Origin: Minisyncoccota bacterium
GTDB lineage: Bacteria; Patescibacteriota; Minisyncoccia; Phycocordibacterales; UBA9973
Direction of reading: 5' to 3'
Assembly (NCBI GenBank): GCA_039915165.1
Contig: JBDSNU010000017.1
Location: 68,041 to 119,155, forward strand
Length of the DNA stretch: 51,115 nucleotides
The notes below the pieces were generated by a model, which saw only the letters and a list, made by a program, of their open reading frames with translations, was not told where the DNA came from and ran no database searches. Position numbers and translations under genes: made by a program. Positions 1 to 51,115 of the stretch are shown here, in pieces (the stretch's first letter is position 1; every line of letters starts with the position of its first letter).

Positions 1-240
1 GATCCTTTTAAGATCGCTGACAAGGCATATGCTGTATCAGTACACGTAAAAGGCTCTGGTATCCACTCTCAAGCAGAAGCAGTACGTCATGGCCTCGCTC
101 GTGCTCTCGTAGTAGAAGACGAATCAGATAAGACTAAGCTGAAGCAGGAAGGATTCCTCAAGCGCGATCCTCGTTCAAAAGAACGACGAAAATTCGGTCT
201 CAAGAAGGCCCGCAAAGCCCCACAGTGGAGTAAGCGTTAG
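1..240 (+). CDS. rpsI: 30S ribosomal protein S9, 3' part (truncated by window edge)
   Basis: Manual frame-1 translation gives ...[21 protein letters not shown]...[29 protein letters not shown], the S9 C-terminal signature. Confidence 0.97.
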
Positions 241-245
241 TTTAC

Positions 246-275
246 GACATCCTGAGAGCAATCGAAGGATATGTC
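246..275. repeat. REP-like short palindromic element (GACATCCTGAG-agcaa-TCGAAGGATATGTC)
   Basis: Imperfect inverted repeat with CCTGA...GAAGG core between the rpsI stop and its terminator; related copy at 7285-7306. Confidence 0.5.
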
Positions 276-286
276 AAAACCATTTC

Positions 287-311
287 AAAAACCGCATCAT
301 ATGCGGTTTTT
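287..311 (+). terminator. Intrinsic terminator after rpsI
   Basis: AAAAACCGCAT-cat-ATGCGGTTTTT hairpin plus T tract. Confidence 0.85.
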
Positions 312-318
312 GTTTTGG

Positions 319-346
319 TTGACATATGAGGGGATTAAGGTAGAGT
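319..346 (+). promoter_or_regulatory. Sigma70-type promoter TTGACA-N16-TAGAGT
   Basis: Consensus -35 at 319-324, TAnnnT at 341-346, 17 nt before the ATG at 364. Confidence 0.65.
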
Positions 347-363
347 GAAGAAAAAAATCATAT

Positions 364-1497
364 ATGGAAAAAAACATAGTGGTGTTCGGTTACGGACACT
401 TAGCCGAGAGGACAGCAGAGATGCTTGAAACAAAAGGATTTCAAGTCTGGCGAAGTAAGGATAAAAAAGAAGGAGTCGCAGGCAAGGATATTGTTTTGAA
501 TGCTCAGCAAATATTTATCGTTGATGATAATGATGATAAGAACTTAGAATTCCTCGTAGCTATCAATGCATGGGATAGTTCAGCAAAAATTGCTATTGCT
601 ATTTTTAATGCAATGATCGCAGGGCATATTCAAGGATTACATCCTTCGCTTACAGTAATTAGTCCCGCAAAGGTGTCAGCACAAACATTCGCTCAAGCTG
701 TAGATCAAAAAAACAATCGATTGCTGTCATATGTTCCACCAACACTTACAGCAAGATCGGATAGTTTATTGCCGTGGAAAGTTTTGACCATCAAGCTTAT
801 TATTGCATTCGTTGTTATGGTAAGCGTAAGTACGACATTCTTTTGCTTGCATAATAGATTATCAGTTATTGATTCGTTGTACTTTGTTATTGTTACTATT
901 GCGGGTGTAGGATATGGCGATATTACGATGTTGCATGAGGGTAATAGTAGTAAAATTGCAGTGACGATGTTGATAATTGCATCAATGACATTTCTTGCTG
1001 TAGGGATTTCTCTTATCACTAACGAGCTCTTGAAGCAACGGGATGCTGCAAAGTTTGGAATAAAAAAATATTCTATGCGAAACCACGTTATTGTGTGTGG
1101 TCTCGGGAGGTTAGGGTATTGTGTTGCGGAGCTGCTTCTTCAAAAGAAATACAAAGTATTAATTATTGAGAAGGACAAAGAATCACCGCACCTGCAGTAT
1201 TTTAAATCACTCGGTGCACATTTTTACGTTGGTGATGCTGCACTTCCTGCCACATTACTTGATGCAAATGTACATCACGCTCAAGCACTGATTTCTTTAG
1301 TAAATTATGATTCAAAGAATTTACAAATTGGTCTTAGTGCCCGGTCGTTAAACCCGCAACTCAGTTTAGTGCTCCGTATCTACGAAAAAATCACTTCGGA
1401 AGAAATAAAGCAGTTTTTTGATATTCAGCTGACATACTCAGTATCAGAAATTACAGCAGAAATCCTTATCGAAAAAATGCTCACAACCCCTTATTAA
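364..1497 (+). CDS. Potassium channel protein with two TrkA-N/RCK (NAD-binding) domains flanking a 2-TM pore
   Basis: GYGHLA and GLGRLG Rossmann motifs; pore segment DSLYFVIVTIAGVGYGD between two hydrophobic helices. Confidence 0.85.
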   Translation: MEKNIVVFGYGHLAERTAEMLETKGFQVWRSKDKKEGVAGKDIVLNAQQIFIVDDNDDKNLEFLVAINAWDSSAKIAIAIFNAMIAGHIQGLHPSLTVISPAKVSAQTFAQAVDQKNNRLLSYVPPTLTARSDSLLPWKVLTIKLIIAFVVMVSVSTTFFCLHNRLSVIDSLYFVIVTIAGVGYGDITMLHEGNSSKIAVTMLIIASMTFLAVGISLITNELLKQRDAAKFGIKKYSMRNHVIVCGLGRLGYCVAELLLQKKYKVLIIEKDKESPHLQYFKSLGAHFYVGDAALPATLLDANVHHAQALISLVNYDSKNLQIGLSARSLNPQLSLVLRIYEKITSEEIKQFFDIQLTYSVSEITAEILIEKMLTTPY

Positions 1498-1511
1498 TAG
1501 GGGTTGTTTTT
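1483..1511 (+). terminator. Intrinsic terminator
   Basis: ACAACCCC-ttattaata-GGGGTTGT plus T tract. Confidence 0.75.
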
Positions 1512-1512
1512 A

Positions 1513-1540
1513 TTGACAAAATAAAATATTTATGCATAAT
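1513..1540 (+). promoter_or_regulatory. Promoter TTGACA-N16-CATAAT (TG extended)
   Basis: -35 at 1513-1518, TGCATAAT at 1533-1540; implies the real start is the ATG at 1565. Confidence 0.6.
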
Positions 1541-1564
1541 AAATTCAAATTAAAACAATTGAAA

Positions 1565-2437
1565 ATGATAAAAACAGTAGACAAAAAAGGGTTATGGCTG
1601 AGAATTAGTCAGTATAACTTTGAGCATGTTGTACCAACACATTTGTGGGACAAAGTGCAGGCAGTATTTGGTGGTGAGGATGCGTCGATGAGAGCATTTG
1701 CACAAAAAGTTGCAGATAAGAAAAAATGGACCCTATCTTTCACTCGAAAGGTTATCCAGGAATATAAAAAATTCACCTATCTTGCTGTAGTGGGTACAAA
1801 CCAGGTTACGCCTTCAAAACTTGTTGATGAATTGTGGCATGAGCATTTGCTCTTTACACAAGGGTATCGCAAGTTTTGCGAAGAAGTTCTTGAGTATGAT
1901 TTAAATCATGACCCAAGCCTTTTGGAAACATCAAAAGAAATCGGCATATTCAGTGCACAGTATGAAGATACTGTTGCTCTGTATAAAAAAGAGTTTGGCA
2001 TTGATGCTCCGGAAGAATTATGGGGAATTACTAAATTTAAAAAAGAACGTGTTGTGGCAGATCGGGATTTCTGGCCGCGTGAAAAAAAACGTACCCGGGA
2101 TGAAGAGTATACAAGCGTTGCCATTGCTGATGGTGATGATTTTATGCCACTACATAATTGGTTTAGTATTTCAGATCCTCATGCACCACAGGTTCACCAT
2201 GACTTTAATGGTTTTGGTGGTGGTTCGGCTGGTGGAGGCGGTTCAAGTGGAACATTTGAATCTGCTCCAGCACATAGCCATACTGGCGGTGACCATTCAA
2301 TGGCTGTAGACACAGCTACAAATGCTGATACTAGTGACTCGGGAGGCGCCAGTGATAGCGGCGGTACTTCTTGCAGCTCTGGCAGCAGTTGCAGTGGATC
2401 AAGTTGTGGTGGTGGAAGTTGCGGCGGGGGAGATTAA
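1565..2437 (+). CDS. Glycine-rich-domain (GRDP-like) protein with Gly/Ser/Cys-rich C-terminal tail
   Basis: EYKKFTYL...VTPSKLVDELWHEHLLFTQGYRKFC...LNHDP motif typical of glycine-rich-domain proteins; tail SCSSGSSCSGSSCGGGSCGGGD; start moved from 1532 to 1565 on promoter position. Confidence 0.7.
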   Translation: MIKTVDKKGLWLRISQYNFEHVVPTHLWDKVQAVFGGEDASMRAFAQKVADKKKWTLSFTRKVIQEYKKFTYLAVVGTNQVTPSKLVDELWHEHLLFTQGYRKFCEEVLEYDLNHDPSLLETSKEIGIFSAQYEDTVALYKKEFGIDAPEELWGITKFKKERVVADRDFWPREKKRTRDEEYTSVAIADGDDFMPLHNWFSISDPHAPQVHHDFNGFGGGSAGGGGSSGTFESAPAHSHTGGDHSMAVDTATNADTSDSGGASDSGGTSCSSGSSCSGSSCGGGSCGGGD

Positions 2438-2455
2438 CTCCTAATAGTTACAAGT

Positions 2456-2485
2456 AAAGAGGATTGCTTAAGCAATCCTCTTTTT
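2456..2485 (+). terminator. Intrinsic terminator
   Basis: AAAGAGGATTGCT-ta-AGCAATCCTCTTT near-perfect hairpin plus T tract. Confidence 0.85.
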
Positions 2486-2488
2486 ATA

Positions 2489-2516
2489 TTGACACGATGA
2501 ATATTTATAGTAGAGT
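2489..2516 (+). promoter_or_regulatory. Promoter TTGACA-N16-TAGAGT
   Basis: Same -35/-10 hexamers and spacing as at 319-346. Confidence 0.65.
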
Positions 2517-2557
2517 GATTTAAAGTCATTTAAAAAAATAAATACGAGGATAAATAA

Positions 2558-2929
2558 ATGGAAAAACTACTAGTACTAGTAAGTAATTCAGACCTGCTGA
2601 ATACACACTACTTTTTTATTGCAGGATTCATTTTGACAATGATCGTGCTGTTTATAGGAATACCGCAAAAACAAAAATTTGTGACAAGTGCTGACTACCG
2701 TCTCGCACTACAACGGTATAAAAGAGATCGCCACTCTTGGAGTGCTTTGCAAAAATATGTCTGGGGAGCAATATTCCCCACGATGTATATTTTCCGATTG
2801 ATCTTTGTCATGAATAAAACCTTCGATACTGCACAGGTAATGATGATAATAATGTGGATTATATTTATTGGATTACTCTCTAATCTTATAAAATACAGCA
2901 TAGTTAATTATTATTTATCGAAAAGGTAA
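2558..2929 (+). CDS. Hypothetical 3-TM membrane protein
   Basis: 123-aa ORF, three hydrophobic segments, own promoter and terminator. Confidence 0.7.
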   Translation: MEKLLVLVSNSDLLNTHYFFIAGFILTMIVLFIGIPQKQKFVTSADYRLALQRYKRDRHSWSALQKYVWGAIFPTMYIFRLIFVMNKTFDTAQVMMIIMWIIFIGLLSNLIKYSIVNYYLSKR

Positions 2930-2938
2930 GATTTCCCT

Positions 2939-2968
2939 AAGCCCGCCCTTAAAAGGCGAGCTTTTTTT
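2939..2968 (+). terminator. Intrinsic terminator
   Basis: AAGCcCGCC-cttaaaa-GGCGaGCTT plus T tract. Confidence 0.7.
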
Positions 2969-2996
2969 ATTGTAAATTTTTTGTATAATCAAGCAT

Positions 2997-3620
2997 ATGA
3001 AAGACGATGAATATAACTCAGTAGTACAATCAGAAGATATAGAAGCGCCTGCGGTAGCAACCCATACAGAGGTTGATGAGAATGCTGATATGGTATTTGA
3101 AGCCAGTGATGAAGAGGGAAATGCTTTAGGTGGCGCCAAGAAACAAAATGATCTACGTGAAAAGATTAAAACTCTTACCAAAGAAAAGCAGGAGTATTTG
3201 GATGGCTGGCAGCGCTCCCGTGCTGACTATGCCAACTTGCAGAAGACTACCGATGAAGATCGCAAGCGTATGCGCGCATTGATCGAAGAAAATTTCATCA
3301 ATGATCTTTTGCCAATTGTTGATAGTTTTTCAATGGCAATGAGTAATAAAGAAGCGTGGGAAAAAGTAGATGCAAACTGGCGCACAGGGGTTGAATACAT
3401 TTACCAACAACTGACTGCCACATTGAAAGATCGTGGATTCAGTATGTTTGGTGCTGTTGGCGACAAATTCGACCCAACCATGTATGAAGCAGTATCGGAA
3501 ACAGAAACAGCTGACGAATCACTTGATCACACTGTTGCTTCAGTATTGCAGCAAGGATATAAGCTGGGAGCCAACGTGCTCCGCGCCGCCCGCGTCGCAG
3601 TGTATTCACTAAAAAAATAG
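2997..3620 (+). CDS. grpE: Nucleotide exchange factor GrpE
   Basis: WQRSRADYANLQK, LLPIVDSF, FDPTMYEAV, VLQQGYKLG..VLRAARVAV motifs; near dnaK/dnaJ. Confidence 0.95.
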   Translation: MKDDEYNSVVQSEDIEAPAVATHTEVDENADMVFEASDEEGNALGGAKKQNDLREKIKTLTKEKQEYLDGWQRSRADYANLQKTTDEDRKRMRALIEENFINDLLPIVDSFSMAMSNKEAWEKVDANWRTGVEYIYQQLTATLKDRGFSMFGAVGDKFDPTMYEAVSETETADESLDHTVASVLQQGYKLGANVLRAARVAVYSLKK

Positions 3621-3622
3621 CA

Positions 3623-3650
3623 TTGACGTTAAAGGAAAAAATGGTAATCT
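3623..3650 (+). promoter_or_regulatory. Promoter TTGACG-N16-TAATCT (TG extended)
   Basis: -35 at 3623-3628, TGgTAATCT at 3642-3650. Confidence 0.55.
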
Positions 3651-3669
3651 GATGTAAATATAAAAAAAT

Positions 3670-4089
3670 ATGACGCAAGCAGAAATAGAAGTTGTAGCCA
3701 TTTTCACGGATATCTACCCGTTATATGATATTCCGGAGGGACTTCCAAGAGGTATCCACTTAAGCAAGTCGAGAAAGTTTACGGGACTGGAAGACATATG
3801 CCTTATCCCATGTATTCCTGGAAGGACAAAAAATATCCTCGAGCAGATCGAGAGCAGAAATTTTACACCCGCTCCTTCTTCATATGTTTTAGGATTGAAT
3901 CGCCGCATTAAAGAAAATATGCAGATTGTTTCTCTTGATAATGGCAATATATTTGTCGGACGCGAAGGCATGTCGTATATTGCGCTTATCATGAAGCATG
4001 GAACGCAGGAGATACGCTTTGTAAAGCGGGCTCAATTATGGAGTGACAAATGGCTATTTGCTGTTATTAAAAAAGAAATTTTTATTTGA
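3670..4089 (+). CDS. Hypothetical protein
   Basis: 139-aa ORF with own promoter, convergent with the PaaX-like gene; no recognised motif. Confidence 0.65.
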   Translation: MTQAEIEVVAIFTDIYPLYDIPEGLPRGIHLSKSRKFTGLEDICLIPCIPGRTKNILEQIESRNFTPAPSSYVLGLNRRIKENMQIVSLDNGNIFVGREGMSYIALIMKHGTQEIRFVKRAQLWSDKWLFAVIKKEIFI

Positions 4090-4600
4090 TCAATTCAGTA
4101 AACGCCTCCTCTGTTGCTGGATCTAGCGTATCAGTTACGAAAATCATGATCTCGGTCGAAAGGCCGAGATCTTTTTTGATATTCATAAATAGATGTTCGA
4201 AAGGGTAGAGAGATATCCAAACCGAGTTTTTAAGTAAAATGAAGCCAGCCTTTTTTAAGAGGTAGCGCAATCCTTCGCGTTCAGACTTGCGGTCTTCAGA
4301 GAGGTCGAGCAAAATGATACGCCATTTACCGTCCCAGTTTGGGTCGACGAGACTACTGTCATTATCTAAACTAAGACTATGAACCTTACGCTTCCCATCC
4401 CTTGTTAGGCGAGTGTATTCTTGTTGTCCGGAGTGGTGGGTTTCCACTAAACCTGCCTCTTCAAGGCCCTTGAGAGACCGTGTAAGCGCATGTTTCTCCT
4501 TACCTATAACAGCAATCGTTTCAGTTAAATCTGATCGTGAAATTGCTGGTTTTGCGCTTAATAGCTCTAGGATCTTTTTAGAATATGATTTGCGTTCCAT
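4082..4600 (-). CDS. PaaX-family transcriptional regulator (wHTH plus Cas2-like ferredoxin-fold domain)
   Basis: N-terminal wHTH (LTRSLKGLEEAGLV...YTRLTRDG), then WDGKWRIILLDLSEDRKSEREGLRYLLKKAGFILLKNSVWI; start placed at MERKS (4600) from the TGcTACTAT -10 8 nt upstream. Confidence 0.8.
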   Translation of the reverse strand: MERKSYSKKILELLSAKPAISRSDLTETIAVIGKEKHALTRSLKGLEEAGLVETHHSGQQEYTRLTRDGKRKVHSLSLDNDSSLVDPNWDGKWRIILLDLSEDRKSEREGLRYLLKKAGFILLKNSVWISLYPFEHLFMNIKKDLGLSTEIMIFVTDTLDPATEEAFTELIK

Positions 4601-4608
4601 GTACTTGC

Positions 4609-4632
4609 ATAGTAGCAAAACGTTGCTATAAT
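4609..4632. promoter_or_regulatory. Back-to-back extended -10 promoters overlapping the palindrome TAGCAA-aacg-TTGCTA
   Basis: Minus TGcTACTAT (4617-4609) and plus TGcTATAAT (4624-4632). Confidence 0.6.
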
Positions 4633-4717
4633 ATCAACATGTATTTCGCGACCGCTAAATGTAAGTAGAAATACTATTGAATTTAACAGAAAAATTGGAA
4701 ATTAAATAAGATTAAAT

Positions 4718-4748
4718 CCGCCGACGCTCTGATGAGCTATGGTGCGAC
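4718..4748. repeat. Short palindromic repeat element (CCGCC-gac-GCTC-tgat-GAGC-tat-GGTG) in the dnaK leader
   Basis: GC-rich interrupted hairpin in an AT-rich spacer; related sequence inside dnaK at 6568-6592. Confidence 0.45.
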
Positions 4749-4758
4749 AAAGAAAAAT

Positions 4759-6678
4759 ATGGCTAAAATTATCGGAATTGACCTTGGAACTACAAACTCA
4801 GCTGTTGCCATCATTGAAGGTGGACAGCCAAAAATTATCGAAAACATTGAAGGTGCTCGCACCACTCCTTCTATTGTTGCTATGGGTAAGAACGGCGATA
4901 TTCTCGTTGGACTACTTGCAAAGCGTCAGGCTGTGACCAACCCGCAAAATACTATTTATGGTATTAAGCGTTTTATGGGTCACAAATATGACGACGAAGG
5001 AATGGATAAAGTGATCAAAACTTCTCCTTTCAAAGTATCAAAAGGACCTGATGGTGGCGTGCTCGTAAAACTTGGCGACAAGGATTACCGTCCAGAAGAA
5101 GTATCAGCAATGATTTTGCAAAAAATCAAAACTGATGTGGAAGCGAAGCTTGGTGAAAAAATCACTGAAGCTATCATCACTGTACCTGCATACTTCAACG
5201 ATGCTCAGCGTAAGGCTACAAAAGATGCTGGTGCAATCGCCGGTCTTGATGTGAAGCGTATTATCAACGAACCAACTTCTGCTGCTCTTGCATATGGTTT
5301 GAACAATAAAAAAGATGAAAAGATTGTGATCTTCGACCTCGGTGGCGGTACATTCGATGTGTCAGTACTTGAGGTATCTGACGATGTGATCGAAGTGAAG
5401 TCTACTGATGGTGACTCTATGATGGGTGGTCGTGATATCGACTTGAAAATCATGAACTGGATTGCGTCTGAATTCAAAAAGCAAACAGGTATTGATGTAA
5501 TGGGCGACCCTCTGGCACTACAGCGTCTCGATGAAGCTGCAGAAAAAGCAAAGATCGAACTCTCAACTACACTTGAAACAGAAATCAACATTCCTTTCAT
5601 CACTTCAACTGATGCAGGACCTCAACACCTTTTGTTGAAAATCAATCGTGCACAACTTGAAGATCTTGCAAATGAATTCGTAACAGAATCAATCGCAATC
5701 ACCACTCGTGCATTACAAGCTTCCGGTTTCAGTATTGCTGATATTAATGAAGTGATCCTTGTTGGTGGACAGACTCGCATGCCAAAAATTATTGAAGAAG
5801 TGAAAAAGCTTTTCGGTAAAGAACCAAACCTTTCAATCAACCCTGATGAAGTGGTTGCACTCGGTGCTGCTGTTCAAGCTGGTGTATTGCAAGGCGATGT
5901 AAAAGACGTATTGCTCTTGGATGTGATCCCTCTTTCACTCGGTATTGAAACAATGGGTAATGTTGCAACAAAACTTGTTGAACGTAACACTACCATCCCA
6001 AGTTCTAAGAGTCAGGTATTCTCAACAGCTGCTGACAATCAAACAAGTGTAGAAATTCACATCGTGCAAGGTGAGCGTCCTATGGCGGCTGACAACAAGT
6101 CACTCGGACGATTTATCCTCGATGGTATTCCACCAGCACCACGCGGTATTCCACAAGTTGAAGTGACATTTGATGTTGATGCCAACGGTATTTTGAATGT
6201 GAAAGCAAAAGACAAAACTTCTGGTAAGGAACAAACCATTCGTATTGAAGCGTCATCTGGTCTTACTCCTGATGATATCGAACGCATGAAGAAAGATGCA
6301 GAGATGAATGCTGCTGGCGATGCAGAAAAGAAAGTATTGGCGGATGTTAAAAACACTGCCGATATGACAATATTTACTGCAGAGAAATCATTGCAAGATC
6401 ATGCCGCTGTACTCCCTGAAGAAGTGAAGACAGGAGTGAATGCAAAGATTGCTGAAGTTCGTACTGCAAAGGAGGGAATTGATAAAGATGCTATTGAGGC
6501 AAAGATTCACGAACTTTCTACAGAAATGCAGAAGATCGGAGAGTTCATCTCGAAGCAGAATGCTGACCCAGCCACCGCTGAAGCTACGGCGGCCGATGCA
6601 AAAGACGTTCCTGCACAGGAAACACCTGCGCCTGACGCGGCTCCGGCAGAAGAAGCTCCGACAGAACCGACTCAATAA
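4759..6678 (+). CDS. dnaK: Chaperone DnaK (Hsp70)
   Basis: [46 protein letters not shown] motifs; start at 4759 rather than 4732. Confidence 0.99.
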
Positions 6679-6683
6679 AACAA

Positions 6684-6739
6684 CGGGAGCTTAGCTCCCG
6701 AAATATTAAAACACCCTATTTTTAGGGTGTTTTAATATT
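6684..6739 (+). terminator. Tandem hairpins/terminator after dnaK
   Basis: CGGGAGC-tta-GCTCCCG (6684-6700) and 17-bp stem AATATTAAAACACCCTA/TAGGGTGTTTTAATATT (6702-6739). Confidence 0.8.
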
Positions 6740-6766
6740 GACATTTTGTATAAAATGTGCTATTAT
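6738..6766 (+). promoter_or_regulatory. Promoter TTGACA-N17-TATTAT (TG extended)
   Basis: -35 overlaps the right arm of the terminator; TGcTATTAT at 6758-6766. Confidence 0.65.
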
Positions 6767-6800
6767 CTAATTAGAAAATCACTTAAAACAAAAATAAATA

Positions 6801-7118
6801 ATGAAAAAGATTGGTATTATTTTTAGAGCAGTAGTAGGGGTGTGGATGATATGGGCGTTTATTTGTCTTTTTATGATGGCGTACTACGGCGATCATGGAA
6901 AAGAGTTAAGCGGAAAAGCGCAAGACACTTTTAATAAACAATTAGTTGTTATATCTTCCCAGTTCGATGCGGTATTTGATAGAGATGATAAAAGAAAAGT
7001 TATACTTCAAAAGCAACAAGACTCTCTTGAAAAAGAAAGGCATTCACTTGAAAGTGAATCCAGTAAATCGTTTCAACAGGGAGATATCTGGTTAAAACGT
7101 AGCTATCTTAATTTTTAA
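6801..7118 (+). CDS. Hypothetical membrane-anchored protein with short coiled coil
   Basis: N-terminal hydrophobic helix then helical charged region; own promoter and terminator. Confidence 0.7.
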   Translation: MKKIGIIFRAVVGVWMIWAFICLFMMAYYGDHGKELSGKAQDTFNKQLVVISSQFDAVFDRDDKRKVILQKQQDSLEKERHSLESESSKSFQQGDIWLKRSYLNF

Positions 7119-7138
7119 TCTTTAAATGTAAGGTTTAC

Positions 7139-7165
7139 AAAGGGTCTCAATTTGAGGCCTTTTTT
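7139..7165 (+). terminator. Intrinsic terminator
   Basis: GGTCTCAA-t-TTGAGGCC plus T tract. Confidence 0.7.
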
Positions 7166-7196
7166 ATTTTCTTATTTATGCTATAGTGTTTGAACT

Positions 7197-7274
7197 ATGA
7201 ACAAGAAACGAAAAATTGCCGCAAAAAAGAAGCGCAAGGCAGATGGTAAGACTGTATCTTTGAGACATCGCTAG
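7197..7274 (+). CDS. Unannotated 25-aa highly basic micro-protein MNKKRKIAAKKKRKADGKTVSLRHR
   Basis: Manual translation; TGcTATAGT extended -10 at 7179-7187; bounded by terminators on both sides. Confidence 0.6.
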   Translation: MNKKRKIAAKKKRKADGKTVSLRHR

Positions 7275-7284
7275 ATGGCTCAAA

Positions 7285-7306
7285 CCCTGAAAACGTAGTT
7301 GAAGGG
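7285..7306. repeat. REP-like palindromic element CCCTGA-aaacgtagtt-GAAGGG
   Basis: Same CCTGA...GAAGG core as 246-275, again between a stop codon and a terminator. Confidence 0.45.
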
Positions 7307-7321
7307 CACGATTCTAAACGC

Positions 7322-7350
7322 TAAAAACGCCCTTTATAAGGGCGTTTTTA
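7322..7350. terminator. Intrinsic terminator (bidirectional type)
   Basis: TAAAAACGCCCTT-tat-AAGGGCGTTTTTA perfect stem. Confidence 0.85.
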
Positions 7351-7368
7351 CGTGTTATAATGGGTCAT

Positions 7369-8442
7369 ATGGCGAAAGACTATTACGAGGTTTTGGGTGT
7401 AGAAAAAAAGGCTTCTAAGGATGAAATCAAGAAGGCTTTTCACAAACTTGCCCATAAGCACCACCCAGACAAAAATGGCGGTGATGACAAGAAATTCAAA
7501 GAAGTGAATGAGGCATATCAGACATTGTCTGATGACGGCAAGCGTTCACAATACGACCAGTTCGGTTCCGCTGCAGGCCCTAGTGGTTTCGGTGGGCAAG
7601 GTCCACAAGGTGGAGGGTTTGAAGATTTTGATTTCTCACAGTTTACACAAGGTGGCGGATTTGATATGGGAGATATTTTTGGAGAAATGTTTGGCGGAGG
7701 GTCACGTAGTGCGCGCAACCGTCGCGGTGCGGATTTACAAACAAGTATCTCACTTGATTTTAAGGAATCAATTTTTGGCGTAGAAAAAGAAATTCGTGTT
7801 ACCAAACCCTCTACTTGTACTACTTGTCATGGTGATGGCGCAAAGCCCGGTACAAAACTACATACCTGTGATCAATGTAATGGACAAGGTGTAGTAAAAA
7901 ATATTCAGCGTACTATCCTAGGCTCAATCGCAACGACACAAATCTGTACTAAGTGTGATGGTAGTGGCAAAATCCCAGATGAGCCTTGTCAGACATGTAA
8001 AGGTAAGGGGATTGTAAATGAAGCGCGAACTATCAAAATCTCTGTGCCTGCCGGTATTCAGAATGGAGAAACACTTCGCTTGCAAGATATGGGCGAAGCC
8101 ATGAAGGGCGTGAAGTCTGGTGATCTCTATGTTCGTATCACTGTTGCTCCACACAAAACAATTACCCGTATCAACAATGATCTTGTTTCTACGCTCTCGA
8201 TCAAACTCACTGATGCATTGCTTGGTGCTCGATATGCAGTTGAAACACTCGATGGTTCTGTGTCAGTGACTGTTCCTGCGGGAACAAAAATTGGCGACAC
8301 TGTTACATTGAAAAACCATGGTGTGCCAATGAGTGCAAGAAAGCGTGGCAATTTTATTATTAAACTTAACATTTCTCTTCCAGAAAAACTTTCAAAAAAA
8401 GCGAAAGATATTATCGAAGAACTTAAAAAAGAAGGCATTTAA
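7369..8442 (+). CDS. dnaJ: Chaperone DnaJ
   Basis: J domain with HPD, G/F-rich region, four CxxCxGxG repeats; TGtTATAAT 7 nt before the ATG at 7369. Confidence 0.98.
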
Positions 8443-8443
8443 T

Positions 8444-9931
8444 ATGGCATCAATTGAAGAACTCCGTTCTGACCGACTAAAAAAGAAAGCACTACTCGAA
8501 GAAAAAGGCATCAATCCTTATCCTGCTGAATCAAAACGAACCGATACTATTGAGTCATTCTCAAGTAACTTTGCAACATACGAATCAGAAAAGAAAACAG
8601 TGACAATTGCAGGACGCATCATGAGTAAGCGGGGACAAGGAGCTATTTCTTTTTGTGATATCTATGATGGTACAGGACGTGTTCAAGCATTTTTGAAAGC
8701 AGATGAAATGGACAAGGCCGCATATGAATTGTTCAACGACACTGTTGATATGGGTGACTTTGTAGAAATTACCGGTACTGCCTATATTACTCAACGTGGC
8801 GCAAACAGTATTTTTGTATCTGGTTGGACTATGTTGGCAAAAAGTTTGCTACCAATTCCTGATGCGCACTATGGATTGAAAGATGAAGATGAACGTTTCC
8901 GCAAGCGTTATTTGGATATATTGATCAATGAAGAAGTACGCGAAGTAGTATACAAACGTTCTATTTTTTGGAATACTATTCGCCAATACTTGTTAGAAAA
9001 ATCTTTCGTTGAAGTTGAGACTCCTATTTTAGAAAATACTACTGGTGGCGCCGAGGCTCGTCCTTTTGTGACTCATCACAATGCATTAGATATTGATGTG
9101 TATCTGCGTATCTCTGCTGGTGAACTATGGCAAAAGAAATTGCTCGTTGCAGGAATCCCGCGAACATTTGAAATTGGACGCATCTTCCGTAACGAAGGTA
9201 TTTCTAATGAACACTTGCAAGACTACACCCAGCTTGAATACTACATGGCATATGCTGACTATAACCAAGGTATGGACATGACAAAAGAGCTGTATCGCTT
9301 GATTGCTCAAAAAACATTTGGCAAAACTACATTTACTATCAAAGGCTTTGAAGTTGATCTTGATGCTGAGTGGAAGATGTATGACTTTGCGAAACTAGTG
9401 CAAGAAAAATCAGGACTAGATGTGATCACTGAAACATACAATGGAAATACAGTAGAAGAAAAAGATCTGATTAAAATCTGTAAAAAGTTTGATATCAAAT
9501 ACGATGACGGTGGATTAAATATTGTGCGTGTAGCTGATATGGTATGGAAAACAATTCGTAAAGAAATTGCTGGACCAGGATTTTTGATTGGTGTGCCAGT
9601 TTCAATGGAACCACTAGCAAAGAAAAGTAGAACCAATCCCGAAGTAGTTGAACGCTTCCAGGTAATATTAGCGGGTAGTGAAATGGGTAAAGGGTTTAGT
9701 GAGCTTAACGATCCTGTTGATCAAAAAGAACGCTTCATGCACCAGCAATCATTACGAGATGGTGGTGACGATGAAGCTCAGATGGCAGATATGGAGTTCG
9801 TCGAAGCGCTGGAGCATGGTATGCCGCCAGCATTTGGTTTCGGTCTCTCAGAACGATTGTTCAGTTTCCTGATGGACAAACCAGTACGCGAAGCCCAGCT
9901 CTTCCCATTATTAAAACCGAGAAACGATTAA
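8444..9931 (+). CDS. lysS: Lysine--tRNA ligase (class II)
   Basis: GGAEARPFVTHHNALD..YLRIS, FEIGRIFRNEG, ELNDPVDQ, EHGMPP; start MASIEE at 8444 directly after the dnaJ stop. Confidence 0.98.
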   Translation: MASIEELRSDRLKKKALLEEKGINPYPAESKRTDTIESFSSNFATYESEKKTVTIAGRIMSKRGQGAISFCDIYDGTGRVQAFLKADEMDKAAYELFNDTVDMGDFVEITGTAYITQRGANSIFVSGWTMLAKSLLPIPDAHYGLKDEDERFRKRYLDILINEEVREVVYKRSIFWNTIRQYLLEKSFVEVETPILENTTGGAEARPFVTHHNALDIDVYLRISAGELWQKKLLVAGIPRTFEIGRIFRNEGISNEHLQDYTQLEYYMAYADYNQGMDMTKELYRLIAQKTFGKTTFTIKGFEVDLDAEWKMYDFAKLVQEKSGLDVITETYNGNTVEEKDLIKICKKFDIKYDDGGLNIVRVADMVWKTIRKEIAGPGFLIGVPVSMEPLAKKSRTNPEVVERFQVILAGSEMGKGFSELNDPVDQKERFMHQQSLRDGGDDEAQMADMEFVEALEHGMPPAFGFGLSERLFSFLMDKPVREAQLFPLLKPRND

Positions 9932-9966
9932 TAAAAAATCCCTCATACACTGTGAGGGATTTTTTA
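9932..9966. terminator. Bidirectional terminator between lysS and cysS
   Basis: AAAAAATCCCTCA-tacactg-TGAGGGATTTTTT. Confidence 0.85.
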
Positions 9967-11340
9967 TTAGAGTAACTTGGTACCGTCTGCTGTATCAAGT
10001 ACTTCGTACCCAAGACCTTCTAATTGTCTGCGTAGTTCGTCTGACAGTTCATAATTCTTTTCTGTGCGTGCAAGATCGCGAGCGAGTACCATTTCAGCGG
10101 CTTCATTTGTAATACTGAACTTTGCTACTGCAGCAAGCCCTAAGCCAAGCACAGTATCTAGTTGTAATACTGTAGCCCATTTATCTTCTTCGAGAATCTC
10201 AGTATCAGCAATGAGTTCCCACACCGTTGCCAATGCTTTGGCTGTATTAAGATCCTCGGAGAGTCCTTCTTTGAATGCATTTATATATGATAAGTCTGCA
10301 TTACCAATGGTGTGATGGTGTGCAGCAAATTTCTCCAACTTGCGAAGCTGCTGCCACGCAACATCCAATGTTTCCCAGGTGAAGTTTAATGGCTTGCGAT
10401 AGCTTGTTTGCATAAACATGAGACGTACTGAAACAGGATTGATACCACGAATAGTAATATCATCAATGGTATAAAAGTTTTGCTTACTCTTTGACATTTT
10501 TTCGCCATCCACATTAAGGAAGTCATGATGAATCCAGTATTTCACAAACTGTTGATGGGTGGCACATTCACTTTGTGCAATTTCATTTTCATGGTGAACA
10601 GGAATGTGATCAATACCACCAGTGTGGATATCAATAGTTTCTCCCAAATAATGCATTGCCATAGCAGAACACTCTATATGCCACCCTGGAAAACCATCAC
10701 CCCATGGTGAAGGCCAGTACATTGCATGGTCAGCAAATTTGCCCACACGTTTGAACCATACAGAAAAGTCAGCAGGATTACGTTTATCGGGATCGATGAT
10801 CACATCATCACGCACCGCTACTTCTTTTTCAGAAAGTTTCTGGCCAGAAAGTTCGCCATAGTGAGGGTCTTTTGTAACATCAAAATAAATAGCATGCTCC
10901 GTTTCGTATGCAACACCGTTAGCAATAAGTTTTTCTACCAATGCAATCATTTGTGGCACATGGTCTGTAGCTTTCGCTTCGATATTCGGAGGGAGGACAT
11001 TGACCGCACTCATTGTGTTGTGAAAATAATCAGTATAGAACTGAGCAATTTCCCAAACAGTTTTACCAGCTTTCTTTGCCCCTTTTTCCATTTTGTCTTC
11101 ACCTGTCTCGTCTTCATCGCCTGTAAGGTGTCCGACGTCAGTAATATTCATAACGTGTTTTACAGCATACCCGTTCAACATCAATGTGCGACGAATAATA
11201 TCGTCACCAATATATTTGCGCATGTGACCGATATGAGTGAAGTCATACACCGTTGGTCCACAAGCATACATTGTTACTTGTTTGTCATTTAGTGGAATAA
11301 AATCTTCTATCGAACGTGATTTAGTATTGTAGAGTTTCAT
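9967..11340 (-). CDS. cysS: Cysteine--tRNA ligase
   Basis: MYACGPTVYD..HIGH, PGWHIECSAM, HHENEIAQ, KMSKS. Confidence 0.98.
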   Translation of the reverse strand: MKLYNTKSRSIEDFIPLNDKQVTMYACGPTVYDFTHIGHMRKYIGDDIIRRTLMLNGYAVKHVMNITDVGHLTGDEDETGEDKMEKGAKKAGKTVWEIAQFYTDYFHNTMSAVNVLPPNIEAKATDHVPQMIALVEKLIANGVAYETEHAIYFDVTKDPHYGELSGQKLSEKEVAVRDDVIIDPDKRNPADFSVWFKRVGKFADHAMYWPSPWGDGFPGWHIECSAMAMHYLGETIDIHTGGIDHIPVHHENEIAQSECATHQQFVKYWIHHDFLNVDGEKMSKSKQNFYTIDDITIRGINPVSVRLMFMQTSYRKPLNFTWETLDVAWQQLRKLEKFAAHHHTIGNADLSYINAFKEGLSEDLNTAKALATVWELIADTEILEEDKWATVLQLDTVLGLGLAAVAKFSITNEAAEMVLARDLARTEKNYELSDELRRQLEGLGYEVLDTADGTKLL

Positions 11341-11352
11341 AAAAATTAAAAG

Positions 11353-12270
11353 TTAGATCCATTTTTTAGCACGGAAGTAAATAAACATACACAGTCCTGT
11401 GAGGACCATTGCACCAACCACAATATAGAAATCATGTATCGTTCTGATAAATATTAAATTAGCCACAGTATTCATTCCGAATATTCCGGTGATAAGCGTG
11501 AGCGGCAACATTACAAAAGTTAGAATAGTAAATGTTCGGAGGATCTCATTAGACTTAGCAGAAAGCAAAGAGTCGTTGGTAAGCTGCAGTTCTTTCAATA
11601 GGTCATGGTGGCCCTCCAATACACTGTTTACCTTATTGAATTCTGAAGTGATAAGTTCTGCATAATAAACATAGCTATCACCAAAGAAGCGCTTGCTTGC
11701 TGTTTCGTATGAATGAAGAATATCTTTGTGAAAACGAATAGCTTGCTTGAAGTCTAATAGTTTGCGGTTTGTTTGAGAAATAATACGCACCATTTTTTCT
11801 TCTTTGTCATTGAAGATCTGGTGTTCGATTTCTGGGATGCGACTAGTGATCTCTTCAAGTTCTATGGCAGAAGCTTTGTATAACTGCTTCATCATTTCCA
11901 TAAACATAATACCGGCATCGGAAATGCGCTTGTTCTGATCAAGTTTTTCTACATTTTCAAATAGGGCGGCGAATTCAGTGATTGGGTCAATTAATTCATA
12001 TCGAACCGTAACAATAAAGTTTTTACCGATGATAAAATCTAATTCTTGATCATTCCTCAGTTTATTTTTTTTATTAAAAACTGGGAAGTGTAAAATAAGG
12101 TAAATAAACTCATCGTAGAGGTCAACTTTTGAGCGTAAAGTACTTGAGAACATTTCTTCTTCAACAAGCTTTGAAAGTCCAAATTCTTCGCTGATATGAA
12201 GAATTTCTTCCCGTGAAGGGGATTCAAGGTCTACCCATGTCAGCCCATGGTAGGCATAGCGAGAAATCAT
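11353..12270 (-). CDS. corA: CorA-family Mg2+/divalent cation transporter
   Basis: WVDLESP N-terminus; two C-terminal TMs with LITGIFGMN (GMN) motif. Confidence 0.9.
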   Translation of the reverse strand: MISRYAYHGLTWVDLESPSREEILHISEEFGLSKLVEEEMFSSTLRSKVDLYDEFIYLILHFPVFNKKNKLRNDQELDFIIGKNFIVTVRYELIDPITEFAALFENVEKLDQNKRISDAGIMFMEMMKQLYKASAIELEEITSRIPEIEHQIFNDKEEKMVRIISQTNRKLLDFKQAIRFHKDILHSYETASKRFFGDSYVYYAELITSEFNKVNSVLEGHHDLLKELQLTNDSLLSAKSNEILRTFTILTFVMLPLTLITGIFGMNTVANLIFIRTIHDFYIVVGAMVLTGLCMFIYFRAKKWI

Positions 12271-12344
12271 TACCGATATTGTACCACCTTTTTGCCCTTA
12301 CTCTATAGGGGGTAATCCCCAAAAAGCAGTCTTTTGGGGTATAG

Positions 12345-12372
12345 TTGCAAATTTTCCGGAAAAAGGTATACT
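12345..12372 (+). promoter_or_regulatory. rplU promoter TTGCAA-N16-TATACT
   Basis: Near-consensus hexamers at 12345-12350 and 12367-12372. Confidence 0.6.
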
Positions 12373-12391
12373 ATGGACTCAATATATTTAT

Positions 12392-12811
12392 ATGGCAACA
12401 GCAACAAAAACAACTAAACCAGCAGCGGAAAAAGCCCTTCCTAAGAGTAAGGCTACACCAGTTGCTGTTAAAAAAGCTCCAAAGATCACTCCAGATGAAT
12501 TCGCAGTGATCAAAACAGGTGGTAAGCAGTACCGCGTTTCAGTAGGTGACACAATCACTATTGAAAAGTTCAAAGACGTTTCAACAAAAGGTGATGCAGT
12601 ATCATTTGATGAAGTACTCCTTATGGATAATGGCGCAGAAACAACTATTGGTACTCCAATGATTTCTGGTGCTGTGGTAACTGGCGAGGTTGTACTCGTT
12701 GGCCGTTCTCAAAAAGTAATGGTTATCAAATATAAACAGAAAAGTCGTTACATGAAAAAGAATGGTCACCGCCAGCCTTTCATCAAAGTAAAGATTAACT
12801 CGATCGCGTAA
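12392..12811 (+). CDS. rplU: 50S ribosomal protein L21 with Lys/Ala/Thr-rich N-terminal extension
   Basis: FAVIKTGGKQYRVSVGD...KYKQKSRYMKKNGHRQPF. Confidence 0.96.
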   Translation: MATATKTTKPAAEKALPKSKATPVAVKKAPKITPDEFAVIKTGGKQYRVSVGDTITIEKFKDVSTKGDAVSFDEVLLMDNGAETTIGTPMISGAVVTGEVVLVGRSQKVMVIKYKQKSRYMKKNGHRQPFIKVKINSIA

Positions 12812-12815
12812 CTAT

Positions 12816-12845
12816 AAAAAATACCCTTACTAGGGTATTTTTTTT
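12816..12845. terminator. Bidirectional terminator between rplU and recR
   Basis: AAAAAATACCCT-tact-AGGGTATTTTTT. Confidence 0.85.
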
Positions 12846-12852
12846 GTTTCAA

Positions 12853-13494
12853 TTATTCTCGCTTCTTCAGTGATGCTTCCAGTGAGGCGGGGTCAGCGTA
12901 TTCTAGTTCAGCGCCAGTTGAAAGTCCGCGGCCGAGAGAGGTGATGTGGGGAGAATGGGTCGAATCCGCACCAGTTGTAAGTACCGGTTCAAGTAATTCG
13001 CGTAAGGCACTGTCGGTATGTTCACCGTTTGGGGTAACTGGAAAAGCTAAAATAATTTCACTCAATAGTCCTGATGCATTCTCTGTAGCTACTCGGTCAA
13101 TAAGTTTCTGAGCATTTGTACCTTGTATAATATCTTTTTGCACAATAGGAATAAGTCCACCAAGTACAAAGAATAATCCGTTATATGCAGTACGGGCGAA
13201 GCTTTCGATATCCTGACTTTTTTCTACAACAATAATACTGTGCTGGTCACGATGTTCATCGCTACATATATCACAAAGATCTCCAGAAGATCGAGTAGTA
13301 CTTTCAAAGATGCGCAGACATCGGCTGCAAGTATTGGCATGACTGCGTGCAGCAATTAATGCGCGGGCTAGAGAATCAACATATCCTTCTTGTTGAGTCA
13401 AAATAAAGTATGCAAAACGGCGAGCTTGGCGTTCACCAATCCCAGGGAATTTTAAAAAGAGTTTTGCTAAGCGGTCAACAGAATCATTATTCAT
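12853..13494 (-). CDS. recR: Recombination mediator RecR
   Basis: FPGIGERQARR HhH, C4 zinc finger, Toprim (IIVVE..D), GRGLSTGAELEYAD. Confidence 0.93.
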   Translation of the reverse strand: MNNDSVDRLAKLFLKFPGIGERQARRFAYFILTQQEGYVDSLARALIAARSHANTCSRCLRIFESTTRSSGDLCDICSDEHRDQHSIIVVEKSQDIESFARTAYNGLFFVLGGLIPIVQKDIIQGTNAQKLIDRVATENASGLLSEIILAFPVTPNGEHTDSALRELLEPVLTTGADSTHSPHITSLGRGLSTGAELEYADPASLEASLKKRE

Positions 13495-13497
13495 AGA

Positions 13498-14883
13498 CTA
13501 GAAATCATCAAGAGAAGCAGCTTTTGTAGTTGGTACGTGTGTTTTGTCCATATTAAGGAATGAAGTAGTTTTGCCATCAAATAGTAGTTCTACCATACCA
13601 ACGGCACCGTTACGGTGTTTCTCGATAAGGATTTCAGTAATATTGTCTTTTTCATGCTGCTCTTTGTAGCGGTCTTCTCGGTGAATAAACATTACCAAGT
13701 CGGCGTCTTGCTCGATGGAACCAGAGTCACGAAGGTCAGAAAGGCGAGGACGACCGCCACGTTGTTCAACGGCACGAGAAAGCTGTGACAATGCAAGCAC
13801 AGGTACATCAAGCTCACGAGCCAATTGTTTCAATGATCGAGAAATTTCTGTTACCTGGTTCACCATGTTGTCATAGTTTTTTGAAGCAGTCATCAGCTGT
13901 AGGTAGTCAATAACAATAAGACCTAGACCATGCTCACTTTTTAGACGTCGAGCAACAGCACGCATTTTCACAATAGAGTTACCTGCTTGGTCATCAATAT
14001 AAATAGGAGCTTTTTGCAAGCGACTTGCTGCTTCTTGTAGTGCCGTGAAGTGATGAGCTGAAAGGCCGTGACCGGTACGGATACTCCATGCATCAACGCG
14101 ACTTTCCGCTGAAAGCATACGTTGTACAAGTTGTTGTGCACTCATTTCCAAAGAGAAGATACCAACCGGAACACCAGACAGGGCAACGTTACGCGCCATA
14201 TCAAGTGCAAATGTTGTCTTACCCATAGAAGGACGGGCTGCAAGAATGATCAGGTCAGACTTTTGTAGACCAGCAGTAAGTGCATCGAGATCGTCATAGC
14301 CGGTTTTTATACCACGAATTTCATCTTTTGATTCACTGAGACGAACTGTTTGTTCCATAGTTTCAATCAGTGAAGACTTAATAGATACAAAGGCATTTTT
14401 TACATTCATACCAGATGAAATACTGAAGATACTCTTCTCGGCAGTATCAATAATGTCAGCAACATCCATTTCATTTTGATCGTACGCAATAGTAGCAATG
14501 TTTTCTGATGCATCGATCAGTGAACGCAATACGAATTTCTTGTACACAATGTCACCATAGTGACGAATGTTTACCGTCGAAGGCACATTACTCATCAATT
14601 CATTCAAATACGCATTACCGCCAATTTCATCGAGGCACTTTTTTTCCTTTAGTTTTGATGCAACTGACAAAACATCAATCGGTTCGTTCTTGAGAGATAG
14701 TTCAGTAATAGTTTTGTAGAGAATGTGGTGCTTGCGAGCATAAAACATCTCGGGAGTCAGCATATCAACGATATCGTGAATCGCTGCAGGGCGCAGCATG
14801 AGAGCTCCAAGGACAGCTTGTTCAGCTTCCAGGTCATGCGGTGGTACGCGAAGTGTATAAGTTGGAGCTGAAGGCTTTGGCAT
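13498..14883 (-). CDS. dnaB: Replicative DNA helicase DnaB
   Basis: PPHDLEAEQAVLG, AARPSMGKT, IDYLQLM, LSDLRDSGSIEQDAD; no intein. Confidence 0.98.
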   Translation of the reverse strand: MPKPSAPTYTLRVPPHDLEAEQAVLGALMLRPAAIHDIVDMLTPEMFYARKHHILYKTITELSLKNEPIDVLSVASKLKEKKCLDEIGGNAYLNELMSNVPSTVNIRHYGDIVYKKFVLRSLIDASENIATIAYDQNEMDVADIIDTAEKSIFSISSGMNVKNAFVSIKSSLIETMEQTVRLSESKDEIRGIKTGYDDLDALTAGLQKSDLIILAARPSMGKTTFALDMARNVALSGVPVGIFSLEMSAQQLVQRMLSAESRVDAWSIRTGHGLSAHHFTALQEAASRLQKAPIYIDDQAGNSIVKMRAVARRLKSEHGLGLIVIDYLQLMTASKNYDNMVNQVTEISRSLKQLARELDVPVLALSQLSRAVEQRGGRPRLSDLRDSGSIEQDADLVMFIHREDRYKEQHEKDNITEILIEKHRNGAVGMVELLFDGKTTSFLNMDKTHVPTTKAASLDDF

Positions 14884-14977
14884 TGGCTTTATTGTAGCAT
14901 TATTACTTCTTGAGAAAAAATTTAACGTAATCCACTTACTATTTCCAAAAACCCTTATATTTTGTTATGATATCCCC

Positions 14978-15949
14978 ATGCAATCCCCAAAACCTCGTTT
15001 AGTTTCAGGTGTTAAACCCACAGGTCGTATTCATGTTGGCAATTACTTCGGCGCAATTCGTCAGTTCATTGCCATGCAAGATGAATATGATGCCTTTATA
15101 TTTTTACCAAACCTACACGCTTTAACAGAAAACGTATTAACAAAGGATGAGCTTATTATGCATACAAATAATGCTGTGCTCGATTATTTGGGCGCCGGCT
15201 TAGATCCAGATAAGGTAACATTCTTTAAACAGTCTGATATATTAGCTCATACAAATTTAGCCTGGATATTTAATTCACTTGTATCTGTACCGTATCTAAT
15301 GCGAGCCCATGCATATAAGGATGCTGAAGCGAAAGGTAAAGAAACAACTGCGGGGACATTCATGTACCCAGTACTAATGGCTGCTGATATTCTTTTATAT
15401 GATGCCACCATTGTTCCAGTTGGTAATGATCAAAAACAACATGTGGAATATGCACGAGATATAGCAGGTAAATTTAATCATCAGTATGGTGAACATTTTG
15501 TGATACCAAAAGCATTAATCCAAGAAGAGACTGGTATTGTTCCTGGTGTAGATGGGCGTAAAATGTCAAAAAGTTATGGCAATACTATTCCCTTGTTTGG
15601 TACTGATACTGAAATTACAAAAGCAGTAATGTCTATCGTGACTGACTCGCGTGAACGGAATGAAGTAAAAGATCCTAATGAGCTAGTGTTATATCAGATT
15701 CATAAACTATTTAATTCATCAACAGAGCTTCGTGAGCAATATGCACAAGGCCTTGGGTATGGAGATGCGAAGAAATTGCTCGCAAAAGAAATTATTGATT
15801 TTGTAACACCTATGCGTGAACGTCGAGCAGCTTTTGCTGCAGACCCTAAACTTGTGCAAGAAATTCTTATTGCGGGAGCACACAAGGCTAACGATGTAGC
15901 AATGAAGAAGATTTTTGATGTGTACGAAGCGATTGGGCTGACTGAGTAA
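14978..15949 (+). CDS. trpS: Tryptophan--tRNA ligase
   Basis: SGVKPTGRIHVGNYFGA, YPVLMAADILLY, VPVGNDQKQH, KMSKS. Confidence 0.98.
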   Translation: MQSPKPRLVSGVKPTGRIHVGNYFGAIRQFIAMQDEYDAFIFLPNLHALTENVLTKDELIMHTNNAVLDYLGAGLDPDKVTFFKQSDILAHTNLAWIFNSLVSVPYLMRAHAYKDAEAKGKETTAGTFMYPVLMAADILLYDATIVPVGNDQKQHVEYARDIAGKFNHQYGEHFVIPKALIQEETGIVPGVDGRKMSKSYGNTIPLFGTDTEITKAVMSIVTDSRERNEVKDPNELVLYQIHKLFNSSTELREQYAQGLGYGDAKKLLAKEIIDFVTPMRERRAAFAADPKLVQEILIAGAHKANDVAMKKIFDVYEAIGLTE

Positions 15950-16294
15950 ATGACACTGCGTTTTGTAGAAGGAAAAAGTAGTAAAAAGGACGCAGTAAAA
16001 TACTGGCATATTTATGAAGGCACTAATCGTGCAGGGTATGTGTATGTCAGTAAATCAAAGGATGAGTTAATAGGAGAACATCTATCTATTAACATATTTA
16101 TTAATAAAAATTGGCAACGAAAGGGAATTGGAACTATAGCGTATATAGAAGTACCGAAGCTTGTTGCAGCAAAGAAACTGTATGCCCATATGGCTATATC
16201 CAATGCTGGTTCGTTTCGTGCTGCACTCAAGGCGGGATATAAGGAGATTATTAGTGAAGATTTTAAGCAAAGAGTTATGGTATGGAAAAAATAA
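15950..16294 (+). CDS. Small GNAT-family N-acetyltransferase
   Basis: WQRKGIGT acetyl-CoA motif, N..S..AALKAGY. Confidence 0.75.
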   Translation: MTLRFVEGKSSKKDAVKYWHIYEGTNRAGYVYVSKSKDELIGEHLSINIFINKNWQRKGIGTIAYIEVPKLVAAKKLYAHMAISNAGSFRAALKAGYKEIISEDFKQRVMVWKK

Positions 16295-18141
16295 TCATTA
16301 AAACTGAAAAAAGAAAAAGTTTTTTATTTATTGCAAAAGAGTCTTTTAAGTTAGGTTGGCAATTTCAACGCAAACACTTTGTTTGGTTTGTAGTACTGGC
16401 ATTACTATCTGGTAGTTTTGCATTTCTACAGTTCGGTTCATTTTCTATTCTCGTGAATGCAGTTGTTAACTATTTAAAAACCAGTACTGATTCACACCTT
16501 ACTTTTTTTGAAGTGGTACATCTTTTCAGAAAAACATTCTTACTCTTAATAGCGGCTTATCTGATTCCTACAATTGTCGCTCAATGGCAATCAAATGAAA
16601 ACACTGTTTTCAGTGAAAGATTTTTGTCATCAATGTCTAACTATTTTACAGTTAAACAATCTACCTTAGATATCGCGACTATTGAGTCTGCTGATTATCA
16701 AAATAAAATTCAACAAGGTAATGAGTGGGGTAGAAGCAGTATTACCGCACTTTTAAACAGCACAGTATTAAGCCTTAGCTCACTTGTTGCTGTTATCGTT
16801 TCAGCAACCGCACTCGCTTTTATTGATATACGTTTTGTTTTACTAGCAATTGCCTCAGCTGTACCTTTGTATTTTATTGAAGAAAAATTTGATCGAGAAT
16901 TATTTAGAGTTCGTAGGCTATCAACGGGAGATAAAAGAGTTATTAGTAATAGAATGGCAATTTTCATGTCCCCTGTATCTCTTATCGAGGTAGTAATGTA
17001 TGGGTCTGCAAAAAAATACCAAGACGAGGTAAAAAATTTAATGGAAGAAGAAGATGTAAAAATCTCGAAAATAAAATTGCGTCAGACATCCTGGCAAAAT
17101 GTTGCGAGAGTGTACGCAGTAGGTTGTATGTTAATCGTAGGCATTTTGATTGTATTGAAGGGTGCGAATGGTCAGATGCCTATCGGGTTAATGGTTTTTG
17201 CATTTAGTGTGTATACAAGTTTCTTTGCTTCGGCAACAAGTTTGTTTGGATATCTTGCCTTTTCTCTAGACTCTGCACGATATGCACAAATTTGGCTTGA
17301 TATTTTTGCCACACAGCCAAAAATTGTCTCAAAAGATAATGCAGTATTTTTATCAATTGATATCTCTCCAAAGATTGAATTTAAAAATGTTTCTTTTGCT
17401 TATGAAGGGTCAGAAACTAATGCGTTAACTAATATTAATGTAGTGATTGAACCAGGTGCAAAGGTCGGTATTGTTGGATTGAGTGGTGCCGGTAAAACTA
17501 CTTTCATCAAGTTGTTATGTAGGATTTATGATCCATCTGAAGGACAAATTTTAGTTAACGGTATAGATCTCAAAGATATAGACGTAAAAAATTGGCAACA
17601 AATCCTCGGCGTAATGCAACAAAATTACGGAAACTACAATGTCCCCATTTCAGAATCAGTTGCGATTGGTGACTTCAGTAAGCCTATTGATAATGATAAG
17701 GTAAAATGGGCCATTGAAATGGCTGGCGCAAAACAGTTTGTTGAAAAACTCCCTGATCAATATGAGCAATTAATCTGGAAAGGGTTCAAGAATGGTACAG
17801 ATCTTTCTGGTGGTGAAAGACAGCGATTAGCAATTGCTCGAATCTTTTATCGAGGTGCCGCAATATCCATATTGGATGAACCAACTTCTTCAGTGGATGC
17901 GTTAACAGCGAGTATGATTTTTGAAAATCTAGAAACAAAAACAGCAAACAAAACTGTGTTATTGATTTCGCATAACTTCTCTACAGTTAAAGAATCAACA
18001 AACATTCTAGTAATTGAGCATGGGGAAGTTATTGAACAAGGAACTCATGATGAGCTATATATCTTGAAGGGACGATACGCTGAACTATATGAACTACAAG
18101 CAAAATCTTTCAATGATAAAACGGGAAGTGTAAAAGTATAG
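16282..18141 (+). CDS. ABC exporter, fused TM and ATP-binding domains
   Basis: ~6 TMs; Walker A GLSGAGKT, LSGGERQ signature, ILDEPTS, ISH. Confidence 0.92.
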   Translation: MEKIIIKTEKRKSFLFIAKESFKLGWQFQRKHFVWFVVLALLSGSFAFLQFGSFSILVNAVVNYLKTSTDSHLTFFEVVHLFRKTFLLLIAAYLIPTIVAQWQSNENTVFSERFLSSMSNYFTVKQSTLDIATIESADYQNKIQQGNEWGRSSITALLNSTVLSLSSLVAVIVSATALAFIDIRFVLLAIASAVPLYFIEEKFDRELFRVRRLSTGDKRVISNRMAIFMSPVSLIEVVMYGSAKKYQDEVKNLMEEEDVKISKIKLRQTSWQNVARVYAVGCMLIVGILIVLKGANGQMPIGLMVFAFSVYTSFFASATSLFGYLAFSLDSARYAQIWLDIFATQPKIVSKDNAVFLSIDISPKIEFKNVSFAYEGSETNALTNINVVIEPGAKVGIVGLSGAGKTTFIKLLCRIYDPSEGQILVNGIDLKDIDVKNWQQILGVMQQNYGNYNVPISESVAIGDFSKPIDNDKVKWAIEMAGAKQFVEKLPDQYEQLIWKGFKNGTDLSGGERQRLAIARIFYRGAAISILDEPTSSVDALTASMIFENLETKTANKTVLLISHNFSTVKESTNILVIEHGEVIEQGTHDELYILKGRYAELYELQAKSFNDKTGSVKV

Positions 18142-18208
18142 AAATAAAAAAGCTATTTGATTTATCTTATTTCCATGCTTAAATATGAGAAACCAAAACT
18201 CATAAGCT

Positions 18209-18673
18209 ATGAAAAAAGTTCTTCACACACTTGTCGCATCAGGCGGCATATTATTGCATGGAAGTTCCAGTAAATTCGATGAAGTTCATCCGCATTATAC
18301 TGATAATGAATTAGCGATCTGTGCAACGCCATTTCCTGAAATAGCCATTACAATGGCAGTGCTGCGGTCTTGTGGACTTGGCCAGCGCGGATATACAGCT
18401 AGTATCAATAAAAATAGTTGTAACTTAGTAATCAGCGTATGTGAAAAAGTATTAGCTGATTTACTGTACAAAAATCCTGTAGGCTATGTGTATGCATTAG
18501 ATGCAAGTTATTTCTTAGAAAAAAGGGATGCGTTTGAATATAGAGCGTATAACTCTTTGTATGTACAGCAATGCATGAGGGTAACCAAAGCACATTTACC
18601 GTTTTTCCCGATAGAAGGACAGACCAGTTACAAAGTTCCATTAAATCGATCGTTAGCAAACCTTGTTAATTAG
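18209..18673 (+). CDS. Hypothetical protein, possible ADP-ribosyltransferase-like fold
   Basis: LLHGS...P...ICATP...GYVYAL...F...E motif order. Confidence 0.6.
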   Translation: MKKVLHTLVASGGILLHGSSSKFDEVHPHYTDNELAICATPFPEIAITMAVLRSCGLGQRGYTASINKNSCNLVISVCEKVLADLLYKNPVGYVYALDASYFLEKRDAFEYRAYNSLYVQQCMRVTKAHLPFFPIEGQTSYKVPLNRSLANLVN

Positions 18674-18678
18674 ATCAC

Positions 18679-18708
18679 AAAACACCTTGCCTATAGCAGG
18701 GTGTTTTA
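18679..18708 (+). terminator. Intrinsic terminator
   Basis: AAAACACCTTGC-ctata-GCAGGGTGTTTT. Confidence 0.8.
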
Positions 18709-18709
18709 T

Positions 18710-18737
18710 TTGACAATATTTATATTTAGGGTATAAA
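18710..18737 (+). promoter_or_regulatory. Promoter TTGACA-N16-TATAAA
   Basis: -35 immediately after the terminator; near-consensus -10 at 18732-18737. Confidence 0.55.
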
Positions 18738-18767
18738 TAGTAAAAATTCACCTTAACATAAATAAAA

Positions 18768-19904
18768 ATGAAAGAAATTGTAGAAGCGTTTAACGCCTTG
18801 GCGTTCATAACGCCGCGTACATTAAGTAGTATCGTTACTTTGGAAGAGTTGTCTCAAGAGGTGCAAAATGATTATCTAGAAGCATTTAATTATTTCCTCA
18901 CTCATTGTGGTAAATCAAAGAATCATCTAAAAGATTTAGCTAATGGTTTTTCCAATGATATCGATTTTTTCACTGTCACTGAATTATTTCCGCATGAGTT
19001 ATTAATAAAAAGCTACATGGGAGTAATGAATGAATGTGAAGGTAGTGGTATTGGATTTACTCCCTTACTATCAACGCATGACAATGAACTAATTCATGGA
19101 TTTAATTGTTTAGCTAAAACTATTGTACTTGGTGCATTAATTAAAAAACTGGGGCATATGATTAAACTCGCTCTCATGGTAGACCATGCGGCAGTATTGA
19201 TTGTTCGACCTGAAGGTAATTATTATTGCCGTATAGATCAGCAATCATTTATTTTGCTTCAGGGTACCTATCAGCAGCATGACCTTTATCAATGGTATAC
19301 CGTCCATCCCAGTGATGATTTACTCTTTCATTACATTGCTGTGCAAGATTTCAATAATGGGATTTTGAATGGTATATGTGAAAACTTTGCCTTTTTAAAA
19401 GTTATTAATGATATTGAAATTGGTGTCCATGAAAAAAGAATGAAAGCAATTCTTCAGGAAAAATATCCCTTTAAAGAATTGTTAGATACTATTGAGTGGA
19501 CACAATTACAACTTTCAATGTTTGGAAAAATGGATGCGTATCGACAAGAGCATGAGATTGAGTTTCTTATTGAATGTGAAAACGTCAATGAGCAACGTAC
19601 TATTATCAACCGTTGTGTAAAACAATTAGATGATGCCGTTGCTACGGCATTTGAGGTGTGTACCGGTGAGACTCTGGAAGGAAATAATCTTTACGACTTT
19701 TTGTACGGATGGGGTAGTGATCTTAAGGATTCATTCAAAAGTTTGGCAAATGGATTGTCATTAAATCTTCCTGAGTTTGAAATCATTATACCCAAAGGTC
19801 TTATTCCATTTATACAAGAATTACATACCCAACTCAAGGCGGATAAAATATTAAGAAAATACTTTATTTTACATACGCTGGGTGCTGTTGACAGAGTAGA
19901 ATAA
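18768..19904 (+). CDS. Hypothetical protein with candidate transglutaminase/papain-like Cys-His-Asp triad
   Basis: GFNCLAKTIVLGALIKKLG...MVDHAAVLI...YYCRID. Confidence 0.65.
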   Translation: MKEIVEAFNALAFITPRTLSSIVTLEELSQEVQNDYLEAFNYFLTHCGKSKNHLKDLANGFSNDIDFFTVTELFPHELLIKSYMGVMNECEGSGIGFTPLLSTHDNELIHGFNCLAKTIVLGALIKKLGHMIKLALMVDHAAVLIVRPEGNYYCRIDQQSFILLQGTYQQHDLYQWYTVHPSDDLLFHYIAVQDFNNGILNGICENFAFLKVINDIEIGVHEKRMKAILQEKYPFKELLDTIEWTQLQLSMFGKMDAYRQEHEIEFLIECENVNEQRTIINRCVKQLDDAVATAFEVCTGETLEGNNLYDFLYGWGSDLKDSFKSLANGLSLNLPEFEIIIPKGLIPFIQELHTQLKADKILRKYFILHTLGAVDRVE

Positions 19905-19934
19905 TCATGATATTTTAAGTTAAATTTAAAAATC

Positions 19935-20120
19935 ATGAAAGCAAAAGATTTAATCGATGAAAGTTTCCAGGAAAAGTTTAGTAATCTTTCACCTAAAGAA
20001 CAAGAAGCAGTTATTACTGCATTAAAAGCAAAACAAACAACTGAAACGCCTAAGCCTCCCGGTTTCACTCCTGAAAAATCAGTAATGAGTTCATTAATGG
20101 CACAAAAACACAACGCATAG
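19935..20120 (+). CDS. 61-aa hypothetical protein
   Basis: A-rich leader; lies between the previous gene and a terminator; plausible composition. Confidence 0.65.
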   Translation: MKAKDLIDESFQEKFSNLSPKEQEAVITALKAKQTTETPKPPGFTPEKSVMSSLMAQKHNA

Positions 20121-20141
20121 GTTTAACCGTTGCGCAAAAGT

Positions 20142-20169
20142 ACCCTTCCACACGGAAGGGGCTTTTTTT
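20142..20169 (+). terminator. Intrinsic terminator
   Basis: CCCTTCC-acac-GGAAGGG plus T7. Confidence 0.85.
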
Positions 20170-20211
20170 ATTCTTTAGTTTTTCTTGAACAACGAGTGAT
20201 ATACTCAGTAG

Positions 20212-20583
20212 ATGAAAAGCAGAAACATTCCGAAAAAAGAAATAACGAATGAAGATTTGACAGAAAAGCTAGAGATTTTTGCTAATAGAATTGAAACCAC
20301 ACTAATTCAAAAAATTGAGACTTCGATTAATGACATTGCTGAAATGACAGCCAGAGGATTTGACTCAATGGGGCAAAAACTCGATAGTCTTGAAAACAAG
20401 GTAGATAGGGTCGAAAATCGTTTAGACAGTGTAGAAAACACATTAACTAAAGTCGAAAAAAGACTAGACCGTGTTGAAGATAGGTTGGGTAGTATTGATG
20501 CACATGTTATTACTACTGAAAATAATCATAATCTACGTATAAGCACACTAGAAGATCAGATGAAAGTGGTATATCCTCATTAG
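20212..20583 (+). CDS. Coiled-coil heptad-repeat protein
   Basis: Tandem heptads LDSLENK/VDRVENR/LDSVENT/LTKVEKR/LDRVEDR; TGaTATACT 6 nt before the ATG. Confidence 0.8.
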   Translation: MKSRNIPKKEITNEDLTEKLEIFANRIETTLIQKIETSINDIAEMTARGFDSMGQKLDSLENKVDRVENRLDSVENTLTKVEKRLDRVEDRLGSIDAHVITTENNHNLRISTLEDQMKVVYPH

Positions 20584-20623
20584 GCTTTTAAAATTGGCTT
20601 TTTTCGAGTAGAATAGGTGGATT

Positions 20624-22054
20624 ATGGAACGAACATATATTGGTGATGCGGGAACGCATGCCGGAGAAACTGTACTATTGAAAGGATGGATCGACGTACG
20701 TCGTGACCAAGGTAAGTTGGTTTTTTTTGACTTCCGTGACATGACTGGCGTAATTCAAGGTGTTGTATTGCCAAATCGCGCCACTGAAATGGCAGATGCT
20801 GTAAAAGATGCTCGATCAGAGACTGTTGTTGCAGTTGAAGGTATTGTTAATAAGCGCCCAGAGCGCAATGTCCAGGCTGATAAACAGAATGGTGATATTG
20901 AATTAGAAATCACCGGTATTACCATCTTGAACAAAGCAGAGCCTTTGCCTTTTGAAATAAATACTGACACAAAAGAGGTAGGTGAAGATGTTCGTTTGAA
21001 ATATCGTTATCTTGATCTTCGTAGTGCACGTATGCAGCGCAATATGCGTAAGCGAGACGAAGTACAAAAATATGTGCGTGATTTTTTACATGATGAAAAA
21101 TTCATTGAAGTAGAAACTCCGATGCTTACTAAGTCGACACCAGAAGGTGCTCGCGACTTCGTTGTACCGTCACGTGTATATCCAGGTAGTTTTTATGCTC
21201 TACCGCAATCTCCTCAGCAATACAAACAACTCCTAATGACAGCAGGTATTGAACGATATTTCCAATTTGCTAAATGCATGCGCGATGAAGATGGTCGCGG
21301 TGATCGTCAACCAGAATTCACTCAACTCGACATGGAACTTAGTTTCGTTAACCGTGAAGATGTCATGACATTGAATGAAAAAATGCTTATCAGTATTGTG
21401 ACAACACTTTTCCCAGAAAAGCGTATTCAACAAGTACCATTTCCTCGCATTTCATATAAGGATGCAATGCAAAAATACGGCAATGATCGTCCTGATATTC
21501 GTGAAAACAAAGATGACGAAAACCTCTTAGCATTTTGTTGGGTAGTAGATTTTCCATTCTTTGAATCAACGAGTAAAAGTGATAATCCTGACGCACAAGG
21601 AGATTGGACATATACTCACAATCCATTTTCTCGTCCTATCGAAGAACATATGGACAATCTTATGGGTAAAAAAGATATTGGAGATATTCTGACAACTCAA
21701 TATGACATCTGTTTAAACGGATATGAAATTGGCGGTGGATCAATTCGTAACCACTCATTCGAAGCGCTTTCGAAAGTATTTGAATTGCTTGGACATAGCA
21801 TTGAAACTATTGAATCTGATTTTGGGCATATGTTGCAAGCTTTTAAACTAGGGACCCCCCCTCATGGTGGTATTGCTTGGGGGTTTGATCGCCTGATGAT
21901 GATCTTATTGAATGAAGCTAATATTCGTGAAGTAATGGCGTTTCCAAAAACTGGCGAAGGGAAGGATCCAATGATGGCAGCACCTGCACCAATCAGTGAT
22001 AAGCAAGTTGAAGAATTACATATAGTATTAAAGAAACTTAAGGATAATAAATAA
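20624..22054 (+). CDS. aspS: Aspartate--tRNA ligase, compact form lacking the GAD insertion
   Basis: RLKYRYLDLR, STPEGARDF, YALPQSPQQYKQLLM, DRQPEFTQLD, PPHGGIAWGFDR; only 476 aa. Confidence 0.97.
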   Translation: MERTYIGDAGTHAGETVLLKGWIDVRRDQGKLVFFDFRDMTGVIQGVVLPNRATEMADAVKDARSETVVAVEGIVNKRPERNVQADKQNGDIELEITGITILNKAEPLPFEINTDTKEVGEDVRLKYRYLDLRSARMQRNMRKRDEVQKYVRDFLHDEKFIEVETPMLTKSTPEGARDFVVPSRVYPGSFYALPQSPQQYKQLLMTAGIERYFQFAKCMRDEDGRGDRQPEFTQLDMELSFVNREDVMTLNEKMLISIVTTLFPEKRIQQVPFPRISYKDAMQKYGNDRPDIRENKDDENLLAFCWVVDFPFFESTSKSDNPDAQGDWTYTHNPFSRPIEEHMDNLMGKKDIGDILTTQYDICLNGYEIGGGSIRNHSFEALSKVFELLGHSIETIESDFGHMLQAFKLGTPPHGGIAWGFDRLMMILLNEANIREVMAFPKTGEGKDPMMAAPAPISDKQVEELHIVLKKLKDNK

Positions 22055-22055
22055 A

Positions 22056-23336
22056 ATGGGTATACTTTCTGAATTAAAAGTACAAAGATTTGATGGATCA
22101 TTGAAGAATGGCATCCGTGTTGTACTTTTATATCGAGAAAGTTCTCCTGTTACAACTTCGGCAATACTAAATTCTGGTTCTATATATGATCCAATGGATG
22201 CATTTGGAATGGCGCATTTCATAGAGCATATGATTATGAATGGTTCTCAGAAATTTCCCTCAAAAGATGTATTAGCAGAGCATATTGAATCAGTTGGAGG
22301 TGCTTTTGGTGCTCGCACAAATCAAGAATTTCTTATAGTTGATACTGAAGTTTCTGAAAAAGCAGACTATGGTAAGGTGGTTGATATTTTTGACGCCACA
22401 TTATGTAACCCATTAATGGATGAAAAAGTCTTTCATAATGAAAAGAAAATAGTAATAAAAGAAATACAAAAAAGTCTTTCTAATCCCGGGCAGCTTCAAA
22501 TTAAAGTGGGCAGAGAGCTATTCTTTACAGGAACACCCCAAGAGCATGAAGTGTTAGGTAATGAAAAATATATTAATTCTCTACAGTATTCAGAGATGAT
22601 TGCTACCCACGCTACATTATTTGATGCTTCTCGTATAACATTTATTGCAGCAGGAGATATTACAATTGAGGAATTAGTAAGTCATCTTAATACTCTTCAA
22701 TTTAACACTGGTAACCCTGGTACAAAAATAATTTTAGGTGATAATGGTTTGAAGAAAGAAAAAATAAAAACAGAGTTTTTTAATACTACGCAAACACATT
22801 TTATTTTAGGTATTCCTTCACCAAAAAATAATACAAAAGAAATGACACAGCTACACCTACTGGGTGCAATTATTGCAGGCGGGAGAAGTGCCCGTCTTAC
22901 TAAGCGATTGCGCTATGATAAAGGTTTAATATATAGCATCCATACCACCCGTTTTGGTACGAGTGCTATGGGGGAATGGGGCATACAATCAGATACTTCC
23001 GAAGATAAAATGCAAGAAGTAATCACTGAGATTATTTTAGAGATCAAAGATTTACAAAAGCATGGTGTAAAAGAAAGTGAATTAGAATTTGTTAAGAATA
23101 AAAAAATAAAGTCTTTTCGTCGAAATACGCAAACCTCAAAAGACTGGGTAGAAATGTATATGCAACCAGAGGCAGTTGAATCACGCTCATTTGATATTGA
23201 GACTTATATTTCACATGTGGAAAATACTACAACAGATGATATCAAAATAATCATTGATACTTATTTTTCTAATGATAAGTGGCAATTGGCAATGGTGGGA
23301 AGGACTTCTCCCGACGCAATCACATTGAATTGGTAA
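22056..23336 (+). CDS. M16 family (pitrilysin-like) zinc peptidase
   Basis: GMAHFIEHM inverted HxxEH motif; SARLTKRLRYDKGLIY. Confidence 0.92.
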   Translation: MGILSELKVQRFDGSLKNGIRVVLLYRESSPVTTSAILNSGSIYDPMDAFGMAHFIEHMIMNGSQKFPSKDVLAEHIESVGGAFGARTNQEFLIVDTEVSEKADYGKVVDIFDATLCNPLMDEKVFHNEKKIVIKEIQKSLSNPGQLQIKVGRELFFTGTPQEHEVLGNEKYINSLQYSEMIATHATLFDASRITFIAAGDITIEELVSHLNTLQFNTGNPGTKIILGDNGLKKEKIKTEFFNTTQTHFILGIPSPKNNTKEMTQLHLLGAIIAGGRSARLTKRLRYDKGLIYSIHTTRFGTSAMGEWGIQSDTSEDKMQEVITEIILEIKDLQKHGVKESELEFVKNKKIKSFRRNTQTSKDWVEMYMQPEAVESRSFDIETYISHVENTTTDDIKIIIDTYFSNDKWQLAMVGRTSPDAITLNW

Positions 23337-23338
23337 AT

Positions 23339-23366
23339 TTGACGAAAATTTTAAAAAGAGTACAGT
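23339..23366 (+). promoter_or_regulatory. Promoter TTGACG-N16-TACAGT pointing into an ORF-less region
   Basis: Same architecture as other TTGAC-N16 promoters in the window. Confidence 0.55.
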
Positions 23367-23370
23367 AAAA

Positions 23371-23710
23371 GGGTAGCAGATTCGTTTCGTCTCTACTACA
23401 CGTTCGACAAGTCGAACACATTACAATCTGTGGATAATAAGTGTCATTTGACTATTATTATCTAAGGCACTGCAAGCCCTCAGACCCCGTGTGTTCATAA
23501 TGTATTTTATCTGACCTAGAGTCAGCACGAGCGAACAATTTTTATCGAAATATACTGTTTTCATTATATTTCACCCCATTTGTACCTTTTATATCTTCTG
23601 TACATTCAACTTACTATTATTTTCTTTTGTCCTTTTTCACAATTCAATACTACGTTCGTTACTCCCGTAACACCTGGCCCCTTTCATTTTTATGAAAGGG
23701 GCGTTTCATT
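23371..23710 (+). ncRNA. Candidate structured non-coding RNA (~330 nt), family unrecognised
   Basis: Promoter upstream, terminator at 23677-23702, several hairpins in the 5' half, no plus-strand ATG ORF of useful length. Confidence 0.45.
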
Positions 23711-23712
23711 TT
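23677..23712 (+). terminator. Intrinsic terminator
   Basis: GCCCCTTTCAT-tttt-ATGAAAGGGGC followed by GTTTCATTTTT. Confidence 0.75.
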
Positions 23713-23744
23713 TGTACTTTAAAGCGGTATAATACTGGCACCAT

Positions 23745-24521
23745 ATGGAAACTGAAACTATTTTTAAGGTGAAGCAGGATGTTTTCGAAGGGCCCGTTGA
23801 AGTACTGTTGGAATTGATTGAAAAGCGAAAGCTATTTGTTAATGATGTGTCTTTGGCAGCGGTAACTGATGACTTCATTCAATTCATGCAGACTGTTGGC
23901 ATGCAGGCAGGAGAAACGGCAATTTTTTTGGCAGTTGCTGCAACATTGATTTTGATCAAAGCACGCTCACTACTTCCTAATCTTGAACTTAGTCCAGAGG
24001 AAGCAGAATCCATCACCGACCTTGAGCGACGTGTGGCCCTGTATCAGATCATTAGTCATGTTTCTGCGGATCTAATAAAAGCATATGGCAAGAAAGTTTC
24101 GTTCGAAGGTGTTCGGCGTTTGACTGGAGTGGTATTTGCTCCTGATGAAAAACTAACGCTTGATCAACTACCGCAACTCATTGCAGAGATGTTGGGGCGA
24201 GTACCGCCACCGGTGGCCAAAAAACCAGAAGCCCGTGTGTATAAAACAATTTCTATTACGGAAGTATTGTCTACATTGCAGGAGCGTATCGAACGAGCAA
24301 TGTCTACTAGTTTCAATGCCATACGCGTTGCATCACCAGATATGGATGATCGTAGCCAGAAGGTCTACACTATCGTCTCATTTCTTGGTATGCTAGAGCT
24401 GGTACGACGTGGAATTGTAGCCGCAGAGCAATCCGCATTGTTTGAAGATATCACTTTGCAGAAGAGTGAAGCTCCTGTTGAACAACAACCATTCCCGTCA
24501 GCTGAATCACTTTACGAATAA
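23745..24521 (+). CDS. scpA: Segregation and condensation protein A
   Basis: FEGPVEVLLELIEKRKL, FLAVAATLILIKARSLLP, SFLGMLELVRRG. Confidence 0.95.
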   Translation: METETIFKVKQDVFEGPVEVLLELIEKRKLFVNDVSLAAVTDDFIQFMQTVGMQAGETAIFLAVAATLILIKARSLLPNLELSPEEAESITDLERRVALYQIISHVSADLIKAYGKKVSFEGVRRLTGVVFAPDEKLTLDQLPQLIAEMLGRVPPPVAKKPEARVYKTISITEVLSTLQERIERAMSTSFNAIRVASPDMDDRSQKVYTIVSFLGMLELVRRGIVAAEQSALFEDITLQKSEAPVEQQPFPSAESLYE

Positions 24522-24523
24522 TT

Positions 24524-25054
24524 ATGAACAAACTCTCACTTACAATTGAAAGTATCCTTTTTGCTACTGCGGATGCATACACCATCACATCATTAGCAAA
24601 ACTAGTAGAAGTTTCTGATGCAGAAATCGAAGAAGCCTTGAATGAACTGGCCCTTTCGCTTGAGCAGCATTCAATAATGCTTGTTCGTCAGGGTGACAGT
24701 GTGACATTGGCTACTCGTCCAGAACACAGTGCAATTTTGGAAACATTACGTAAAGAAGAGTTACAAAAAGACCTTAGTAAAGCAAGTGCTGAAACATTGG
24801 CTGTAATCATCTATAAGCCAGGGGCAACAAAAGCTGAAATTGAACTTATTCGCGGAGTAAATGCTTCATATTCATTACGCGCATTGCAAATTCGTGGATT
24901 AATTGAAACAAAAGGTGTTGGTCGCGCAATAACATATCATCCAACATTGGCGCTACTCGAGTCATTTGGGGTGGCAGACAAAGATCAGTTACCCGCATAT
25001 GCCGAAACAATGGAGAAATTGGCGACATTACTTGTTCAATCTGAAGAACTATAA
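24524..25054 (+). CDS. scpB: Segregation and condensation protein B
   Basis: IESILFA, LSKASAETLAVIIY, IELIRGVN; follows scpA. Confidence 0.95.
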   Translation: MNKLSLTIESILFATADAYTITSLAKLVEVSDAEIEEALNELALSLEQHSIMLVRQGDSVTLATRPEHSAILETLRKEELQKDLSKASAETLAVIIYKPGATKAEIELIRGVNASYSLRALQIRGLIETKGVGRAITYHPTLALLESFGVADKDQLPAYAETMEKLATLLVQSEEL

Positions 25055-25056
25055 TT

Positions 25057-26124
25057 ATGATGCTTGATGCTATTAAAATTTTCTTACCCACAACACTCGT
25101 ATTTATTATTGGTATTGTTATTACGCCGTTCTTGACCAAGATCATGTATGATCGAAAACTTTGGAAGAAAAATAATCGCGCTCAAGAATCTGATATTACA
25201 AACAAAGATTTTGCGACTATTCATGATGGTGTAGCAGAAGTCGCTACACCGCGCGTTGGTGGAGTGATCATTTGGCTTTCAGTGCTTATTTGTATCTCAG
25301 TAATGTGGATTGTATCAAAAGCTTTTCCCACAGCATTGTTATTAAAATTAGATTTTTTTAGTAAAAACCAAACACTCGTACCATTAGCAGCACTATTGCT
25401 CGGTTCATGGATTGGTCTTGCGGATGACTTGTTACAAGTAAAAGGCACGATCGGTACTACCTCAAGTGATGTATTGGGGAATCGCTGGGTGAAAATCGCC
25501 ATGATTGTTGTTATTGGTCTTGCTGTAGCTTCGTGGTTTTATTTTAAACTTGGGGTGACAGGGATATTGATTCCATTTGTTCCTGCGATCTTCAGTTTAG
25601 GAATATTTTTTATTCCATTTTTCATAATTATCATGCTAGGCGTATTTTCAACCTCTGTAATTGATGGACTTGATGGTCTGGCTGGCGGCGTACTCGCAAT
25701 TGTTTTTGCTGCCTATGCAGTAATTGCTGCCGCGCAAAATCAAATAGATATTGCTGCTCTTTGTGCGGTGATTACAGGCGCTATTTTGGCATTTCTTTGG
25801 TTCAATATCCCACCTGCACGATTTTATATGGGGGAGACAGGCATGCTCGGGTTAACTGTAGTGCTAACTGTTATTGCATTTCTTACTAATACCGTACTAC
25901 TCCTTCCTATTATTGCATTACCGCTTACTGCAACTACTGCTTCAGTGATTATTCAAATAACTGGATATAAATATTTTGGCAAGCGTCGCGTATTTAAAGT
26001 CGCACCGCTTCATCACCATTTCCGAGCATTAGGCTGGTCAAAAGAAAAAGTAGTAATGCGATATTGGGTGGTCTCAATTATTTCTGCAATTATCGGCGTA
26101 GTCATTGCAATAATCAGTAAATAA
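25057..26124 (+). CDS. mraY: Phospho-N-acetylmuramoyl-pentapeptide transferase
   Basis: TPRVGG, GLADD, DGLDGL, FNIPPARFYMGETG, APLHHHF. Confidence 0.95.
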   Translation: MMLDAIKIFLPTTLVFIIGIVITPFLTKIMYDRKLWKKNNRAQESDITNKDFATIHDGVAEVATPRVGGVIIWLSVLICISVMWIVSKAFPTALLLKLDFFSKNQTLVPLAALLLGSWIGLADDLLQVKGTIGTTSSDVLGNRWVKIAMIVVIGLAVASWFYFKLGVTGILIPFVPAIFSLGIFFIPFFIIIMLGVFSTSVIDGLDGLAGGVLAIVFAAYAVIAAAQNQIDIAALCAVITGAILAFLWFNIPPARFYMGETGMLGLTVVLTVIAFLTNTVLLLPIIALPLTATTASVIIQITGYKYFGKRRVFKVAPLHHHFRALGWSKEKVVMRYWVVSIISAIIGVVIAIISK

Positions 26125-26125
26125 T

Positions 26126-27235
26126 ATGGTTGTAGTTAAACCTAAACAATTTGATACATATTTTTTTGGTATTGTTTTACTCATTTCCGTAATTGGTATT
26201 TTCTCATTCGTTTCTGCATCATTAGGAATTTTGGCACACAGTGAGACGAAGTTTTACGGCGTCTTGTTTGGTCAAATTGTATTAGGGTTTATCGGTGGCC
26301 TAACAGCTATGTGGTTCGCCATTAAAATCCCATATCATTTTTGGCGCAATCATGCTTTTTTTATTTTCATAGCAACATTGATTTTGACTTTAGCTGTATT
26401 TATTCCGCATCTCGGTTTCGCTCATGGTGGTGCTCGTCGCTGGATTTCTGTACTCGGCGTTTCATTTCAGCCAGCTGAATTATTAAAATTAGGATTTGTA
26501 ACGTATTTTGCTGCATGGCTTGCATGGACTAGTAAGAAGCAAGAAGAGTTTAAATATAAATTATTGCCGCTGATTATCATGCTTGGTCTTGTTGCAGGGG
26601 CATTATTGTTACAGCCTGATACAAAAAGTTTGATCCTAATTACCGCAGCTGCTTGTAGTATGTTATTTGTTTCCGGTGTATCGTGGAAGAAAATCCTCGG
26701 TATCGTTGGTATCGGTATCGTTGGCATCATCTTATTGGCACTTGTACGCCCATATCTGATGAATCGTATCAAGACATATATCAATCCTTCAAGTGATGCA
26801 CAAGGTGCTTCATATCAGCTGCAACAGGGATTAATTGCAATTGGTAGTGGTGGCTTAGTGGGAAGAGGGCTCGGTCAAAGTGTTCAAAAGTTTAATTACT
26901 TGCCTGAGCCACAAGGGGACTCAATCTATGCAGTGATTGGGGAAGAGTTTGGTTTTATCGGCAGCGCATTGCTCGTAGTGCTGTATGTCTTCCTTTCAAT
27001 TCGTGGATATAAAATTGCCATGCAGTCCCGCGATATGTTCGGGCAATATTTAGTTGTCGGTATTATTACAATACTTGTCGCACAATCATTTTTGAATATG
27101 GCATCATTGGTTGGATTATTCCCGCTGACAGGCGTTCCACTAGTCTTCATCTCACAAGGTGGCACGTCACTCCTTATCGCACTCTTTGCTTCAGGGATGG
27201 TGCTCAATGTTTCCAGATATCAAAAGAAAGTGTAA
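26126..27235 (+). CDS. ftsW: SEDS family peptidoglycan glycosyltransferase FtsW
   Basis: GARRWI, FQPAELLK, LLQPD, YLPEPQGDSIYAVIGEEFG, TGVPLVFISQGGTS; between mraY and murG. Confidence 0.93.
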   Translation: MVVVKPKQFDTYFFGIVLLISVIGIFSFVSASLGILAHSETKFYGVLFGQIVLGFIGGLTAMWFAIKIPYHFWRNHAFFIFIATLILTLAVFIPHLGFAHGGARRWISVLGVSFQPAELLKLGFVTYFAAWLAWTSKKQEEFKYKLLPLIIMLGLVAGALLLQPDTKSLILITAAACSMLFVSGVSWKKILGIVGIGIVGIILLALVRPYLMNRIKTYINPSSDAQGASYQLQQGLIAIGSGGLVGRGLGQSVQKFNYLPEPQGDSIYAVIGEEFGFIGSALLVVLYVFLSIRGYKIAMQSRDMFGQYLVVGIITILVAQSFLNMASLVGLFPLTGVPLVFISQGGTSLLIALFASGMVLNVSRYQKKV

Positions 27236-27247
27236 AATAAGGATATT

Positions 27248-28381
27248 ATGAAAATTTTGTTGATAGGTGGAGGAACTGGTGGGCACGTATATCCATTAAT
27301 TGCGATTGCAGAAGAGCTCAATCGTATTGCTGATGAAGAAAAAATTGCCAATTTTAAGTTGTATTATATGGCTGACGCGCCATTTGATCAAAAAGCACTC
27401 GATGAACAATTTATTACCTTTATTCCTATTACAGCAGGGAAGTTGCGTATATATTTTTCATTGCAAAACTTTTTTGACCTTTTTAAGACATTCTTTGGCA
27501 CTATTGGCGCTTTTTTCAAATTATTTAATCTCTACCCTGATGTCATTATTAGTAAGGGTGGCTATGCTAGTTTTCCAGTATTACTCTCTGCACGAATTTT
27601 GCGCATCCCGATTATTATTCATGAATCAGATACAGTACCAGGTCGCGTAAGTCAGTGGTCAGGCAAGTTTGCTCGACGTATTGCATTATCATACCCAGAA
27701 GCGGCACAATATTTCGATGAAAAGAAAATTGCTCTAACAGGACAGCCGGTGCGTAAGAGTATTGCATTTGCTGCTCGTGAAGGTGCAAAAGAATTCTTTG
27801 AACTTGATCCATCTTTGCCAGTGATCGGTGTTATTGGAGGATCCCAAGGTGCAAAAATTATTAATGACACTATTACTTCACTACTCGTAGAGTTGGTACA
27901 AGACTATCAAGTAATTCACCAAGCTGGCCCAAAAAATTATGAAGAAACACTTACTGATGCCGTAGTATTGTTAGGTGAAAGCACGAAGCGTACTCGTTAC
28001 AAAATTTTCCCTTATTTTAATGATCTGCAAACAAAAATGTTTGGTGGAGCTGTAGATATAATTATTTCTCGAGCAGGTTCATCTCTCTATGAGATCGCAG
28101 CTTGGGGCAAGCCTTCTATTATCATTCCTATTCCGGTAACAAATTCACATGGAGACCATCAGCGCAAAAATGCGTACCACTACGCCCGTACAGGCGCATG
28201 TGTAGTTATTGAACAAGCCAACCTTACTCCTTCGGTATTGAAAAATGAAATTGACTTACTGTTAACACACAAAGATCAATACGATGCGATGGCGGAACGT
28301 GCCAAAAACTTTTATAAGCCAGATGCAGGACGACTTATTGCTACTGAAGCAATCGCTATCGCACTACAACACGAAAAATAA
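27248..28381 (+). CDS. murG: Undecaprenyl-PP-MurNAc-pentapeptide GlcNAc transferase
   Basis: GGGTGGHVYP, KGGYAS, HESD..PG, GGSQGA, ISRAG, HQRKNA. Confidence 0.96.
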   Translation: MKILLIGGGTGGHVYPLIAIAEELNRIADEEKIANFKLYYMADAPFDQKALDEQFITFIPITAGKLRIYFSLQNFFDLFKTFFGTIGAFFKLFNLYPDVIISKGGYASFPVLLSARILRIPIIIHESDTVPGRVSQWSGKFARRIALSYPEAAQYFDEKKIALTGQPVRKSIAFAAREGAKEFFELDPSLPVIGVIGGSQGAKIINDTITSLLVELVQDYQVIHQAGPKNYEETLTDAVVLLGESTKRTRYKIFPYFNDLQTKMFGGAVDIIISRAGSSLYEIAAWGKPSIIIPIPVTNSHGDHQRKNAYHYARTGACVVIEQANLTPSVLKNEIDLLLTHKDQYDAMAERAKNFYKPDAGRLIATEAIAIALQHEK

Positions 28382-28384
28382 AAA

Positions 28385-29260
28385 TTATTCCGCAGTATTT
28401 TTTCTTGAAAGGTATCCGTAATTTTGAGAATAGACGAAAGTACCTGATGCTCCAATAAAGAAGACTTGTGCAGAGTAGTAAATCCATAATAGTAGGCCAA
28501 CAACTGAACCGGCTGCGCCGTATTCATTTGTACCTGCAAATGAAGTGATGTACCACGATATCAAGAATTTACCGATGAGGAATAGTATAGCGGTGCCAAA
28601 AGCACCAATAACAATTTCTCTATGTGGTAGTTTGGTATCAGGAAGAATTTTGTATATCAAACTAAAGAGTACTGTGGTAATCAATAAGGTAGCAACGATA
28701 TTTATAACCTCAATCAGTAGGCGGTTTTGCAGTAATGCAGGTAATGGGCCTTGATAAAACGACAACAATACGGTGAATGCGACTGAAAACAATAGCAGTA
28801 ATGCACACAATAAGATTAAGAAGAGGGAAATGAAACGCTCTCTAATGAAGTGAAGCACTGTATGTGTTCGACTTTGTGTTAATGGTGCACGACCATCAGG
28901 TAGGCTCCATAGTTCATCGAGGTCATTATTTAGCTCTGCCAATACGCTTAATGCGGCTATAATAAGAACCACCCCGCCGATGATAGTCGCTATAGTTCCA
29001 GCACTCGCAATATAGCTATTATTAATTAATCCTTGAATTACACCGGCTAGGTTTGTACCGATGGTGATATTTAATGTACGACTAATTGCTAGGGCTGTAG
29101 TGTGTCGATCAAAGATTGATCTTACGATAGCAGTAATTAAGATAAATAATGGTGCAACTGAAAAAATTGCATAATAAGAAATCGCTGCCCCCATTCGTGA
29201 CGCGCGCTTGCTTCGCCAATGATCAAATGTTTCTCCAACAAATGTAGTTACCTTATGCAT
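28385..29260 (-). CDS. YihY/virulence factor BrkB family membrane protein
   Basis: GAAISYYAIFSVAP, YKILPD, YGAAGSVVGLLLWIYYSAQVFFIGA; likely start MHKVTT at 29260. Confidence 0.9.
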   Translation of the reverse strand: MHKVTTFVGETFDHWRSKRASRMGAAISYYAIFSVAPLFILITAIVRSIFDRHTTALAISRTLNITIGTNLAGVIQGLINNSYIASAGTIATIIGGVVLIIAALSVLAELNNDLDELWSLPDGRAPLTQSRTHTVLHFIRERFISLFLILLCALLLLFSVAFTVLLSFYQGPLPALLQNRLLIEVINIVATLLITTVLFSLIYKILPDTKLPHREIVIGAFGTAILFLIGKFLISWYITSFAGTNEYGAAGSVVGLLLWIYYSAQVFFIGASGTFVYSQNYGYLSRKNTAE

Positions 29261-29453
29261 CGAGAATAGTATCTTGTTGGTTATCATCGTCACCGATAAT
29301 TCCGTCTTCGAGCTGCTTTTTAGAATCAGCATCAGTTAATTCTTCCTCGGTCTGATTTTTTTCTATAGCATCAATTGGGTTACCGTTTTCGTCTTCTTCA
29401 ACATCGATATCTAGTGTTTCTTCAGGAACATATGTACCATTTTGGTCATCCAT
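29253..29453 (-). CDS. 66-aa very acidic hypothetical protein
   Basis: D/E-rich ORF whose stop overlaps the YihY start (translational coupling). Confidence 0.65.
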   Translation of the reverse strand: MDDQNGTYVPEETLDIDVEEDENGNPIDAIEKNQTEEELTDADSKKQLEDGIIGDDDNQQDTILDA

Positions 29454-29528
29454 AGCATGTAAAATTATTATAATATATTGTTATTATAACACTTTTCTAT
29501 TGTCCCGCTATGTGCTTTAATGGAATAT

Positions 29529-29777
29529 ATGCATGACCATACAAACAGAACACTGATAGTAGTAATGATTATTATTCTAATTTTGATACTAGTAGCGTAC
29601 TTCCTTCCTCGCGGTGGTTATACGGCCTACTATCCAACAACTGTACAGCGTACTACTCCTGTAATCCGCACTACAGTACCAGTTGGTGGAACCCGAACTA
29701 CAACGTATACCACTACTCCTGTTACGACATATCAGGAAACCACAACAACTTCTTCACAAAACTCAGTTACAAATTAA
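29529..29777 (+). CDS. Small single-TM protein with Thr-rich tail
   Basis: Hydrophobic LIVVMIIILILILVAYFL then T-rich low-complexity tail; start 29529 or 29520. Confidence 0.65.
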   Translation: MHDHTNRTLIVVMIIILILILVAYFLPRGGYTAYYPTTVQRTTPVIRTTVPVGGTRTTTYTTTPVTTYQETTTTSSQNSVTN

Positions 29778-31630
29778 TCCTTATAAAATTCTCTTAAAAA
29801 ATGCTGCGTCTTATCTCTCTCCACAAGAGCTCGATCTGCAGATTGTTCTAGGAGGATAAGTAGTGAGTCTAAAAAGGTTACATCAGAAATGACTGTAATC
29901 TTTTTTAGTATTTCTCTCGCTACTCTTATATGTTCAAGAATAGTATGAACAACATTGTCAATATGGATTTCCCAAAAGTGCTCTTGTAACATAGAGATAT
30001 CAAGTGTTTGCAATGCTTGTATCATAGGCGCACTGATGCTGTTAACGAAGCCTTGTTCAATGTCATGGTGCCAGTCATGGGCATCATCATTAAGTTGTTT
30101 TGCGATGAGGTACTGTATGAAAAAATCCTCAATCAATATTGCTTCTTCTTTGTGTCCAAGTTTGTGACAGAGAAGGATAGGACCTATGGCATGTCCAAGT
30201 GACTTCTGTGCCAGAATCTTTTTATCGGCATAGTCCGGGATAGTTGTTGGAACGCTACCATGCTCGATTCGACAATGTGCATATTCCCATTGTGTTGCTT
30301 CATTTATTCCATCTAGTATTCTTTTTACTATTGCATATTCTTCTGTATTGCAAATAATGTGGAGAGTATCGACCATGGCCAGTATACAAATGTTTGCTAA
30401 AGGCAATTGAGATACATAGTCTTCGCCATCAATAATGTGATCATAAATACTATACCCGATCCACCCCAGTGTATTTATAACAGCTAGGTGTTGTATAAGT
30501 TCTTTGGAAATATTCCCTTGACTGATAAGTTTTTCGGCAAACCAATACGACAGTAATTGAATTTCATTTGAAGGATCTTTGGTTGTTAATGCGCCAAGTG
30601 CTTTTTGTAATTGTATTTTAAGCGCTTCATTATCAGTAATTGTAAGGCATGTGGTTGCCATGGTTCCTATAAAAATTTTTTCCTCGATATCAGGCTGAGG
30701 AGAAGAAAGATGGGCAATAGACTTTTGGCTGAATACTGTTAAGGCCTCAATACAGCACATACTGACATATGCATCACAACTGCTATAAGTAGTTGTATTA
30801 TTTACAATACTCTCAATATAGATATCTGTTGCAGGCCACTGGCCCTTAGTATGTGATCGAAGTATATAATCGATCGCTCGTTCAAGTGATTCAAACGGCA
30901 CATCGTTACTCAATAGTATAGTGATTACAAATGCAGTATGTAAAGGAGAGTTCCAGTGGCCGGCACTATTTTGCATTGCCAGAATTTTTTCAATTACGTC
31001 TTTTTTATATATGCCATTATATGTTTTTGTAATGAAATATAAGCGAGTAATTTCATCATGATAATACGTTGATTTTGTACCGATGTGTATAGTGTGGTCG
31101 AAATACGTTTCCAGTGTAGGAAGAGTAATATTCAACATATGTAAAAAAGTAGCAACATTACTGTTTACTACAACATCGCTCTCTTGCCAGACAGGATTCT
31201 TCAGATCAGTAATCCATGTTTTATATGGACCGCCCGGTAGAGTTTCTTGTTGTATTAAAAGTTCAATAAGTCGCGCGACTACTTCTTCTGTGACAAATTC
31301 TGGCGCCGATTTGTATAGTGCTTGCATGGCAACAAAAGTGTCGTCGATATCATCAGGGTAGGGAATGGTGCTGTACTCGGCACTATTTCTTTGCCAATAG
31401 TTTACTGTGTACTGAGGTGAGAGCTGTTGAAGAATACATGCCGCTGCCTTCTTTTGAATCGATGACCATATTGAGTGATCATTACTGGTTGCAGTAGATA
31501 AGATCAGGCTGGTATAAAACGTTGTTGGTTTGCCTGTATTACTTAAAAAACTACCATTAGTTTGTTGTTGCCTGGCAATAAAATCATATGAATCATTAAT
31601 GGTTTGTTGAATGTGTTTGGTCGGTATCAT
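29774..31630 (-). CDS. Fusion of class II terpene-cyclase/prenyltransferase-beta-like (alpha/alpha barrel) domain and class I isoprenoid-synthase/ComQ-like prenyltransferase domain
   Basis: N-half: QW-like repeats (RQQQTNGSF, AMQNSAGHW, YILRSHTKGQW) and YPDDIDDT (DxDD). C-half: IYDHIIDGE (FARM-like), LAQKS, QLNDDAHDWHHDIEQGFVN (SARM-like). Likely start MIPTK at 31630 overlapping the kinase 3' end. Confidence 0.8.
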   Translation of the reverse strand: MIPTKHIQQTINDSYDFIARQQQTNGSFLSNTGKPTTFYTSLILSTATSNDHSIWSSIQKKAAACILQQLSPQYTVNYWQRNSAEYSTIPYPDDIDDTFVAMQALYKSAPEFVTEEVVARLIELLIQQETLPGGPYKTWITDLKNPVWQESDVVVNSNVATFLHMLNITLPTLETYFDHTIHIGTKSTYYHDEITRLYFITKTYNGIYKKDVIEKILAMQNSAGHWNSPLHTAFVITILLSNDVPFESLERAIDYILRSHTKGQWPATDIYIESIVNNTTTYSSCDAYVSMCCIEALTVFSQKSIAHLSSPQPDIEEKIFIGTMATTCLTITDNEALKIQLQKALGALTTKDPSNEIQLLSYWFAEKLISQGNISKELIQHLAVINTLGWIGYSIYDHIIDGEDYVSQLPLANICILAMVDTLHIICNTEEYAIVKRILDGINEATQWEYAHCRIEHGSVPTTIPDYADKKILAQKSLGHAIGPILLCHKLGHKEEAILIEDFFIQYLIAKQLNDDAHDWHHDIEQGFVNSISAPMIQALQTLDISMLQEHFWEIHIDNVVHTILEHIRVAREILKKITVISDVTFLDSLLILLEQSADRALVERDKTQHFLREFYKD

Positions 31631-33058
31631 ATAAGGGTAGCGATATAATAAATTGTGTCCCAGTACCTTGAGTGCTATATACAACTATTGTTCCATTAAA
31701 TTCATCTTCAATAATTTCTTTTGTTTGAGATAATCCAAACCCTGTTCCTTTCTCATATGTTTTGGTGGTGAAAAAGACAGTAAATATATGCTTTTGTGTC
31801 TCCTCACTCATTCCGCACCCATTATCACTAATAGTAATCTGTAACGAATTAGTATCATGATTAATTTCTTGTGAGATGAGAATTTTCCCTGTCGATGCTC
31901 TATCCTCACATGCTTCAATTGCATTCATAAGTATATTCAAGATAGCTTGATAAAACTTAATTGCATTACCTTGAATCGTGATGGTACCACTACTGATGTG
32001 CTGTATTTCTACATTTGCTTCACGTGCTTTATATTGGACCATATCAATAGCATCCAAGATCTCTTGTTCAGGAGAAAAAAGAGTGCAGTCATCTCTAGTG
32101 CTAATTTGTTTTCGCACTGTTTCAATATAACTCCCCATGCGTTTACTGGCAGTCACCGCTTTGGCAATGTGTTCTTTTACTTCCGGCACATGCTCTGGCG
32201 AATGCTCCAGCCGCTCGACATTATTTGCCACACTATGCAGCGAATTCATGAGATCATGAAATATGCCAGTCGAAAGTTTGCCGAATTCTGCAAAACGATA
32301 CAGCTGCGATATTTTTTCTTTTTGTAACTCCTTTAATTCGCTTGTTCGTTCTTCAACCTTGATTTCCAATAGATTTCTTTCTTCCAGTAATGCTTGTTCA
32401 GAAATACGTGCTCTATGTAGCGAGCGTTCCATTTCGCGATTAGAAAGCCAAGAGACAGCAGTAATCACAAACAATACAAAAGATAGTTGAATGGGTTCAT
32501 GCATGGAGATCCAAGCATGCTTCCAAGATAGATTGGCATGAATAATTTTTTCAATTTGTAAATAAGAAACTGAACAGATAGTGGCAATGTTAATAATAGT
32601 TACAATTACAGAAAATCTTGTTGAAACTAAAATACCTGCAAAGACAATAATTAAAACATAACTAATACCTATAAATGGTAACCATATTGACCATTCAATC
32701 GCACCATATGTTGTACCGATAAAATAAATTAATAGAAGTAAAAAACTACTAAGTTTATGGTGTCCCTTACGTGACAATGCAAGCAAACAAATATTATAAT
32801 AAGGAGAGTGAAATAGGTAAACGGAATTCCATCATAAAGTGCACCCTTACTTATTGCTGCAAGTCCAATGTATATGTCTAGTACAATCAATAGTCCAGTT
32901 ATACAACATAATAATGTATTTAGAATAAATTCATTGCGTTTTATGTCCTCATTCTCTGAGTGTGGTTCAATAAATACCGCATACATAAAATGAATACCGT
33001 GCCGAATCCAAGCCTTAATGCTGAAATGGGCTAGACTGTTTCGATGGCGGGTATTCAT
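31596..33058 (-). CDS. Multi-TM sensor histidine kinase, split by an apparent 1-nt frameshift near 32786
   Basis: H-box FHDLMNSL, N-box NILMNAIEA, DNGCGM, FFTTK, GTGFGL, GTQF. ORFs 32729-33058 and 31596-32786 join (..IIFV|LLALSRKG..) if one T is added in TTTGTTTG. Confidence 0.88.
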
Positions 33059-33078
33059 TTTATGTTACTTAAAAAATT

Positions 33079-33195
33079 TTAATTTTCTCCACCTTCCCAG
33101 GGTAAAAAACTCCCTTCAGAATAGGCCGCCTGTTTTGCCTTTTCTGCAGTGCGAGAATGTGGAGTGGTAAGGATGGCTTCAATGACTTTGTTCAT
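33079..33195 (-). CDS. Unannotated 38-aa peptide MNKVIEAILTTPHSRTAEKAKQAAYSEGSFLPWEGGEN, candidate ComX-like pheromone/RiPP precursor
   Basis: Manual translation; fills the regulator-kinase gap on the same strand; TATACT -10 at 33250-33245; single Trp near the C-terminus. Confidence 0.7.
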   Translation of the reverse strand: MNKVIEAILTTPHSRTAEKAKQAAYSEGSFLPWEGGEN

Positions 33196-33216
33196 GCTGT
33201 GATTATTATTAGCTAA

Positions 33217-33288
33217 GAGCTATTCGACTATGTAGCTCAATACTAGTATAGCGAACAGGCGATAAAGGAAATTGTAATATTTTATAAA
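33217..33288 (-). promoter_or_regulatory. Promoter of peptide-kinase-enzyme unit: TATACT -10, no consensus -35, imperfect direct repeats, leader hairpin
   Basis: Minus strand TTATAA-N4-TTACAA-N5-TTTATC upstream of TATACT; GAGCTA-N10-TAGCTC hairpin at 33217-33238. Confidence 0.45.
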
Positions 33289-33963
33289 CTATCTCATTAA
33301 GTCTATCTTATATCCACGACCAGGCACACTGTGGATTAGTTTGGTTTTGTCTGGCATTTCAATTTTCTTTCTTAGATTAAGAATATGTGTCTCAATAGTA
33401 TTTGAAAAAGGGTCTAAGTCAAGGTCCCAGATATGCTCCATGATTTGACCGCGAGTAACAACAACTGACTTATGCTTAAGCATATATTCTAGTAATGAAA
33501 ATTCTTTGCGAGTGAGGTATATGGATTTGCCATCACGGGCAACTGTTTGTTTGGCTGAGTCGAGAATAAGGTCATCGATAGCCATAAGTGAACTTTGTAT
33601 AGTATGTGGGCGACGTAGTACGGCTTGTATACGCGCATGTAATTCTTCAAAAGAAAATGGTTTTGAAACGTAGTCATCTGCTCCAACATTGAGCCCACGA
33701 ACTTTGTAAGGAGTAGAGTCAGATACTGACATCATGATGATCGGCGTAGTATAGTCAGACAATCGCAAATCCTCACACACAGCGAAGCCATTTTTCTCGG
33801 GTAGGGAATAGTCAAGCAATATAAGGTCATACTCATTGGTTTTAGCCAAATAAATTCCTCTGGTTCCAGTGTCAGCAATATCAACAGCAAAGCCTTTTTC
33901 CTTGAGGCGCTCTCTGAGGTAGTCTTGTGTGTCCGGCTGGTCTTCTATAACTAAAATACGCAT
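33289..33963 (-). CDS. OmpR/PhoB-family response regulator
   Basis: MRILVIED, LILLD (phospho-Asp), GADDYVSKPF, LTRKEFSLLEY, IETHILNLRKKI, VPGRGY. Confidence 0.96.
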   Translation of the reverse strand: MRILVIEDQPDTQDYLRERLKEKGFAVDIADTGTRGIYLAKTNEYDLILLDYSLPEKNGFAVCEDLRLSDYTTPIIMMSVSDSTPYKVRGLNVGADDYVSKPFSFEELHARIQAVLRRPHTIQSSLMAIDDLILDSAKQTVARDGKSIYLTRKEFSLLEYMLKHKSVVVTRGQIMEHIWDLDLDPFSNTIETHILNLRKKIEMPDKTKLIHSVPGRGYKIDLMR

Positions 33964-34058
33964 AAATGAGGTGGTATCTTTATTATATGGCAGGTATCGA
34001 TGAATAGCGACTGCGTAATCTGGATAAAGGGTCTATTTCCTTGATCTTTTCTTTATGC

Positions 34059-34119
34059 TTGACAAAAAAGCCACTATTGAATACTATTCGAACAGCTAAT
34101 AGTTAGTTTAGCTAAGTAA
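34059..34119 (+). promoter_or_regulatory. Promoter TTGACA-N17-TACTAT with overlapping MarR-type operators
   Basis: -35 at 34059-34064, -10 at 34082-34087; inverted repeats ACTATT-N9-AATAGT (34083-34103) and ATAGTTAG-N5-CTAAGTAA (34099-34119). Confidence 0.65.
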
Positions 34120-34550
34120 TGGCCACAATACCGACACAATCATTTGATATAAAGGAGTTGCAGGAACTTATTGGTATCTTCAAGAGAACCATGAGTGACT
34201 TATACAAAAAAGAAACAAGCGTACTGCATTGTTCTCTTTCGCATTTGGAAGTAATGCAATTTATTGGCGAACATACCAACCCTTCTATGAAGGATATTGC
34301 GAGTTACCTGCGCATCACACCACCTTCTGTGACTACAATTATCGAAACAATGGTGGAGCAAGGGTTGGTCAAGCGTGATACTGGCTCAGGTGATCGCCGT
34401 ACTATTCATGTAGTATTGACTCCCAAAGCAGTGAAGCTTTCAACCACACTGCGTGCAAAAAAAAAGGCCATGCTTACGCTTATGCTAAAGAAATTAAGCG
34501 CTGAACAAAAACAACAGTTATCAGATATTATTAAAGCTCTCGTCAAATAA
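34119..34550 (+). CDS. MarR-family transcriptional regulator
   Basis: SMKDIASYLRITPPSVTTIIETMVEQGLVKR...DRR..HVVLT. Confidence 0.93.
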   Translation: MATIPTQSFDIKELQELIGIFKRTMSDLYKKETSVLHCSLSHLEVMQFIGEHTNPSMKDIASYLRITPPSVTTIIETMVEQGLVKRDTGSGDRRTIHVVLTPKAVKLSTTLRAKKKAMLTLMLKKLSAEQKQQLSDIIKALVK

Positions 34551-34552
34551 AT

Positions 34553-35536
34553 ATGAAATCAATTTTTAATACACCTAAAATAATTATCCCACTGGTGGCA
34601 ATTATTGCTATCGTTGCCGGAGTAGTTGCATTCCGCACAGTAGGCAAGGCGCCTATAGTAAACCTTCCTGCAGTTTCTGAAGTTACTGCTTCTGGAACTA
34701 TCGTTACTAATTCATCCGACAATACAGTTGATCTGGCATTTCCGAAAAGTGGACGTGTAGCATCTGTATCAGTAAAAGTAGGTGATCATGTTGTTGCTGG
34801 TCAAACGCTGGCAGCACTTGATGCTGGCGATGCAGCAGGAGTAGTAACACAGGCAAAAGGGGCACTTGAACTCGCAGAAGCACAATATGCTTCTCAAGAT
34901 GTGCAATACGCCAATGCAAAGAAACAGCAAGATGTACTTGTACAGAATGCTCTTCGTACTGTTCGATCAAGTGGAATTGTTGCAACGCCTACAGTTCAGG
35001 ATGACAGTCACATTCCGCTTATCACAGGTACATATACCTGTAGTGCAGAAGGATCATATGTAATAACCCCATATCCATCTGGTGCTAACTCAGGATTCTC
35101 ATTTACCTATAGCGGTCTTGAAAGTGGTAGTGGAGTAGTAACATTTAGTACACCTCAGCCACTTGGTTCTTGTGGTCTATATGTACAGTTCACTCAAGGG
35201 TTTGCTGGCGCAACGAAATGGACTATTGATGTTCCAAATACAAAGTCAGCTACCTATGTAACTAATAAAAACAATTATGATCTTGCTGTAACGACTCGCG
35301 ATCAAGTGCTTAGTCAATTTGCAGCAAACCTTGGACAAAATGGTTCATCTGCTGCGAATACTGCAAAGGCTGCTATTGATACTGCGCGTGGCGTATATCA
35401 GGCCGCACTAGGCGCATACAAAAACAATGTCATCGTTGCTCCTACAAGCGGCACAGTATCGTTCATTGATGCAGATCTAAAAGCTGGGCAGTCAGTTACT
35501 CAGAGCAAAACAGTTATCAGTCTTACTACAAAATAA
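34553..35536 (+). CDS. HlyD/membrane-fusion-like protein with inserted disulfide-containing beta domain
   Basis: N-terminal TM, LAFPKSGRVASVSVKVGDHV lipoyl half, coiled coil, C-terminal IVAPTSGTV; insert with two Cys. Confidence 0.8.
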   Translation: MKSIFNTPKIIIPLVAIIAIVAGVVAFRTVGKAPIVNLPAVSEVTASGTIVTNSSDNTVDLAFPKSGRVASVSVKVGDHVVAGQTLAALDAGDAAGVVTQAKGALELAEAQYASQDVQYANAKKQQDVLVQNALRTVRSSGIVATPTVQDDSHIPLITGTYTCSAEGSYVITPYPSGANSGFSFTYSGLESGSGVVTFSTPQPLGSCGLYVQFTQGFAGATKWTIDVPNTKSATYVTNKNNYDLAVTTRDQVLSQFAANLGQNGSSAANTAKAAIDTARGVYQAALGAYKNNVIVAPTSGTVSFIDADLKAGQSVTQSKTVISLTTK

Positions 35537-35540
35537 ATTT

Positions 35541-36176
35541 ATGGAACAAACTAAAAAAGAAGGTATTTTTTCAAAACCATGGGTGCAGAGCCTTGTCGGC
35601 GTTATCGTCATTGTACTCGCACTTATTGGAGTATTAGTATGGAAGTCTCTTACATCTCATGTATCAATTGATAAGTCCCAGATCACCGCACCAACTATTA
35701 CCATCGGTCCAGAAGTATCTGGTATCTTGGCAGAAGTATATGTAAAACCAGGAGACTTGGTTACAGTAGACGAACCCATTGCTCGTGTTGGTAGTGAAAT
35801 CTTGTCTGCCAAAATTGCCGGTATTGTCATCACTACACAAAACACACCCGGACAAGTATTTGCTCCCGGTATGCCAGTGGTAACAATGATTGACCCAACT
35901 GCATTGCGTGTTGTTGGAACTATTGCTGAAGATAAAGGTCTTTCAGATCTCAAGATTGGTCAGCCAATAACATTTACAGTGGACGCATATGGTAGTCAGA
36001 AATTCACTGGAATCATTGACGAGATCAGTCCTACTTCAAATGATTCAGGTGTTGCATTTACTATTTCTGATCAGCGCGAAACAAAGAACTTCACAGTGAA
36101 GGCACGCTTTGATGTTAGTGCTCATCCTGAATTTAAGAACGGCATGTCAGCTAAGATGACTGTCTATATAAAGTAA
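35541..36176 (+). CDS. Short EmrA/HlyD-family membrane fusion protein (no helical hairpin)
   Basis: TM, SGILAEVYVKPGDLV joined directly to LSAKIAGIV, beta-barrel LKIGQPITFTVDAY. Confidence 0.85.
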   Translation: MEQTKKEGIFSKPWVQSLVGVIVIVLALIGVLVWKSLTSHVSIDKSQITAPTITIGPEVSGILAEVYVKPGDLVTVDEPIARVGSEILSAKIAGIVITTQNTPGQVFAPGMPVVTMIDPTALRVVGTIAEDKGLSDLKIGQPITFTVDAYGSQKFTGIIDEISPTSNDSGVAFTISDQRETKNFTVKARFDVSAHPEFKNGMSAKMTVYIK

Positions 36177-36177
36177 T

Positions 36178-37668
36178 ATGGAGACTACAGTTGAAAAGAA
36201 AGATACCCTCAAGTGGTGGATTCTAGTCACTGTTATTGTCGGAACATTTCTCGGACGTCTCGATCAAACTATTGTTAACCTGGCATTGCCAAACATCATT
36301 AGTGATTTTCGTATCAGTGTTAGTTCTGCTGGATGGATTGCCACTGCATACATTCTAGCGAATGCGATCTTTGTGCCTATTTGGGGTAAGCTTGGAGATA
36401 CTATCGGACGTAAAAAAGTCTATATCATTGGCTTCACAGTATTCATCATTGGATCAGTATTGGCTGGTTTTGCCTGGAACCTCCCATCGATGATTGTATT
36501 TCGCGTTATCCAAGCGATTGCTGGTTCTGCTGACTATCCCACAGCTATGGCAATTCTTGCAGTGACTTTCAAGGAAGGCAAAGAACGCGGACAAGCACTC
36601 GGTATCTGGTCTAGTTCATTTGCTGCGGCTAGTGTGTTCGGACCACTATTGGGAGGTCCATTGATTGATCACTTCGGTTGGCGTTCAGTATTTTTGATCA
36701 ACCTACCAGTTGGTATTGTGGGATTACTGATGGCGATGAAATACATCCATGAGTCTCGCTCTGAAATAAAGTCCACATTCTTTGACTGGTGGGGCGCTAT
36801 TACTCTTGGTGGAATGCTTTCATCACTTGTACTTGTGCTTGATAAAGGTGCTGAGTGGGGATGGATGTCAGTATCAAGTTTGATTTGTTACTTCTTGATT
36901 GTTGTTCTTACAGGGTTATTTATCCGCATTGAAAATAATGTATCTGAACCGATTGTTGATCTACGTTTCTTCAAGATTCCTGCATTTGTTAATACACTCG
37001 TCAACAACTTTGTAGTCTTCATGGGATTGATGGGTGGATTGTTCTTGTTGCCAGTTTTTGCTCAAACCTTCCTTGGATACAATGCAACACAAACAGGATA
37101 CTTGTTTATGCCAATGGCTGCCGCACTCATGTTGGGTGCGCCTATTGGTGGTGCATTAGCTGGTAAGGTACAAGCTCGCTATGTAATTTTTGCTAGTACC
37201 ATTGTTACTGCAATAGGGCTCTATATGTTTTCTTTCTTGGATCCGAAATCGACCGCACTGAGTTTGATGATCCCGCTGTGTGTTATGGCATTTGGTCTTG
37301 GCTTCGGTATGGCGCAACGTACAAACGTTATCGCTTCTGTTGTTGATCAGCATGAAATTGGTATTGCATCATCGATCCTTGCACTCGCACGTAATGTTGC
37401 CGGTGCATTTGGTATTGCAGTATTTGGTACCATTCTGACAAATCGTACAAAGGCAAACATTATGAGTATCAATAGTTTTAGTCATCTTTATAGTCACACA
37501 CCATTGAATATTCAAAAGTTTATTACATTGATTGAACTTAAGGCGCAAATTAATGCCTATAACTATGTCTTCGTAGTGGTGAGTATAGTGGTGGCGGTCG
37601 GAGCATTCTCCGTGCTATGGCTCAAATTAAAAAATGAACGAACAGATATTACTGTACATGTAGAATAA
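36178..37668 (+). CDS. DHA2 (EmrB/QacA-type) MFS efflux transporter
   Basis: LDQTIVNLALP, WIATAYIL, GKLGDTIGRKK, GPLLGG, WRSVFLINLPVG. Confidence 0.93.
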   Translation: METTVEKKDTLKWWILVTVIVGTFLGRLDQTIVNLALPNIISDFRISVSSAGWIATAYILANAIFVPIWGKLGDTIGRKKVYIIGFTVFIIGSVLAGFAWNLPSMIVFRVIQAIAGSADYPTAMAILAVTFKEGKERGQALGIWSSSFAAASVFGPLLGGPLIDHFGWRSVFLINLPVGIVGLLMAMKYIHESRSEIKSTFFDWWGAITLGGMLSSLVLVLDKGAEWGWMSVSSLICYFLIVVLTGLFIRIENNVSEPIVDLRFFKIPAFVNTLVNNFVVFMGLMGGLFLLPVFAQTFLGYNATQTGYLFMPMAAALMLGAPIGGALAGKVQARYVIFASTIVTAIGLYMFSFLDPKSTALSLMIPLCVMAFGLGFGMAQRTNVIASVVDQHEIGIASSILALARNVAGAFGIAVFGTILTNRTKANIMSINSFSHLYSHTPLNIQKFITLIELKAQINAYNYVFVVVSIVVAVGAFSVLWLKLKNERTDITVHVE

Positions 37669-37691
37669 GTCGCCTGAACGGCGCACCAAAG

Positions 37692-37721
37692 AAAAAAGCA
37701 GCTCATTTGAGCGGCTTTTTT
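37692..37721. terminator. Intrinsic terminator after efflux operon
   Basis: AAAAAAGCaGCTCA-tt-TGAGCgGCTTTTTT. Confidence 0.8.
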
Positions 37722-37739
37722 AATGCTACACTTACATAT

Positions 37740-38003
37740 ATGGAAAAACTTTGGTTTAAGCGAAAGCGATATGGATACGGCTGGACGCCCTCAACATGGC
37801 AGGGCTGGACAGTACTATTGGTATATGTTCTCAGCATCGCTTTCTTTGCAGAAAATTCTCGTAATTTCACTAAAACCAGCGATATAGTCATTGGCTTCAT
37901 TATTCCAACGTTTATGTTTACTATTTTGCTATTAATTGTCACATGGACAAAAGGGGAGACACCGCGCTGGCAGTGGGGGGATAAAGATGAAGATAAAAAA
38001 TAG
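37740..38003 (+). CDS. Small 2-TM conserved-looking membrane protein
   Basis: WFKRKRYGYGWTPSTWQGW...KGETPRWQWG; TGcTACACT 7 nt before the ATG at 37740. Confidence 0.8.
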   Translation: MEKLWFKRKRYGYGWTPSTWQGWTVLLVYVLSIAFFAENSRNFTKTSDIVIGFIIPTFMFTILLLIVTWTKGETPRWQWGDKDEDKK

Positions 38004-38038
38004 ACATCTATACTCACGTCTGATATAGTCGGCTCATC

Positions 38039-41000
38039 ATGAAAAACAATAAAATCCCAGGACGTCTTTTTTATAAGGTAGTTGCTGCGATTTTGTTGCC
38101 TACATTTTTTCTCAGTAGTATTACAGCTGTCTTTGCAGAAGAGTCTGTTACTACTACGCAGTCTGAGACAGTAACTCAAACCCCAAATACGACAGCTCCA
38201 GAATCTTTAGACACAATTACAACTACTACACCATCAGATACAACTTCCATGGAGCAGCCAAGTGTTGCTGTGTCAAAACCAGCTACCGATCCAATCGAAT
38301 CGTTAAAAACAGAAAATATAAAACTCGAAAAAACATCACCATCAGGTGCAAAGTCAGCAACAGCTTCAAGCTCCATTGCAGGTACGTCGTCATCTAGTAG
38401 TGCCCCTGTTCAACAAACTGATCAGCCACAATTATCGGTTGCATCAAAAAGTAAATTAATTCCACAGGTTGATAATACGACAGGCGCTTTGCGTTATAAT
38501 TTCCCTGTTACTATTGCTAAAGGAAGAAATAATATGACTCCTGATATCGCGCTGCAATATAATAGTCAAAATATCGCCACTGATTCAATTGTGGGATATG
38601 GATGGAATATTTCCATACCATATATCCAGCGAGAAAATAAGCACGGTGTGGACCAGATCTATTCAAGTACATATAATGATTTTACAACAAGTGATAATGG
38701 CGAGTTGGGGCAAATCAGTGGTGTAAACTATCAACTTAAGTCCGATGATGGGTCATTTTCAAAATATGTATTTTCTTCGAACACCTGGACTGTTACAGAT
38801 AAAACTGGAGTAGTATATAAATATGGAACAACTGCTGCTTCGCAACAAAATGATTCTGTAACAACTGCAAATGTATACAAATGGATGCTCGATAGTGCCA
38901 CTGATACTAATGGTAATTCAATTTCTTATACCTACTTCAAAGATCAAGGTCAGATTTATCCTGATACAATTACTTATACCAATACTTCTGGTGGCACAGG
39001 AATTTTTAGTGTTGTGTTTACTCATGCAGCTGCTGCATCCACCGGGGCGAGCAGTTATGTAACTGGATTTGGAGTTATTACAGGATATAATATTACTGCA
39101 ATAACTTCAAAAATCTCAGGTGTTACTCGTCACAAATATGATCTAACATACGTGAATGGCAGTAACAATAACAAGCAATTATTATCTACGATTATAGAAA
39201 CAGGATATAACACTAGTGGTACTAGTACAGTATTTCCTGCAACTCGTCTTAGTTATACTACGGGTAATGGGAAAACATTTAGTACAACTGCTGCAACATT
39301 GCCAACATATACATTGCCAGGTGGAACAACTCGACAAGATGCACGATTAGGTGACAGTGGCGATAATGCTTATGTATGGCCATATTCAAAAACTGGTACA
39401 TTGATTGATGTTAACGGCGACGGCTATCCTGATTGGATAAACTCTGAGTTGTCTGATTATGCAACTGGGTCAAGCTCTAATGGCAAATTTTATGATGTAT
39501 GGCTTGGTTCAGCGAGTGGTTGGATATTGAGTACATCATGGACGGCTGCAATACCTGTGGATTCAACAGGTAAGGTATATTCATTATCTGACTCTCAAAA
39601 TAATAAGCTTGTTGATATAAACGGCGACGGATTACCTGATTGGGTGATTTCAACACCAGGTTCAACAGTTAATTTTGATACCGCTGTAGTATGGCTCAAC
39701 AATGGTTCAGGGTGGACAAAGACGACTACTTGGACAATGCCAACTATGACTGTTTCTGGAACAGTATATGGAGTTGCTGTTAATTCCTCAACTCCGGTAG
39801 TACATGGTGTTCCAAATAATATTGGTCCAAGTGGTTATAACTACTTCACTAATCTTGTCGATGTAAACAATGATGGGCTTGTTGATTTAGTGCAAACATC
39901 ATCAGACAATTTCGGTGCTTCAACTATTTCAGATCACCACGCAGTGTATTTAAACACAGGAACTGGTTGGACTAAATCCACCACCTGGACAATGCCAGTG
40001 CATCCAACAGGAAGTGGTACATATTTCGGATCATCAGTAGATAATTTAAGTGGCACAAATGTAATTCTTGATGTGAATGGCGACGGTTTACCTGATTGGA
40101 TTGAAACAGGTGGGTATAGCGCATCATCAACAGAAAATTATGTACTTTGGTTGAATACAGGTGCAGGATGGGTACGCAGTACAACGTGGGCACTTCCAGT
40201 TCATACTGTAACACCTCCAACAGGAGCGTTTCCGGAGCAGGGTGTGCGCCTCGGTTCTAGTTACATAATTTGTGACTACGGCAGCGGATCATATAACTGT
40301 GCGGTTCGTGTCAATGCATTGGCTGATGTGAATGGCGACGGCTTACCTGATTTTGTTGAGACATACAACAACCTTTCTGGAAGTACTGTATCATTCAGTG
40401 AATATAATGACGTTTGGTTGAATAATGGTAAGAATGGATGGATTCAAAAAACTTCTTGGTATATGCCACAATATTACGGCTATGGCACACCAATTCGATT
40501 AGGTAATGACGGGGTGTATAGTGTACAACTTTCTGATGTAAACAATGATGGACTTTTAGACTTTGTTGCTAGTTGTGATTGCGGTAGAACAGGAAGTGCC
40601 TATTACCCGCAATCATCGAACGTATTTTTAAATAGTGGGTCAGGATGGAGTGTTGCTGGTTACACCTTACCAAACAGAAGTGCTAGTTATCCCTATGATG
40701 GTTCTGTACTTGGATTTACTGATTTTACTTACGGAGTAAATGTACCAGTAACTCACCACAGAACTGCAGTGCTACAAGATATAAACAATGACGGTTCCCC
40801 TGATTGGATTGAATCTAACCAATTTGATACGCCTCCCAATTTGACGCCAAATCCTGCAGCATATGAACGTCATGGAGTATGGAGTAATTCTGCAACACAA
40901 TCAGATCTTTTGTCATCAATTACTTATGATCACGGTGCATCATCTAGTTTTATCTACACTCCACAGGTTATTGTTGATAAAAATGCAACCACTCAGACTC

Positions 41001-44000
41001 AAACAGTTGAGGCTGTGACCTCAACTACTCTCAATGATGGCATTGGAGGTTCTGGTGTAACCACATACAGTTATATTAATGGAAAATACTTTTATTCTAC
41101 AAATAAAACTTGGAAAAAATTCGCTGGATTCCAAAAAGTGACAATTACTAATCCTGATGGTGGTAAGGTGATTAATTATTATCACCAGGGTAATGGGATC
41201 GACACCGCAACTTATGAATATAGCGATGCAGAATCAGAAATAGGAAAGCTATACCGTACTGATATTACAGATGCAGCTGGTAATCTCTATAAGCGCACAA
41301 CAATAGAGTGGGCAAAGACATTAATAACTTCTGTAAATAGTGATGTGTATTTTGTATACCCAATTCAAACCATCGCTGAAACGTTTGATGGTAATGCATC
41401 TGAGCGGGCAACAGCAGAAACATTTGCATATAACACTACTACTGGAAATCTCACTACTGATACAAATTATGGGGAGGTTACAGTGACAACTCCAATTGCA
41501 TATACTGATATTGGAACTGATAAACAGGTAACAACTTATACGTATGCAACAAATGTTGGCGGTATGTATTTAGTATCTGATGAAAACGTGGTGGACCAAT
41601 CAACTGTTAAGATTCGTGAGATTCGGCATTACTATGATTCACTCGCACTTGGTTCAGTAACCCTTGGAAATGAGACAAAGACAGAAAAGTGGAAAATAGC
41701 AACAACATATATAAATACACAAAAAACATACAATAGTTATGGACTTCCTGTAACAAGTACTGATGAGCGAGGAAAAGTGACTAGCTACACCACATATGAT
41801 ACATACAATCTATACCCGCTGACCATCACAGACCCTATGTCGCACGCTATACAGCTTACGTACGACTACATGTTTGGAGCAATATTACAAAAGACCGATT
41901 TTAATAGTGATATTTATATTACAACCTACGATGGTATGGGAAGAGTGCTAAGTCAGCAAATCCCAGAGCCACTAACTGGGGCATCAACACTACGAGAAAC
42001 TATTAGTTATGGAGATTATTCAACAGGCGCATCGACCTTAGAAAAAATTTTCTATACAGACTCATCAGTCAATTATAAAATTGATGATTGGTTTGATGGT
42101 CTTGGTAAGTTGATTGAAGAAAATAGACAAATTGACCCTATAAATTTTTGGCGCAACTACCAGGCAAAGGATTATTGGTATGATGGAGGTGGCCGATTAA
42201 TTAAATCTTCGCTCCCGTATTTAACTTTGGGAGGAGGTAATAATAGAGGGGCAGGTGCGGCAGCACTTAATACTACATACACTTATGATGTATTAGGTCG
42301 GGTACTCACTGCGACTAATACTCTCGGAGTAACTACAACCTCATATGATGACTGGAAGACAACGGTTACTGATCCGAATACAAATGTTAAAAAATACTAC
42401 ACTGATGCTTATGACAACTTAGTTAAGGTCGATGAAATCAACGGTGTTTCAACATATACCACAGTGTACGCTTGGAATCTTAATAAGAATCTTATTAAGA
42501 TTACAGATGCATTAAGTAATGTGCGTAACTTTACTTACGATGGACTCGGCCGTAGATTAACTGCGGAAGATCTTCATGTATCCACTGATACATCATTTGG
42601 TTCATGGTCATATACATATGATGATGCAGGCAACATAACACAATCAATTAGTCCAAATGCTGCAACGGTAAATTATACGTATGATAATGCAGGCCGAAAA
42701 CTCACAGAAGACAATATCGGTGTTGTAGGTACTGAAATTACCTATACCTATGATACTTGCACACAAGGCATCGGGAAGTTGTGTACAGTTACAATGCTCA
42801 CAGGAACTGGAGCAAATACAGCTTATACATATAATTATGATGGGGCAGTTGCAAGTGAAAATAAAACAATTAATAGTACTTCATTTCTAACATCGTATAT
42901 ATACAATCTTGCTGGAGATATTACTTCTATCACATACCCGGATAATTCTGTTGTGCAATATAGCTATATTAGTGACGGTTTGATTAATTCAGTTCAGCAA
43001 AAGGAAAGTGGGGGTAGTTTTGCAACTGTAGTTAATTCGATTACATATACTCCAAATTTTGCAATTTCATATATTCATTATGTAAATGGTGATAGTACTA
43101 CAATTACTAACGATGCTACAAAAATGTACCGCACAACTCGTCGACTTAGTATAGATGGGACGCCAAGTAATATTCAGGATTCAAACTATACCTACGATGC
43201 TAATGGAAATATTACTAATTATATTGATGCTTCTATTCAAGATACTTCAAAAACAGTTGCATACACTTATGATGCACTCAATCGTATAAAGACTGCTACT
43301 GCTACGGGCGTTCATAGTGGTACGACTGCGTACGCAGAAACATATAACTATGATGCTCTAGGGAATATTAGTTCAAAAAACGGACTAACTTATCTTTATC
43401 AAGGAAATACTGGAACACTAAAAACTAATCCAGATGGTGCCACATCAATCAACGGCGTTACATATACCTATGATGCAGATGGAAATCTGACAACTAATGG
43501 AACTATTACAAACACTTGGAACTATAAAGATCAAGTGACACAAACAGTAAAAGGAGCTACTACTGTTAATTACTACTATGACCAAGAAGGTAATCGTGTC
43601 TGGTACAAAGTTGGTACAACAAACACTTACTACCCAAATAAATATTATAATTATGACGGTACAACAAAAACCAAACAGATTTATCTCGGCAATCAATTAA
43701 TCGGTACGTTTAAAACAGTTGCTGGGGTAACAACTCCTTGGTATATCATTGGAGATAATATCTTAGGAACAAGTTTAGCAATATCAAACACTGGTGCTGT
43801 TACTCAGGTTCTCGATTACTTACCATTTGGTGATATTCGTCTTAATGAAAAAACCGGAACGATTGATGAAAAAAATAAGTTTGGTGGGCATGAGTATGAC
43901 ACTGAGACCGACCTTAACTATTTCGGAGCGCGTTACTATAATGCGAAGATTGGACGGTTTATTTCAGAAGACCCCTCATTTCTTATGATTGGAGACAGTA

Positions 44001-44632
44001 ACCAAACTAAGAATATTACTGGTCAGGACTTGCAACAGCTACTTATGGACCCGCAATCCTTGAATTCTTATTCATATGTTGAGAATAACCCACTTATCAA
44101 AATTGATCCTGATGGTAAATATTGGCAATTATCAGCGTCTGCAACAGCTTTAGGTTGGAGTGGAGAAGTGGGAATAAGAGGAGATACAACAGGATTAAAC
44201 CTTGTCGTATCAGGAGGGCTTGGGGTTGGTTTAGAAGGAAAACCTTTATCACTTTCCTATACTCCAGGAGAGGTAAATCATGAGGTAGAAACATCAACTG
44301 TTGTAGGAGGAAGTGGGGCATATTTCGCTGGTCTCGGAATATCAAGAGAGGGTACGTATATACCAAGTACATATAGTCTTGCAAATTCATCAGTTCAAAA
44401 ATCTCTGATATTAGGATTAGGATTGGATGCATACGCAAGAAAGGAGATATCAGTCCCTATTCTTGGAAAACAACAATTTGCTGCAGTCACAAGACAGCAC
44501 GCGGTTGAATATATGAGTAGTGGAAAAAATCAATTACAAGCAAATATGTCTAAAGGTACAAATACAAGTACGTCTACACAAAATAATTTTTCACCAACTA
44601 TAAATAATGTGTTAAAATCGTTCAAGAGATAA
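38039..44632 (+). CDS. Secreted SpvB-N / FG-GAP / YD-RHS repeat polymorphic toxin (TcB-TcC-like fusion)
   Basis: Signal peptide (..ITAVFA|EE); SpvB-like TGALRYNFPV..GRNNMTPDIALQYNS..GYGW; seven D(V/I)NxDGxxD repeats; YD repeats; RHS core GHEYDTETDLNYFGARYY...YSYVENNPLIKIDPDG; 171-aa C-terminal domain. Confidence 0.92.
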   Translation: MKNNKIPGRLFYKVVAAILLPTFFLSSITAVFAEESVTTTQSETVTQTPNTTAPESLDTITTTTPSDTTSMEQPSVAVSKPATDPIESLKTENIKLEKTSPSGAKSATASSSIAGTSSSSSAPVQQTDQPQLSVASKSKLIPQVDNTTGALRYNFPVTIAKGRNNMTPDIALQYNSQNIATDSIVGYGWNISIPYIQRENKHGVDQIYSSTYNDFTTSDNGELGQISGVNYQLKSDDGSFSKYVFSSNTWTVTDKTGVVYKYGTTAASQQNDSVTTANVYKWMLDSATDTNGNSISYTYFKDQGQIYPDTITYTNTSGGTGIFSVVFTHAAAASTGASSYVTGFGVITGYNITAITSKISGVTRHKYDLTYVNGSNNNKQLLSTIIETGYNTSGTSTVFPATRLSYTTGNGKTFSTTAATLPTYTLPGGTTRQDARLGDSGDNAYVWPYSKTGTLIDVNGDGYPDWINSELSDYATGSSSNGKFYDVWLGSASGWILSTSWTAAIPVDSTGKVYSLSDSQNNKLVDINGDGLPDWVISTPGSTVNFDTAVVWLNNGSGWTKTTTWTMPTMTVSGTVYGVAVNSSTPVVHGVPNNIGPSGYNYFTNLVDVNNDGLVDLVQTSSDNFGASTISDHHAVYLNTGTGWTKSTTWTMPVHPTGSGTYFGSSVDNLSGTNVILDVNGDGLPDWIETGGYSASSTENYVLWLNTGAGWVRSTTWALPVHTVTPPTGAFPEQGVRLGSSYIICDYGSGSYNCAVRVNALADVNGDGLPDFVETYNNLSGSTVSFSEYNDVWLNNGKNGWIQKTSWYMPQYYGYGTPIRLGNDGVYSVQLSDVNNDGLLDFVASCDCGRTGSAYYPQSSNVFLNSGSGWSVAGYTLPNRSASYPYDGSVLGFTDFTYGVNVPVTHHRTAVLQDINNDGSPDWIESNQFDTPPNLTPNPAAYERHGVWSNSATQSDLLSSITYDHGASSSFIYTPQVIVDKNATTQTQTVEAVTSTTLNDGIGGSGVTTYSYINGKYFYSTNKTWKKFAGFQKVTITNPDGGKVINYYHQGNGIDTATYEYSDAESEIGKLYRTDITDAAGNLYKRTTIEWAKTLITSVNSDVYFVYPIQTIAETFDGNASERATAETFAYNTTTGNLTTDTNYGEVTVTTPIAYTDIGTDKQVTTYTYATNVGGMYLVSDENVVDQSTVKIREIRHYYDSLALGSVTLGNETKTEKWKIATTYINTQKTYNSYGLPVTSTDERGKVTSYTTYDTYNLYPLTITDPMSHAIQLTYDYMFGAILQKTDFNSDIYITTYDGMGRVLSQQIPEPLTGASTLRETISYGDYSTGASTLEKIFYTDSSVNYKIDDWFDGLGKLIEENRQIDPINFWRNYQAKDYWYDGGGRLIKSSLPYLTLGGGNNRGAGAAALNTTYTYDVLGRVLTATNTLGVTTTSYDDWKTTVTDPNTNVKKYYTDAYDNLVKVDEINGVSTYTTVYAWNLNKNLIKITDALSNVRNFTYDGLGRRLTAEDLHVSTDTSFGSWSYTYDDAGNITQSISPNAATVNYTYDNAGRKLTEDNIGVVGTEITYTYDTCTQGIGKLCTVTMLTGTGANTAYTYNYDGAVASENKTINSTSFLTSYIYNLAGDITSITYPDNSVVQYSYISDGLINSVQQKESGGSFATVVNSITYTPNFAISYIHYVNGDSTTITNDATKMYRTTRRLSIDGTPSNIQDSNYTYDANGNITNYIDASIQDTSKTVAYTYDALNRIKTATATGVHSGTTAYAETYNYDALGNISSKNGLTYLYQGNTGTLKTNPDGATSINGVTYTYDADGNLTTNGTITNTWNYKDQVTQTVKGATTVNYYYDQEGNRVWYKVGTTNTYYPNKYYNYDGTTKTKQIYLGNQLIGTFKTVAGVTTPWYIIGDNILGTSLAISNTGAVTQVLDYLPFGDIRLNEKTGTIDEKNKFGGHEYDTETDLNYFGARYYNAKIGRFISEDPSFLMIGDSNQTKNITGQDLQQLLMDPQSLNSYSYVENNPLIKIDPDGKYWQLSASATALGWSGEVGIRGDTTGLNLVVSGGLGVGLEGKPLSLSYTPGEVNHEVETSTVVGGSGAYFAGLGISREGTYIPSTYSLANSSVQKSLILGLGLDAYARKEISVPILGKQQFAAVTRQHAVEYMSSGKNQLQANMSKGTNTSTSTQNNFSPTINNVLKSFKR
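39400..40810 (+). repeat. Seven FG-GAP/VCBS-like repeats within the RHS protein
   Basis: DVNGDGYPD, DINGDGLPD, DVNNDGLVD, DVNGDGLPD x2, DVNNDGLLD, DINNDGSPD, most followed by (V/L)(W/Y/F)LNxGxGW. Confidence 0.85.
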
Positions 44633-44636
44633 AATT

Positions 44637-44882
44637 ATGAATTTTGCAGAAACTTACAATATATTGTGGTCAATAGGGGCCATTATCCTTGGAATCGTCT
44701 TGTTGTTCTTCAGCAGAAGTTTCCTAAAAGCTAACCAAAAGGCTTATGAAAATTTAGACAAAAAACGTAAGTTTTGGTTTTTTCAGCAGGGATCAAAGAC
44801 AATGAGGGAACCTTATATGAAGGTACTGGCAGTAATATTAGGATTAATATTCTTATTGGTTGGTATTCTCGGGGTGATATAA
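44637..44882 (+). CDS. Putative cognate immunity protein (2 TM)
   Basis: Starts 4 nt after the toxin stop; paralogous to 46089 and 46364. Confidence 0.7.
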   Translation: MNFAETYNILWSIGAIILGIVLLFFSRSFLKANQKAYENLDKKRKFWFFQQGSKTMREPYMKVLAVILGLIFLLVGILGVI

Positions 44883-44899
44883 TGCTTTCTATGAAATAG

Positions 44900-45328
44900 A
44901 TGAAAATTGATTATTCAAGAGAATTTATTGTCAATGAACAAGACAAGATTATTGATTTGTTTTTGGTATATCAGATGCTAGAAATGTTACTTTTTATTAA
45001 ATTACATCTTACAGATATAGAAGTCGCTGATGATAGAGCATTATTCATAGAGCAAATGAATGAACGAATCAATTCAAAGACGCTCGGCAAGCTCAAGGAT
45101 AAGTATCTGAGAAAATTTCCAAATGATGATTACGTTCTTGTAGAAGAATTGAAAAGTGTTACCAAGCAGCGCAATAGTTTTATGCATTCTCTTTGGATTA
45201 TTATAGCGTTGGGAAAAAACAAGCGTGAAGCTCATTCGTTAGGAAGAAAACTTATAAAGGATTATCTCAAAAGAGCGGATGAGTTGTTTGAAAAAGTTCT
45301 TAGCATGCCTGAGGGCAGTAGTTCCTAA
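44900..45328 (+). CDS. Hypothetical helical protein with HEPN-like RxxxxH motif
   Basis: YQMLE early, KTLGKL, QRNSFMHS late. Confidence 0.65.
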   Translation: MKIDYSREFIVNEQDKIIDLFLVYQMLEMLLFIKLHLTDIEVADDRALFIEQMNERINSKTLGKLKDKYLRKFPNDDYVLVEELKSVTKQRNSFMHSLWIIIALGKNKREAHSLGRKLIKDYLKRADELFEKVLSMPEGSSS

Positions 45329-45366
45329 AAATATAAGTTATAACGTCGAGTGTCGATTAGTACACC

Positions 45367-45446
45367 TTGGTGGACACGAGTATGAGGCTGGTCTGAATTA
45401 TTTTGCTTTCTATATCTCGATCCAAACTTGGGACGATGTTCGGATC
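45367..45446 (+). pseudogene. Decayed fragment of an RHS core
   Basis: ttggtggacacgagtatga..ctgaattatttt..tatctcgatccaaacttgggacga (GGHEY..LNYF / YLDPNLGR) mirrors 43881-43960 (GGHEYDTETDLNYFGARYYNAKIGR) with indels. Confidence 0.7.
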
Positions 45447-45528
45447 TGTTTGATAGGAAGGAATGTCGAAATATAAGCTAATTGGTGCTGCTATTTCGAT
45501 AACATACAATATCTGCTAAAATCGCCTT

Positions 45529-45912
45529 ATGAAGGTTGGTTTACAGAATGACTTACAAGGTAAGAAATGGTATTGGAAAACTAAAAAATGGCTTAAAAAT
45601 GGTCCTATTTTCTTACTCTGGAAGCATTATTTCAGTTTTGAAAATTTTACTGTTGATAGTAAGAAATCAATAGGGCTTCTGCGTAGTTCAATAAAAACCG
45701 TTATTATAAGTATTCTATATGCATTAGTTTCAATAGGGGCTTTTGAATACTTACAAATCAAGATGCCAATTGGTTCCTTTTTACAGATTATACACCTCCC
45801 TTTAATAAGTATAAAAGATAATACAGTTGATTCATTTTTAACAACCGTAGCAAGTGTTTCAGGGGTATTTTTAGCTTTATATTTTGCTTCCGTATTCCTC
45901 AATCAATCTTAA
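45529..45912 (+). CDS. Hypothetical membrane protein, probably 3'-truncated
   Basis: TGcTAAAAT 6 nt before the ATG; two TMs; ends right after a TM where a toxin-tail remnant begins. Confidence 0.55.
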   Translation: MKVGLQNDLQGKKWYWKTKKWLKNGPIFLLWKHYFSFENFTVDSKKSIGLLRSSIKTVIISILYALVSIGAFEYLQIKMPIGSFLQIIHLPLISIKDNTVDSFLTTVASVSGVFLALYFASVFLNQS

Positions 45913-46074
45913 CTAATACCGAAAGAATGTTTATCGGATAAGAAAACTTATCTAAGTGCCGCTAAATCACAACAAGTATCAAATAATAATACTCAGAACA
46001 GATCCTTATATTCTGGACTGCAAACAGGGTTTTCTTCATTGATGAATAATATTACAAGAAAAATTAATAAATAA
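45913..46074 (+). pseudogene. Orphan toxin C-terminal remnant (no start codon)
   Basis: ..TYLSAAKSQQVSNNNTQNRSLYSGLQTGFSSLMNNITRKINK* resembles the toxin end EYMSSGKNQLQANMSKGTNTSTSTQNNFSPTINNVLKSFKR*; directly precedes an immunity paralog. Confidence 0.55.
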
Positions 46075-46088
46075 TATATAATTAAGGT

Positions 46089-46352
46089 ATGTATAATTTT
46101 CAAACAATCTCCAATATAATTGGAGCGATAATTGCTTTGTATGTAGGTATTGTGGGAGTATTCTTCAACAAGTGGGGAACTGAATTCAATGCATGCGGTT
46201 TCGAGTGGATGTATAGAAAAACAAAATGGTCTGTTTTTAAACTTCAGGCTGAAGGGACTCGAAGTCTACCGATGAGAATTTTTATTTTTATTATTGGAAC
46301 TGCAGCTTTAATAATTGGAGTTACAACTCTACTTAGTAATATTTATATCTAG
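46089..46352 (+). CDS. Orphan immunity-like paralog (2 TM)
   Basis: TM-FNK....FN....E....K....F....E..R...R-TM pattern shared with 44637 and 46364. Confidence 0.7.
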   Translation: MYNFQTISNIIGAIIALYVGIVGVFFNKWGTEFNACGFEWMYRKTKWSVFKLQAEGTRSLPMRIFIFIIGTAALIIGVTTLLSNIYI

Positions 46353-46363
46353 ATATACTAAAT

Positions 46364-46618
46364 ATGAACATAAATAAATACTACATATTTCTCTATGTCT
46401 GGGCAGTCTTAGCCATAGGTCTAGGAATATTGTTTACTGTTTTCAATAAACAAGTCACTGCTTTCAATAGTAGAATTTGTGAAAGGCTAGCTGCTAAGCC
46501 CCGATTAGCATTTCTGAAAAATACCGCCGAAAGAATGAAAGATCCGCTAAACCGCATTGTCAGCTTTGCTGTCGGCGTAGCCTTCATAGTAATAGGAATT
46601 GGTATACTACTTAATTAG
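46364..46618 (+). CDS. Orphan immunity-like paralog (2 TM)
   Basis: Same size, topology and motif pattern as 44637 and 46089. Confidence 0.7.
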   Translation: MNINKYYIFLYVWAVLAIGLGILFTVFNKQVTAFNSRICERLAAKPRLAFLKNTAERMKDPLNRIVSFAVGVAFIVIGIGILLN

Positions 46619-46823
46619 TGTCTGCGATTAAAGGTTTCTTATTTTAGAATTCTTTGATCTAATTATCCTACTAGGAATAATCAATAAGACGTTACTCGCT
46701 TCAGATGTCTGTTCAGGATCTGCATAGGCTTGTAGTTTCAGCATAGTGCTGCCCTCCTAGTATCGGGCTTAAGTTTTTTGATTATTAATTATGATCAAAA
46801 TTTAATTAAAAATAAAGAATAAC

Positions 46824-46847
46824 AAAAAGCCTCTCTCGAGGCTTTTT
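46824..46847. terminator. Bidirectional terminator
   Basis: AAAAAGCCTC-tctc-GAGGCTTTTT. Confidence 0.8.
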
Positions 46848-46853
46848 ACTTTT

Positions 46854-47108
46854 TTATCTGTCAAAATAATATTGATCAGATGTAGATGGGGTAGTAGTTG
46901 TTTGGGTACCGGTAGTTGCATCATTAATCACCGTTTGGTCAGCTTTATTATCGCCATTGTAATCGATAATGTACCGCGTGACATGATCATTGTCTTTCTT
47001 TTGGACCATTTGTGTTGTATCTCCGGTCGAGAAAACACAAAATATCATTATGACTGAAACAAACAGTATGATGATAAGTCCCATTAACATTTCTTCTTTC
47101 GCTTTCAT
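46854..47108 (-). CDS. Small single-TM hypothetical protein
   Basis: TM then polar tail with DYNGDNKAD; likely start MKAKEE at 47108. Confidence 0.6.
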   Translation of the reverse strand: MKAKEEMLMGLIIILFVSVIMIFCVFSTGDTTQMVQKKDNDHVTRYIIDYNGDNKADQTVINDATTGTQTTTTPSTSDQYYFDR

Positions 47109-47148
47109 AGTGCTTATGTAGTTGTGTTTACTACACAATAGAACAGTT

Positions 47149-47598
47149 CTATTCTTTGGTCAAATCGGCAATAATGATTTTTTTCATTTTCATCATATTT
47201 TGCATGGCGAGATTTGCTTTGATAGGATCAGGGTTGTTGAGATGGTCACCAAGTGATGAAGGGATAATTTGCCATGACAGACCAAACTTATCCTTTAACC
47301 AGCCACATTGGCCCTCAGAGCCTCCATCCATGGTTAATGCAGTCCAAAGGTAATCTACTTCAGATTGGTCAGCGCACGTCACAAAGAGTGATACAGCTTC
47401 ACTGAAAGCTATATTGTGTGGGCCGCCATTGATCACCATTAAACGCTGATCTTCGAGTTCGAATTCAGCGGTAAAAATCTTGCCATTGGGTAATCGGCGA
47501 ATATTAAAAATCTTACTATTTTTAAAAATTTCTACATAAAAGTTGATTGCGTCTTCTGCATTATCATTAAACCAAAGAAATGGGGTTATTTTTTTCAT
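47149..47598 (-). CDS. VOC/PhnB-like (3-demethylubiquinone methyltransferase-annotated) family protein
   Basis: KITPFLWF..NAEDAINFY, FSEAVSLFV, CGWLKDKFGLSWQIIP, MMKMKKI. Confidence 0.92.
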   Translation of the reverse strand: MKKITPFLWFNDNAEDAINFYVEIFKNSKIFNIRRLPNGKIFTAEFELEDQRLMVINGGPHNIAFSEAVSLFVTCADQSEVDYLWTALTMDGGSEGQCGWLKDKFGLSWQIIPSSLGDHLNNPDPIKANLAMQNMMKMKKIIIADLTKE

Positions 47599-47681
47599 CT
47601 GTATATTTTACCATGAAAGAAAAGCCATAATCTACCCGTAGTACAAAGGTACTCCCATTATTAGTAATAAATATTGGAATT

Positions 47682-48401
47682 ATGAACAAGTATATTATTC
47701 CGACCCTCGCGCTGGCGATTGGTATTACCGTTATTCCGACAATGGATGTTTCTGCTGCATCGCTGACCTCTGCTCAAATCATCACAAAATCTGACACTGC
47801 AATTAGTGCTCGTATTACGAGTCTGAACAAATTATCAAATGGTATTGCAAGGTTTAAACACTTAACTGACGATCAGCGTGCCTCGATCAATAGCTCAATT
47901 CAGTCATCTGTAAGTGCAATGACTACGTTGAAAGCAAAGATTGATGCAGATACTGACCTAGTGACACTCAAAGCTGATGCGGCATCTATTACAAAAGACT
48001 ACCGTATCTATGCATTGGTAATGCCAAGTGATGCAACATTGGCTGCAGCTGACAATGCAATGGCAAATATTGCTACCTATCAAACAACATTGGTAACATT
48101 GCAGACACGCATTACCGCTAGTACTCCTTCTACAAGTTCAGGGCAAACTACAAAACTAAGTATTCAAAGTGCTCATGATGACGCTATTGCAAAGCTAACA
48201 GATGCAACAACAAAGAGTCAGGCATTGATCACGGCAATCACTGGATTGAAGCCGGATATGGGTGACAAAACTATTGCAGCAAGCAATAAGGTTCAAATTG
48301 AAGCGGCAAAGACTGCTCGCAAAGCAATGACTGCTGACATTGTGTCTGCAAAGAAAGATATTGCGACTATACGTGCGGGTCTTAAGACACTGAAAGCATA
48401 A
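47682..48401 (+). CDS. Secreted alpha-helical/coiled-coil hypothetical protein
   Basis: Signal peptide (..DVSA|AS), Ala/Thr/Lys-rich helical body, DYRIYALVMP motif. Confidence 0.8.
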   Translation: MNKYIIPTLALAIGITVIPTMDVSAASLTSAQIITKSDTAISARITSLNKLSNGIARFKHLTDDQRASINSSIQSSVSAMTTLKAKIDADTDLVTLKADAASITKDYRIYALVMPSDATLAAADNAMANIATYQTTLVTLQTRITASTPSTSSGQTTKLSIQSAHDDAIAKLTDATTKSQALITAITGLKPDMGDKTIAASNKVQIEAAKTARKAMTADIVSAKKDIATIRAGLKTLKA

Positions 48402-48424
48402 TAAAAATCGATTATTACACTTAA

Positions 48425-48451
48425 TAAAACCTCACATTCTGTGGGGTTTTA
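48425..48451 (+). terminator. Intrinsic terminator
   Basis: TAAAACCTCAC-attct-GTGGGGTTTTA. Confidence 0.75.
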
Positions 48452-48466
48452 TTATATAATGTCGCC

Positions 48467-50977
48467 ATGAATAAAAAGCAGGTGATGGCAGGGAATTTGG
48501 CAGCAGTGTATACAGGATTACAGTCTTCAGAAAACGGATTATCAACTCAAGAGGCTCGCATACGTTTCGCAAAGTTTGGCAAGAACTTGATGCAAAAGAA
48601 AACAGTTAATGCTGTAGATGTGCTGAAGCGACAATTTCAAAATGTGCTTATCTATCTATTGGTATCTGCAACCATTATTTCTTTTGTAATTGGTGATTAT
48701 TCAGATGGTATTATCATTTTAATAATTATTGTTTTGAATACTATTCTTGGTTTTTATCAAGAATATAAATCAGAAAAGATCATCGAGAAACTTTCTAACT
48801 TCATTACTAAGGTGATGCGTGTAAAGCGTGATGGCCAAATGATGTTATTGAATCAATCTGAAATTGTGCCTGGTGATATTGTAGTGCTTCGTGAAGGAGA
48901 TATTGCTCCAGCAGATATGCGATTGATCAATGCTGAAAATGCTCAAGTGAATGAATCATCTTTGACGGGTGAGTCAATGCCAGTATTAAAGCGGGTGAAT
49001 GCTGAGGCATTAACTACCGATGAAAGCCTTGTATTTACCGGCAGTATCATTGAAAAAGGTGAGGTAACAGGTGTGGTATATGCTACTGGTGCTGATACGG
49101 AATTCGGTGCAATTGTTACACTCACTACAGAAACGAAGAAAGATACGGAATATGAGCGCTCGCTTAAATTATTCAGTTCCTTTTTATTGAAAGTCGTACT
49201 CTATAGTCTGACAGTAATTTTCTTTGCAAAAATATTCCTTAATCGTGGTTCATTAAGTATTGTTGACTTACTTATCTTCATGATCGCTATGGCAATTCTT
49301 GTCGTACCTGAAGTCTTACCTGTGATTGCTACTATTTCACTCTCAAGCGGTGCCTTGAAACTCGCCAAGAAGCATGTGGTAGTGAAGCGTCTCTCATCTG
49401 TTGAAGACTTGGGCAACATCAGTGTGTTATGTACTGACAAGACAGGTACGATAACCGAAAACAAAATGGTAGTGCAAAATATTGTAGCTACTGACCGTGA
49501 CCTTTTTCAAATCTTTGCATATGCAACAATTGCTATTTTAAAAAATCGTAAGCGTCGTACCGACAGTTCATATGATGATGCATTCATTAACTACATTCCT
49601 CAGATATTACAAGATAAGGCAAAAGAGTACTGTATTGTAAAAGAGCTACCGTTTGACCCAGATGATAAACGTCGACGTGTAGTACTGCATAACACTGTAA
49701 ACAATAAATATTTTCTTATTATTATCGGTGCTCCAGATATTGTTTTAGGTATTGCGAAGTCGATTGATATGGCGGGTTATTTGCACACTATTTCTGAGGA
49801 AGGAAAGACCGGGCTTCATCACTTAGCATTGGCATATAAAGAAATAATATATTCTGCTGATTATGATATTTTGGCAAATGAAAAGAGCGATTTATTATTC
49901 TTAGGATATGTGGGTTTTGTTGATCCATTACGCGAAAGCGCAAAGCGTACTATTGAACATGCCGAGAAGCTTGGTATTAAAATTAAAATTTTAACAGGGG
50001 ACAGTAAGGAAGTTGCTGAATATATTGGGCGGGAAGTTGGACTAGTAGATAGTGATAGTGTGGTGTATTTAGGAGAAGAACTTGAAGCAATGAGTCCTAG
50101 TGCATTTAAGGAAGCTGTTATAAATGCCAATGTATTCGCACGCGTTTCGCCGACACAAAAATTCAATATAATAAAGGCTCTAAAAGAGGCAGGGTACGTT
50201 GTTGGGTATCAGGGTGATGGAATTAACGATGCCCCAGCATTGAAGCTCGCAGATGTGGCTATAGCCGTTAATAGCGCTACTGACATCGCCAAAGAAGACG
50301 CAGATATTGTGCTTTTGAACCGCGATCTTGAAGTGATCATTAATGGTATTAAATATGGGCGAACTATTTTCGTTAATATCAATAAATACATCAAATACAC
50401 CATGGTAAATAACTTCGGCAGCTTCATGGCATTGGCAGTGTTGTATCTATTTTCAAAGAACTTACCATTACTCCCAATTCAAGTACTACTGACAAATATT
50501 TTGACTGACATTCCACTCGTGACAATTTACTCCGACACTGTTGAAGATGCAGATGTGATCAATCCTGAAAAGAATAACATTCGAGAACTATTATTTATCT
50601 CATTGATCCTTGGCATACCGACGGCACTGTTTGAATTGTTGTACTACATGGTCATTCGTTTTCAACCTACAATTGTTATTCAAACTGGCTTGTTCTTGTT
50701 CTTCACATTCACTGCATTGATCGTATTCTACGCATTCCGCAACAATGGATTCTTCTGGAAAGTGAAAAAGCCATCATTGCTATTGAACACTTCATTCTTC
50801 TTAACATTTCTCGCCTCATTAGCCATCACCTATGTGCCGTTCTTCCAACACATTTTCCACTTCACTGGTTTGTCTTGGGTAGCATTGGGAACAATTATTG
50901 TGGCAGTGCTTGTGTACTTCTTCAGTATTGATTTAATGAAGACATGGTATTACAGAAGCTCAGTATTAGTAAAATAA
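48467..50977 (+). CDS. Cation-transporting P-type ATPase, MgtA-like
   Basis: LTGES, VPEVLP, CTDKTGT, ELPFD..KRR, LTGD, FARVSP, GDGINDAPAL. Confidence 0.93.
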   Translation: MNKKQVMAGNLAAVYTGLQSSENGLSTQEARIRFAKFGKNLMQKKTVNAVDVLKRQFQNVLIYLLVSATIISFVIGDYSDGIIILIIIVLNTILGFYQEYKSEKIIEKLSNFITKVMRVKRDGQMMLLNQSEIVPGDIVVLREGDIAPADMRLINAENAQVNESSLTGESMPVLKRVNAEALTTDESLVFTGSIIEKGEVTGVVYATGADTEFGAIVTLTTETKKDTEYERSLKLFSSFLLKVVLYSLTVIFFAKIFLNRGSLSIVDLLIFMIAMAILVVPEVLPVIATISLSSGALKLAKKHVVVKRLSSVEDLGNISVLCTDKTGTITENKMVVQNIVATDRDLFQIFAYATIAILKNRKRRTDSSYDDAFINYIPQILQDKAKEYCIVKELPFDPDDKRRRVVLHNTVNNKYFLIIIGAPDIVLGIAKSIDMAGYLHTISEEGKTGLHHLALAYKEIIYSADYDILANEKSDLLFLGYVGFVDPLRESAKRTIEHAEKLGIKIKILTGDSKEVAEYIGREVGLVDSDSVVYLGEELEAMSPSAFKEAVINANVFARVSPTQKFNIIKALKEAGYVVGYQGDGINDAPALKLADVAIAVNSATDIAKEDADIVLLNRDLEVIINGIKYGRTIFVNINKYIKYTMVNNFGSFMALAVLYLFSKNLPLLPIQVLLTNILTDIPLVTIYSDTVEDADVINPEKNNIRELLFISLILGIPTALFELLYYMVIRFQPTIVIQTGLFLFFTFTALIVFYAFRNNGFFWKVKKPSLLLNTSFFLTFLASLAITYVPFFQHIFHFTGLSWVALGTIIVAVLVYFFSIDLMKTWYYRSSVLVK

Positions 50978-51115
50978 ACACCTAGCCGCACCTTCTGCGA
51001 CAGGGCTGCACTGCAAAGCCAAGAGTGGTTTTGGGAAAACCATCTTGTCTTCACAGTTTCCGCCGTCACCTTATGTAATTAGATAGCGGTATGTGGTTAT
51101 ATCTACTGGTATAGA

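What the first reader, a model, noticed from the sequence alone, without database searches (positions are those of the whole stretch)
29774..33963. Candidate new prenylated-peptide signalling system: regulator - Trp peptide - membrane kinase - terpene cyclase/prenyltransferase fusion
Seen: four tightly packed minus-strand genes, namely an OmpR-type regulator (33289-33963), a hidden 38-aa ORF with one Trp near its C-terminus (33079-33195), a multi-TM histidine kinase and an overlapping isoprenoid enzyme. Established: Bacillus ComQXPA uses the same parts list; ComQ, a class I isoprenoid-synthase-fold enzyme, prenylates a Trp near the C-terminus of the small ComX precursor, which the polytopic kinase ComP and regulator ComA sense. 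Differences here: the kinase H-box is HisKA-type (HDLMNSL) and the regulator is OmpR-type, whereas ComP is HisKA_3 and ComA is NarL-type; the gene order differs; and the transferase carries an extra DxDD cyclase-like domain. Inference: an independently assembled quorum-sensing or RiPP circuit in a probable CPR bacterium whose signal is a terpenylated (possibly cyclised-terpene) Trp peptide.
Basis: partly seen in the sequence, partly recalled or inferred. Interest (0 to 1): 0.93.

Follow-up and report, generated by a model that had tools for sequence, protein, structure and literature searches.

The report
Terpene-tagged tryptophan peptide signalling cassette
A tiny hidden gene for a 38-residue peptide with one tryptophan sits between a regulator, a membrane sensor kinase and a two-part terpene enzyme, and the same four-gene set recurs across many ultra-small (CPR) bacteria, which points to a lipid-modified peptide signal in a group where no such system is described.

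Summary
The kinase is split by one frameshift, which is also present in contigs of two public runs.

The 38-aa ORF is a real, conserved gene.
- A peptide HMM found one copy directly upstream of the kinase gene in 69 of 71 evaluable loci. The other two were found by eye.
- Nothing comparable occurs among 12,273 small ORFs.
- Leu9, Arg15 and the single Trp are invariant. The Trp lies 1-6 residues from the C-terminus, and the core between leader and Trp is hypervariable.

The 618-aa enzyme is a fusion of two isoprenoid domains.
- The N-terminal half is a class II terpene cyclase domain with a DxDDT motif. It is homologous to the cyclase domain of bacterial drimenol synthase (E 1.5e-12).
- The C-terminal half has a class I / trans-prenyl-synthase-like fold, Asp-rich motifs and an invariant Gln before the second motif.
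- In 15 of 80 loci a polyprenyl synthase gene abuts the cassette.

Best reading: a ComQXPA-like peptide circuit whose Trp is prenylated and whose prenyl chain is then cyclised.

Fused prenyltransferase-cyclase maturases acting on Trp of ribosomal peptides were published in 2024 (ChrPC/NctPC). The chemistry is therefore a known kind. The CPR-wide cassette with its own two-component system appears undescribed. No biochemical or expression evidence exists.

The parts
33289..33963 (-). OmpR-type response regulator (224 aa)
   Evidence: Response_reg 8.7e-29 and Trans_reg_C 1.1e-23. A homolog lies directly upstream of the kinase, on the same strand, in 53 of 80 loci, and anywhere in the locus in 64 of 80.
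33217..33238 (-). Hairpin GAGCTA-CATAGTCGAA-TAGCTC, 21 nt upstream of the peptide start codon; conserved GTCGA loop with covarying stems in relatives
   Evidence: 21 of 69 peptide upstream regions carry a stem of 5 or more pairs around a GTCG loop, 18-37 nt from the ATG. 200 shuffles gave a mean of 1.2 and a maximum of 4. No Rfam match. Its role is unknown.
33079..33195 (-). Precursor peptide gene (38 aa): conserved N-terminal leader (Leu9, Arg15), variable core, Pro32-Trp33, 5-residue tail
   Evidence: HMM hit E 1.5e-13; 69 hits at E<1e-5, all directly upstream of the kinase, and the next best of 12,273 small ORFs has E 0.4. L9, R15 and W33 are invariant in 65 sequences. It is single copy in the genome. 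The substitution pattern is that of coding sequence.
32729..33058 (-). Histidine kinase, N-terminal fragment (109 aa, first TM helices)
   Evidence: Aligns to residues 1-~93 of the intact 488-aa kinase of L002.
31596..32786 (-). Histidine kinase, second frame (remaining TM helices, H-box FHDLMNSL, HATPase_c); frameshift near 32775-32790
   Evidence: HATPase_c 1.7e-23 and HisKA 0.028. Aligns to L002 kinase from ~97 to 487. The frameshift is present in contigs of two runs.
30626..31630 (-). Enzyme N-terminal domain (residues 1-~335): single-domain class II terpene cyclase, motif D93-D-I-D-D-T98 at 31337-31354
   Evidence: The family profile matches the cyclase domain of drimenol synthase 9mhs_B at E 1.5e-12, with PdDLDDT aligned to PDDLDTT. 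D94, D96, D97 and T98 are invariant. Atlas structure hits are squalene-cyclase-type domains, TM 0.70-0.77 on the hit side.
29774..30613 (-). Enzyme C-terminal domain (residues ~340-618): class I / trans-IDS-like fold; first Asp motif D397..D401 (30428-30442); Q512-x-x-D515-D516-x-x-D519..D523 (30062-30097)
   Evidence: The Atlas model aligns at TM 0.79 and 0.75 to ~300-aa Bacillota 'class 1 isoprenoid' and 'polyprenyl synthetase family' clusters. hhalign against trans-IDS aligns QLNDD with FQIxDD (E 4.7e-4, probability 32%). 3 of 30 members touch Terpene_syn_C_2.

Best explanation
This is a four-gene cassette (regulator, precursor peptide, polytopic histidine kinase, bifunctional maturase) that recurs in a patchy minority of Patescibacteria. 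Proposed mechanism, with each step marked. (1) Shown by comparative sequence: a ~37-aa peptide is encoded, with a conserved amphipathic leader (invariant Leu9 and Arg15), a hypervariable core and one invariant Trp 1-6 residues from the C-terminus. (2) Inferred: the C-terminal trans-prenyl-synthase-like domain of the 618-aa enzyme binds a prenyl diphosphate through its Asp-rich motifs and transfers the chain (probably C15 or C20) to that Trp. The invariant Gln512 and Asp515 before the second motif would play the Trp-recognition role described for ComQ, PalQ and ChrPC-type enzymes. (3) Inferred: the N-terminal class II cyclase domain protonates the distal double bond through its DxDDT motif and cyclises the attached chain into a drimane- or labdane-like ring system. 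(4) Inferred from gene order only: the lipidated peptide, whole or trimmed, leaves the cytoplasm and is sensed within the membrane by the ~6-TM kinase encoded immediately after it. The kinase phosphorylates the OmpR-type regulator, probably feeding back on the cassette. In this particular genome the kinase is frameshifted, so sensing may be lost while the peptide and enzyme genes remain intact.
For: Peptide gene: 69 HMM hits at E<1e-5, all directly upstream of the kinase gene. 21 of them were not in the 48-sequence training set. The next best of 12,273 small ORFs in 993 kb has E 0.4. The two misses, L036 and L039, carry the frame on inspection. One Trp in 68 of 69, tail of 1-6 residues, PW in 52 of 69. 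L9, R15 and W33 are invariant in 65 sequences. Third-position substitutions dominate (418/357/729). The peptide stays with the kinase even where the regulator is elsewhere (14 loci) or where the pair is inverted relative to the enzyme (L075). Gene order: the kinase is directly upstream of the enzyme in 68 of 71 loci with more than 1500 nt of upstream sequence. Only these three large gene families recur (80, 76 and 63 loci); the next most frequent is in 15. That next family is a canonical polyprenyl synthase (PF00348, 8.2e-55) abutting the cassette in 15 of 80 loci, which would supply the prenyl donor. Enzyme: N-domain homology to the drimenol synthase cyclase domain, with the catalytic motif aligned. 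The C-domain has a class I isoprenoid fold in the Atlas model and invariant Asp motifs and Gln. Published precedent: ComQ, PalQ and the P domain of ChrPC all target Trp and share a Gln before the second Asp motif, and ChrPC/NctPC carry a fused cyclase domain that cyclises the attached prenyl (PMC13290415, section 2.4 and passages). PalPXQ is a kinase-precursor-prenyltransferase cluster (PMC10853753, passages). The cassette is one of only about 3 kinase-like and 2 OmpR-like ORFs detected in this 782-kb genome.
Against: There is no experimental or expression evidence. No listed run is RNA. The kinase of this genome is frameshifted, and the frameshift is reproduced in two runs' contigs. L034 also has a split kinase. 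The genome shows no IspH, HMG-CoA reductase, GHMP kinase or UppS, and only one trans-prenyl synthase, so it has no evident route to IPP/DMAPP. No exporter or leader peptidase recurs with the cassette. Sequence evidence for the C-domain is weak: PF00348 does not ring on it, the profile finds no solved structure (best E 0.096, spurious), and hhalign probability is only 32%. Co-variation of peptide core with the sensor domain is weak and no stronger than with the catalytic domain (Spearman 0.25 vs 0.26). The enzyme is in only 14 of 401 sampled Patescibacteria genomes.
Confidence: 0.55

Rival explanations
1. The cassette makes a terpenylated ribosomal peptide whose main job is not signalling. It could be a membrane-active or host-directed lipopeptide, or a cell-surface anchor of an epibiont. 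The two-component system would then only regulate production, possibly with product autoinduction as for nisin or subtilin.
For: The same evidence for the peptide and the maturase applies. Many cores are strongly hydrophobic (for example L018, L021, L035 and L058), as expected of membrane-inserting lipopeptides. The published ChrPC/NctPC products are treated as natural products rather than pheromones (PMC13290415, passages). Peptide core and kinase sensor domain show no specific co-variation.
Against: No immunity, export or further tailoring genes recur. The peptide gene is tied to the kinase gene rather than to the enzyme (L075 and the 14 loci with a displaced regulator). A very small genome spends one of about three kinases on it.
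Confidence: 0.27
2. The enzyme makes a free cyclic terpenoid, and the small protein is an unmodified accessory of the kinase, such as a small regulator or connector. Its conserved Trp would then serve binding rather than prenylation.
For: The N-domain's closest solved relative makes a free sesquiterpenoid. The C-domain could be a class I synthase or a prenyl-chain elongase (weak Terpene_syn_C_2 hits in 3 of 30). The peptide is always next to the kinase.
Against: The invariant Gln before the second Asp motif is the feature reported for Trp-directed enzymes (PMC13290415). A lone invariant Trp near the C-terminus behind a conserved leader and a hypervariable core is the anatomy of ComX and RiPP precursors. 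Leader divergence tracks the enzyme (Spearman 0.36 and 0.42) more than the kinase (0.24) (weak).
Confidence: 0.12
3. The 38-aa ORF is a chance open frame in a regulatory spacer.
For: It is short, has no Pfam or NCBIfam match and has no obvious Shine-Dalgarno sequence before its ATG.
Against: It is conserved in 71 of 71 evaluable loci across divergent lineages, with invariant residues and a coding substitution pattern.
Confidence: 0.01

Closest known systems
ComQXPA quorum sensing of Bacillus subtilis (ComQ prenylates Trp of ComX; sensed by ComP, relayed by ComA)
   Same: It has the same four roles: a small precursor with the modified Trp a few residues from the C-terminus, an isoprenoid-synthase-fold transferase, a polytopic kinase and a response regulator. 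There is no dedicated exporter in the cluster. The peptide core is hypervariable.
   Different: Here the enzyme carries an extra N-terminal class II cyclase domain. The kinase has HisKA-type rather than HisKA_3 signatures, and the regulator is OmpR-type rather than NarL-type. The order is regulator-peptide-kinase-enzyme. The precursor is about 37 aa. No sequence-level link to ComQ could be tested, because no ComQ sequence was available to the tools.
ChrPC / NctPC bifunctional prenyltransferase-cyclase RiPP maturases (Hubrich et al. 2024, Chem 10:3224; known to me only through review PMC13290415 and recollection)
   Same: A prenyltransferase fused to a single-domain class II terpene cyclase. 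ChrPC's P domain is trans-IDS-like, prenylates an internal Trp of a ribosomal peptide with C10-C20 donors, and its C domain cyclises the attached chain. That is the chemistry proposed here.
   Different: Homology to ChrPC was not testable because the sequence and the paper are not held. Here the cyclase domain is N-terminal. The cassette is CPR-wide, minimal, and always joined to a kinase and usually a regulator. Whether the 2024 genome-mining survey already lists CPR clusters could not be checked. The Atlas feature search does list 621-691-aa look-alike clusters in Bacteroidota and Chloroflexota (scores 0.92-0.94), a lead that the families are related.
PalPXQ of Paenibacillus alvei (PMC10853753)
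   Same: It is a cluster of a histidine kinase, a precursor with a conserved Trp and a trans-IDS-like Trp prenyltransferase.
   Different: PalX has a long NHLP leader and a strictly C-terminal Trp, and PalQ has no cyclase domain. Here the Trp is never terminal (tail of 1-6 residues in 69 of 69).
Bacterial drimenol / drimenyl diphosphate synthase cyclase domain (PDB 9mhs, 9m7d); Pfam AstC-like_C (PF28380)
   Same: It is the closest solved relative of the N-domain (E 1.5e-12 over 276 profile positions) and the acid motif aligns. PF28380 is precomputed on 7 family members.
   Different: That enzyme fuses the cyclase to a HAD phosphatase and acts on free farnesyl diphosphate. Here the partner domain is an isoprenoid-synthase fold and the proposed substrate is peptide-bound.

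Membership tests
ComQXPA system | Small precursor peptide with the modified Trp near the C-terminus | tested here: met
   Trp33 of 38. In 69 of 69 peptides the last Trp is 1-6 residues from the end.
ComQXPA system | ComQ-family (polyprenyl_synt-related) transferase | tested here: inconclusive
   PF00348 does not hit the enzyme. The fold and the second Asp motif agree. No ComQ sequence was available for direct comparison.
ComQXPA system | ComP-type kinase (HisKA_3 dimerisation domain) | tested here: not met
   Only a weak HisKA hit (0.028) and no HisKA_3 hit at E<=0.1. The best NCBIfam hits are AtoS/PrsK/ZraS-type.
ComQXPA system | ComA-type (NarL/GerE) regulator | tested here: not met
   Trans_reg_C 1.1e-23 (OmpR type). 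GerE reaches only 0.0052, below its cut-off.
Fused prenyltransferase-terpene cyclase RiPP maturases (ChrPC-like) | One polypeptide with a class II single-domain cyclase plus a prenyltransferase domain | tested here: met
   N-domain, C-domain. The fusion is conserved in 80 of 80 loci.
Fused prenyltransferase-terpene cyclase RiPP maturases (ChrPC-like) | Trans-IDS-like P domain with two Asp-rich motifs and a Gln before the second | tested here: met
   D397, D401, Q512, D515, D516 and D519 are invariant in 29-30 sequences. QLNDD aligns with FQIxDD of trans-IDS. The criterion is taken from PMC13290415, section 2.4.
Fused prenyltransferase-terpene cyclase RiPP maturases (ChrPC-like) | Adjacent precursor peptide with an acceptor Trp | tested here: met
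Fused prenyltransferase-terpene cyclase RiPP maturases (ChrPC-like) | Sequence homology to ChrPC itself; demonstrated prenylation and cyclisation | not testable with these tools
   The paper and the sequence are not held.
Class II terpene cyclase | DxDD(T) general-acid motif in an alpha/alpha-barrel domain | tested here: met
   D94-I-D96-D97-T98 is invariant and aligns to the same motif of drimenol synthase.
Two-component system | Intact kinase with H-box and ATPase domain, plus a receiver-domain regulator | tested here: inconclusive
   The domains are present, but the kinase is frameshifted in this genome. It is intact in most relatives.

The most novel reading that the evidence does not exclude
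This is the first dedicated peptide-pheromone system of the CPR/Patescibacteria. The signal is a ribosomal peptide carrying a cyclised terpene on Trp. The carriers lack any IPP/DMAPP pathway, so the signal would have to be built from isoprenoid precursors taken from the host. Signal output would then report host attachment or host metabolic state as much as cell density.
Probability: 0.3. Interest if true: 0.92.

Novelty: new variant of a known kind. Interest (0 to 1): 0.78.

Why it matters
CPR bacteria are ultra-small, mostly uncultured epibionts. To my knowledge no cell-cell signalling chemistry has been defined for them, and none turned up in the nine literature searches run here. This work gives a concrete, testable four-gene unit with a defined candidate ligand, acceptor residue and receptor, present in about 3.5% of sampled genomes across many lineages. 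It joins two recent threads, Trp-prenylated pheromones of the ComX type and ribosomal peptides with cyclised isoprenoid moieties. It would also add hundreds of natural precursor/maturase pairs for peptide lipidation biocatalysis. The absence of an isoprenoid precursor pathway in the carrier raises a sharp question about where the prenyl donor comes from.

Tried and rejected
The fold statements therefore rest on the Atlas's own model.

C-domain sequence searches.
- The profile against solved structures gave nothing meaningful. The best hit is LegK7 at E 0.096, from a chance QLNDDxxDW string.
- The profile against the 5.8-billion-protein set gave only fragments and shorter forms of the same unnamed family.
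- Re-searching with the full-length profile gave the same 71 CPR proteins, named 'hypothetical', 'terpene cyclase/mutase family' or 'prenyltransferase/squalene oxidase repeat'.
- NCBIfam per-member scans gave no consistent family.

Co-variation of peptide, kinase and enzyme (53 loci; L023 dropped as identical to L022; loci with truncated genes dropped). The correlations are weak and unspecific. Permutations are exceeded, but kinship alone can do that. I count this as inconclusive.

Promoter and terminator scan of 29300-34200: 24 promoter-like sites against 18.4 +/- 4.4 in shuffles, and 3 terminator-like sites against 2.5. This is uninformative.

Rfam on 33000-33400: no match.

Expression: no RNA holder is listed for the stretch. 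I do not use this as evidence either way.

Shine-Dalgarno idea. I considered that the C-terminal 'EGGEN' codons are merely the kinase's ribosome-binding site. I rejected this because the GGAGG-like string lies about 28 nt from the kinase ATG and the peptide is conserved as protein.

Literature. Nine searches were run and found no paper describing this cassette in CPR/Patescibacteria. The primary paper on ChrPC/NctPC (PMC11484575) is not held and supplements are closed. Its genome-mining tables may already list CPR clusters.
- PMC13290415: I saw passages, section 2.4 and part 1 of the reference list.
- PMC10853753: I saw passages only.
- PMC12715784: I saw passages only (a citation).

Full report
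**What is in the window.**
Four genes lie head to tail on the minus strand between 29774 and 33963.
- A 224-aa response regulator (33289-33963) has a receiver domain and an OmpR-type Trans_reg_C domain.
- A 38-aa ORF (33079-33195) reads MNKVIEAILTTPHSRTAEKAKQAAYSEGSFLPWEGGEN.
- A histidine kinase is split over two frames (32729-33058 and 31596-32786).
- A 618-aa protein (29774-31630) overlaps the kinase stop by 35 nt.

The genome holding the window is 782 kb and 98% complete. Its nearest relatives are labelled Candidatus Nomurabacteria.

**The kinase.**
Against the intact 488-aa kinase of the closest locus (L002), the first frame matches residues 1 to about 93 and the second frame matches from about 97 to the end. 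One frameshift near 32775-32790 therefore splits the gene. Contigs assembled from two public runs of one study, at 13x and 23x, carry exactly the same sequence. They may be the source samples, so this is reproducibility rather than independence. The intact homologs have about five to six hydrophobic segments in the first 205 residues and no sizeable extracytoplasmic domain. That is the build of membrane-embedded peptide or lipid sensors.

**The enzyme family.**
The 618-aa protein has no Pfam hit above cut-off. It belongs to a large family of 600-670-aa proteins.
- A word-indexed search found 75 relatives at 27-53% identity.
- An exhaustive search of 50%-identity representatives found 1,592 at E<=0.001, of which 774 are at E<=1e-30.
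- Sources call them 'hypothetical', 'terpene cyclase/mutase family' or 'prenyltransferase/squalene oxidase repeat' proteins.
- An alignment of 29 members has invariant D94, D96, D97 and T98 in PYPDD(L/I)DDT, invariant GGPY-T-W, invariant D397 and D401, and invariant Q512, D515, D516, D519, W520 and D523 in QLNDDAHDWxxD.

**The N-terminal domain.**
The family profile matches the class II cyclase domain of bacterial drimenol synthase (PDB 9mhs_B, E 1.5e-12; 9m7d_A, 2.7e-11) over profile positions 32-307. The family's PdDLDDT aligns on the enzyme's PDDLDTT. The motif has the D-x-D-D-T form that I recall as the general-acid motif of squalene-hopene cyclase. The Atlas's own model (pTM 0.58, pLDDT 0.83) aligns residues 1 to about 305 with single-domain squalene-cyclase-like proteins, at TM 0.70-0.77 on the hit side.

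**The C-terminal domain.**
Sequence evidence is thin.
- A profile of 30 C-domains finds no solved structure.
- Only 3 of 30 members touch Terpene_syn_C_2 and 2 of 30 touch Terpene_synth_C.
- PF00348 does not ring on it.

Structure-level evidence is better. The Atlas model of residues 335-615 aligns at TM 0.79 and 0.75 with roughly 300-aa Bacillota clusters named 'class 1 isoprenoid biosynthesis enzyme' and 'polyprenyl synthetase family protein'. A profile-profile comparison with 16 canonical trans-prenyl synthases aligns only the second Asp-rich region, QLNDDAHD on FQIxDD (E 4.7e-4, probability 32%). I read the domain as a divergent class I / trans-IDS-like fold.

**The small ORF is a real gene.**
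A scan of one genome per species found 274 loci encoding a relative of the enzyme. The best 80 were fetched.
- In 54 of them, plus the window, a regulator and a kinase lie on one strand 106-413 nt apart, and almost all of these gaps contain a 34-41-aa ORF with the same anatomy.
- An HMM built from 48 such peptides was run against all 12,273 small ORFs of the 80 loci plus the whole window (993 kb, six frames). It gave 69 hits at E<1e-5 (68 loci and the window).
- Every hit lies directly upstream of the kinase gene, and 21 were not in the training set. The next best ORF has E 0.4.
- Of the 77 kinase-bearing sources (76 loci and the window), 6 are cut at or within about 80 nt of the kinase start (L026, L027, L031, L032, L041, L056). 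That leaves 71 evaluable, of which 69 have the HMM hit.
- The remaining two show the peptide frame on inspection. In L039 it sits inside a longer open frame. In L036 it has no canonical start codon.

The peptides have these properties.
- They are 34-57 aa long, median 37.
- 68 of 69 have exactly one Trp.
- The last Trp is 1-6 residues from the C-terminus and never terminal.
- Pro precedes the Trp in 52 of 69.
- In a 65-sequence alignment Leu9, Arg15 and Trp33 are invariant. The consensus leader is M-x-x-x-x-x-K-x-L-T-D-K-x-A-R.
- Among nine close relatives, substitutions fall 418/357/729 on codon positions 1/2/3. The core (codons 17-31) differs at 61% of residues against 47% for the leader.
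- The own genome has one copy (E 4.9e-13; next best 1.4).

**Cassette conservation.**
Clustering all ORFs of the 80 loci shows that only the enzyme (80 loci), the kinase (76) and the regulator (63) recur. The next families occur in 15 loci.
- The kinase ends within -200 to +300 nt of the enzyme start, on the same strand, in 68 of 71 loci with more than 1500 nt upstream. The exceptions are L005 (an artefact of an over-long ORF call), L041 and L075.
- A regulator lies directly upstream in 53 of 80 loci and somewhere in the locus in 64 of 80.
- Where the regulator is displaced (14 loci), or where the peptide-kinase pair is inverted relative to the enzyme (L075), the peptide still sits immediately before the kinase.
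- One of the two 15-locus families is a canonical polyprenyl synthase (PF00348, 8.2e-55). It lies immediately after the enzyme, or between the regulator and the peptide gene. A dedicated prenyl-diphosphate supplier inside the cassette is strong contextual support for isoprenoid chemistry.
- The other 15-locus family is ABC transporters. Most of the 15 (7) are the window's near relatives, and these lie a few kb away on the other strand. I do not count them as part of the cassette.

**What is known.**
- A 2026 review (PMC13290415; passages and section 2.4 read) groups ComQ, PalQ and the P domain of ChrPC as trans-IDS-like prenyltransferases. It states that all characterised members target Trp.
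- It notes a conserved Gln immediately upstream of the second Asp motif, implicated in Trp recognition.
- It describes ChrPC and NctPC as fusions of a prenyltransferase with a single-domain terpene cyclase that cyclises the attached C10-C20 chain, citing Hubrich et al. 2024. That primary paper is not held. What I add about it is recollection.
- PalPXQ of Paenibacillus is a kinase-precursor-prenyltransferase cluster with a C-terminal Trp (PMC10853753, passages).

The proposed chemistry is therefore a known kind. Nine full-text searches found no description of this cassette in CPR/Patescibacteria. The Atlas feature search lists look-alike 621-691-aa clusters in Bacteroidota and Chloroflexota (0.92-0.94). 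This is a lead that the CPR family and the published fusions are kin.

**Mechanism.**
I take the peptide as the substrate.
1. Its leader (Leu9, Arg15) docks on the enzyme.
2. The C-domain transfers a farnesyl or geranylgeranyl group to Trp33.
3. The N-domain protonates and cyclises the chain.
4. The product reaches the membrane or the outside and is read by the polytopic kinase.
5. The kinase signals through the OmpR-type regulator.

Only the existence and conservation of the parts are shown. Each chemical and signalling step is inferred.

**Points against.**
- There is no expression or biochemical evidence.
- The kinase is frameshifted in this genome, and split in L034 too.
- No exporter or protease recurs with the cassette.
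- Co-variation is weak and unspecific. The peptide core correlates with the sensor and catalytic parts of the kinase alike (Spearman 0.25 and 0.26), and the leader correlates with the enzyme at 0.36-0.42.
- The genome has no IspH, HMG-CoA reductase, GHMP kinase or UppS, and a single trans-prenyl synthase. The C5 units must therefore come from elsewhere.
- The enzyme occurs in 14 of 401 evenly drawn Patescibacteria genomes including this one (12 of 339 high-quality). It was not found in the two sampled genomes of the same family. It is an accessory trait.

**Verdict.**
I rate it a new variant of a known kind: ComX/PalX-type Trp prenylation combined with ChrPC-type cyclisation, here wired to its own two-component system and spread through CPR lineages. 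I put about 0.55 on the full signalling reading. On its parts I put about 0.97 that the peptide gene is real, about 0.75 that the enzyme puts an isoprenoid on its Trp, about 0.6 that the chain is cyclised, and about 0.5 that the adjacent kinase senses the product. I put about 0.27 on a non-signalling lipopeptide regulated by the kinase pair, and about 0.12 on a free-terpene enzyme with an unmodified small partner of the kinase.

Noticed in passing
window 33217-33238 (-) and the equivalent place in 20 loci (e.g. L005, L009, L019, L040, L063, L068): A hairpin 18-37 nt upstream of the peptide start codon has a conserved loop (A/G)GTCGA and stems that differ between loci but stay complementary. 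It is found in 21 of 69 upstream regions, against a mean of 1.2 and a maximum of 4 in 200 shuffles. There is no Rfam match. A conserved loop with covarying stems suggests an RNA element in the peptide's 5' leader rather than a DNA operator.
   Followed up: partly
whole genome G000: The 98%-complete genome has one trans-polyprenyl synthase (C8:278301-279017). It has no detectable IspH, HMG-CoA reductase, GHMP kinase or cis-prenyltransferase (UppS). There is therefore no evident source of IPP/DMAPP, or of undecaprenyl phosphate. The window's ORFs at 26126-28381 look by eye like FtsW and MurG; I did not test this.
   Followed up: partly
L034:4475-5954; window 31596-33058: The cassette's kinase is split into two overlapping frames in a second, unrelated locus (L034) as well as in the window. 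Recurrent loss or phase-like switching of the sensor was not examined.
   Followed up: no
window 34119-37668 (+): Divergent from the regulator lie a MarR-family gene (Pfam 3.4e-12), two ORFs of 327 and 211 aa, and a 496-aa multi-TM ORF. By eye this looks like an efflux unit. MarR homologs keep this position in 5 near relatives.
   Followed up: no
window 38039-44632 (+): A 2,197-aa ORF, by far the largest in the window. It was not analysed.
   Followed up: no
window 29253-29453 (-) and 29520-29777 (+): Just past the enzyme's stop lie a 66-aa very acidic ORF and an 85-aa ORF with one hydrophobic segment and a Thr-rich tail. Neither has a family match at a useful E-value. Their conservation was not checked.
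   Followed up: no
L020, L022, L025, L048, L049, L066 and others: Several loci with the complete CPR-type cassette come from records titled 'uncultured Gammaproteobacteria', 'Vitreimonas sp.' or 'Methylomirabilota', some on 1.3-1.4 Mb contigs. These labels look unreliable, or else the cassette reaches beyond CPR. This was not resolved.
   Followed up: no
P0253, P0282, P0295 and similar: There is a set of 440-530-aa proteins, some on long contigs of 76-407 kb, that match the C-domain over 93-100% of its length at 24-30% identity. They are too short to hold the full N-terminal cyclase domain, so a variant architecture may exist. This was not examined.
   Followed up: no

Follow-up and report, generated by a model that had tools for sequence, protein, structure and literature searches.

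What does a patescibacterial protein make when it joins a terpene cyclase-like half to a prenyltransferase-like half, and on which substrate does it act? The preliminary description of this window (the whole stretch of 51,115 nucleotides analysed here) had read the protein as a class II plus class I isoprenoid enzyme that might cyclise a prenyl diphosphate and pass it to a neighbouring peptide, as ComQ does. Patescibacteria account for a large share of bacterial diversity and are mostly unculturable, and we know of no signalling molecule of their own. Our analysis makes it reasonably probable that the enzyme matures a peptide in two steps and belongs with the fused prenyltransferase-terpene cyclases ('PC'), its gene being part of a pheromone-like cassette of these ultrasmall bacteria of the CPR.

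Folds and conserved motifs of the two-domain enzyme

The enzyme is encoded on the minus strand. Its open reading frame has a longer form with a TTG start (29774..31684, minus strand, 636 aa), and the starts of homologues cluster near the ATG form of 618 aa, to which the following features refer.

29774..31630, minus strand: two-domain cyclase/prenyltransferase-like enzyme, 618-aa open reading frame from the ATG at 31630, stop codon included
30716..31630, minus strand: N-terminal single-domain (beta) class II terpene cyclase barrel, residues 1-305, assigned with VIA-align and by profile against the PDB
31337..31351, minus strand: DxDDT motif D94-I-D96-D97-T98, D96 aligned with the general acid D323 of AsDMS
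29777..30694, minus strand: C-terminal domain with a trans-isoprenyl-diphosphate-synthase fold ('P', putative Trp prenyltransferase), residues 313-618, assigned with VIA-align
30428..30442, minus strand: first Asp-rich motif D397-H-I-I-D401, family consensus D-[D/N/K/S]-x-x-D
30062..30097, minus strand: second Asp-rich motif with its upstream Gln, Q512-L-N-D515-D516-A-H-D519-W-H-H-D523, from conservation (n = 258) and contacts in the complex model

The motifs reported in the preliminary description were found where it had placed them: YPDDIDDT at residues 91-98 (window 31337-31360), IYDHIID at residues 395-401 (30428-30448) and QLNDDAHD at residues 512-519 (30074-30097). Its QW-like repeats correspond to three Q..G.[WFY] strings (residues 21-28, 128-136 and 220-226). 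When the protein was shuffled (n = 5000), 2.2% of the products contained D.DD[TS] and 12% contained DD..D, the two appearing together in 0.6%; on such sequence grounds chance appears to be a weak explanation for the Asp motifs, and the decisive evidence is their conservation. Among 258 non-identical family members, the DxDDT motif was kept at D94 (257), D96 (257), D97 (243) and T98 (253), the first Asp-rich motif at D397 and D401 (257/258 each), and the second motif region at Q512, D515, D519 and D523 (258/258 each) and D516 (256/258). D515, D519 and D523 are spaced as i/i+4/i+8, and the invariant Q512 lies three residues ahead of D515. The first motif had been called non-canonical (DHxxD). 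H398 is indeed present in this copy, but this position varies across the family anyway (D in 182, N in 32, K in 14 and S in 9 of the 258 members), so that the conserved first motif is D-x-x-x-D.

The AF2 model of the enzyme (pLDDT 94.0, pTM 0.86) comprised two domains, and a structural comparison with VIA-align, with which Foldseek was consistent, yielded the two folds that had been anticipated, i.e. an N-terminal alpha/alpha barrel and a C-terminal isoprenoid-synthase alpha fold. The nearest solved structure to the N-terminal domain (residues ~4-304) was the AsDMS drimenol synthase 9mhs_B (Z 30.1, rmsd 2.5 Å, 275 residues), and MstE (6sbb_A) was matched with a Z of 27.7 and an rmsd of 2.7 Å over 285 residues, at 14% identity. 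In a comparison of the family profile with the PDB, the only significant sequence match for this domain was the AsDMS cyclase domain (2.2e-12), and the alignment set D96 on D323, which the accessible part of PMC12232559 gives as the general acid of AsDMS. The enzyme thus displays both the alpha/alpha barrel and the DxDD motif with a conserved middle Asp that mark class II cyclases. Pfam SQHop_cyclase_C matched 13 of 49 family members, the enzyme of the window not being among them.

As in the HAD-TC-beta drimenol synthases (AsDMS; PDB 9mhs, 9m7d), described in the portions of PMC12232559 and PMC12365925 at hand, the barrel is a stand-alone beta domain without a gamma domain, and the general acid is in the same place. 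The partner domain differs, being an N-terminal HAD phosphatase in AsDMS and a C-terminal prenyltransferase-like alpha domain here. The enzyme has neither a HAD domain nor the phosphate-binding arginines of AsDMS and falls outside the HAD-TC-beta group; its motif is DxDDT instead of DxDTT, and its family carries an invariant GGPYxTW insertion of its own. MstE (PDB 6sbb) is likewise a single-barrel class II cyclase and acts on a prenyl chain already joined to an aromatic ring, but it stands alone, and its substrate is a small molecule.

The C-terminal domain (residues 313-598) was superimposed on solanesyl-PP synthase 9jqs_A with a Z of 23.5 and an rmsd of 3.0 Å over 275 aligned residues, on several GGPP synthases with Z values of 21-22.6 and on the Trp farnesyltransferase Ord1 (9v4g_A) with a Z of 19.6. 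Among the best 50 VIA-align matches, all 23 that concerned this domain were trans-prenyltransferases (synthases or prenyltransferase domains), below which class I cyclases may rank; the class I cyclase model PF19086 gave a weak match (E 0.0053) in 1 of 49 family members. The proposal of a class II and a class I half holds for both folds, for the conserved DxDDT and for the two Asp motifs, and neither of the outcomes that the preliminary description had named as refuting it was observed; as far as these 50 matches go, however, the C-terminal half appears to be closer to trans-isoprenyl diphosphate synthases and Trp prenyltransferases than to class I cyclases. With the chain-elongating trans-isoprenyl diphosphate synthases (PF00348) it shares the fold and Asp-rich, K-S/T and Q-x-x-DDxxD motifs in equivalent places; in contrast to them, it lacks, by inspection, a GGKxxRP-type motif and the basic pair after the first Asp-rich motif. 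The P domain matched no Pfam family at E up to 10, PF00348 included, and no NCBIfam family at E up to 1.

A conserved cassette with a precursor-like peptide

How the enzyme is to be read is decided by its surroundings, which comprise, on the same strand, a regulator, a peptide and a kinase.

33289..33963, minus strand: 224-aa response regulator of OmpR type, with which the cassette begins (Pfam Response_reg 8.7e-29, Trans_reg_C 1.1e-23)
33079..33195, minus strand: overlooked 38-aa precursor-like peptide MNKVIEAILTTPHSRTAEKAKQAAYSEGSFLPWEGGEN, stop codon included, from peptide HMM and alignment
32729..33058, minus strand: N-terminal membrane fragment of a histidine kinase, 109 aa, separated by a frameshift at about 32780-32792
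31596..32786, minus strand: main fragment of the histidine kinase, 396 aa from a TTG, with the remaining membrane helices, H-box and ATPase domain (Pfam HATPase_c 1.7e-23)

The gene order is regulator-peptide-kinase-enzyme, and the 3' end of the main kinase fragment overlaps the start of the enzyme by 35 nt. Of 72 related loci of Patescibacteria, 70 had a kinase gene on the same strand directly upstream of the enzyme gene, as did all 63 with a longer upstream flank (at least 2600 bp); a homologous regulator was found near the enzyme in 58 of these 63 loci. Nothing points more strongly to the biological role than this two-component system, which is absent from the preliminary description. The cassette is spread over 276 loci among 185,579 species genomes, with 1592 cluster representatives at E up to 0.001, and the enzyme family was not found in the sampled genomes of the same family (2), order (3) or class (11). 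In the Atlas, look-alike clusters of 621-691 aa were seen in Bacteroidota and Chloroflexota, a lead only.

The peptide is encoded by an unannotated frame between the regulator and kinase genes, two genes upstream of the enzyme. Its N-terminal leader is conserved, and its only Trp, W33, lies five residues from the end. In 76 of 91 sources the peptide HMM picked out a single open reading frame in each locus, immediately upstream of the kinase gene and on the strand of the latter. Peptide-like frames were present in 66/67 loci, vs 12/67 on the reverse strand and 17.5/67 in shuffles. L9, R15 and W33 were invariant in an alignment of 69 distinct peptides (alignment A2; 34-40 aa), 68 of which contained exactly one Trp, located 1-6 residues from the end and preceded by Pro in 53. 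Pfam holds a ComX model; the 38-aa peptide matched no Pfam family at E up to 0.01 and no NCBIfam family at E up to 1. An adjacent T-rich 85-aa frame (29520-29777, plus strand) was rejected as a partner peptide, having no counterpart in 10 other loci compared.

Structure prediction of the enzyme together with the peptide gave an ipSAE of 0.79, as compared with 0.01 for the best control. Of 80 solved complexes, 58 scored at least as high, and so did 2 of 110 mismatched pairs, a calibration that holds only roughly for a predictor run on our own alignments. Three runs had at least 61% of contacts in common, with a partner pLDDT of at least 75, and the prediction may echo PalQ/ComQ-like cases. In the model, the leader (residues 1-12) lies on enzyme residues 115-134, 166-172 and 597-616, and peptide residues 24-34, W33 included, lie at residues 514-521, i.e. 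the second Asp-rich motif, and at 546-557. The model thus supports binding of the peptide by the enzyme, with the Trp placed at the second Asp-rich motif. The suggestion that a prenyl group is transferred to a neighbouring peptide was sound in that a conserved Trp peptide with a supported model exists in the operon; the peptide itself (33079-33195) lies outside the coordinates first considered.

These findings make it quite likely that the enzyme modifies W33 of the peptide with a cyclised prenyl group. The P domain would bind an allylic prenyl diphosphate, probably C15-C20, via its Asp-rich motifs, the donor being supplied by the separate polyprenyl synthase of the genome. With the leader docked in a groove flanked by the cyclase domain and the last enzyme helix, the P domain would move the prenyl group onto the indole of W33 in the 38-aa peptide. 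After this transfer, D96 of the class II cyclase would protonate the distal double bond and the attached chain would be cyclised, giving a peptide with a polycyclic terpenoid on its Trp.

Maturases of this fused type, ChrPC and also NctPC, reportedly stem from Hubrich et al. (Chem, 2024). The ChrPC-type features found here are a trans-IDS-like domain and a monodomain class II cyclase in the same chain, a Trp peptide with a supported model and the upstream Gln. According to the available text of PMC13290415, the P domain of ChrPC uses C10-C20 donors to prenylate an internal Trp, the chain is then cyclised by an MstE-like monodomain class II cyclase in the same polypeptide, and the Gln upstream of the second Asp-rich motif is a Trp-recognition feature of trans-IDS-like Trp prenyltransferases. 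Q512 (258/258) is the equivalent of this Gln, and a Trp acceptor in a ribosomal precursor, cyclised after transfer, is what we infer here. The resemblance to ChrPC is one of described features. In the enzyme of the window the cyclase domain is N-terminal; its family would differ from ChrPC in its occurrence in Patescibacteria, in a precursor family of its own (34-40 aa) and in its fixed operon linkage to a histidine kinase and an OmpR regulator. If the predicted activity is correct, enzymologists have in this family a compact cyclase-prenyltransferase, in hundreds of natural variants, with a short peptide as the substrate that it lipidates and on which it cyclises.

Donor supply and the role of the product

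The preliminary description had pointed out that no prenyl diphosphate synthase is encoded in the window, and the only PF00348 match of the genome, a synthase of 329 aa with a GGKHFRP motif and a basic pair after its first Asp-rich motif, does lie on another contig. Among the markers of IPP synthesis searched for in the genome (IspH, IspG, Dxr, HMG-CoA reductase and GHMP kinases), none was found, and neither was UppS. In 15 of 80 loci the cassette has a canonical PF00348 synthase gene as its immediate neighbour, and in locus L020 (genome G212) this gene lies inside it. In a 301-genome sample of the phylum, PF00348 was present in 10 of 12 cassette-bearing genomes, vs 126 of 301 overall. Why genomes that lack an IPP pathway, and here UppS as well, retain both a prenyl diphosphate synthase and an enzyme consuming prenyl groups is a metabolic puzzle.

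Since the enzyme, the peptide, the polytopic membrane kinase and the OmpR regulator form one operon that is conserved across Patescibacteria, the product most likely serves as a signal made by the cell itself or, failing that, is a ligand of the two-component system or is regulated by it, which would make the cassette a functional analogue of ComQXPA. That the product, once exported and processed, would be the signal of the kinase itself is plausible, if somewhat short of probable. It counts against this reading that in the compared loci no gene for export or leader cleavage was conserved in the cassette. In the portion of PMC10853753 at hand, PalQ is encoded in one cluster with a precursor peptide and a histidine kinase, and in both ComQXPA (Bacillus) and PalP-PalX-PalQ (Paenibacillus) an enzyme of the trans-IDS superfamily attaches a prenyl group to a Trp close to the C-terminus of a small ribosomal peptide, as predicted here, its gene standing beside that of a membrane histidine kinase (plus a regulator in ComQXPA) in keeping with a peptide-pheromone logic. 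The same source describes ComQ as devoid of the second Asp-rich motif, whereas both motifs are kept here; an extra class II cyclase domain and the order regulator-peptide-kinase-enzyme are further differences. The parts are not orthologous: with no Pfam or NCBIfam family for the P domain or the peptide, neither is placed with ComQ or ComX by sequence, the regulator is of OmpR type (Trans_reg_C) and not of NarL type like ComA, and the kinase is not of ComP type but generic, its best NCBIfam matches being of AtoS and PrsK types, all far below cut-offs. As kinase and regulator are not of ComP/ComA types, the analogy is functional only.

If many carriers, this genome included, lack an IPP pathway of their own, the output of a signal would be gated by precursors from the host or the surroundings. 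The resulting idea, that Patescibacteria use a terpenoid-cyclised Trp peptide as a self-produced and self-sensed pheromone gated by host or environmental isoprenoid precursors, is speculative and, in our view, doubtful. If true, the cassette would report host attachment or physiology as well as cell density, and these ultrasmall episymbionts would for the first time have a proposed signalling chemistry, be it cell-cell or host-sensing. As it pairs a precursor peptide and a putative maturase of a recently discovered type with a dedicated sensor and regulator, the cassette is a concrete candidate, open to test, for the means by which these cells communicate or sense their hosts.

We considered the possibility that the same chemistry yields a product that is not a signal, namely a bioactive or membrane-anchored lipopeptide (antimicrobial, host-directed or a surface anchor) that the two-component system regulates or auto-induces, as in lantibiotic systems. 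The products of ChrPC and NctPC are reportedly described as bioactive natural products by Hubrich et al. (Chem, 2024). Operon linkage alone cannot separate 'sensed by' from 'regulated by', and in this genome the kinase is frameshifted while peptide, enzyme and regulator are intact. ChrPC and NctPC appear in the accessible part of PMC13290415 as RiPP maturases only, with no signalling role. Yet the four genes travel together across many CPR lineages, and no immunity or transporter gene is conserved beside them. Furthermore, the sensor part of the kinase, judged by eye from the sequences, is purely membrane-embedded, which suits a lipidated ligand, and the peptides are short with a single, predicted modified residue, as in ComX and PalX. 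We regard a non-signal product as unlikely.

The state of the kinase gene raised another possibility, that the cassette is decaying and non-functional in this genome, whatever the family does elsewhere. With the intact 488-aa kinase of the closest locus (L027) as a query, tblastn aligned residues 1-93 in frame -1 and residues 91-487 in frame -3, and the main fragment was 71% identical to this kinase over 398 residues. The split is a one-base frameshift, found as the same sequence with 0 gaps in contigs of two runs, which may both be the source of the assembly and thus not independent, and in which minority variants would be hidden. Sensing may consequently be altered or lost. The presence of H398, the IPP markers not found in the genome and the apparent absence of the family from the sampled relatives all point in the same direction. 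Against decay, the frames of enzyme, peptide and regulator are intact, every other conserved residue is kept, position 398 varies among intact homologues as well, and the 396-aa kinase fragment, which still has its entire catalytic core and most of the membrane helices, could be produced from a start of its own. Decay of the cassette here is, on balance, quite unlikely.

Order of the two proposed reactions

The preliminary description combined a ComQ-like transfer with a cyclisation, and this is largely right, except that it had the prenyl diphosphate cyclised first; the order is probably transfer, then cyclisation. In the opposite order, the class II domain would cyclise a free prenyl diphosphate (e.g. 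GGPP to a copalyl-type product), which the C-terminal domain would then ionise and transfer to Trp, with the same two domains and the same peptide. In labdane chemistry a C20 donor keeps its allylic diphosphate through class II cyclisation, which counts for this order; a C15 drimenyl-type diphosphate, however, would have lost its allylic character. The closest cyclase of solved structure, AsDMS, does use a free prenyl diphosphate, FPP, according to the portion of PMC12232559 available. Yet, by hand-counted alignment positions, its phosphate-binding R368 and R370 correspond to W148 (251/258) and D/E150 (D in 248/258), and its R415 to a variable position (P in 146, K in 50 and R in 21 of 258). 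Furthermore, as far as the same portion goes, the next-best structural match, MstE, cyclises a prenylated aromatic and not a diphosphate, and in the available text of PMC13290415 both ChrPC and NctPC transfer first and cyclise afterwards. With the ChrPC precedent running the other way and the diphosphate-binding arginines replaced by W148 and D/E150, cyclisation before transfer is not favoured and appears distinctly improbable.

We also considered a peptide-independent bifunctional synthase, in which the C-terminal domain would elongate or ionise prenyl diphosphates and the N-terminal one cyclise them to a free (membrane) terpenoid under two-component control. Such an activity is very improbable: although bona fide chain-elongating synthases match the fold with Z values of 21-23.5, prenyltransferase-cyclase fusions for free terpenes are common (as stated in the accessible part of PMC13684600) and a CPR cell unable to make lipids could use a hopanoid-like stiffener, PF00348 matches a cassette-adjacent synthase at 8e-55 as against no match to the P domain at E 10, the GGKHFRP motif and basic pair of the genome's own synthase have, by inspection, no counterpart in the family consensus, hhalign between the two is weak (E 0.011, probability 3.9%, covering the K-S...Q-x-x-DDxxD stretch only), a separate synthase is co-encoded in the 15 loci mentioned above, and the conserved Trp peptide is predicted to dock with its Trp at the second motif.

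A class II cyclase fused to a prenyltransferase-like domain

The flagged enzyme is encoded on the reverse strand, as are the genes of the cassette to which it belongs. The features of the window considered below are the following.

33289-33963, reverse strand: OmpR-type regulator
33079-33195, reverse strand: 38-aa peptide, MNKVIEAILTTPHSRTAEKAKQAAYSEGSFLPWEGGEN
31596-33058, reverse strand: histidine kinase, split into ORFs of 109 and 396 aa by a one-base frameshift at about 32780-32792
29774-31684, reverse strand: flagged enzyme, 636 aa from a TTG, or 618 aa with the ATG start at 31630
31337-31360, reverse strand: YPDDIDDT, residues 91-98 of the enzyme
30428-30448, reverse strand: IYDHIID, residues 395-401 of the enzyme
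30074-30097, reverse strand: QLNDDAHD, residues 512-519 of the enzyme

The ATG form is favoured by the alignment of homologues, which begin near that position, and its first 35 nt are shared with the end of the preceding kinase ORF. A preliminary description had pointed to QW-like repeats and to three Asp motifs in this protein. A motif search found all three motifs exactly where they had been placed, as well as three QW-like strings, which confirms that observation. The patterns D.DD[TS] and DD..D occurred together in 0.6% of 5000 shuffles of the enzyme sequence; the stronger argument for the motifs is their conservation among 258 non-identical relatives. In the DxDDT motif, D94 and D96 were each kept in 257 of these, D97 in 243 and T98 in 253. 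D397 and D401 of the first Asp-rich motif were also present in 257 each, and in the second Asp-rich region Q512, D515, D519 and D523 were found in all 258 and D516 in 256. The histidine that makes the first Asp-rich motif look odd (H398) occupies a variable position of the family, filled by D in 182 relatives, N in 32, K in 14 and S in 9.

Family libraries were of little help in classifying the protein. Pfam returned only two chance-level matches (E 0.089 and 0.15), neither of them credible, and the sole NCBIfam match was to squalene cyclase (E 0.0017, residues 5-130), far below the cut-off. The C-terminal domain alone matched no family in Pfam or NCBIfam, and a phmmer search of the enzyme against the PDB gave no match. 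Relatives are nonetheless numerous: a word-index search yielded 75 proteins at E ≤0.001, the enzyme itself counted, with 27-53% identity over almost always the full length, and an exhaustive search yielded 1592 cluster representatives at E ≤0.001, 774 of them at ≤1e-30. The few sources named among the word-index relatives were Nomurabacteria, Pacebacteria and the Parcubacteria and Patescibacteria groups. In the Atlas, where PF28380 bears the name AstC-like_C, look-alike clusters of 621-691 aa occur in Bacteroidota and Chloroflexota, which is a lead only. We also considered split forms of the enzyme. The search for stand-alone relatives of the prenyltransferase-like (P) domain gave three short matches, all on contigs of ≤3 kb and likely truncated, and these do not support such forms.

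The AlphaFold2 (AF2) model of the enzyme was confident (pLDDT 94.0, pTM 0.86), and its comparison with 48,161 chains by VIA-align separated two domains.

Structural matches of the enzyme model (VIA-align)
Residues 4-301 (N-terminal): bacterial drimenol synthase AsDMS, 9mhs_B; Z 30.1, rmsd 2.5 Å, 275 residues aligned
Residues 4-301 (N-terminal): small 'SHC', 8paj_A; Z 28.2
Residues 4-301 (N-terminal): monodomain class II cyclase MstE, 6sbb_A; Z 27.7
Residues 313-598 (C-terminal): solanesyl-PP synthase, 9jqs_A; Z 23.5, rmsd 3.0 Å, 275 residues aligned
Residues 313-598 (C-terminal): many GGPP and polyprenyl synthases; Z 21-22.7
Residues 313-598 (C-terminal): Trp farnesyltransferase Ord1, 9v4g_A; Z 19.6

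Foldseek gave the same two-domain picture, as the preliminary description had anticipated in proposing a class II barrel followed by an isoprenoid-synthase-type fold. Together, these matches identify the protein as a fusion between a class II cyclase with a single (beta) barrel and an alpha domain of the trans-IDS fold. A profile built from 49 family members matched the cyclase domain of AsDMS at 2.2e-12 (profile positions 38-310), and in this alignment D96 of the enzyme falls on D323 of AsDMS, described as the general acid in PMC12232559.

The C-terminal domain did not match PF00348 even at E 10. Its alignment by hhalign with the genome's own 329-aa synthase was weak (E 0.011, probability 3.9%) and spanned only the K-S...Q-L-x-DDxxD stretch. 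By inspection, the family consensus lacks both the GGKHFRP motif of that synthase and the basic pair found after its first Asp motif. Judged from its sequence, the C-terminal domain is no ordinary chain-elongating synthase.

A putative signalling cassette with a tryptophan-containing peptide

The first reading of the enzyme was silent on its signalling context. The enzyme was found in 12 of 301 genomes sampled from the phylum, the genome of the window counted, and, in terms of genera, in 11 of 248. None of the 2 same-family, 3 same-order and 11 same-class genomes of that sample had it. When the window was compared with 10 loci drawn from this sample, the order regulator - kinase - enzyme, all on the same strand, recurred. 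A scan of 185,579 species genomes extended the set to 276 enzyme loci, the best 80 of which (L027-L106) were examined; their record titles cover many CPR lineages. The gene immediately upstream, in the same orientation, encoded a histidine kinase in 70 of the 72 loci with at least 1500 bp of upstream sequence (exceptions, L066 and L100) and in 63/63 of those with at least 2600 bp. In the latter group an OmpR-type regulator was near the enzyme in 58 (all except L034, L035, L036, L059 and L064). Besides the kinase and the regulator, no other neighbour, transporters and peptidases having been looked for, recurred in more than 15 of the 80 loci.

Several of the records (L045, L047, L050, L053, L055, L073, L074 and others) bear the name 'uncultured Gammaproteobacteria', 'Methylomirabilota' or 'Vitreimonas sp.'. 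Since they carry cassettes typical of the CPR family, the titles may be mis-assigned. In the window, the cassette regulator is adjoined by a divergent group at 34119-37668 (forward strand), comprising a MarR regulator, two HlyD-like membrane-fusion proteins and an MFS transporter. These neighbours recur in only 4-6 of the 80 loci, L027 among them, so that their link to the cassette is probably one of synteny rather than function.

When the window copy is aligned with the closest locus, whose 488-aa kinase is intact, that kinase is divided between two frames: residues 1-93 fall in frame -1 and 91-487 in frame -3. The peptide, enzyme and regulator are each encoded in an intact frame. The identical frameshifted sequence was present without gaps in contigs from two sequencing runs (depths 13.2 and 22.7) of a single rhizosphere study. 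As these runs may themselves have given rise to the assembly, they do not prove the frameshift independently, and any minority variant would be hidden in contigs.

Regulator and kinase are separated by 150-400 bp, and in nearly every locus a small ORF on the same strand lies in this gap. A forward ORF of 20-80 aa with a Trp within its last 8 residues was present in 66 of 67 loci, as against 12/67 on the reverse strand and 17.5/67 in shuffles. A strict leader regex proved too narrow (52/67 loci) and a peptide HMM was used instead. With the HMM, 76 of 91 sources gave a single match per locus, located just upstream of the kinase gene and on its strand; L100, whose peptide and kinase both sit on the opposite strand, was among them. 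The 69 distinct peptides are 34-40 aa long, with L9, R15 and W33 invariant. All except one contain exactly one Trp (68/69), which is followed by 1-6 residues and, in 53 of them, preceded by Pro. The peptide of the window (33079-33195) matched no family in Pfam or NCBIfam. L026, a divergent branch of the family (5889-9647, forward strand), has a 585-aa enzyme whose C-terminal half is unmatched by the family profile; it keeps the regulator, a 41-aa peptide (ending ...MVPWFNEGEPK) and a 480-aa kinase in unchanged order.

The preliminary description had proposed transfer to a neighbouring peptide, a role for which the adjacent T-rich 85-aa ORF (29520-29777, forward strand) was considered. This ORF had no counterpart in the 10 other loci and was rejected; the conserved peptide is the one at 33079-33195. 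The 85-aa product has one membrane helix and a Thr/Pro-rich tail, and matched no Pfam family; its gene is convergent with that of the enzyme and ends at the end of the latter.

Prediction of the complex between the enzyme and the 38-aa peptide (alignments A1 and A2) gave an ipSAE of 0.79 (0.78-0.80 in three runs), the best control reaching 0.01. For comparison, 58 of 80 solved complexes attained this mark, and so did 2 of 110 mismatched pairs; the calibration is only rough, since custom alignments were used. The three runs had at least 61% of contacts in common, with a partner pLDDT of at least 75. In the model, the peptide leader (residues 1-12, which include the invariant L9) rests against residues 115-134 and 166-172 of the enzyme and against its last helix (597-616). 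Peptide residues 24-34, W33 among them, contact the second Asp-rich motif (enzyme residues 514-521) as well as residues 546-557. The prediction supports the binding of the peptide by the enzyme.

Relation to known prenyltransferase-cyclases

According to PMC13290415, the trans-IDS-like Trp prenyltransferases are ComQ, PalQ and the P domain of ChrPC. For both ChrPC and NctPC, the same source describes a prenyltransferase fused to an MstE-like cyclase, by which a peptide Trp is prenylated and the chain then cyclised; recognition of the indole is aided by a Gln that precedes the second Asp-rich motif in these enzymes and in Ord1. On the description given there, the present enzyme displays all the structural features of ChrPC-type maturases. 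According to PMC10853753, PalQ is encoded in a cluster that also contains a histidine kinase and the PalQ precursor. The two-component parts of the cassette are not of the ComP/ComA types, and its resemblance to ComQXPA is therefore one of function, not orthology. As to function, we infer that this system of CPR bacteria incorporates a ChrPC-type maturase into a cassette resembling ComQXPA. Among the papers listed in searches of the open-access literature, none tied Patescibacteria/CPR to such a prenyltransferase-cyclase or to a ComQXPA-like system.

We considered the order of the two reactions. The preliminary description had proposed that a prenyl diphosphate is cyclised before its transfer. 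Counting positions by hand, R368 of AsDMS is replaced by W148 in the enzyme family (251/258), R370 by D/E150 (D in 248/258) and R415 by a variable position, while Y416 is kept as Y189. The loss of most of these phosphate-binding residues argues against the cyclase domain holding a free diphosphate as AsDMS does. Transfer also comes first in ChrPC and NctPC, as described in PMC13290415, and the proposed order is the less likely one. The idea of a bifunctional enzyme combining ComQ-like peptide prenylation with cyclisation was largely right in spirit, though the preliminary description erred, or said nothing, as to the order of the steps, the identity of the partner peptide and the signalling context.

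Supply of the isoprenoid donor

The genome carrying the window (782 kb, 98.2% complete) encodes one PF00348 synthase, on contig C8. Family searches of this genome gave no match for UppS, IspH, IspG, Dxr, HMG-CoA reductase, GHMP kinases or UbiA. At 25057-28381 (forward strand), the window encodes a Glycos_transf_4 protein (MraY-type, by eye), an FtsW/RodA-family protein and a GT28 (MurG-type) transferase. Yet this 98%-complete genome gave no match for UppS (PF01255) or for any of the five IPP-pathway marker families searched, a puzzling finding with regard to the lipid carrier of wall synthesis. Among five other cassette genomes, IspH was found in one and a GHMP kinase in one; many carriers therefore probably obtain their C5 precursors from outside.

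PF00348 was detected in 126 of the 301 genomes of the phylum sample versus 10 of the 12 cassette carriers (all except G192 and G293), an association that is only indicative because related genomes are not independent. In 15 of the 80 loci examined, a PF00348 gene adjoins the cassette (8e-55 in L039, for example), either at the stop of the enzyme (12 loci) or between regulator and peptide (3 loci). The order in L020 (genome G212) is regulator - synthase - peptide - kinase - enzyme, with a canonical polyprenyl synthase at 7182-8234 (reverse strand). The adjoining synthase genes mostly overlap the stop codon of the enzyme.

Follow-up and report, generated by a model that had tools for sequence, protein, structure and literature searches.

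A short tryptophan peptide encoded beside a histidine kinase and a cyclase-prenyltransferase-like enzyme: a candidate signalling cassette of Patescibacteria

We report here that an open reading frame of 38 codons, situated between the genes for a response regulator and a histidine kinase in a Patescibacteria genome, is a real gene under purifying selection, and that its product is a member of a large unannotated peptide family in Patescibacteria. The gene lies in a stretch of 51,115 nucleotides from a Minisyncoccota bacterium (the window), whose genome comprises 782 kb in 22 contigs and is 98% complete. It is part of a cassette in which an OmpR-type regulator, the peptide, a histidine kinase and a two-domain enzyme are encoded in this order on one strand. 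As a whole, the cassette is best explained, in our estimate with somewhat more belief than doubt, by a precursor whose tryptophan would be terpenylated and which would then be read by the kinase. The parts of this proposal are not equally firm: that the peptide is the substrate of the enzyme is probable on the strength of its conservation pattern and genomic setting, while the further step, that the modified product is the signal read by the kinase, is overall a possibility that we put forward tentatively. The features on which the argument is built are as follows, from upstream to downstream along the coding strand.

33289..33963, minus strand: OmpR-family response regulator, 224 aa (Pfam Response_reg 8.7e-29, Trans_reg_C 1.1e-23)
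33245..33250, minus strand: -10-like hexamer TATACT, between the regulator and peptide genes, 50 nt upstream of the ATG
33217..33238, minus strand: putative 5'-UTR hairpin GAGCTA-CATAGTCGAA-TAGCTC, whose loop ends in a conserved GTCGA
33079..33195, minus strand: peptide gene P0001, 38 codons plus TAA, ATG start
32729..33058, minus strand: histidine kinase, 5' piece, 109 codons, cytoplasmic N-terminus and first two TM segments
31596..32786, minus strand: histidine kinase, 3' piece, 396 codons, further TM segments, DHp and HATPase_c
29774..31630, minus strand: two-domain enzyme P0002, 618 aa from its ATG (the frame is open from a TTG at 31684)
31351..31340, minus strand: DIDD (D94-I-D96-D97) in the N-domain of the enzyme, class II terpene cyclase beta-domain motif
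30442..30428, minus strand: DHIID, first Asp motif of the C-domain of the enzyme, trans-prenyl-synthase-like
30088..30074, minus strand: DDAHD, second Asp motif of the C-domain of the enzyme, trans-prenyl-synthase-like

A first-pass annotation, made from the DNA alone, had called the small ATG-initiated frame at 33079..33195 and read it as a ComX-like precursor. The frame is there as it was called: read from the minus strand, with the ATG at 33195 and the TAA at 33081..33079, it encodes MNKVIEAILTTPHSRTAEKAKQAAYSEGSFLPWEGGEN, whose sole tryptophan is residue 33, the sixth from the C-terminus (TGG codon at 33099..33097). It takes up most of the 230 nt that separate the regulator gene from the kinase gene, and its stop codon is followed after 20 nt by the ATG of the kinase (33058). 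Residues 1-16, approximately, form the putative leader. The peptide has no match in Pfam or NCBIfam at E values up to 0.1, and among the roughly 15 billion proteins of one collection the window's own peptide is missing; it is thus indeed unannotated.

Evidence that the frame is selected as protein comes from syntenic loci. Searching for the downstream enzyme in 61 related genomes yielded 12 carriers, from which nine loci were taken with their upstream flanks. All nine have the frame in the same register; its start is identical throughout, and its stop nearly so. In the eight close loci, a frame of 35-38 codons occupies the matching position in the gap between regulator and kinase (8/8), and the peptides follow the pattern M[KNQ]K.IE..L....R........A.....F[TL]PW[EA], after which come another 1-5 residues; the ninth, distant locus, whose enzyme is 28% identical, encodes MNTVMKELLTNVASRTNVAATTAKVLNAGQPWAGE. 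The first-pass annotation had staked its reading on the conservation of frame and tryptophan in such loci, and both are kept in nine out of nine. For the genus, pS averages 0.73, such that synonymous sites are near saturation, versus a pN of 0.33; the median dN/dS is 0.25 over those pairs for which dS is finite (27 of 45), and the dN/dS comparison for the closest genus pair reads 0.17/0.63. In the two shifted frames, by contrast, pS and pN are about equal (0.40 vs 0.44 and 0.34 vs 0.43). The protein encoded in the frame of P0001 is thus under purifying selection.

The peptide extends far beyond this genus. In a scan of one genome per species with the enzyme alignment as the seed, 315 loci with a relative were obtained, of which the best 80 were analysed. 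These 80 carry labels from the Nomura-, Sacchari-, Doudna-, Davies-, Levy-, Colwell-, Morani-, Roizman- and Shapirobacteria as well as from Microgenomates and CPR2; some of the labels are evidently mis-binned. An HMM built from syntenic small frames had been suggested as a check at the outset, and one made from nine genus peptides with one iteration was positive in 70 of these best 80 loci, the small frame in each case lying just upstream of the kinase gene on the strand of the enzyme. Nine of the ten misses among the best 80 have no DNA upstream of the kinase start, which leaves 70 of 71 evaluable loci with the peptide. The other miss, locus L062, has the enzyme, and neither a kinase nor a peptide within the 1.3 kb available upstream.

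A peptide alignment of 70 sequences (A3) was made, from which one identical duplicate, two uncertain starts and the duplicates from the genus had been excluded. Three of its columns, L9, R15 and W33, are invariant (70/70). The 16 N-terminal residues are conserved, with a consensus start of M-K-x-L-I-x-K-[IV]-L-T-D-K-x-A-R; they are followed by a variable stretch and then by the invariant tryptophan, at a nearly fixed spacing of 18 residues from the invariant arginine. Exactly one tryptophan is present in 68 of the 70 peptides, a proline directly precedes it in 55, and between one and six residues follow it in all 70, such that none of them ends in tryptophan. Across the family, the peptides are 34-40 aa long. 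Their middle third ranges freely from polar to hydrophobic between lineages, and strongly hydrophobic cores are seen in many lineages, for instance LSAFALTTVSVGSPWS. Cysteine is missing from the peptide in most lineages. The leader/core organisation that had been proposed for P0001 is consistent with this pattern of conserved N-terminus, variable middle and invariant near-terminal tryptophan; the mature signal suggested along with it, GSFLPWEGGEN, is a guess.

Run against 1.84 billion cluster representatives, the A3 profile retrieved 652 proteins at E values up to 0.001. The best 150 of these 652 are almost all 34-40 aa long; tryptophan is present in 150 of these 150 and stands 0-7 residues from the end in 148 of them. 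Where the sources give a name to family members at all, it is "hypothetical protein".

The genes of the cassette travel together. Among the best 80 of the 315 loci, a match to the regulator lies upstream of the enzyme in 58, and the kinase gene stands between those of the peptide and the enzyme in 76. The peptide gene was never seen without the kinase, in loci seeded by the enzyme or in those seeded by the peptide. The latter came from a reciprocal metagenome scan with a sub-alignment of 12 peptide sequences as its only seed, which returned eight loci; in these, the regulator is upstream in 7/7 evaluable cases, the kinase downstream in 6/6, and the enzyme after the kinase in 2/2. In the 61 related genomes, the peptide profile was positive in 11, all of them among the 12 enzyme carriers, and in none of the 49 without the enzyme, though this co-occurrence is descriptive, since kin are not independent. 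The twelfth carrier has fragments of the enzyme at contig ends only, and no match to the peptide. Neither a protease nor an exporter conserved in the cassette was found in the best 80 of the 315 loci; ABC exporters occur in 14 of these 80 at positions that are not fixed. We likewise found no immunity gene conserved with the cassette.

The region upstream of the peptide gene carries conserved elements of its own. The TATACT hexamer that the first-pass annotation had taken for a -10 element is present at 33250..33245 on the minus strand, and a hexamer of the form TAT(A/G)(C/A)(T/A) stands at the matching place in ten of ten genus-level loci, being TATACT in eight. It was passed over in a scan for the sigma-70 consensus, since a match to a -35 element is lacking, and the number of promoter-like sites in the region does not exceed that in shuffled controls (24 vs 18.7 +/- 4.8). 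No terminator-like site was found on the minus strand of the region. The GTCGA motif of the hairpin loop recurs 27-58 nt before the ATG of the peptide gene in 36 loci (75 nt in one distant locus), which belong to lineages without a Shine-Dalgarno sequence before the peptide gene; the motif is missing from loci that have a strong GGAGGTGA directly before the ATG. A stem of at least six pairs surrounds the motif in 28 of the 36 loci, versus 130 of 1121 other GTCG[AT] sites in these loci, which served as controls. The sequence of the stem varies by locus (GAGCTAT/ATAGCTC, TCGCTATT/AATAGCGA, GGCCTTTTT/AAAAAGGCC and CATTGATTT/AGATCAATG). These stems were counted with an anchored script, as the MAFFT alignment of the hairpins was inconsistent in register. 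Allowing G.U pairs lengthens the stem in 21 of the 36 loci and allowing A.C pairs in 14 of the 36, counts that weakly favour an RNA structure on the coding strand. A search of 32900..33500 against Rfam at E values up to 10 gave only a chance-level match to a viral pseudoknot.

As judged from profile alignments and retained catalytic motifs, the enzyme is composed of an N-terminal class II cyclase beta-domain and a C-terminal class I domain of the trans-prenyl-synthase type. Pfam gives nothing above noise for P0002, and PF00348 is not matched at E values up to 0.1. Across the family, the enzyme measures 618-636 aa and has two domains. A profile of 34 homologues aligns over positions 26-303 with the class II beta-domain of the drimenol synthase 9mhs_B (E 1.6e-12), and places the family's PdDLDDT on the general-acid motif PDDLDTT of that structure. 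All 34 enzymes share D94, D96 and T98, and D97 is conserved in at least 90%. In the drimenol synthase AsDMS, the DXDT motif is described as containing the general acid, D323 (PMC12232559); the N-domain of our enzyme has a motif of the DxDD type with the middle aspartate aligned, as is found in class II cyclases. The residues R368 and R370, which bind the diphosphate in AsDMS, align with W148 and D150. This replacement of the arginine pair suggests that the substrate of the cyclase domain may be something other than a free diphosphate. The N-domain had also been considered as LanC-like or as a protein-prenyltransferase beta subunit; both candidates were rejected, as the profile match is to class II cyclases and the peptide mostly lacks cysteine.

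For the C-terminal half (residues 335-636), fold comparison gives leads: the predicted fold resembles a cluster named 'class 1 isoprenoid biosynthesis enzyme' (TM 0.79/0.77) and a polyprenyl synthetase cluster (TM 0.76), both of which consist of Bacillota proteins of about 300 aa (Atlas structure). In a single hhalign comparison, with polyprenyl synthases that came from the same cassette loci, RQLNDDAHDW was placed on the FQxxDDxxD (SARM) of these enzymes with a probability of 62% and an E of 7e-5. Invariant in 34 of 34 enzymes are D397, D401, Q512, D515, D516, H518, D519, W520 and D523. The first Asp motif has the spacing DxxxD, unlike the canonical DDxxD. Q512 stands three residues before D515-D516; since canonical trans-prenyl synthases also carry FQxxDD, the glutamine alone does not discriminate between the two kinds of enzyme. 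A profile search for distant named relatives returned 75 matches, all of them full-length and of the Patescibacteria type, and no bridge to Bacteroidota or Bacillota among them.

The kinase of the window is frameshifted. Its 5' piece aligns with residues 1-93 of an intact homologue of 484 aa, in a frame unlike that of the 3' piece, which aligns with residues 91-484 at 63% identity; the shift lies near 32780..32792. The stretch 31550..34000 is identical (0 differences) in Logan contigs of two DNA runs from one rhizosphere study, and these runs may be the source of the window assembly. The same frameshift is present in the contigs of both runs and is therefore not a one-off assembly slip, though a minor in-frame allele is possible. 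No RNA run is listed among the sequencing runs containing the window sequence. In the genome of the window, the sensing arm may thus be impaired or split. Pfam matches in the kinase are HATPase_c (1.7e-23) and a weak HisKA (PF00512), while HisKA_3 (PF07730) is not matched. Intact homologues are 484-510 aa long and have about six hydrophobic segments with short loops in their first 210 residues; they match HATPase_c and, weakly and below threshold, 6TM_PilS. As a lead only, language-model and structure look-alikes suggest that the sensor part resembles membrane sensor modules of the MASE type.

If the enzyme is to prenylate, it must be supplied with a donor. A gene for a polyprenyl diphosphate synthase adjoins the cassette in 15 of the best 80 of the 315 loci, nine times directly downstream on the same strand, three times downstream on the opposite strand and three times upstream; Pfam confirmation is at hand for three of these 15. 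The genome of the window has one polyprenyl synthase, located away from the cassette, and no match in this 98% complete genome to IspH, HMG-CoA reductase, GHMP kinase or UppS. As no pathway to isopentenyl diphosphate was found, the prenyl donor would need to be made from salvaged precursors. Many CPR genomes likewise are without this pathway.

With respect to known systems, the closest described chemistry is that of the ChrPC-type maturases of RiPPs, fused prenyltransferase-cyclases that are reportedly due to Hubrich et al. 2024 (Chem 10:3224), such that the chemistry proposed here would already be described in kind. In ChrPC, a P domain resembling trans-IDS prenylates an internal tryptophan with C10-C20 donors, and an MstE-like C domain cyclises the prenyl group (PMC13290415). 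The same source describes for ComQ, ChrPC and PalQ a glutamine just upstream of the SARM that is linked to the recognition of tryptophan. The enzyme of the cassette resembles ChrPC in that it fuses a trans-IDS-like domain with a monodomain, MstE-like class II cyclase domain, has Q512 before the SARM (34/34), and has an internal tryptophan as its proposed target. It differs in that the precursor is of 34-40 aa with a leader motif of its own, in its occurrence in Patescibacteria and in its fixed link with a two-component system. With the cyclase domain at the N-terminus here, the order of the domains possibly differs too. For the cyclase domain alone, AsDMS (9mhs) and MstE provide a parallel, as the N-domain is a class II domain of the beta-only kind with its general-acid motif DxD(D/T) aligned. 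However, AsDMS is described as fused to a HAD phosphatase and acting on free farnesyl diphosphate (PMC12232559), whereas our enzyme is fused to a class I domain and has W and D in place of R368/R370.

In its gene set, the cassette recalls the ComQXPA quorum-sensing locus, to which the first-pass annotation had assigned it. The products of four adjacent genes on the same strand are a prenyl enzyme belonging to the isoprenoid-synthase superfamily, a polytopic kinase, a regulator and a short pre-peptide with a tryptophan near its C-terminus, and no dedicated protease or exporter is encoded with them. In PMC4008528, ComX is delimited by PF05952, a length of 52-73 residues and a tryptophan within the last 5-10 residues, and is said to be extremely variable; ComQ is a single-domain protein of about 300 aa (PF00348), ComP has HisKA_3 (PF07730) and ComA has GerE (PF00196). 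None of these four families gave a Pfam match that we counted in the four proteins of the cassette. For the regulator, Trans_reg_C matches at 1.1e-23 and GerE only at 0.0052, which is below the cut-off. The peptide fits ComX in the position of its tryptophan, but its length of 34-40 aa is outside the range. Moreover, the order here is regulator-peptide-kinase-enzyme, the regulator is OmpR-type and not NarL/GerE-type, the enzyme is twice as long as ComQ, with an extra class II cyclase domain and a second motif that keeps DDxxD, and the leader is strongly conserved in contrast to the variable ComX; ComQ is given as lacking a SARM in PMC10853753. What stands of the ComX-type reading is a nearby class I domain of the kind that prenylates tryptophan; the assignment to the ComX, ComQ, ComP and ComA families does not stand. 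That reading, as far as motifs and domains can tell, is right in logic and not in family.

PalP-PalX-PalQ of Paenibacillus alvei likewise unites a kinase, a tryptophan-bearing precursor and a tryptophan prenyltransferase of class I fold in one cluster. The metal motifs of PalQ, D89/D93 and D200/D204, have DxxxD spacing and lie about 111 residues apart (PMC10853753), and those of our enzyme, D397/D401 and D515-D519, are separated by 118 residues. PalQ, however, has no cyclase domain. PalX has an NHLP leader (PMC10853753) and a strictly C-terminal tryptophan, and C-terminal extensions abolish the activity of PalQ (PMC13290415), whereas by Pfam our peptide has no NHLP domain, and 1-6 residues come after its tryptophan in all 70 cases.

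Taken together, we propose the following course of events. P0001 would be a ribosomally made precursor peptide, whose conserved N-terminal part would act as the leader for recognition; it is the precursor-like conservation together with an adjacent enzyme joining both activities that leads us to read it as the substrate. The C-terminal, trans-prenyl-synthase-like domain would attach an isoprenoid to Trp33 by alkylation, after ionising the prenyl diphosphate that serves as donor. Protonation of the distal double bond by the N-terminal class II domain would lead to cyclisation of the chain, which at this point may be attached to the peptide or still free. The intact cyclase domain argues against a plain geranyl- or farnesyl-tryptophan of the ComX type as the likeliest product; most likely, to go by the domains of the enzyme, it would be a terpenylated, and probably terpene-cyclised, tryptophan peptide. 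This lipidated peptide, probably after trimming, would most likely bind as a ligand to the polytopic kinase, whose gene lies between those of peptide and enzyme, and the kinase would have the OmpR-type regulator as its output, such that the cassette would constitute a producer-sensor loop. An extended version, which we consider decidedly unlikely, would make the loop a combined sensor of quorum and host, in which a tryptophan peptide with a cyclised terpene derived from host lipid is read by the MASE-like kinase with six TM segments; the absence of an isopentenyl diphosphate pathway means that the lipid part would, on that account, come from the host.

Other explanations of the cassette need to be weighed. 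The modified peptide could be an effector lipopeptide, acting on membranes or against hosts or competitors, with the two-component system regulating its production or immunity. CPR cells are known to live attached to hosts, the core is strongly hydrophobic in many lineages, as in LSAFALTTVSVGSPWS, and ABC exporters are found near the cassette in 14 of the best 80 of the 315 loci, all of which would suit an effector. Furthermore, the products described for ChrPC and NctPC are natural-product RiPPs and not pheromones (PMC13290415). Nevertheless, we regard the effector as unlikely, because the kinase gene separates the peptide gene from the enzyme gene in 76 of those 80 loci and the peptide gene was never seen without it, a tight wiring that resembles ComQXPA and PalPXQ, and there is no conserved immunity gene. 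A slightly smaller chance is given to an unmodified peptide, which would be a kinase binder similar to Sda or a subunit of the enzyme, while a free cyclic terpenoid would be the true ligand. A class II and a class I domain in tandem can indeed yield a free terpenoid, as in the bifunctional terpene synthases described in PMC12232559; the peptide lacks a signal sequence, neither a protease nor an exporter is conserved, and a folded mini-protein would likewise be in keeping with the fixed L9-R15-W33 spacing. Yet a single tryptophan near the C-terminus is the invariant residue, next to a domain with a Gln-SARM, a signature that PMC13290415 reports only for tryptophan prenyltransferases, and a middle third that changes freely from polar to hydrophobic would be unusual in a folded binder.

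The explanation that fits least, and to which we give very little credence, holds that the frame encodes a regulatory leader or arrest peptide in the manner of TnaC or SecM, controlling expression of the downstream kinase. Its appeal is that the frame ends 20 nt before the ATG of the kinase, that P-W lies close to the stop (with the proline before the tryptophan in 55 of 70), that the length would fit the ribosomal exit tunnel and that the conserved 5'-UTR hairpin suggests post-transcriptional control. However, conservation is highest in the first 16 residues, which at termination lie far from the peptidyl-transferase centre, and the tail after the tryptophan ranges from 0 to 7 residues. Conservation at the amino-acid level over phylum-scale divergence, with 652 cluster representatives, also runs counter to an arrest peptide, which moreover would leave an enzyme resembling tryptophan prenyltransferases without an acceptor. 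Of the readings considered, we thus retain the terpenylated precursor that is read by the kinase.

The Patescibacteria account for a large part of bacterial diversity. Their genomes are tiny, they mostly live on other cells, and to our knowledge little is known about how they sense one another or their hosts. In the literature searched, we found no description of a signalling system of their own, nor of this cassette in Patescibacteria, though the genome mining of Hubrich 2024 may list homologues. A cassette that is kept in many of their lineages, and that in the present case occupies about 4.7 kb of a genome of 0.78 Mb, is thus a concrete and testable candidate for such a system. Because annotation misses the peptide gene, surveys will see just a 'terpene' enzyme and a two-component system. 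If the proposed chemistry is true, prenylation and cyclisation at tryptophan would extend to a short, well-defined substrate with a conserved leader, which may be of help for the lipidation of peptides. If the combined sensor were true as well, the signal would report contact with the host, or the supply of host lipid, in addition to population density.

Upstream of the 38-codon gene for the peptide with the invariant tryptophan, the 5′-UTR carries a conserved hairpin, which is also found before the peptide genes of related loci that carry homologues of the cassette:

33217..33238, minus strand: conserved 5′-UTR hairpin with a GTCGA loop motif, also before the peptide genes in L024-L101

The stems of this hairpin covary between loci, and a search of Rfam gave no match for it. 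Lineages whose peptide gene has no preceding Shine-Dalgarno sequence have the hairpin; where GGAGGTGA stands before the ATG of that gene, it is missing.

Further 5′, immediately before the -10-like hexamer TATACT, direct repeats of TTTAT[CA] spaced approximately 22 nt apart were seen by eye (33255..33290, minus strand), as they were at the equivalent place in L025-L032. The repeats occupy the position expected of a -35 box, and they could be a candidate binding site for the OmpR-type regulator of the cassette. A Cys-Cys terminus following the tryptophan was noted in two peptides of the family, those of L049 (PWECC) and L061 (PWCC); the remaining members are without an end of this type.

The histidine kinase gene is broken at 32780..32792 (minus strand) into two frames of 109 and 396 codons, whereas its homologues are single open reading frames of 484-510 codons. 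The split sequence is identical in contigs from two runs (depth 13 and 23).

The neighbourhood of the cassette holds the following genes:

34119..37668, plus strand: divergent operon encoding a MarR regulator, two HlyD-like proteins and an MFS-type transporter
38039..44632, plus strand: 2197-aa secreted protein with many YD/RHS-like repeats (translation, judged by eye)
28385..29332, minus strand: YihY/BrkB-family membrane protein (Pfam, 2.6e-42), 3′ of the enzyme gene

Within the divergent operon, the MarR regulator was identified by Pfam, and it adjoins the cassette together with a 327-aa protein of the operon also in L016, L018, L020 and L021. The two HlyD-like proteins, of membrane-fusion type, and the 496-aa MFS-type transporter were judged by eye. 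The YihY/BrkB-family neighbour recurs in 7 of the 80 enzyme-seeded loci.

Of the 80 related loci, 15 have a gene for a canonical polyprenyl diphosphate synthase within the cassette or adjoining it, among them:

L040, L066, L069, L072, L091, L096, L097, L102, L103: polyprenyl diphosphate synthase gene 3′ of the cassette
L057, L067: polyprenyl diphosphate synthase gene between the regulator and peptide genes

The genome from which the window derives was searched as a whole for IspH, HMG-CoA reductase, GHMP kinases and UppS, with no match, and holds one polyprenyl synthase (C8:278301-279017). Judged from its gene content, the organism itself appears unable to make isopentenyl diphosphate.
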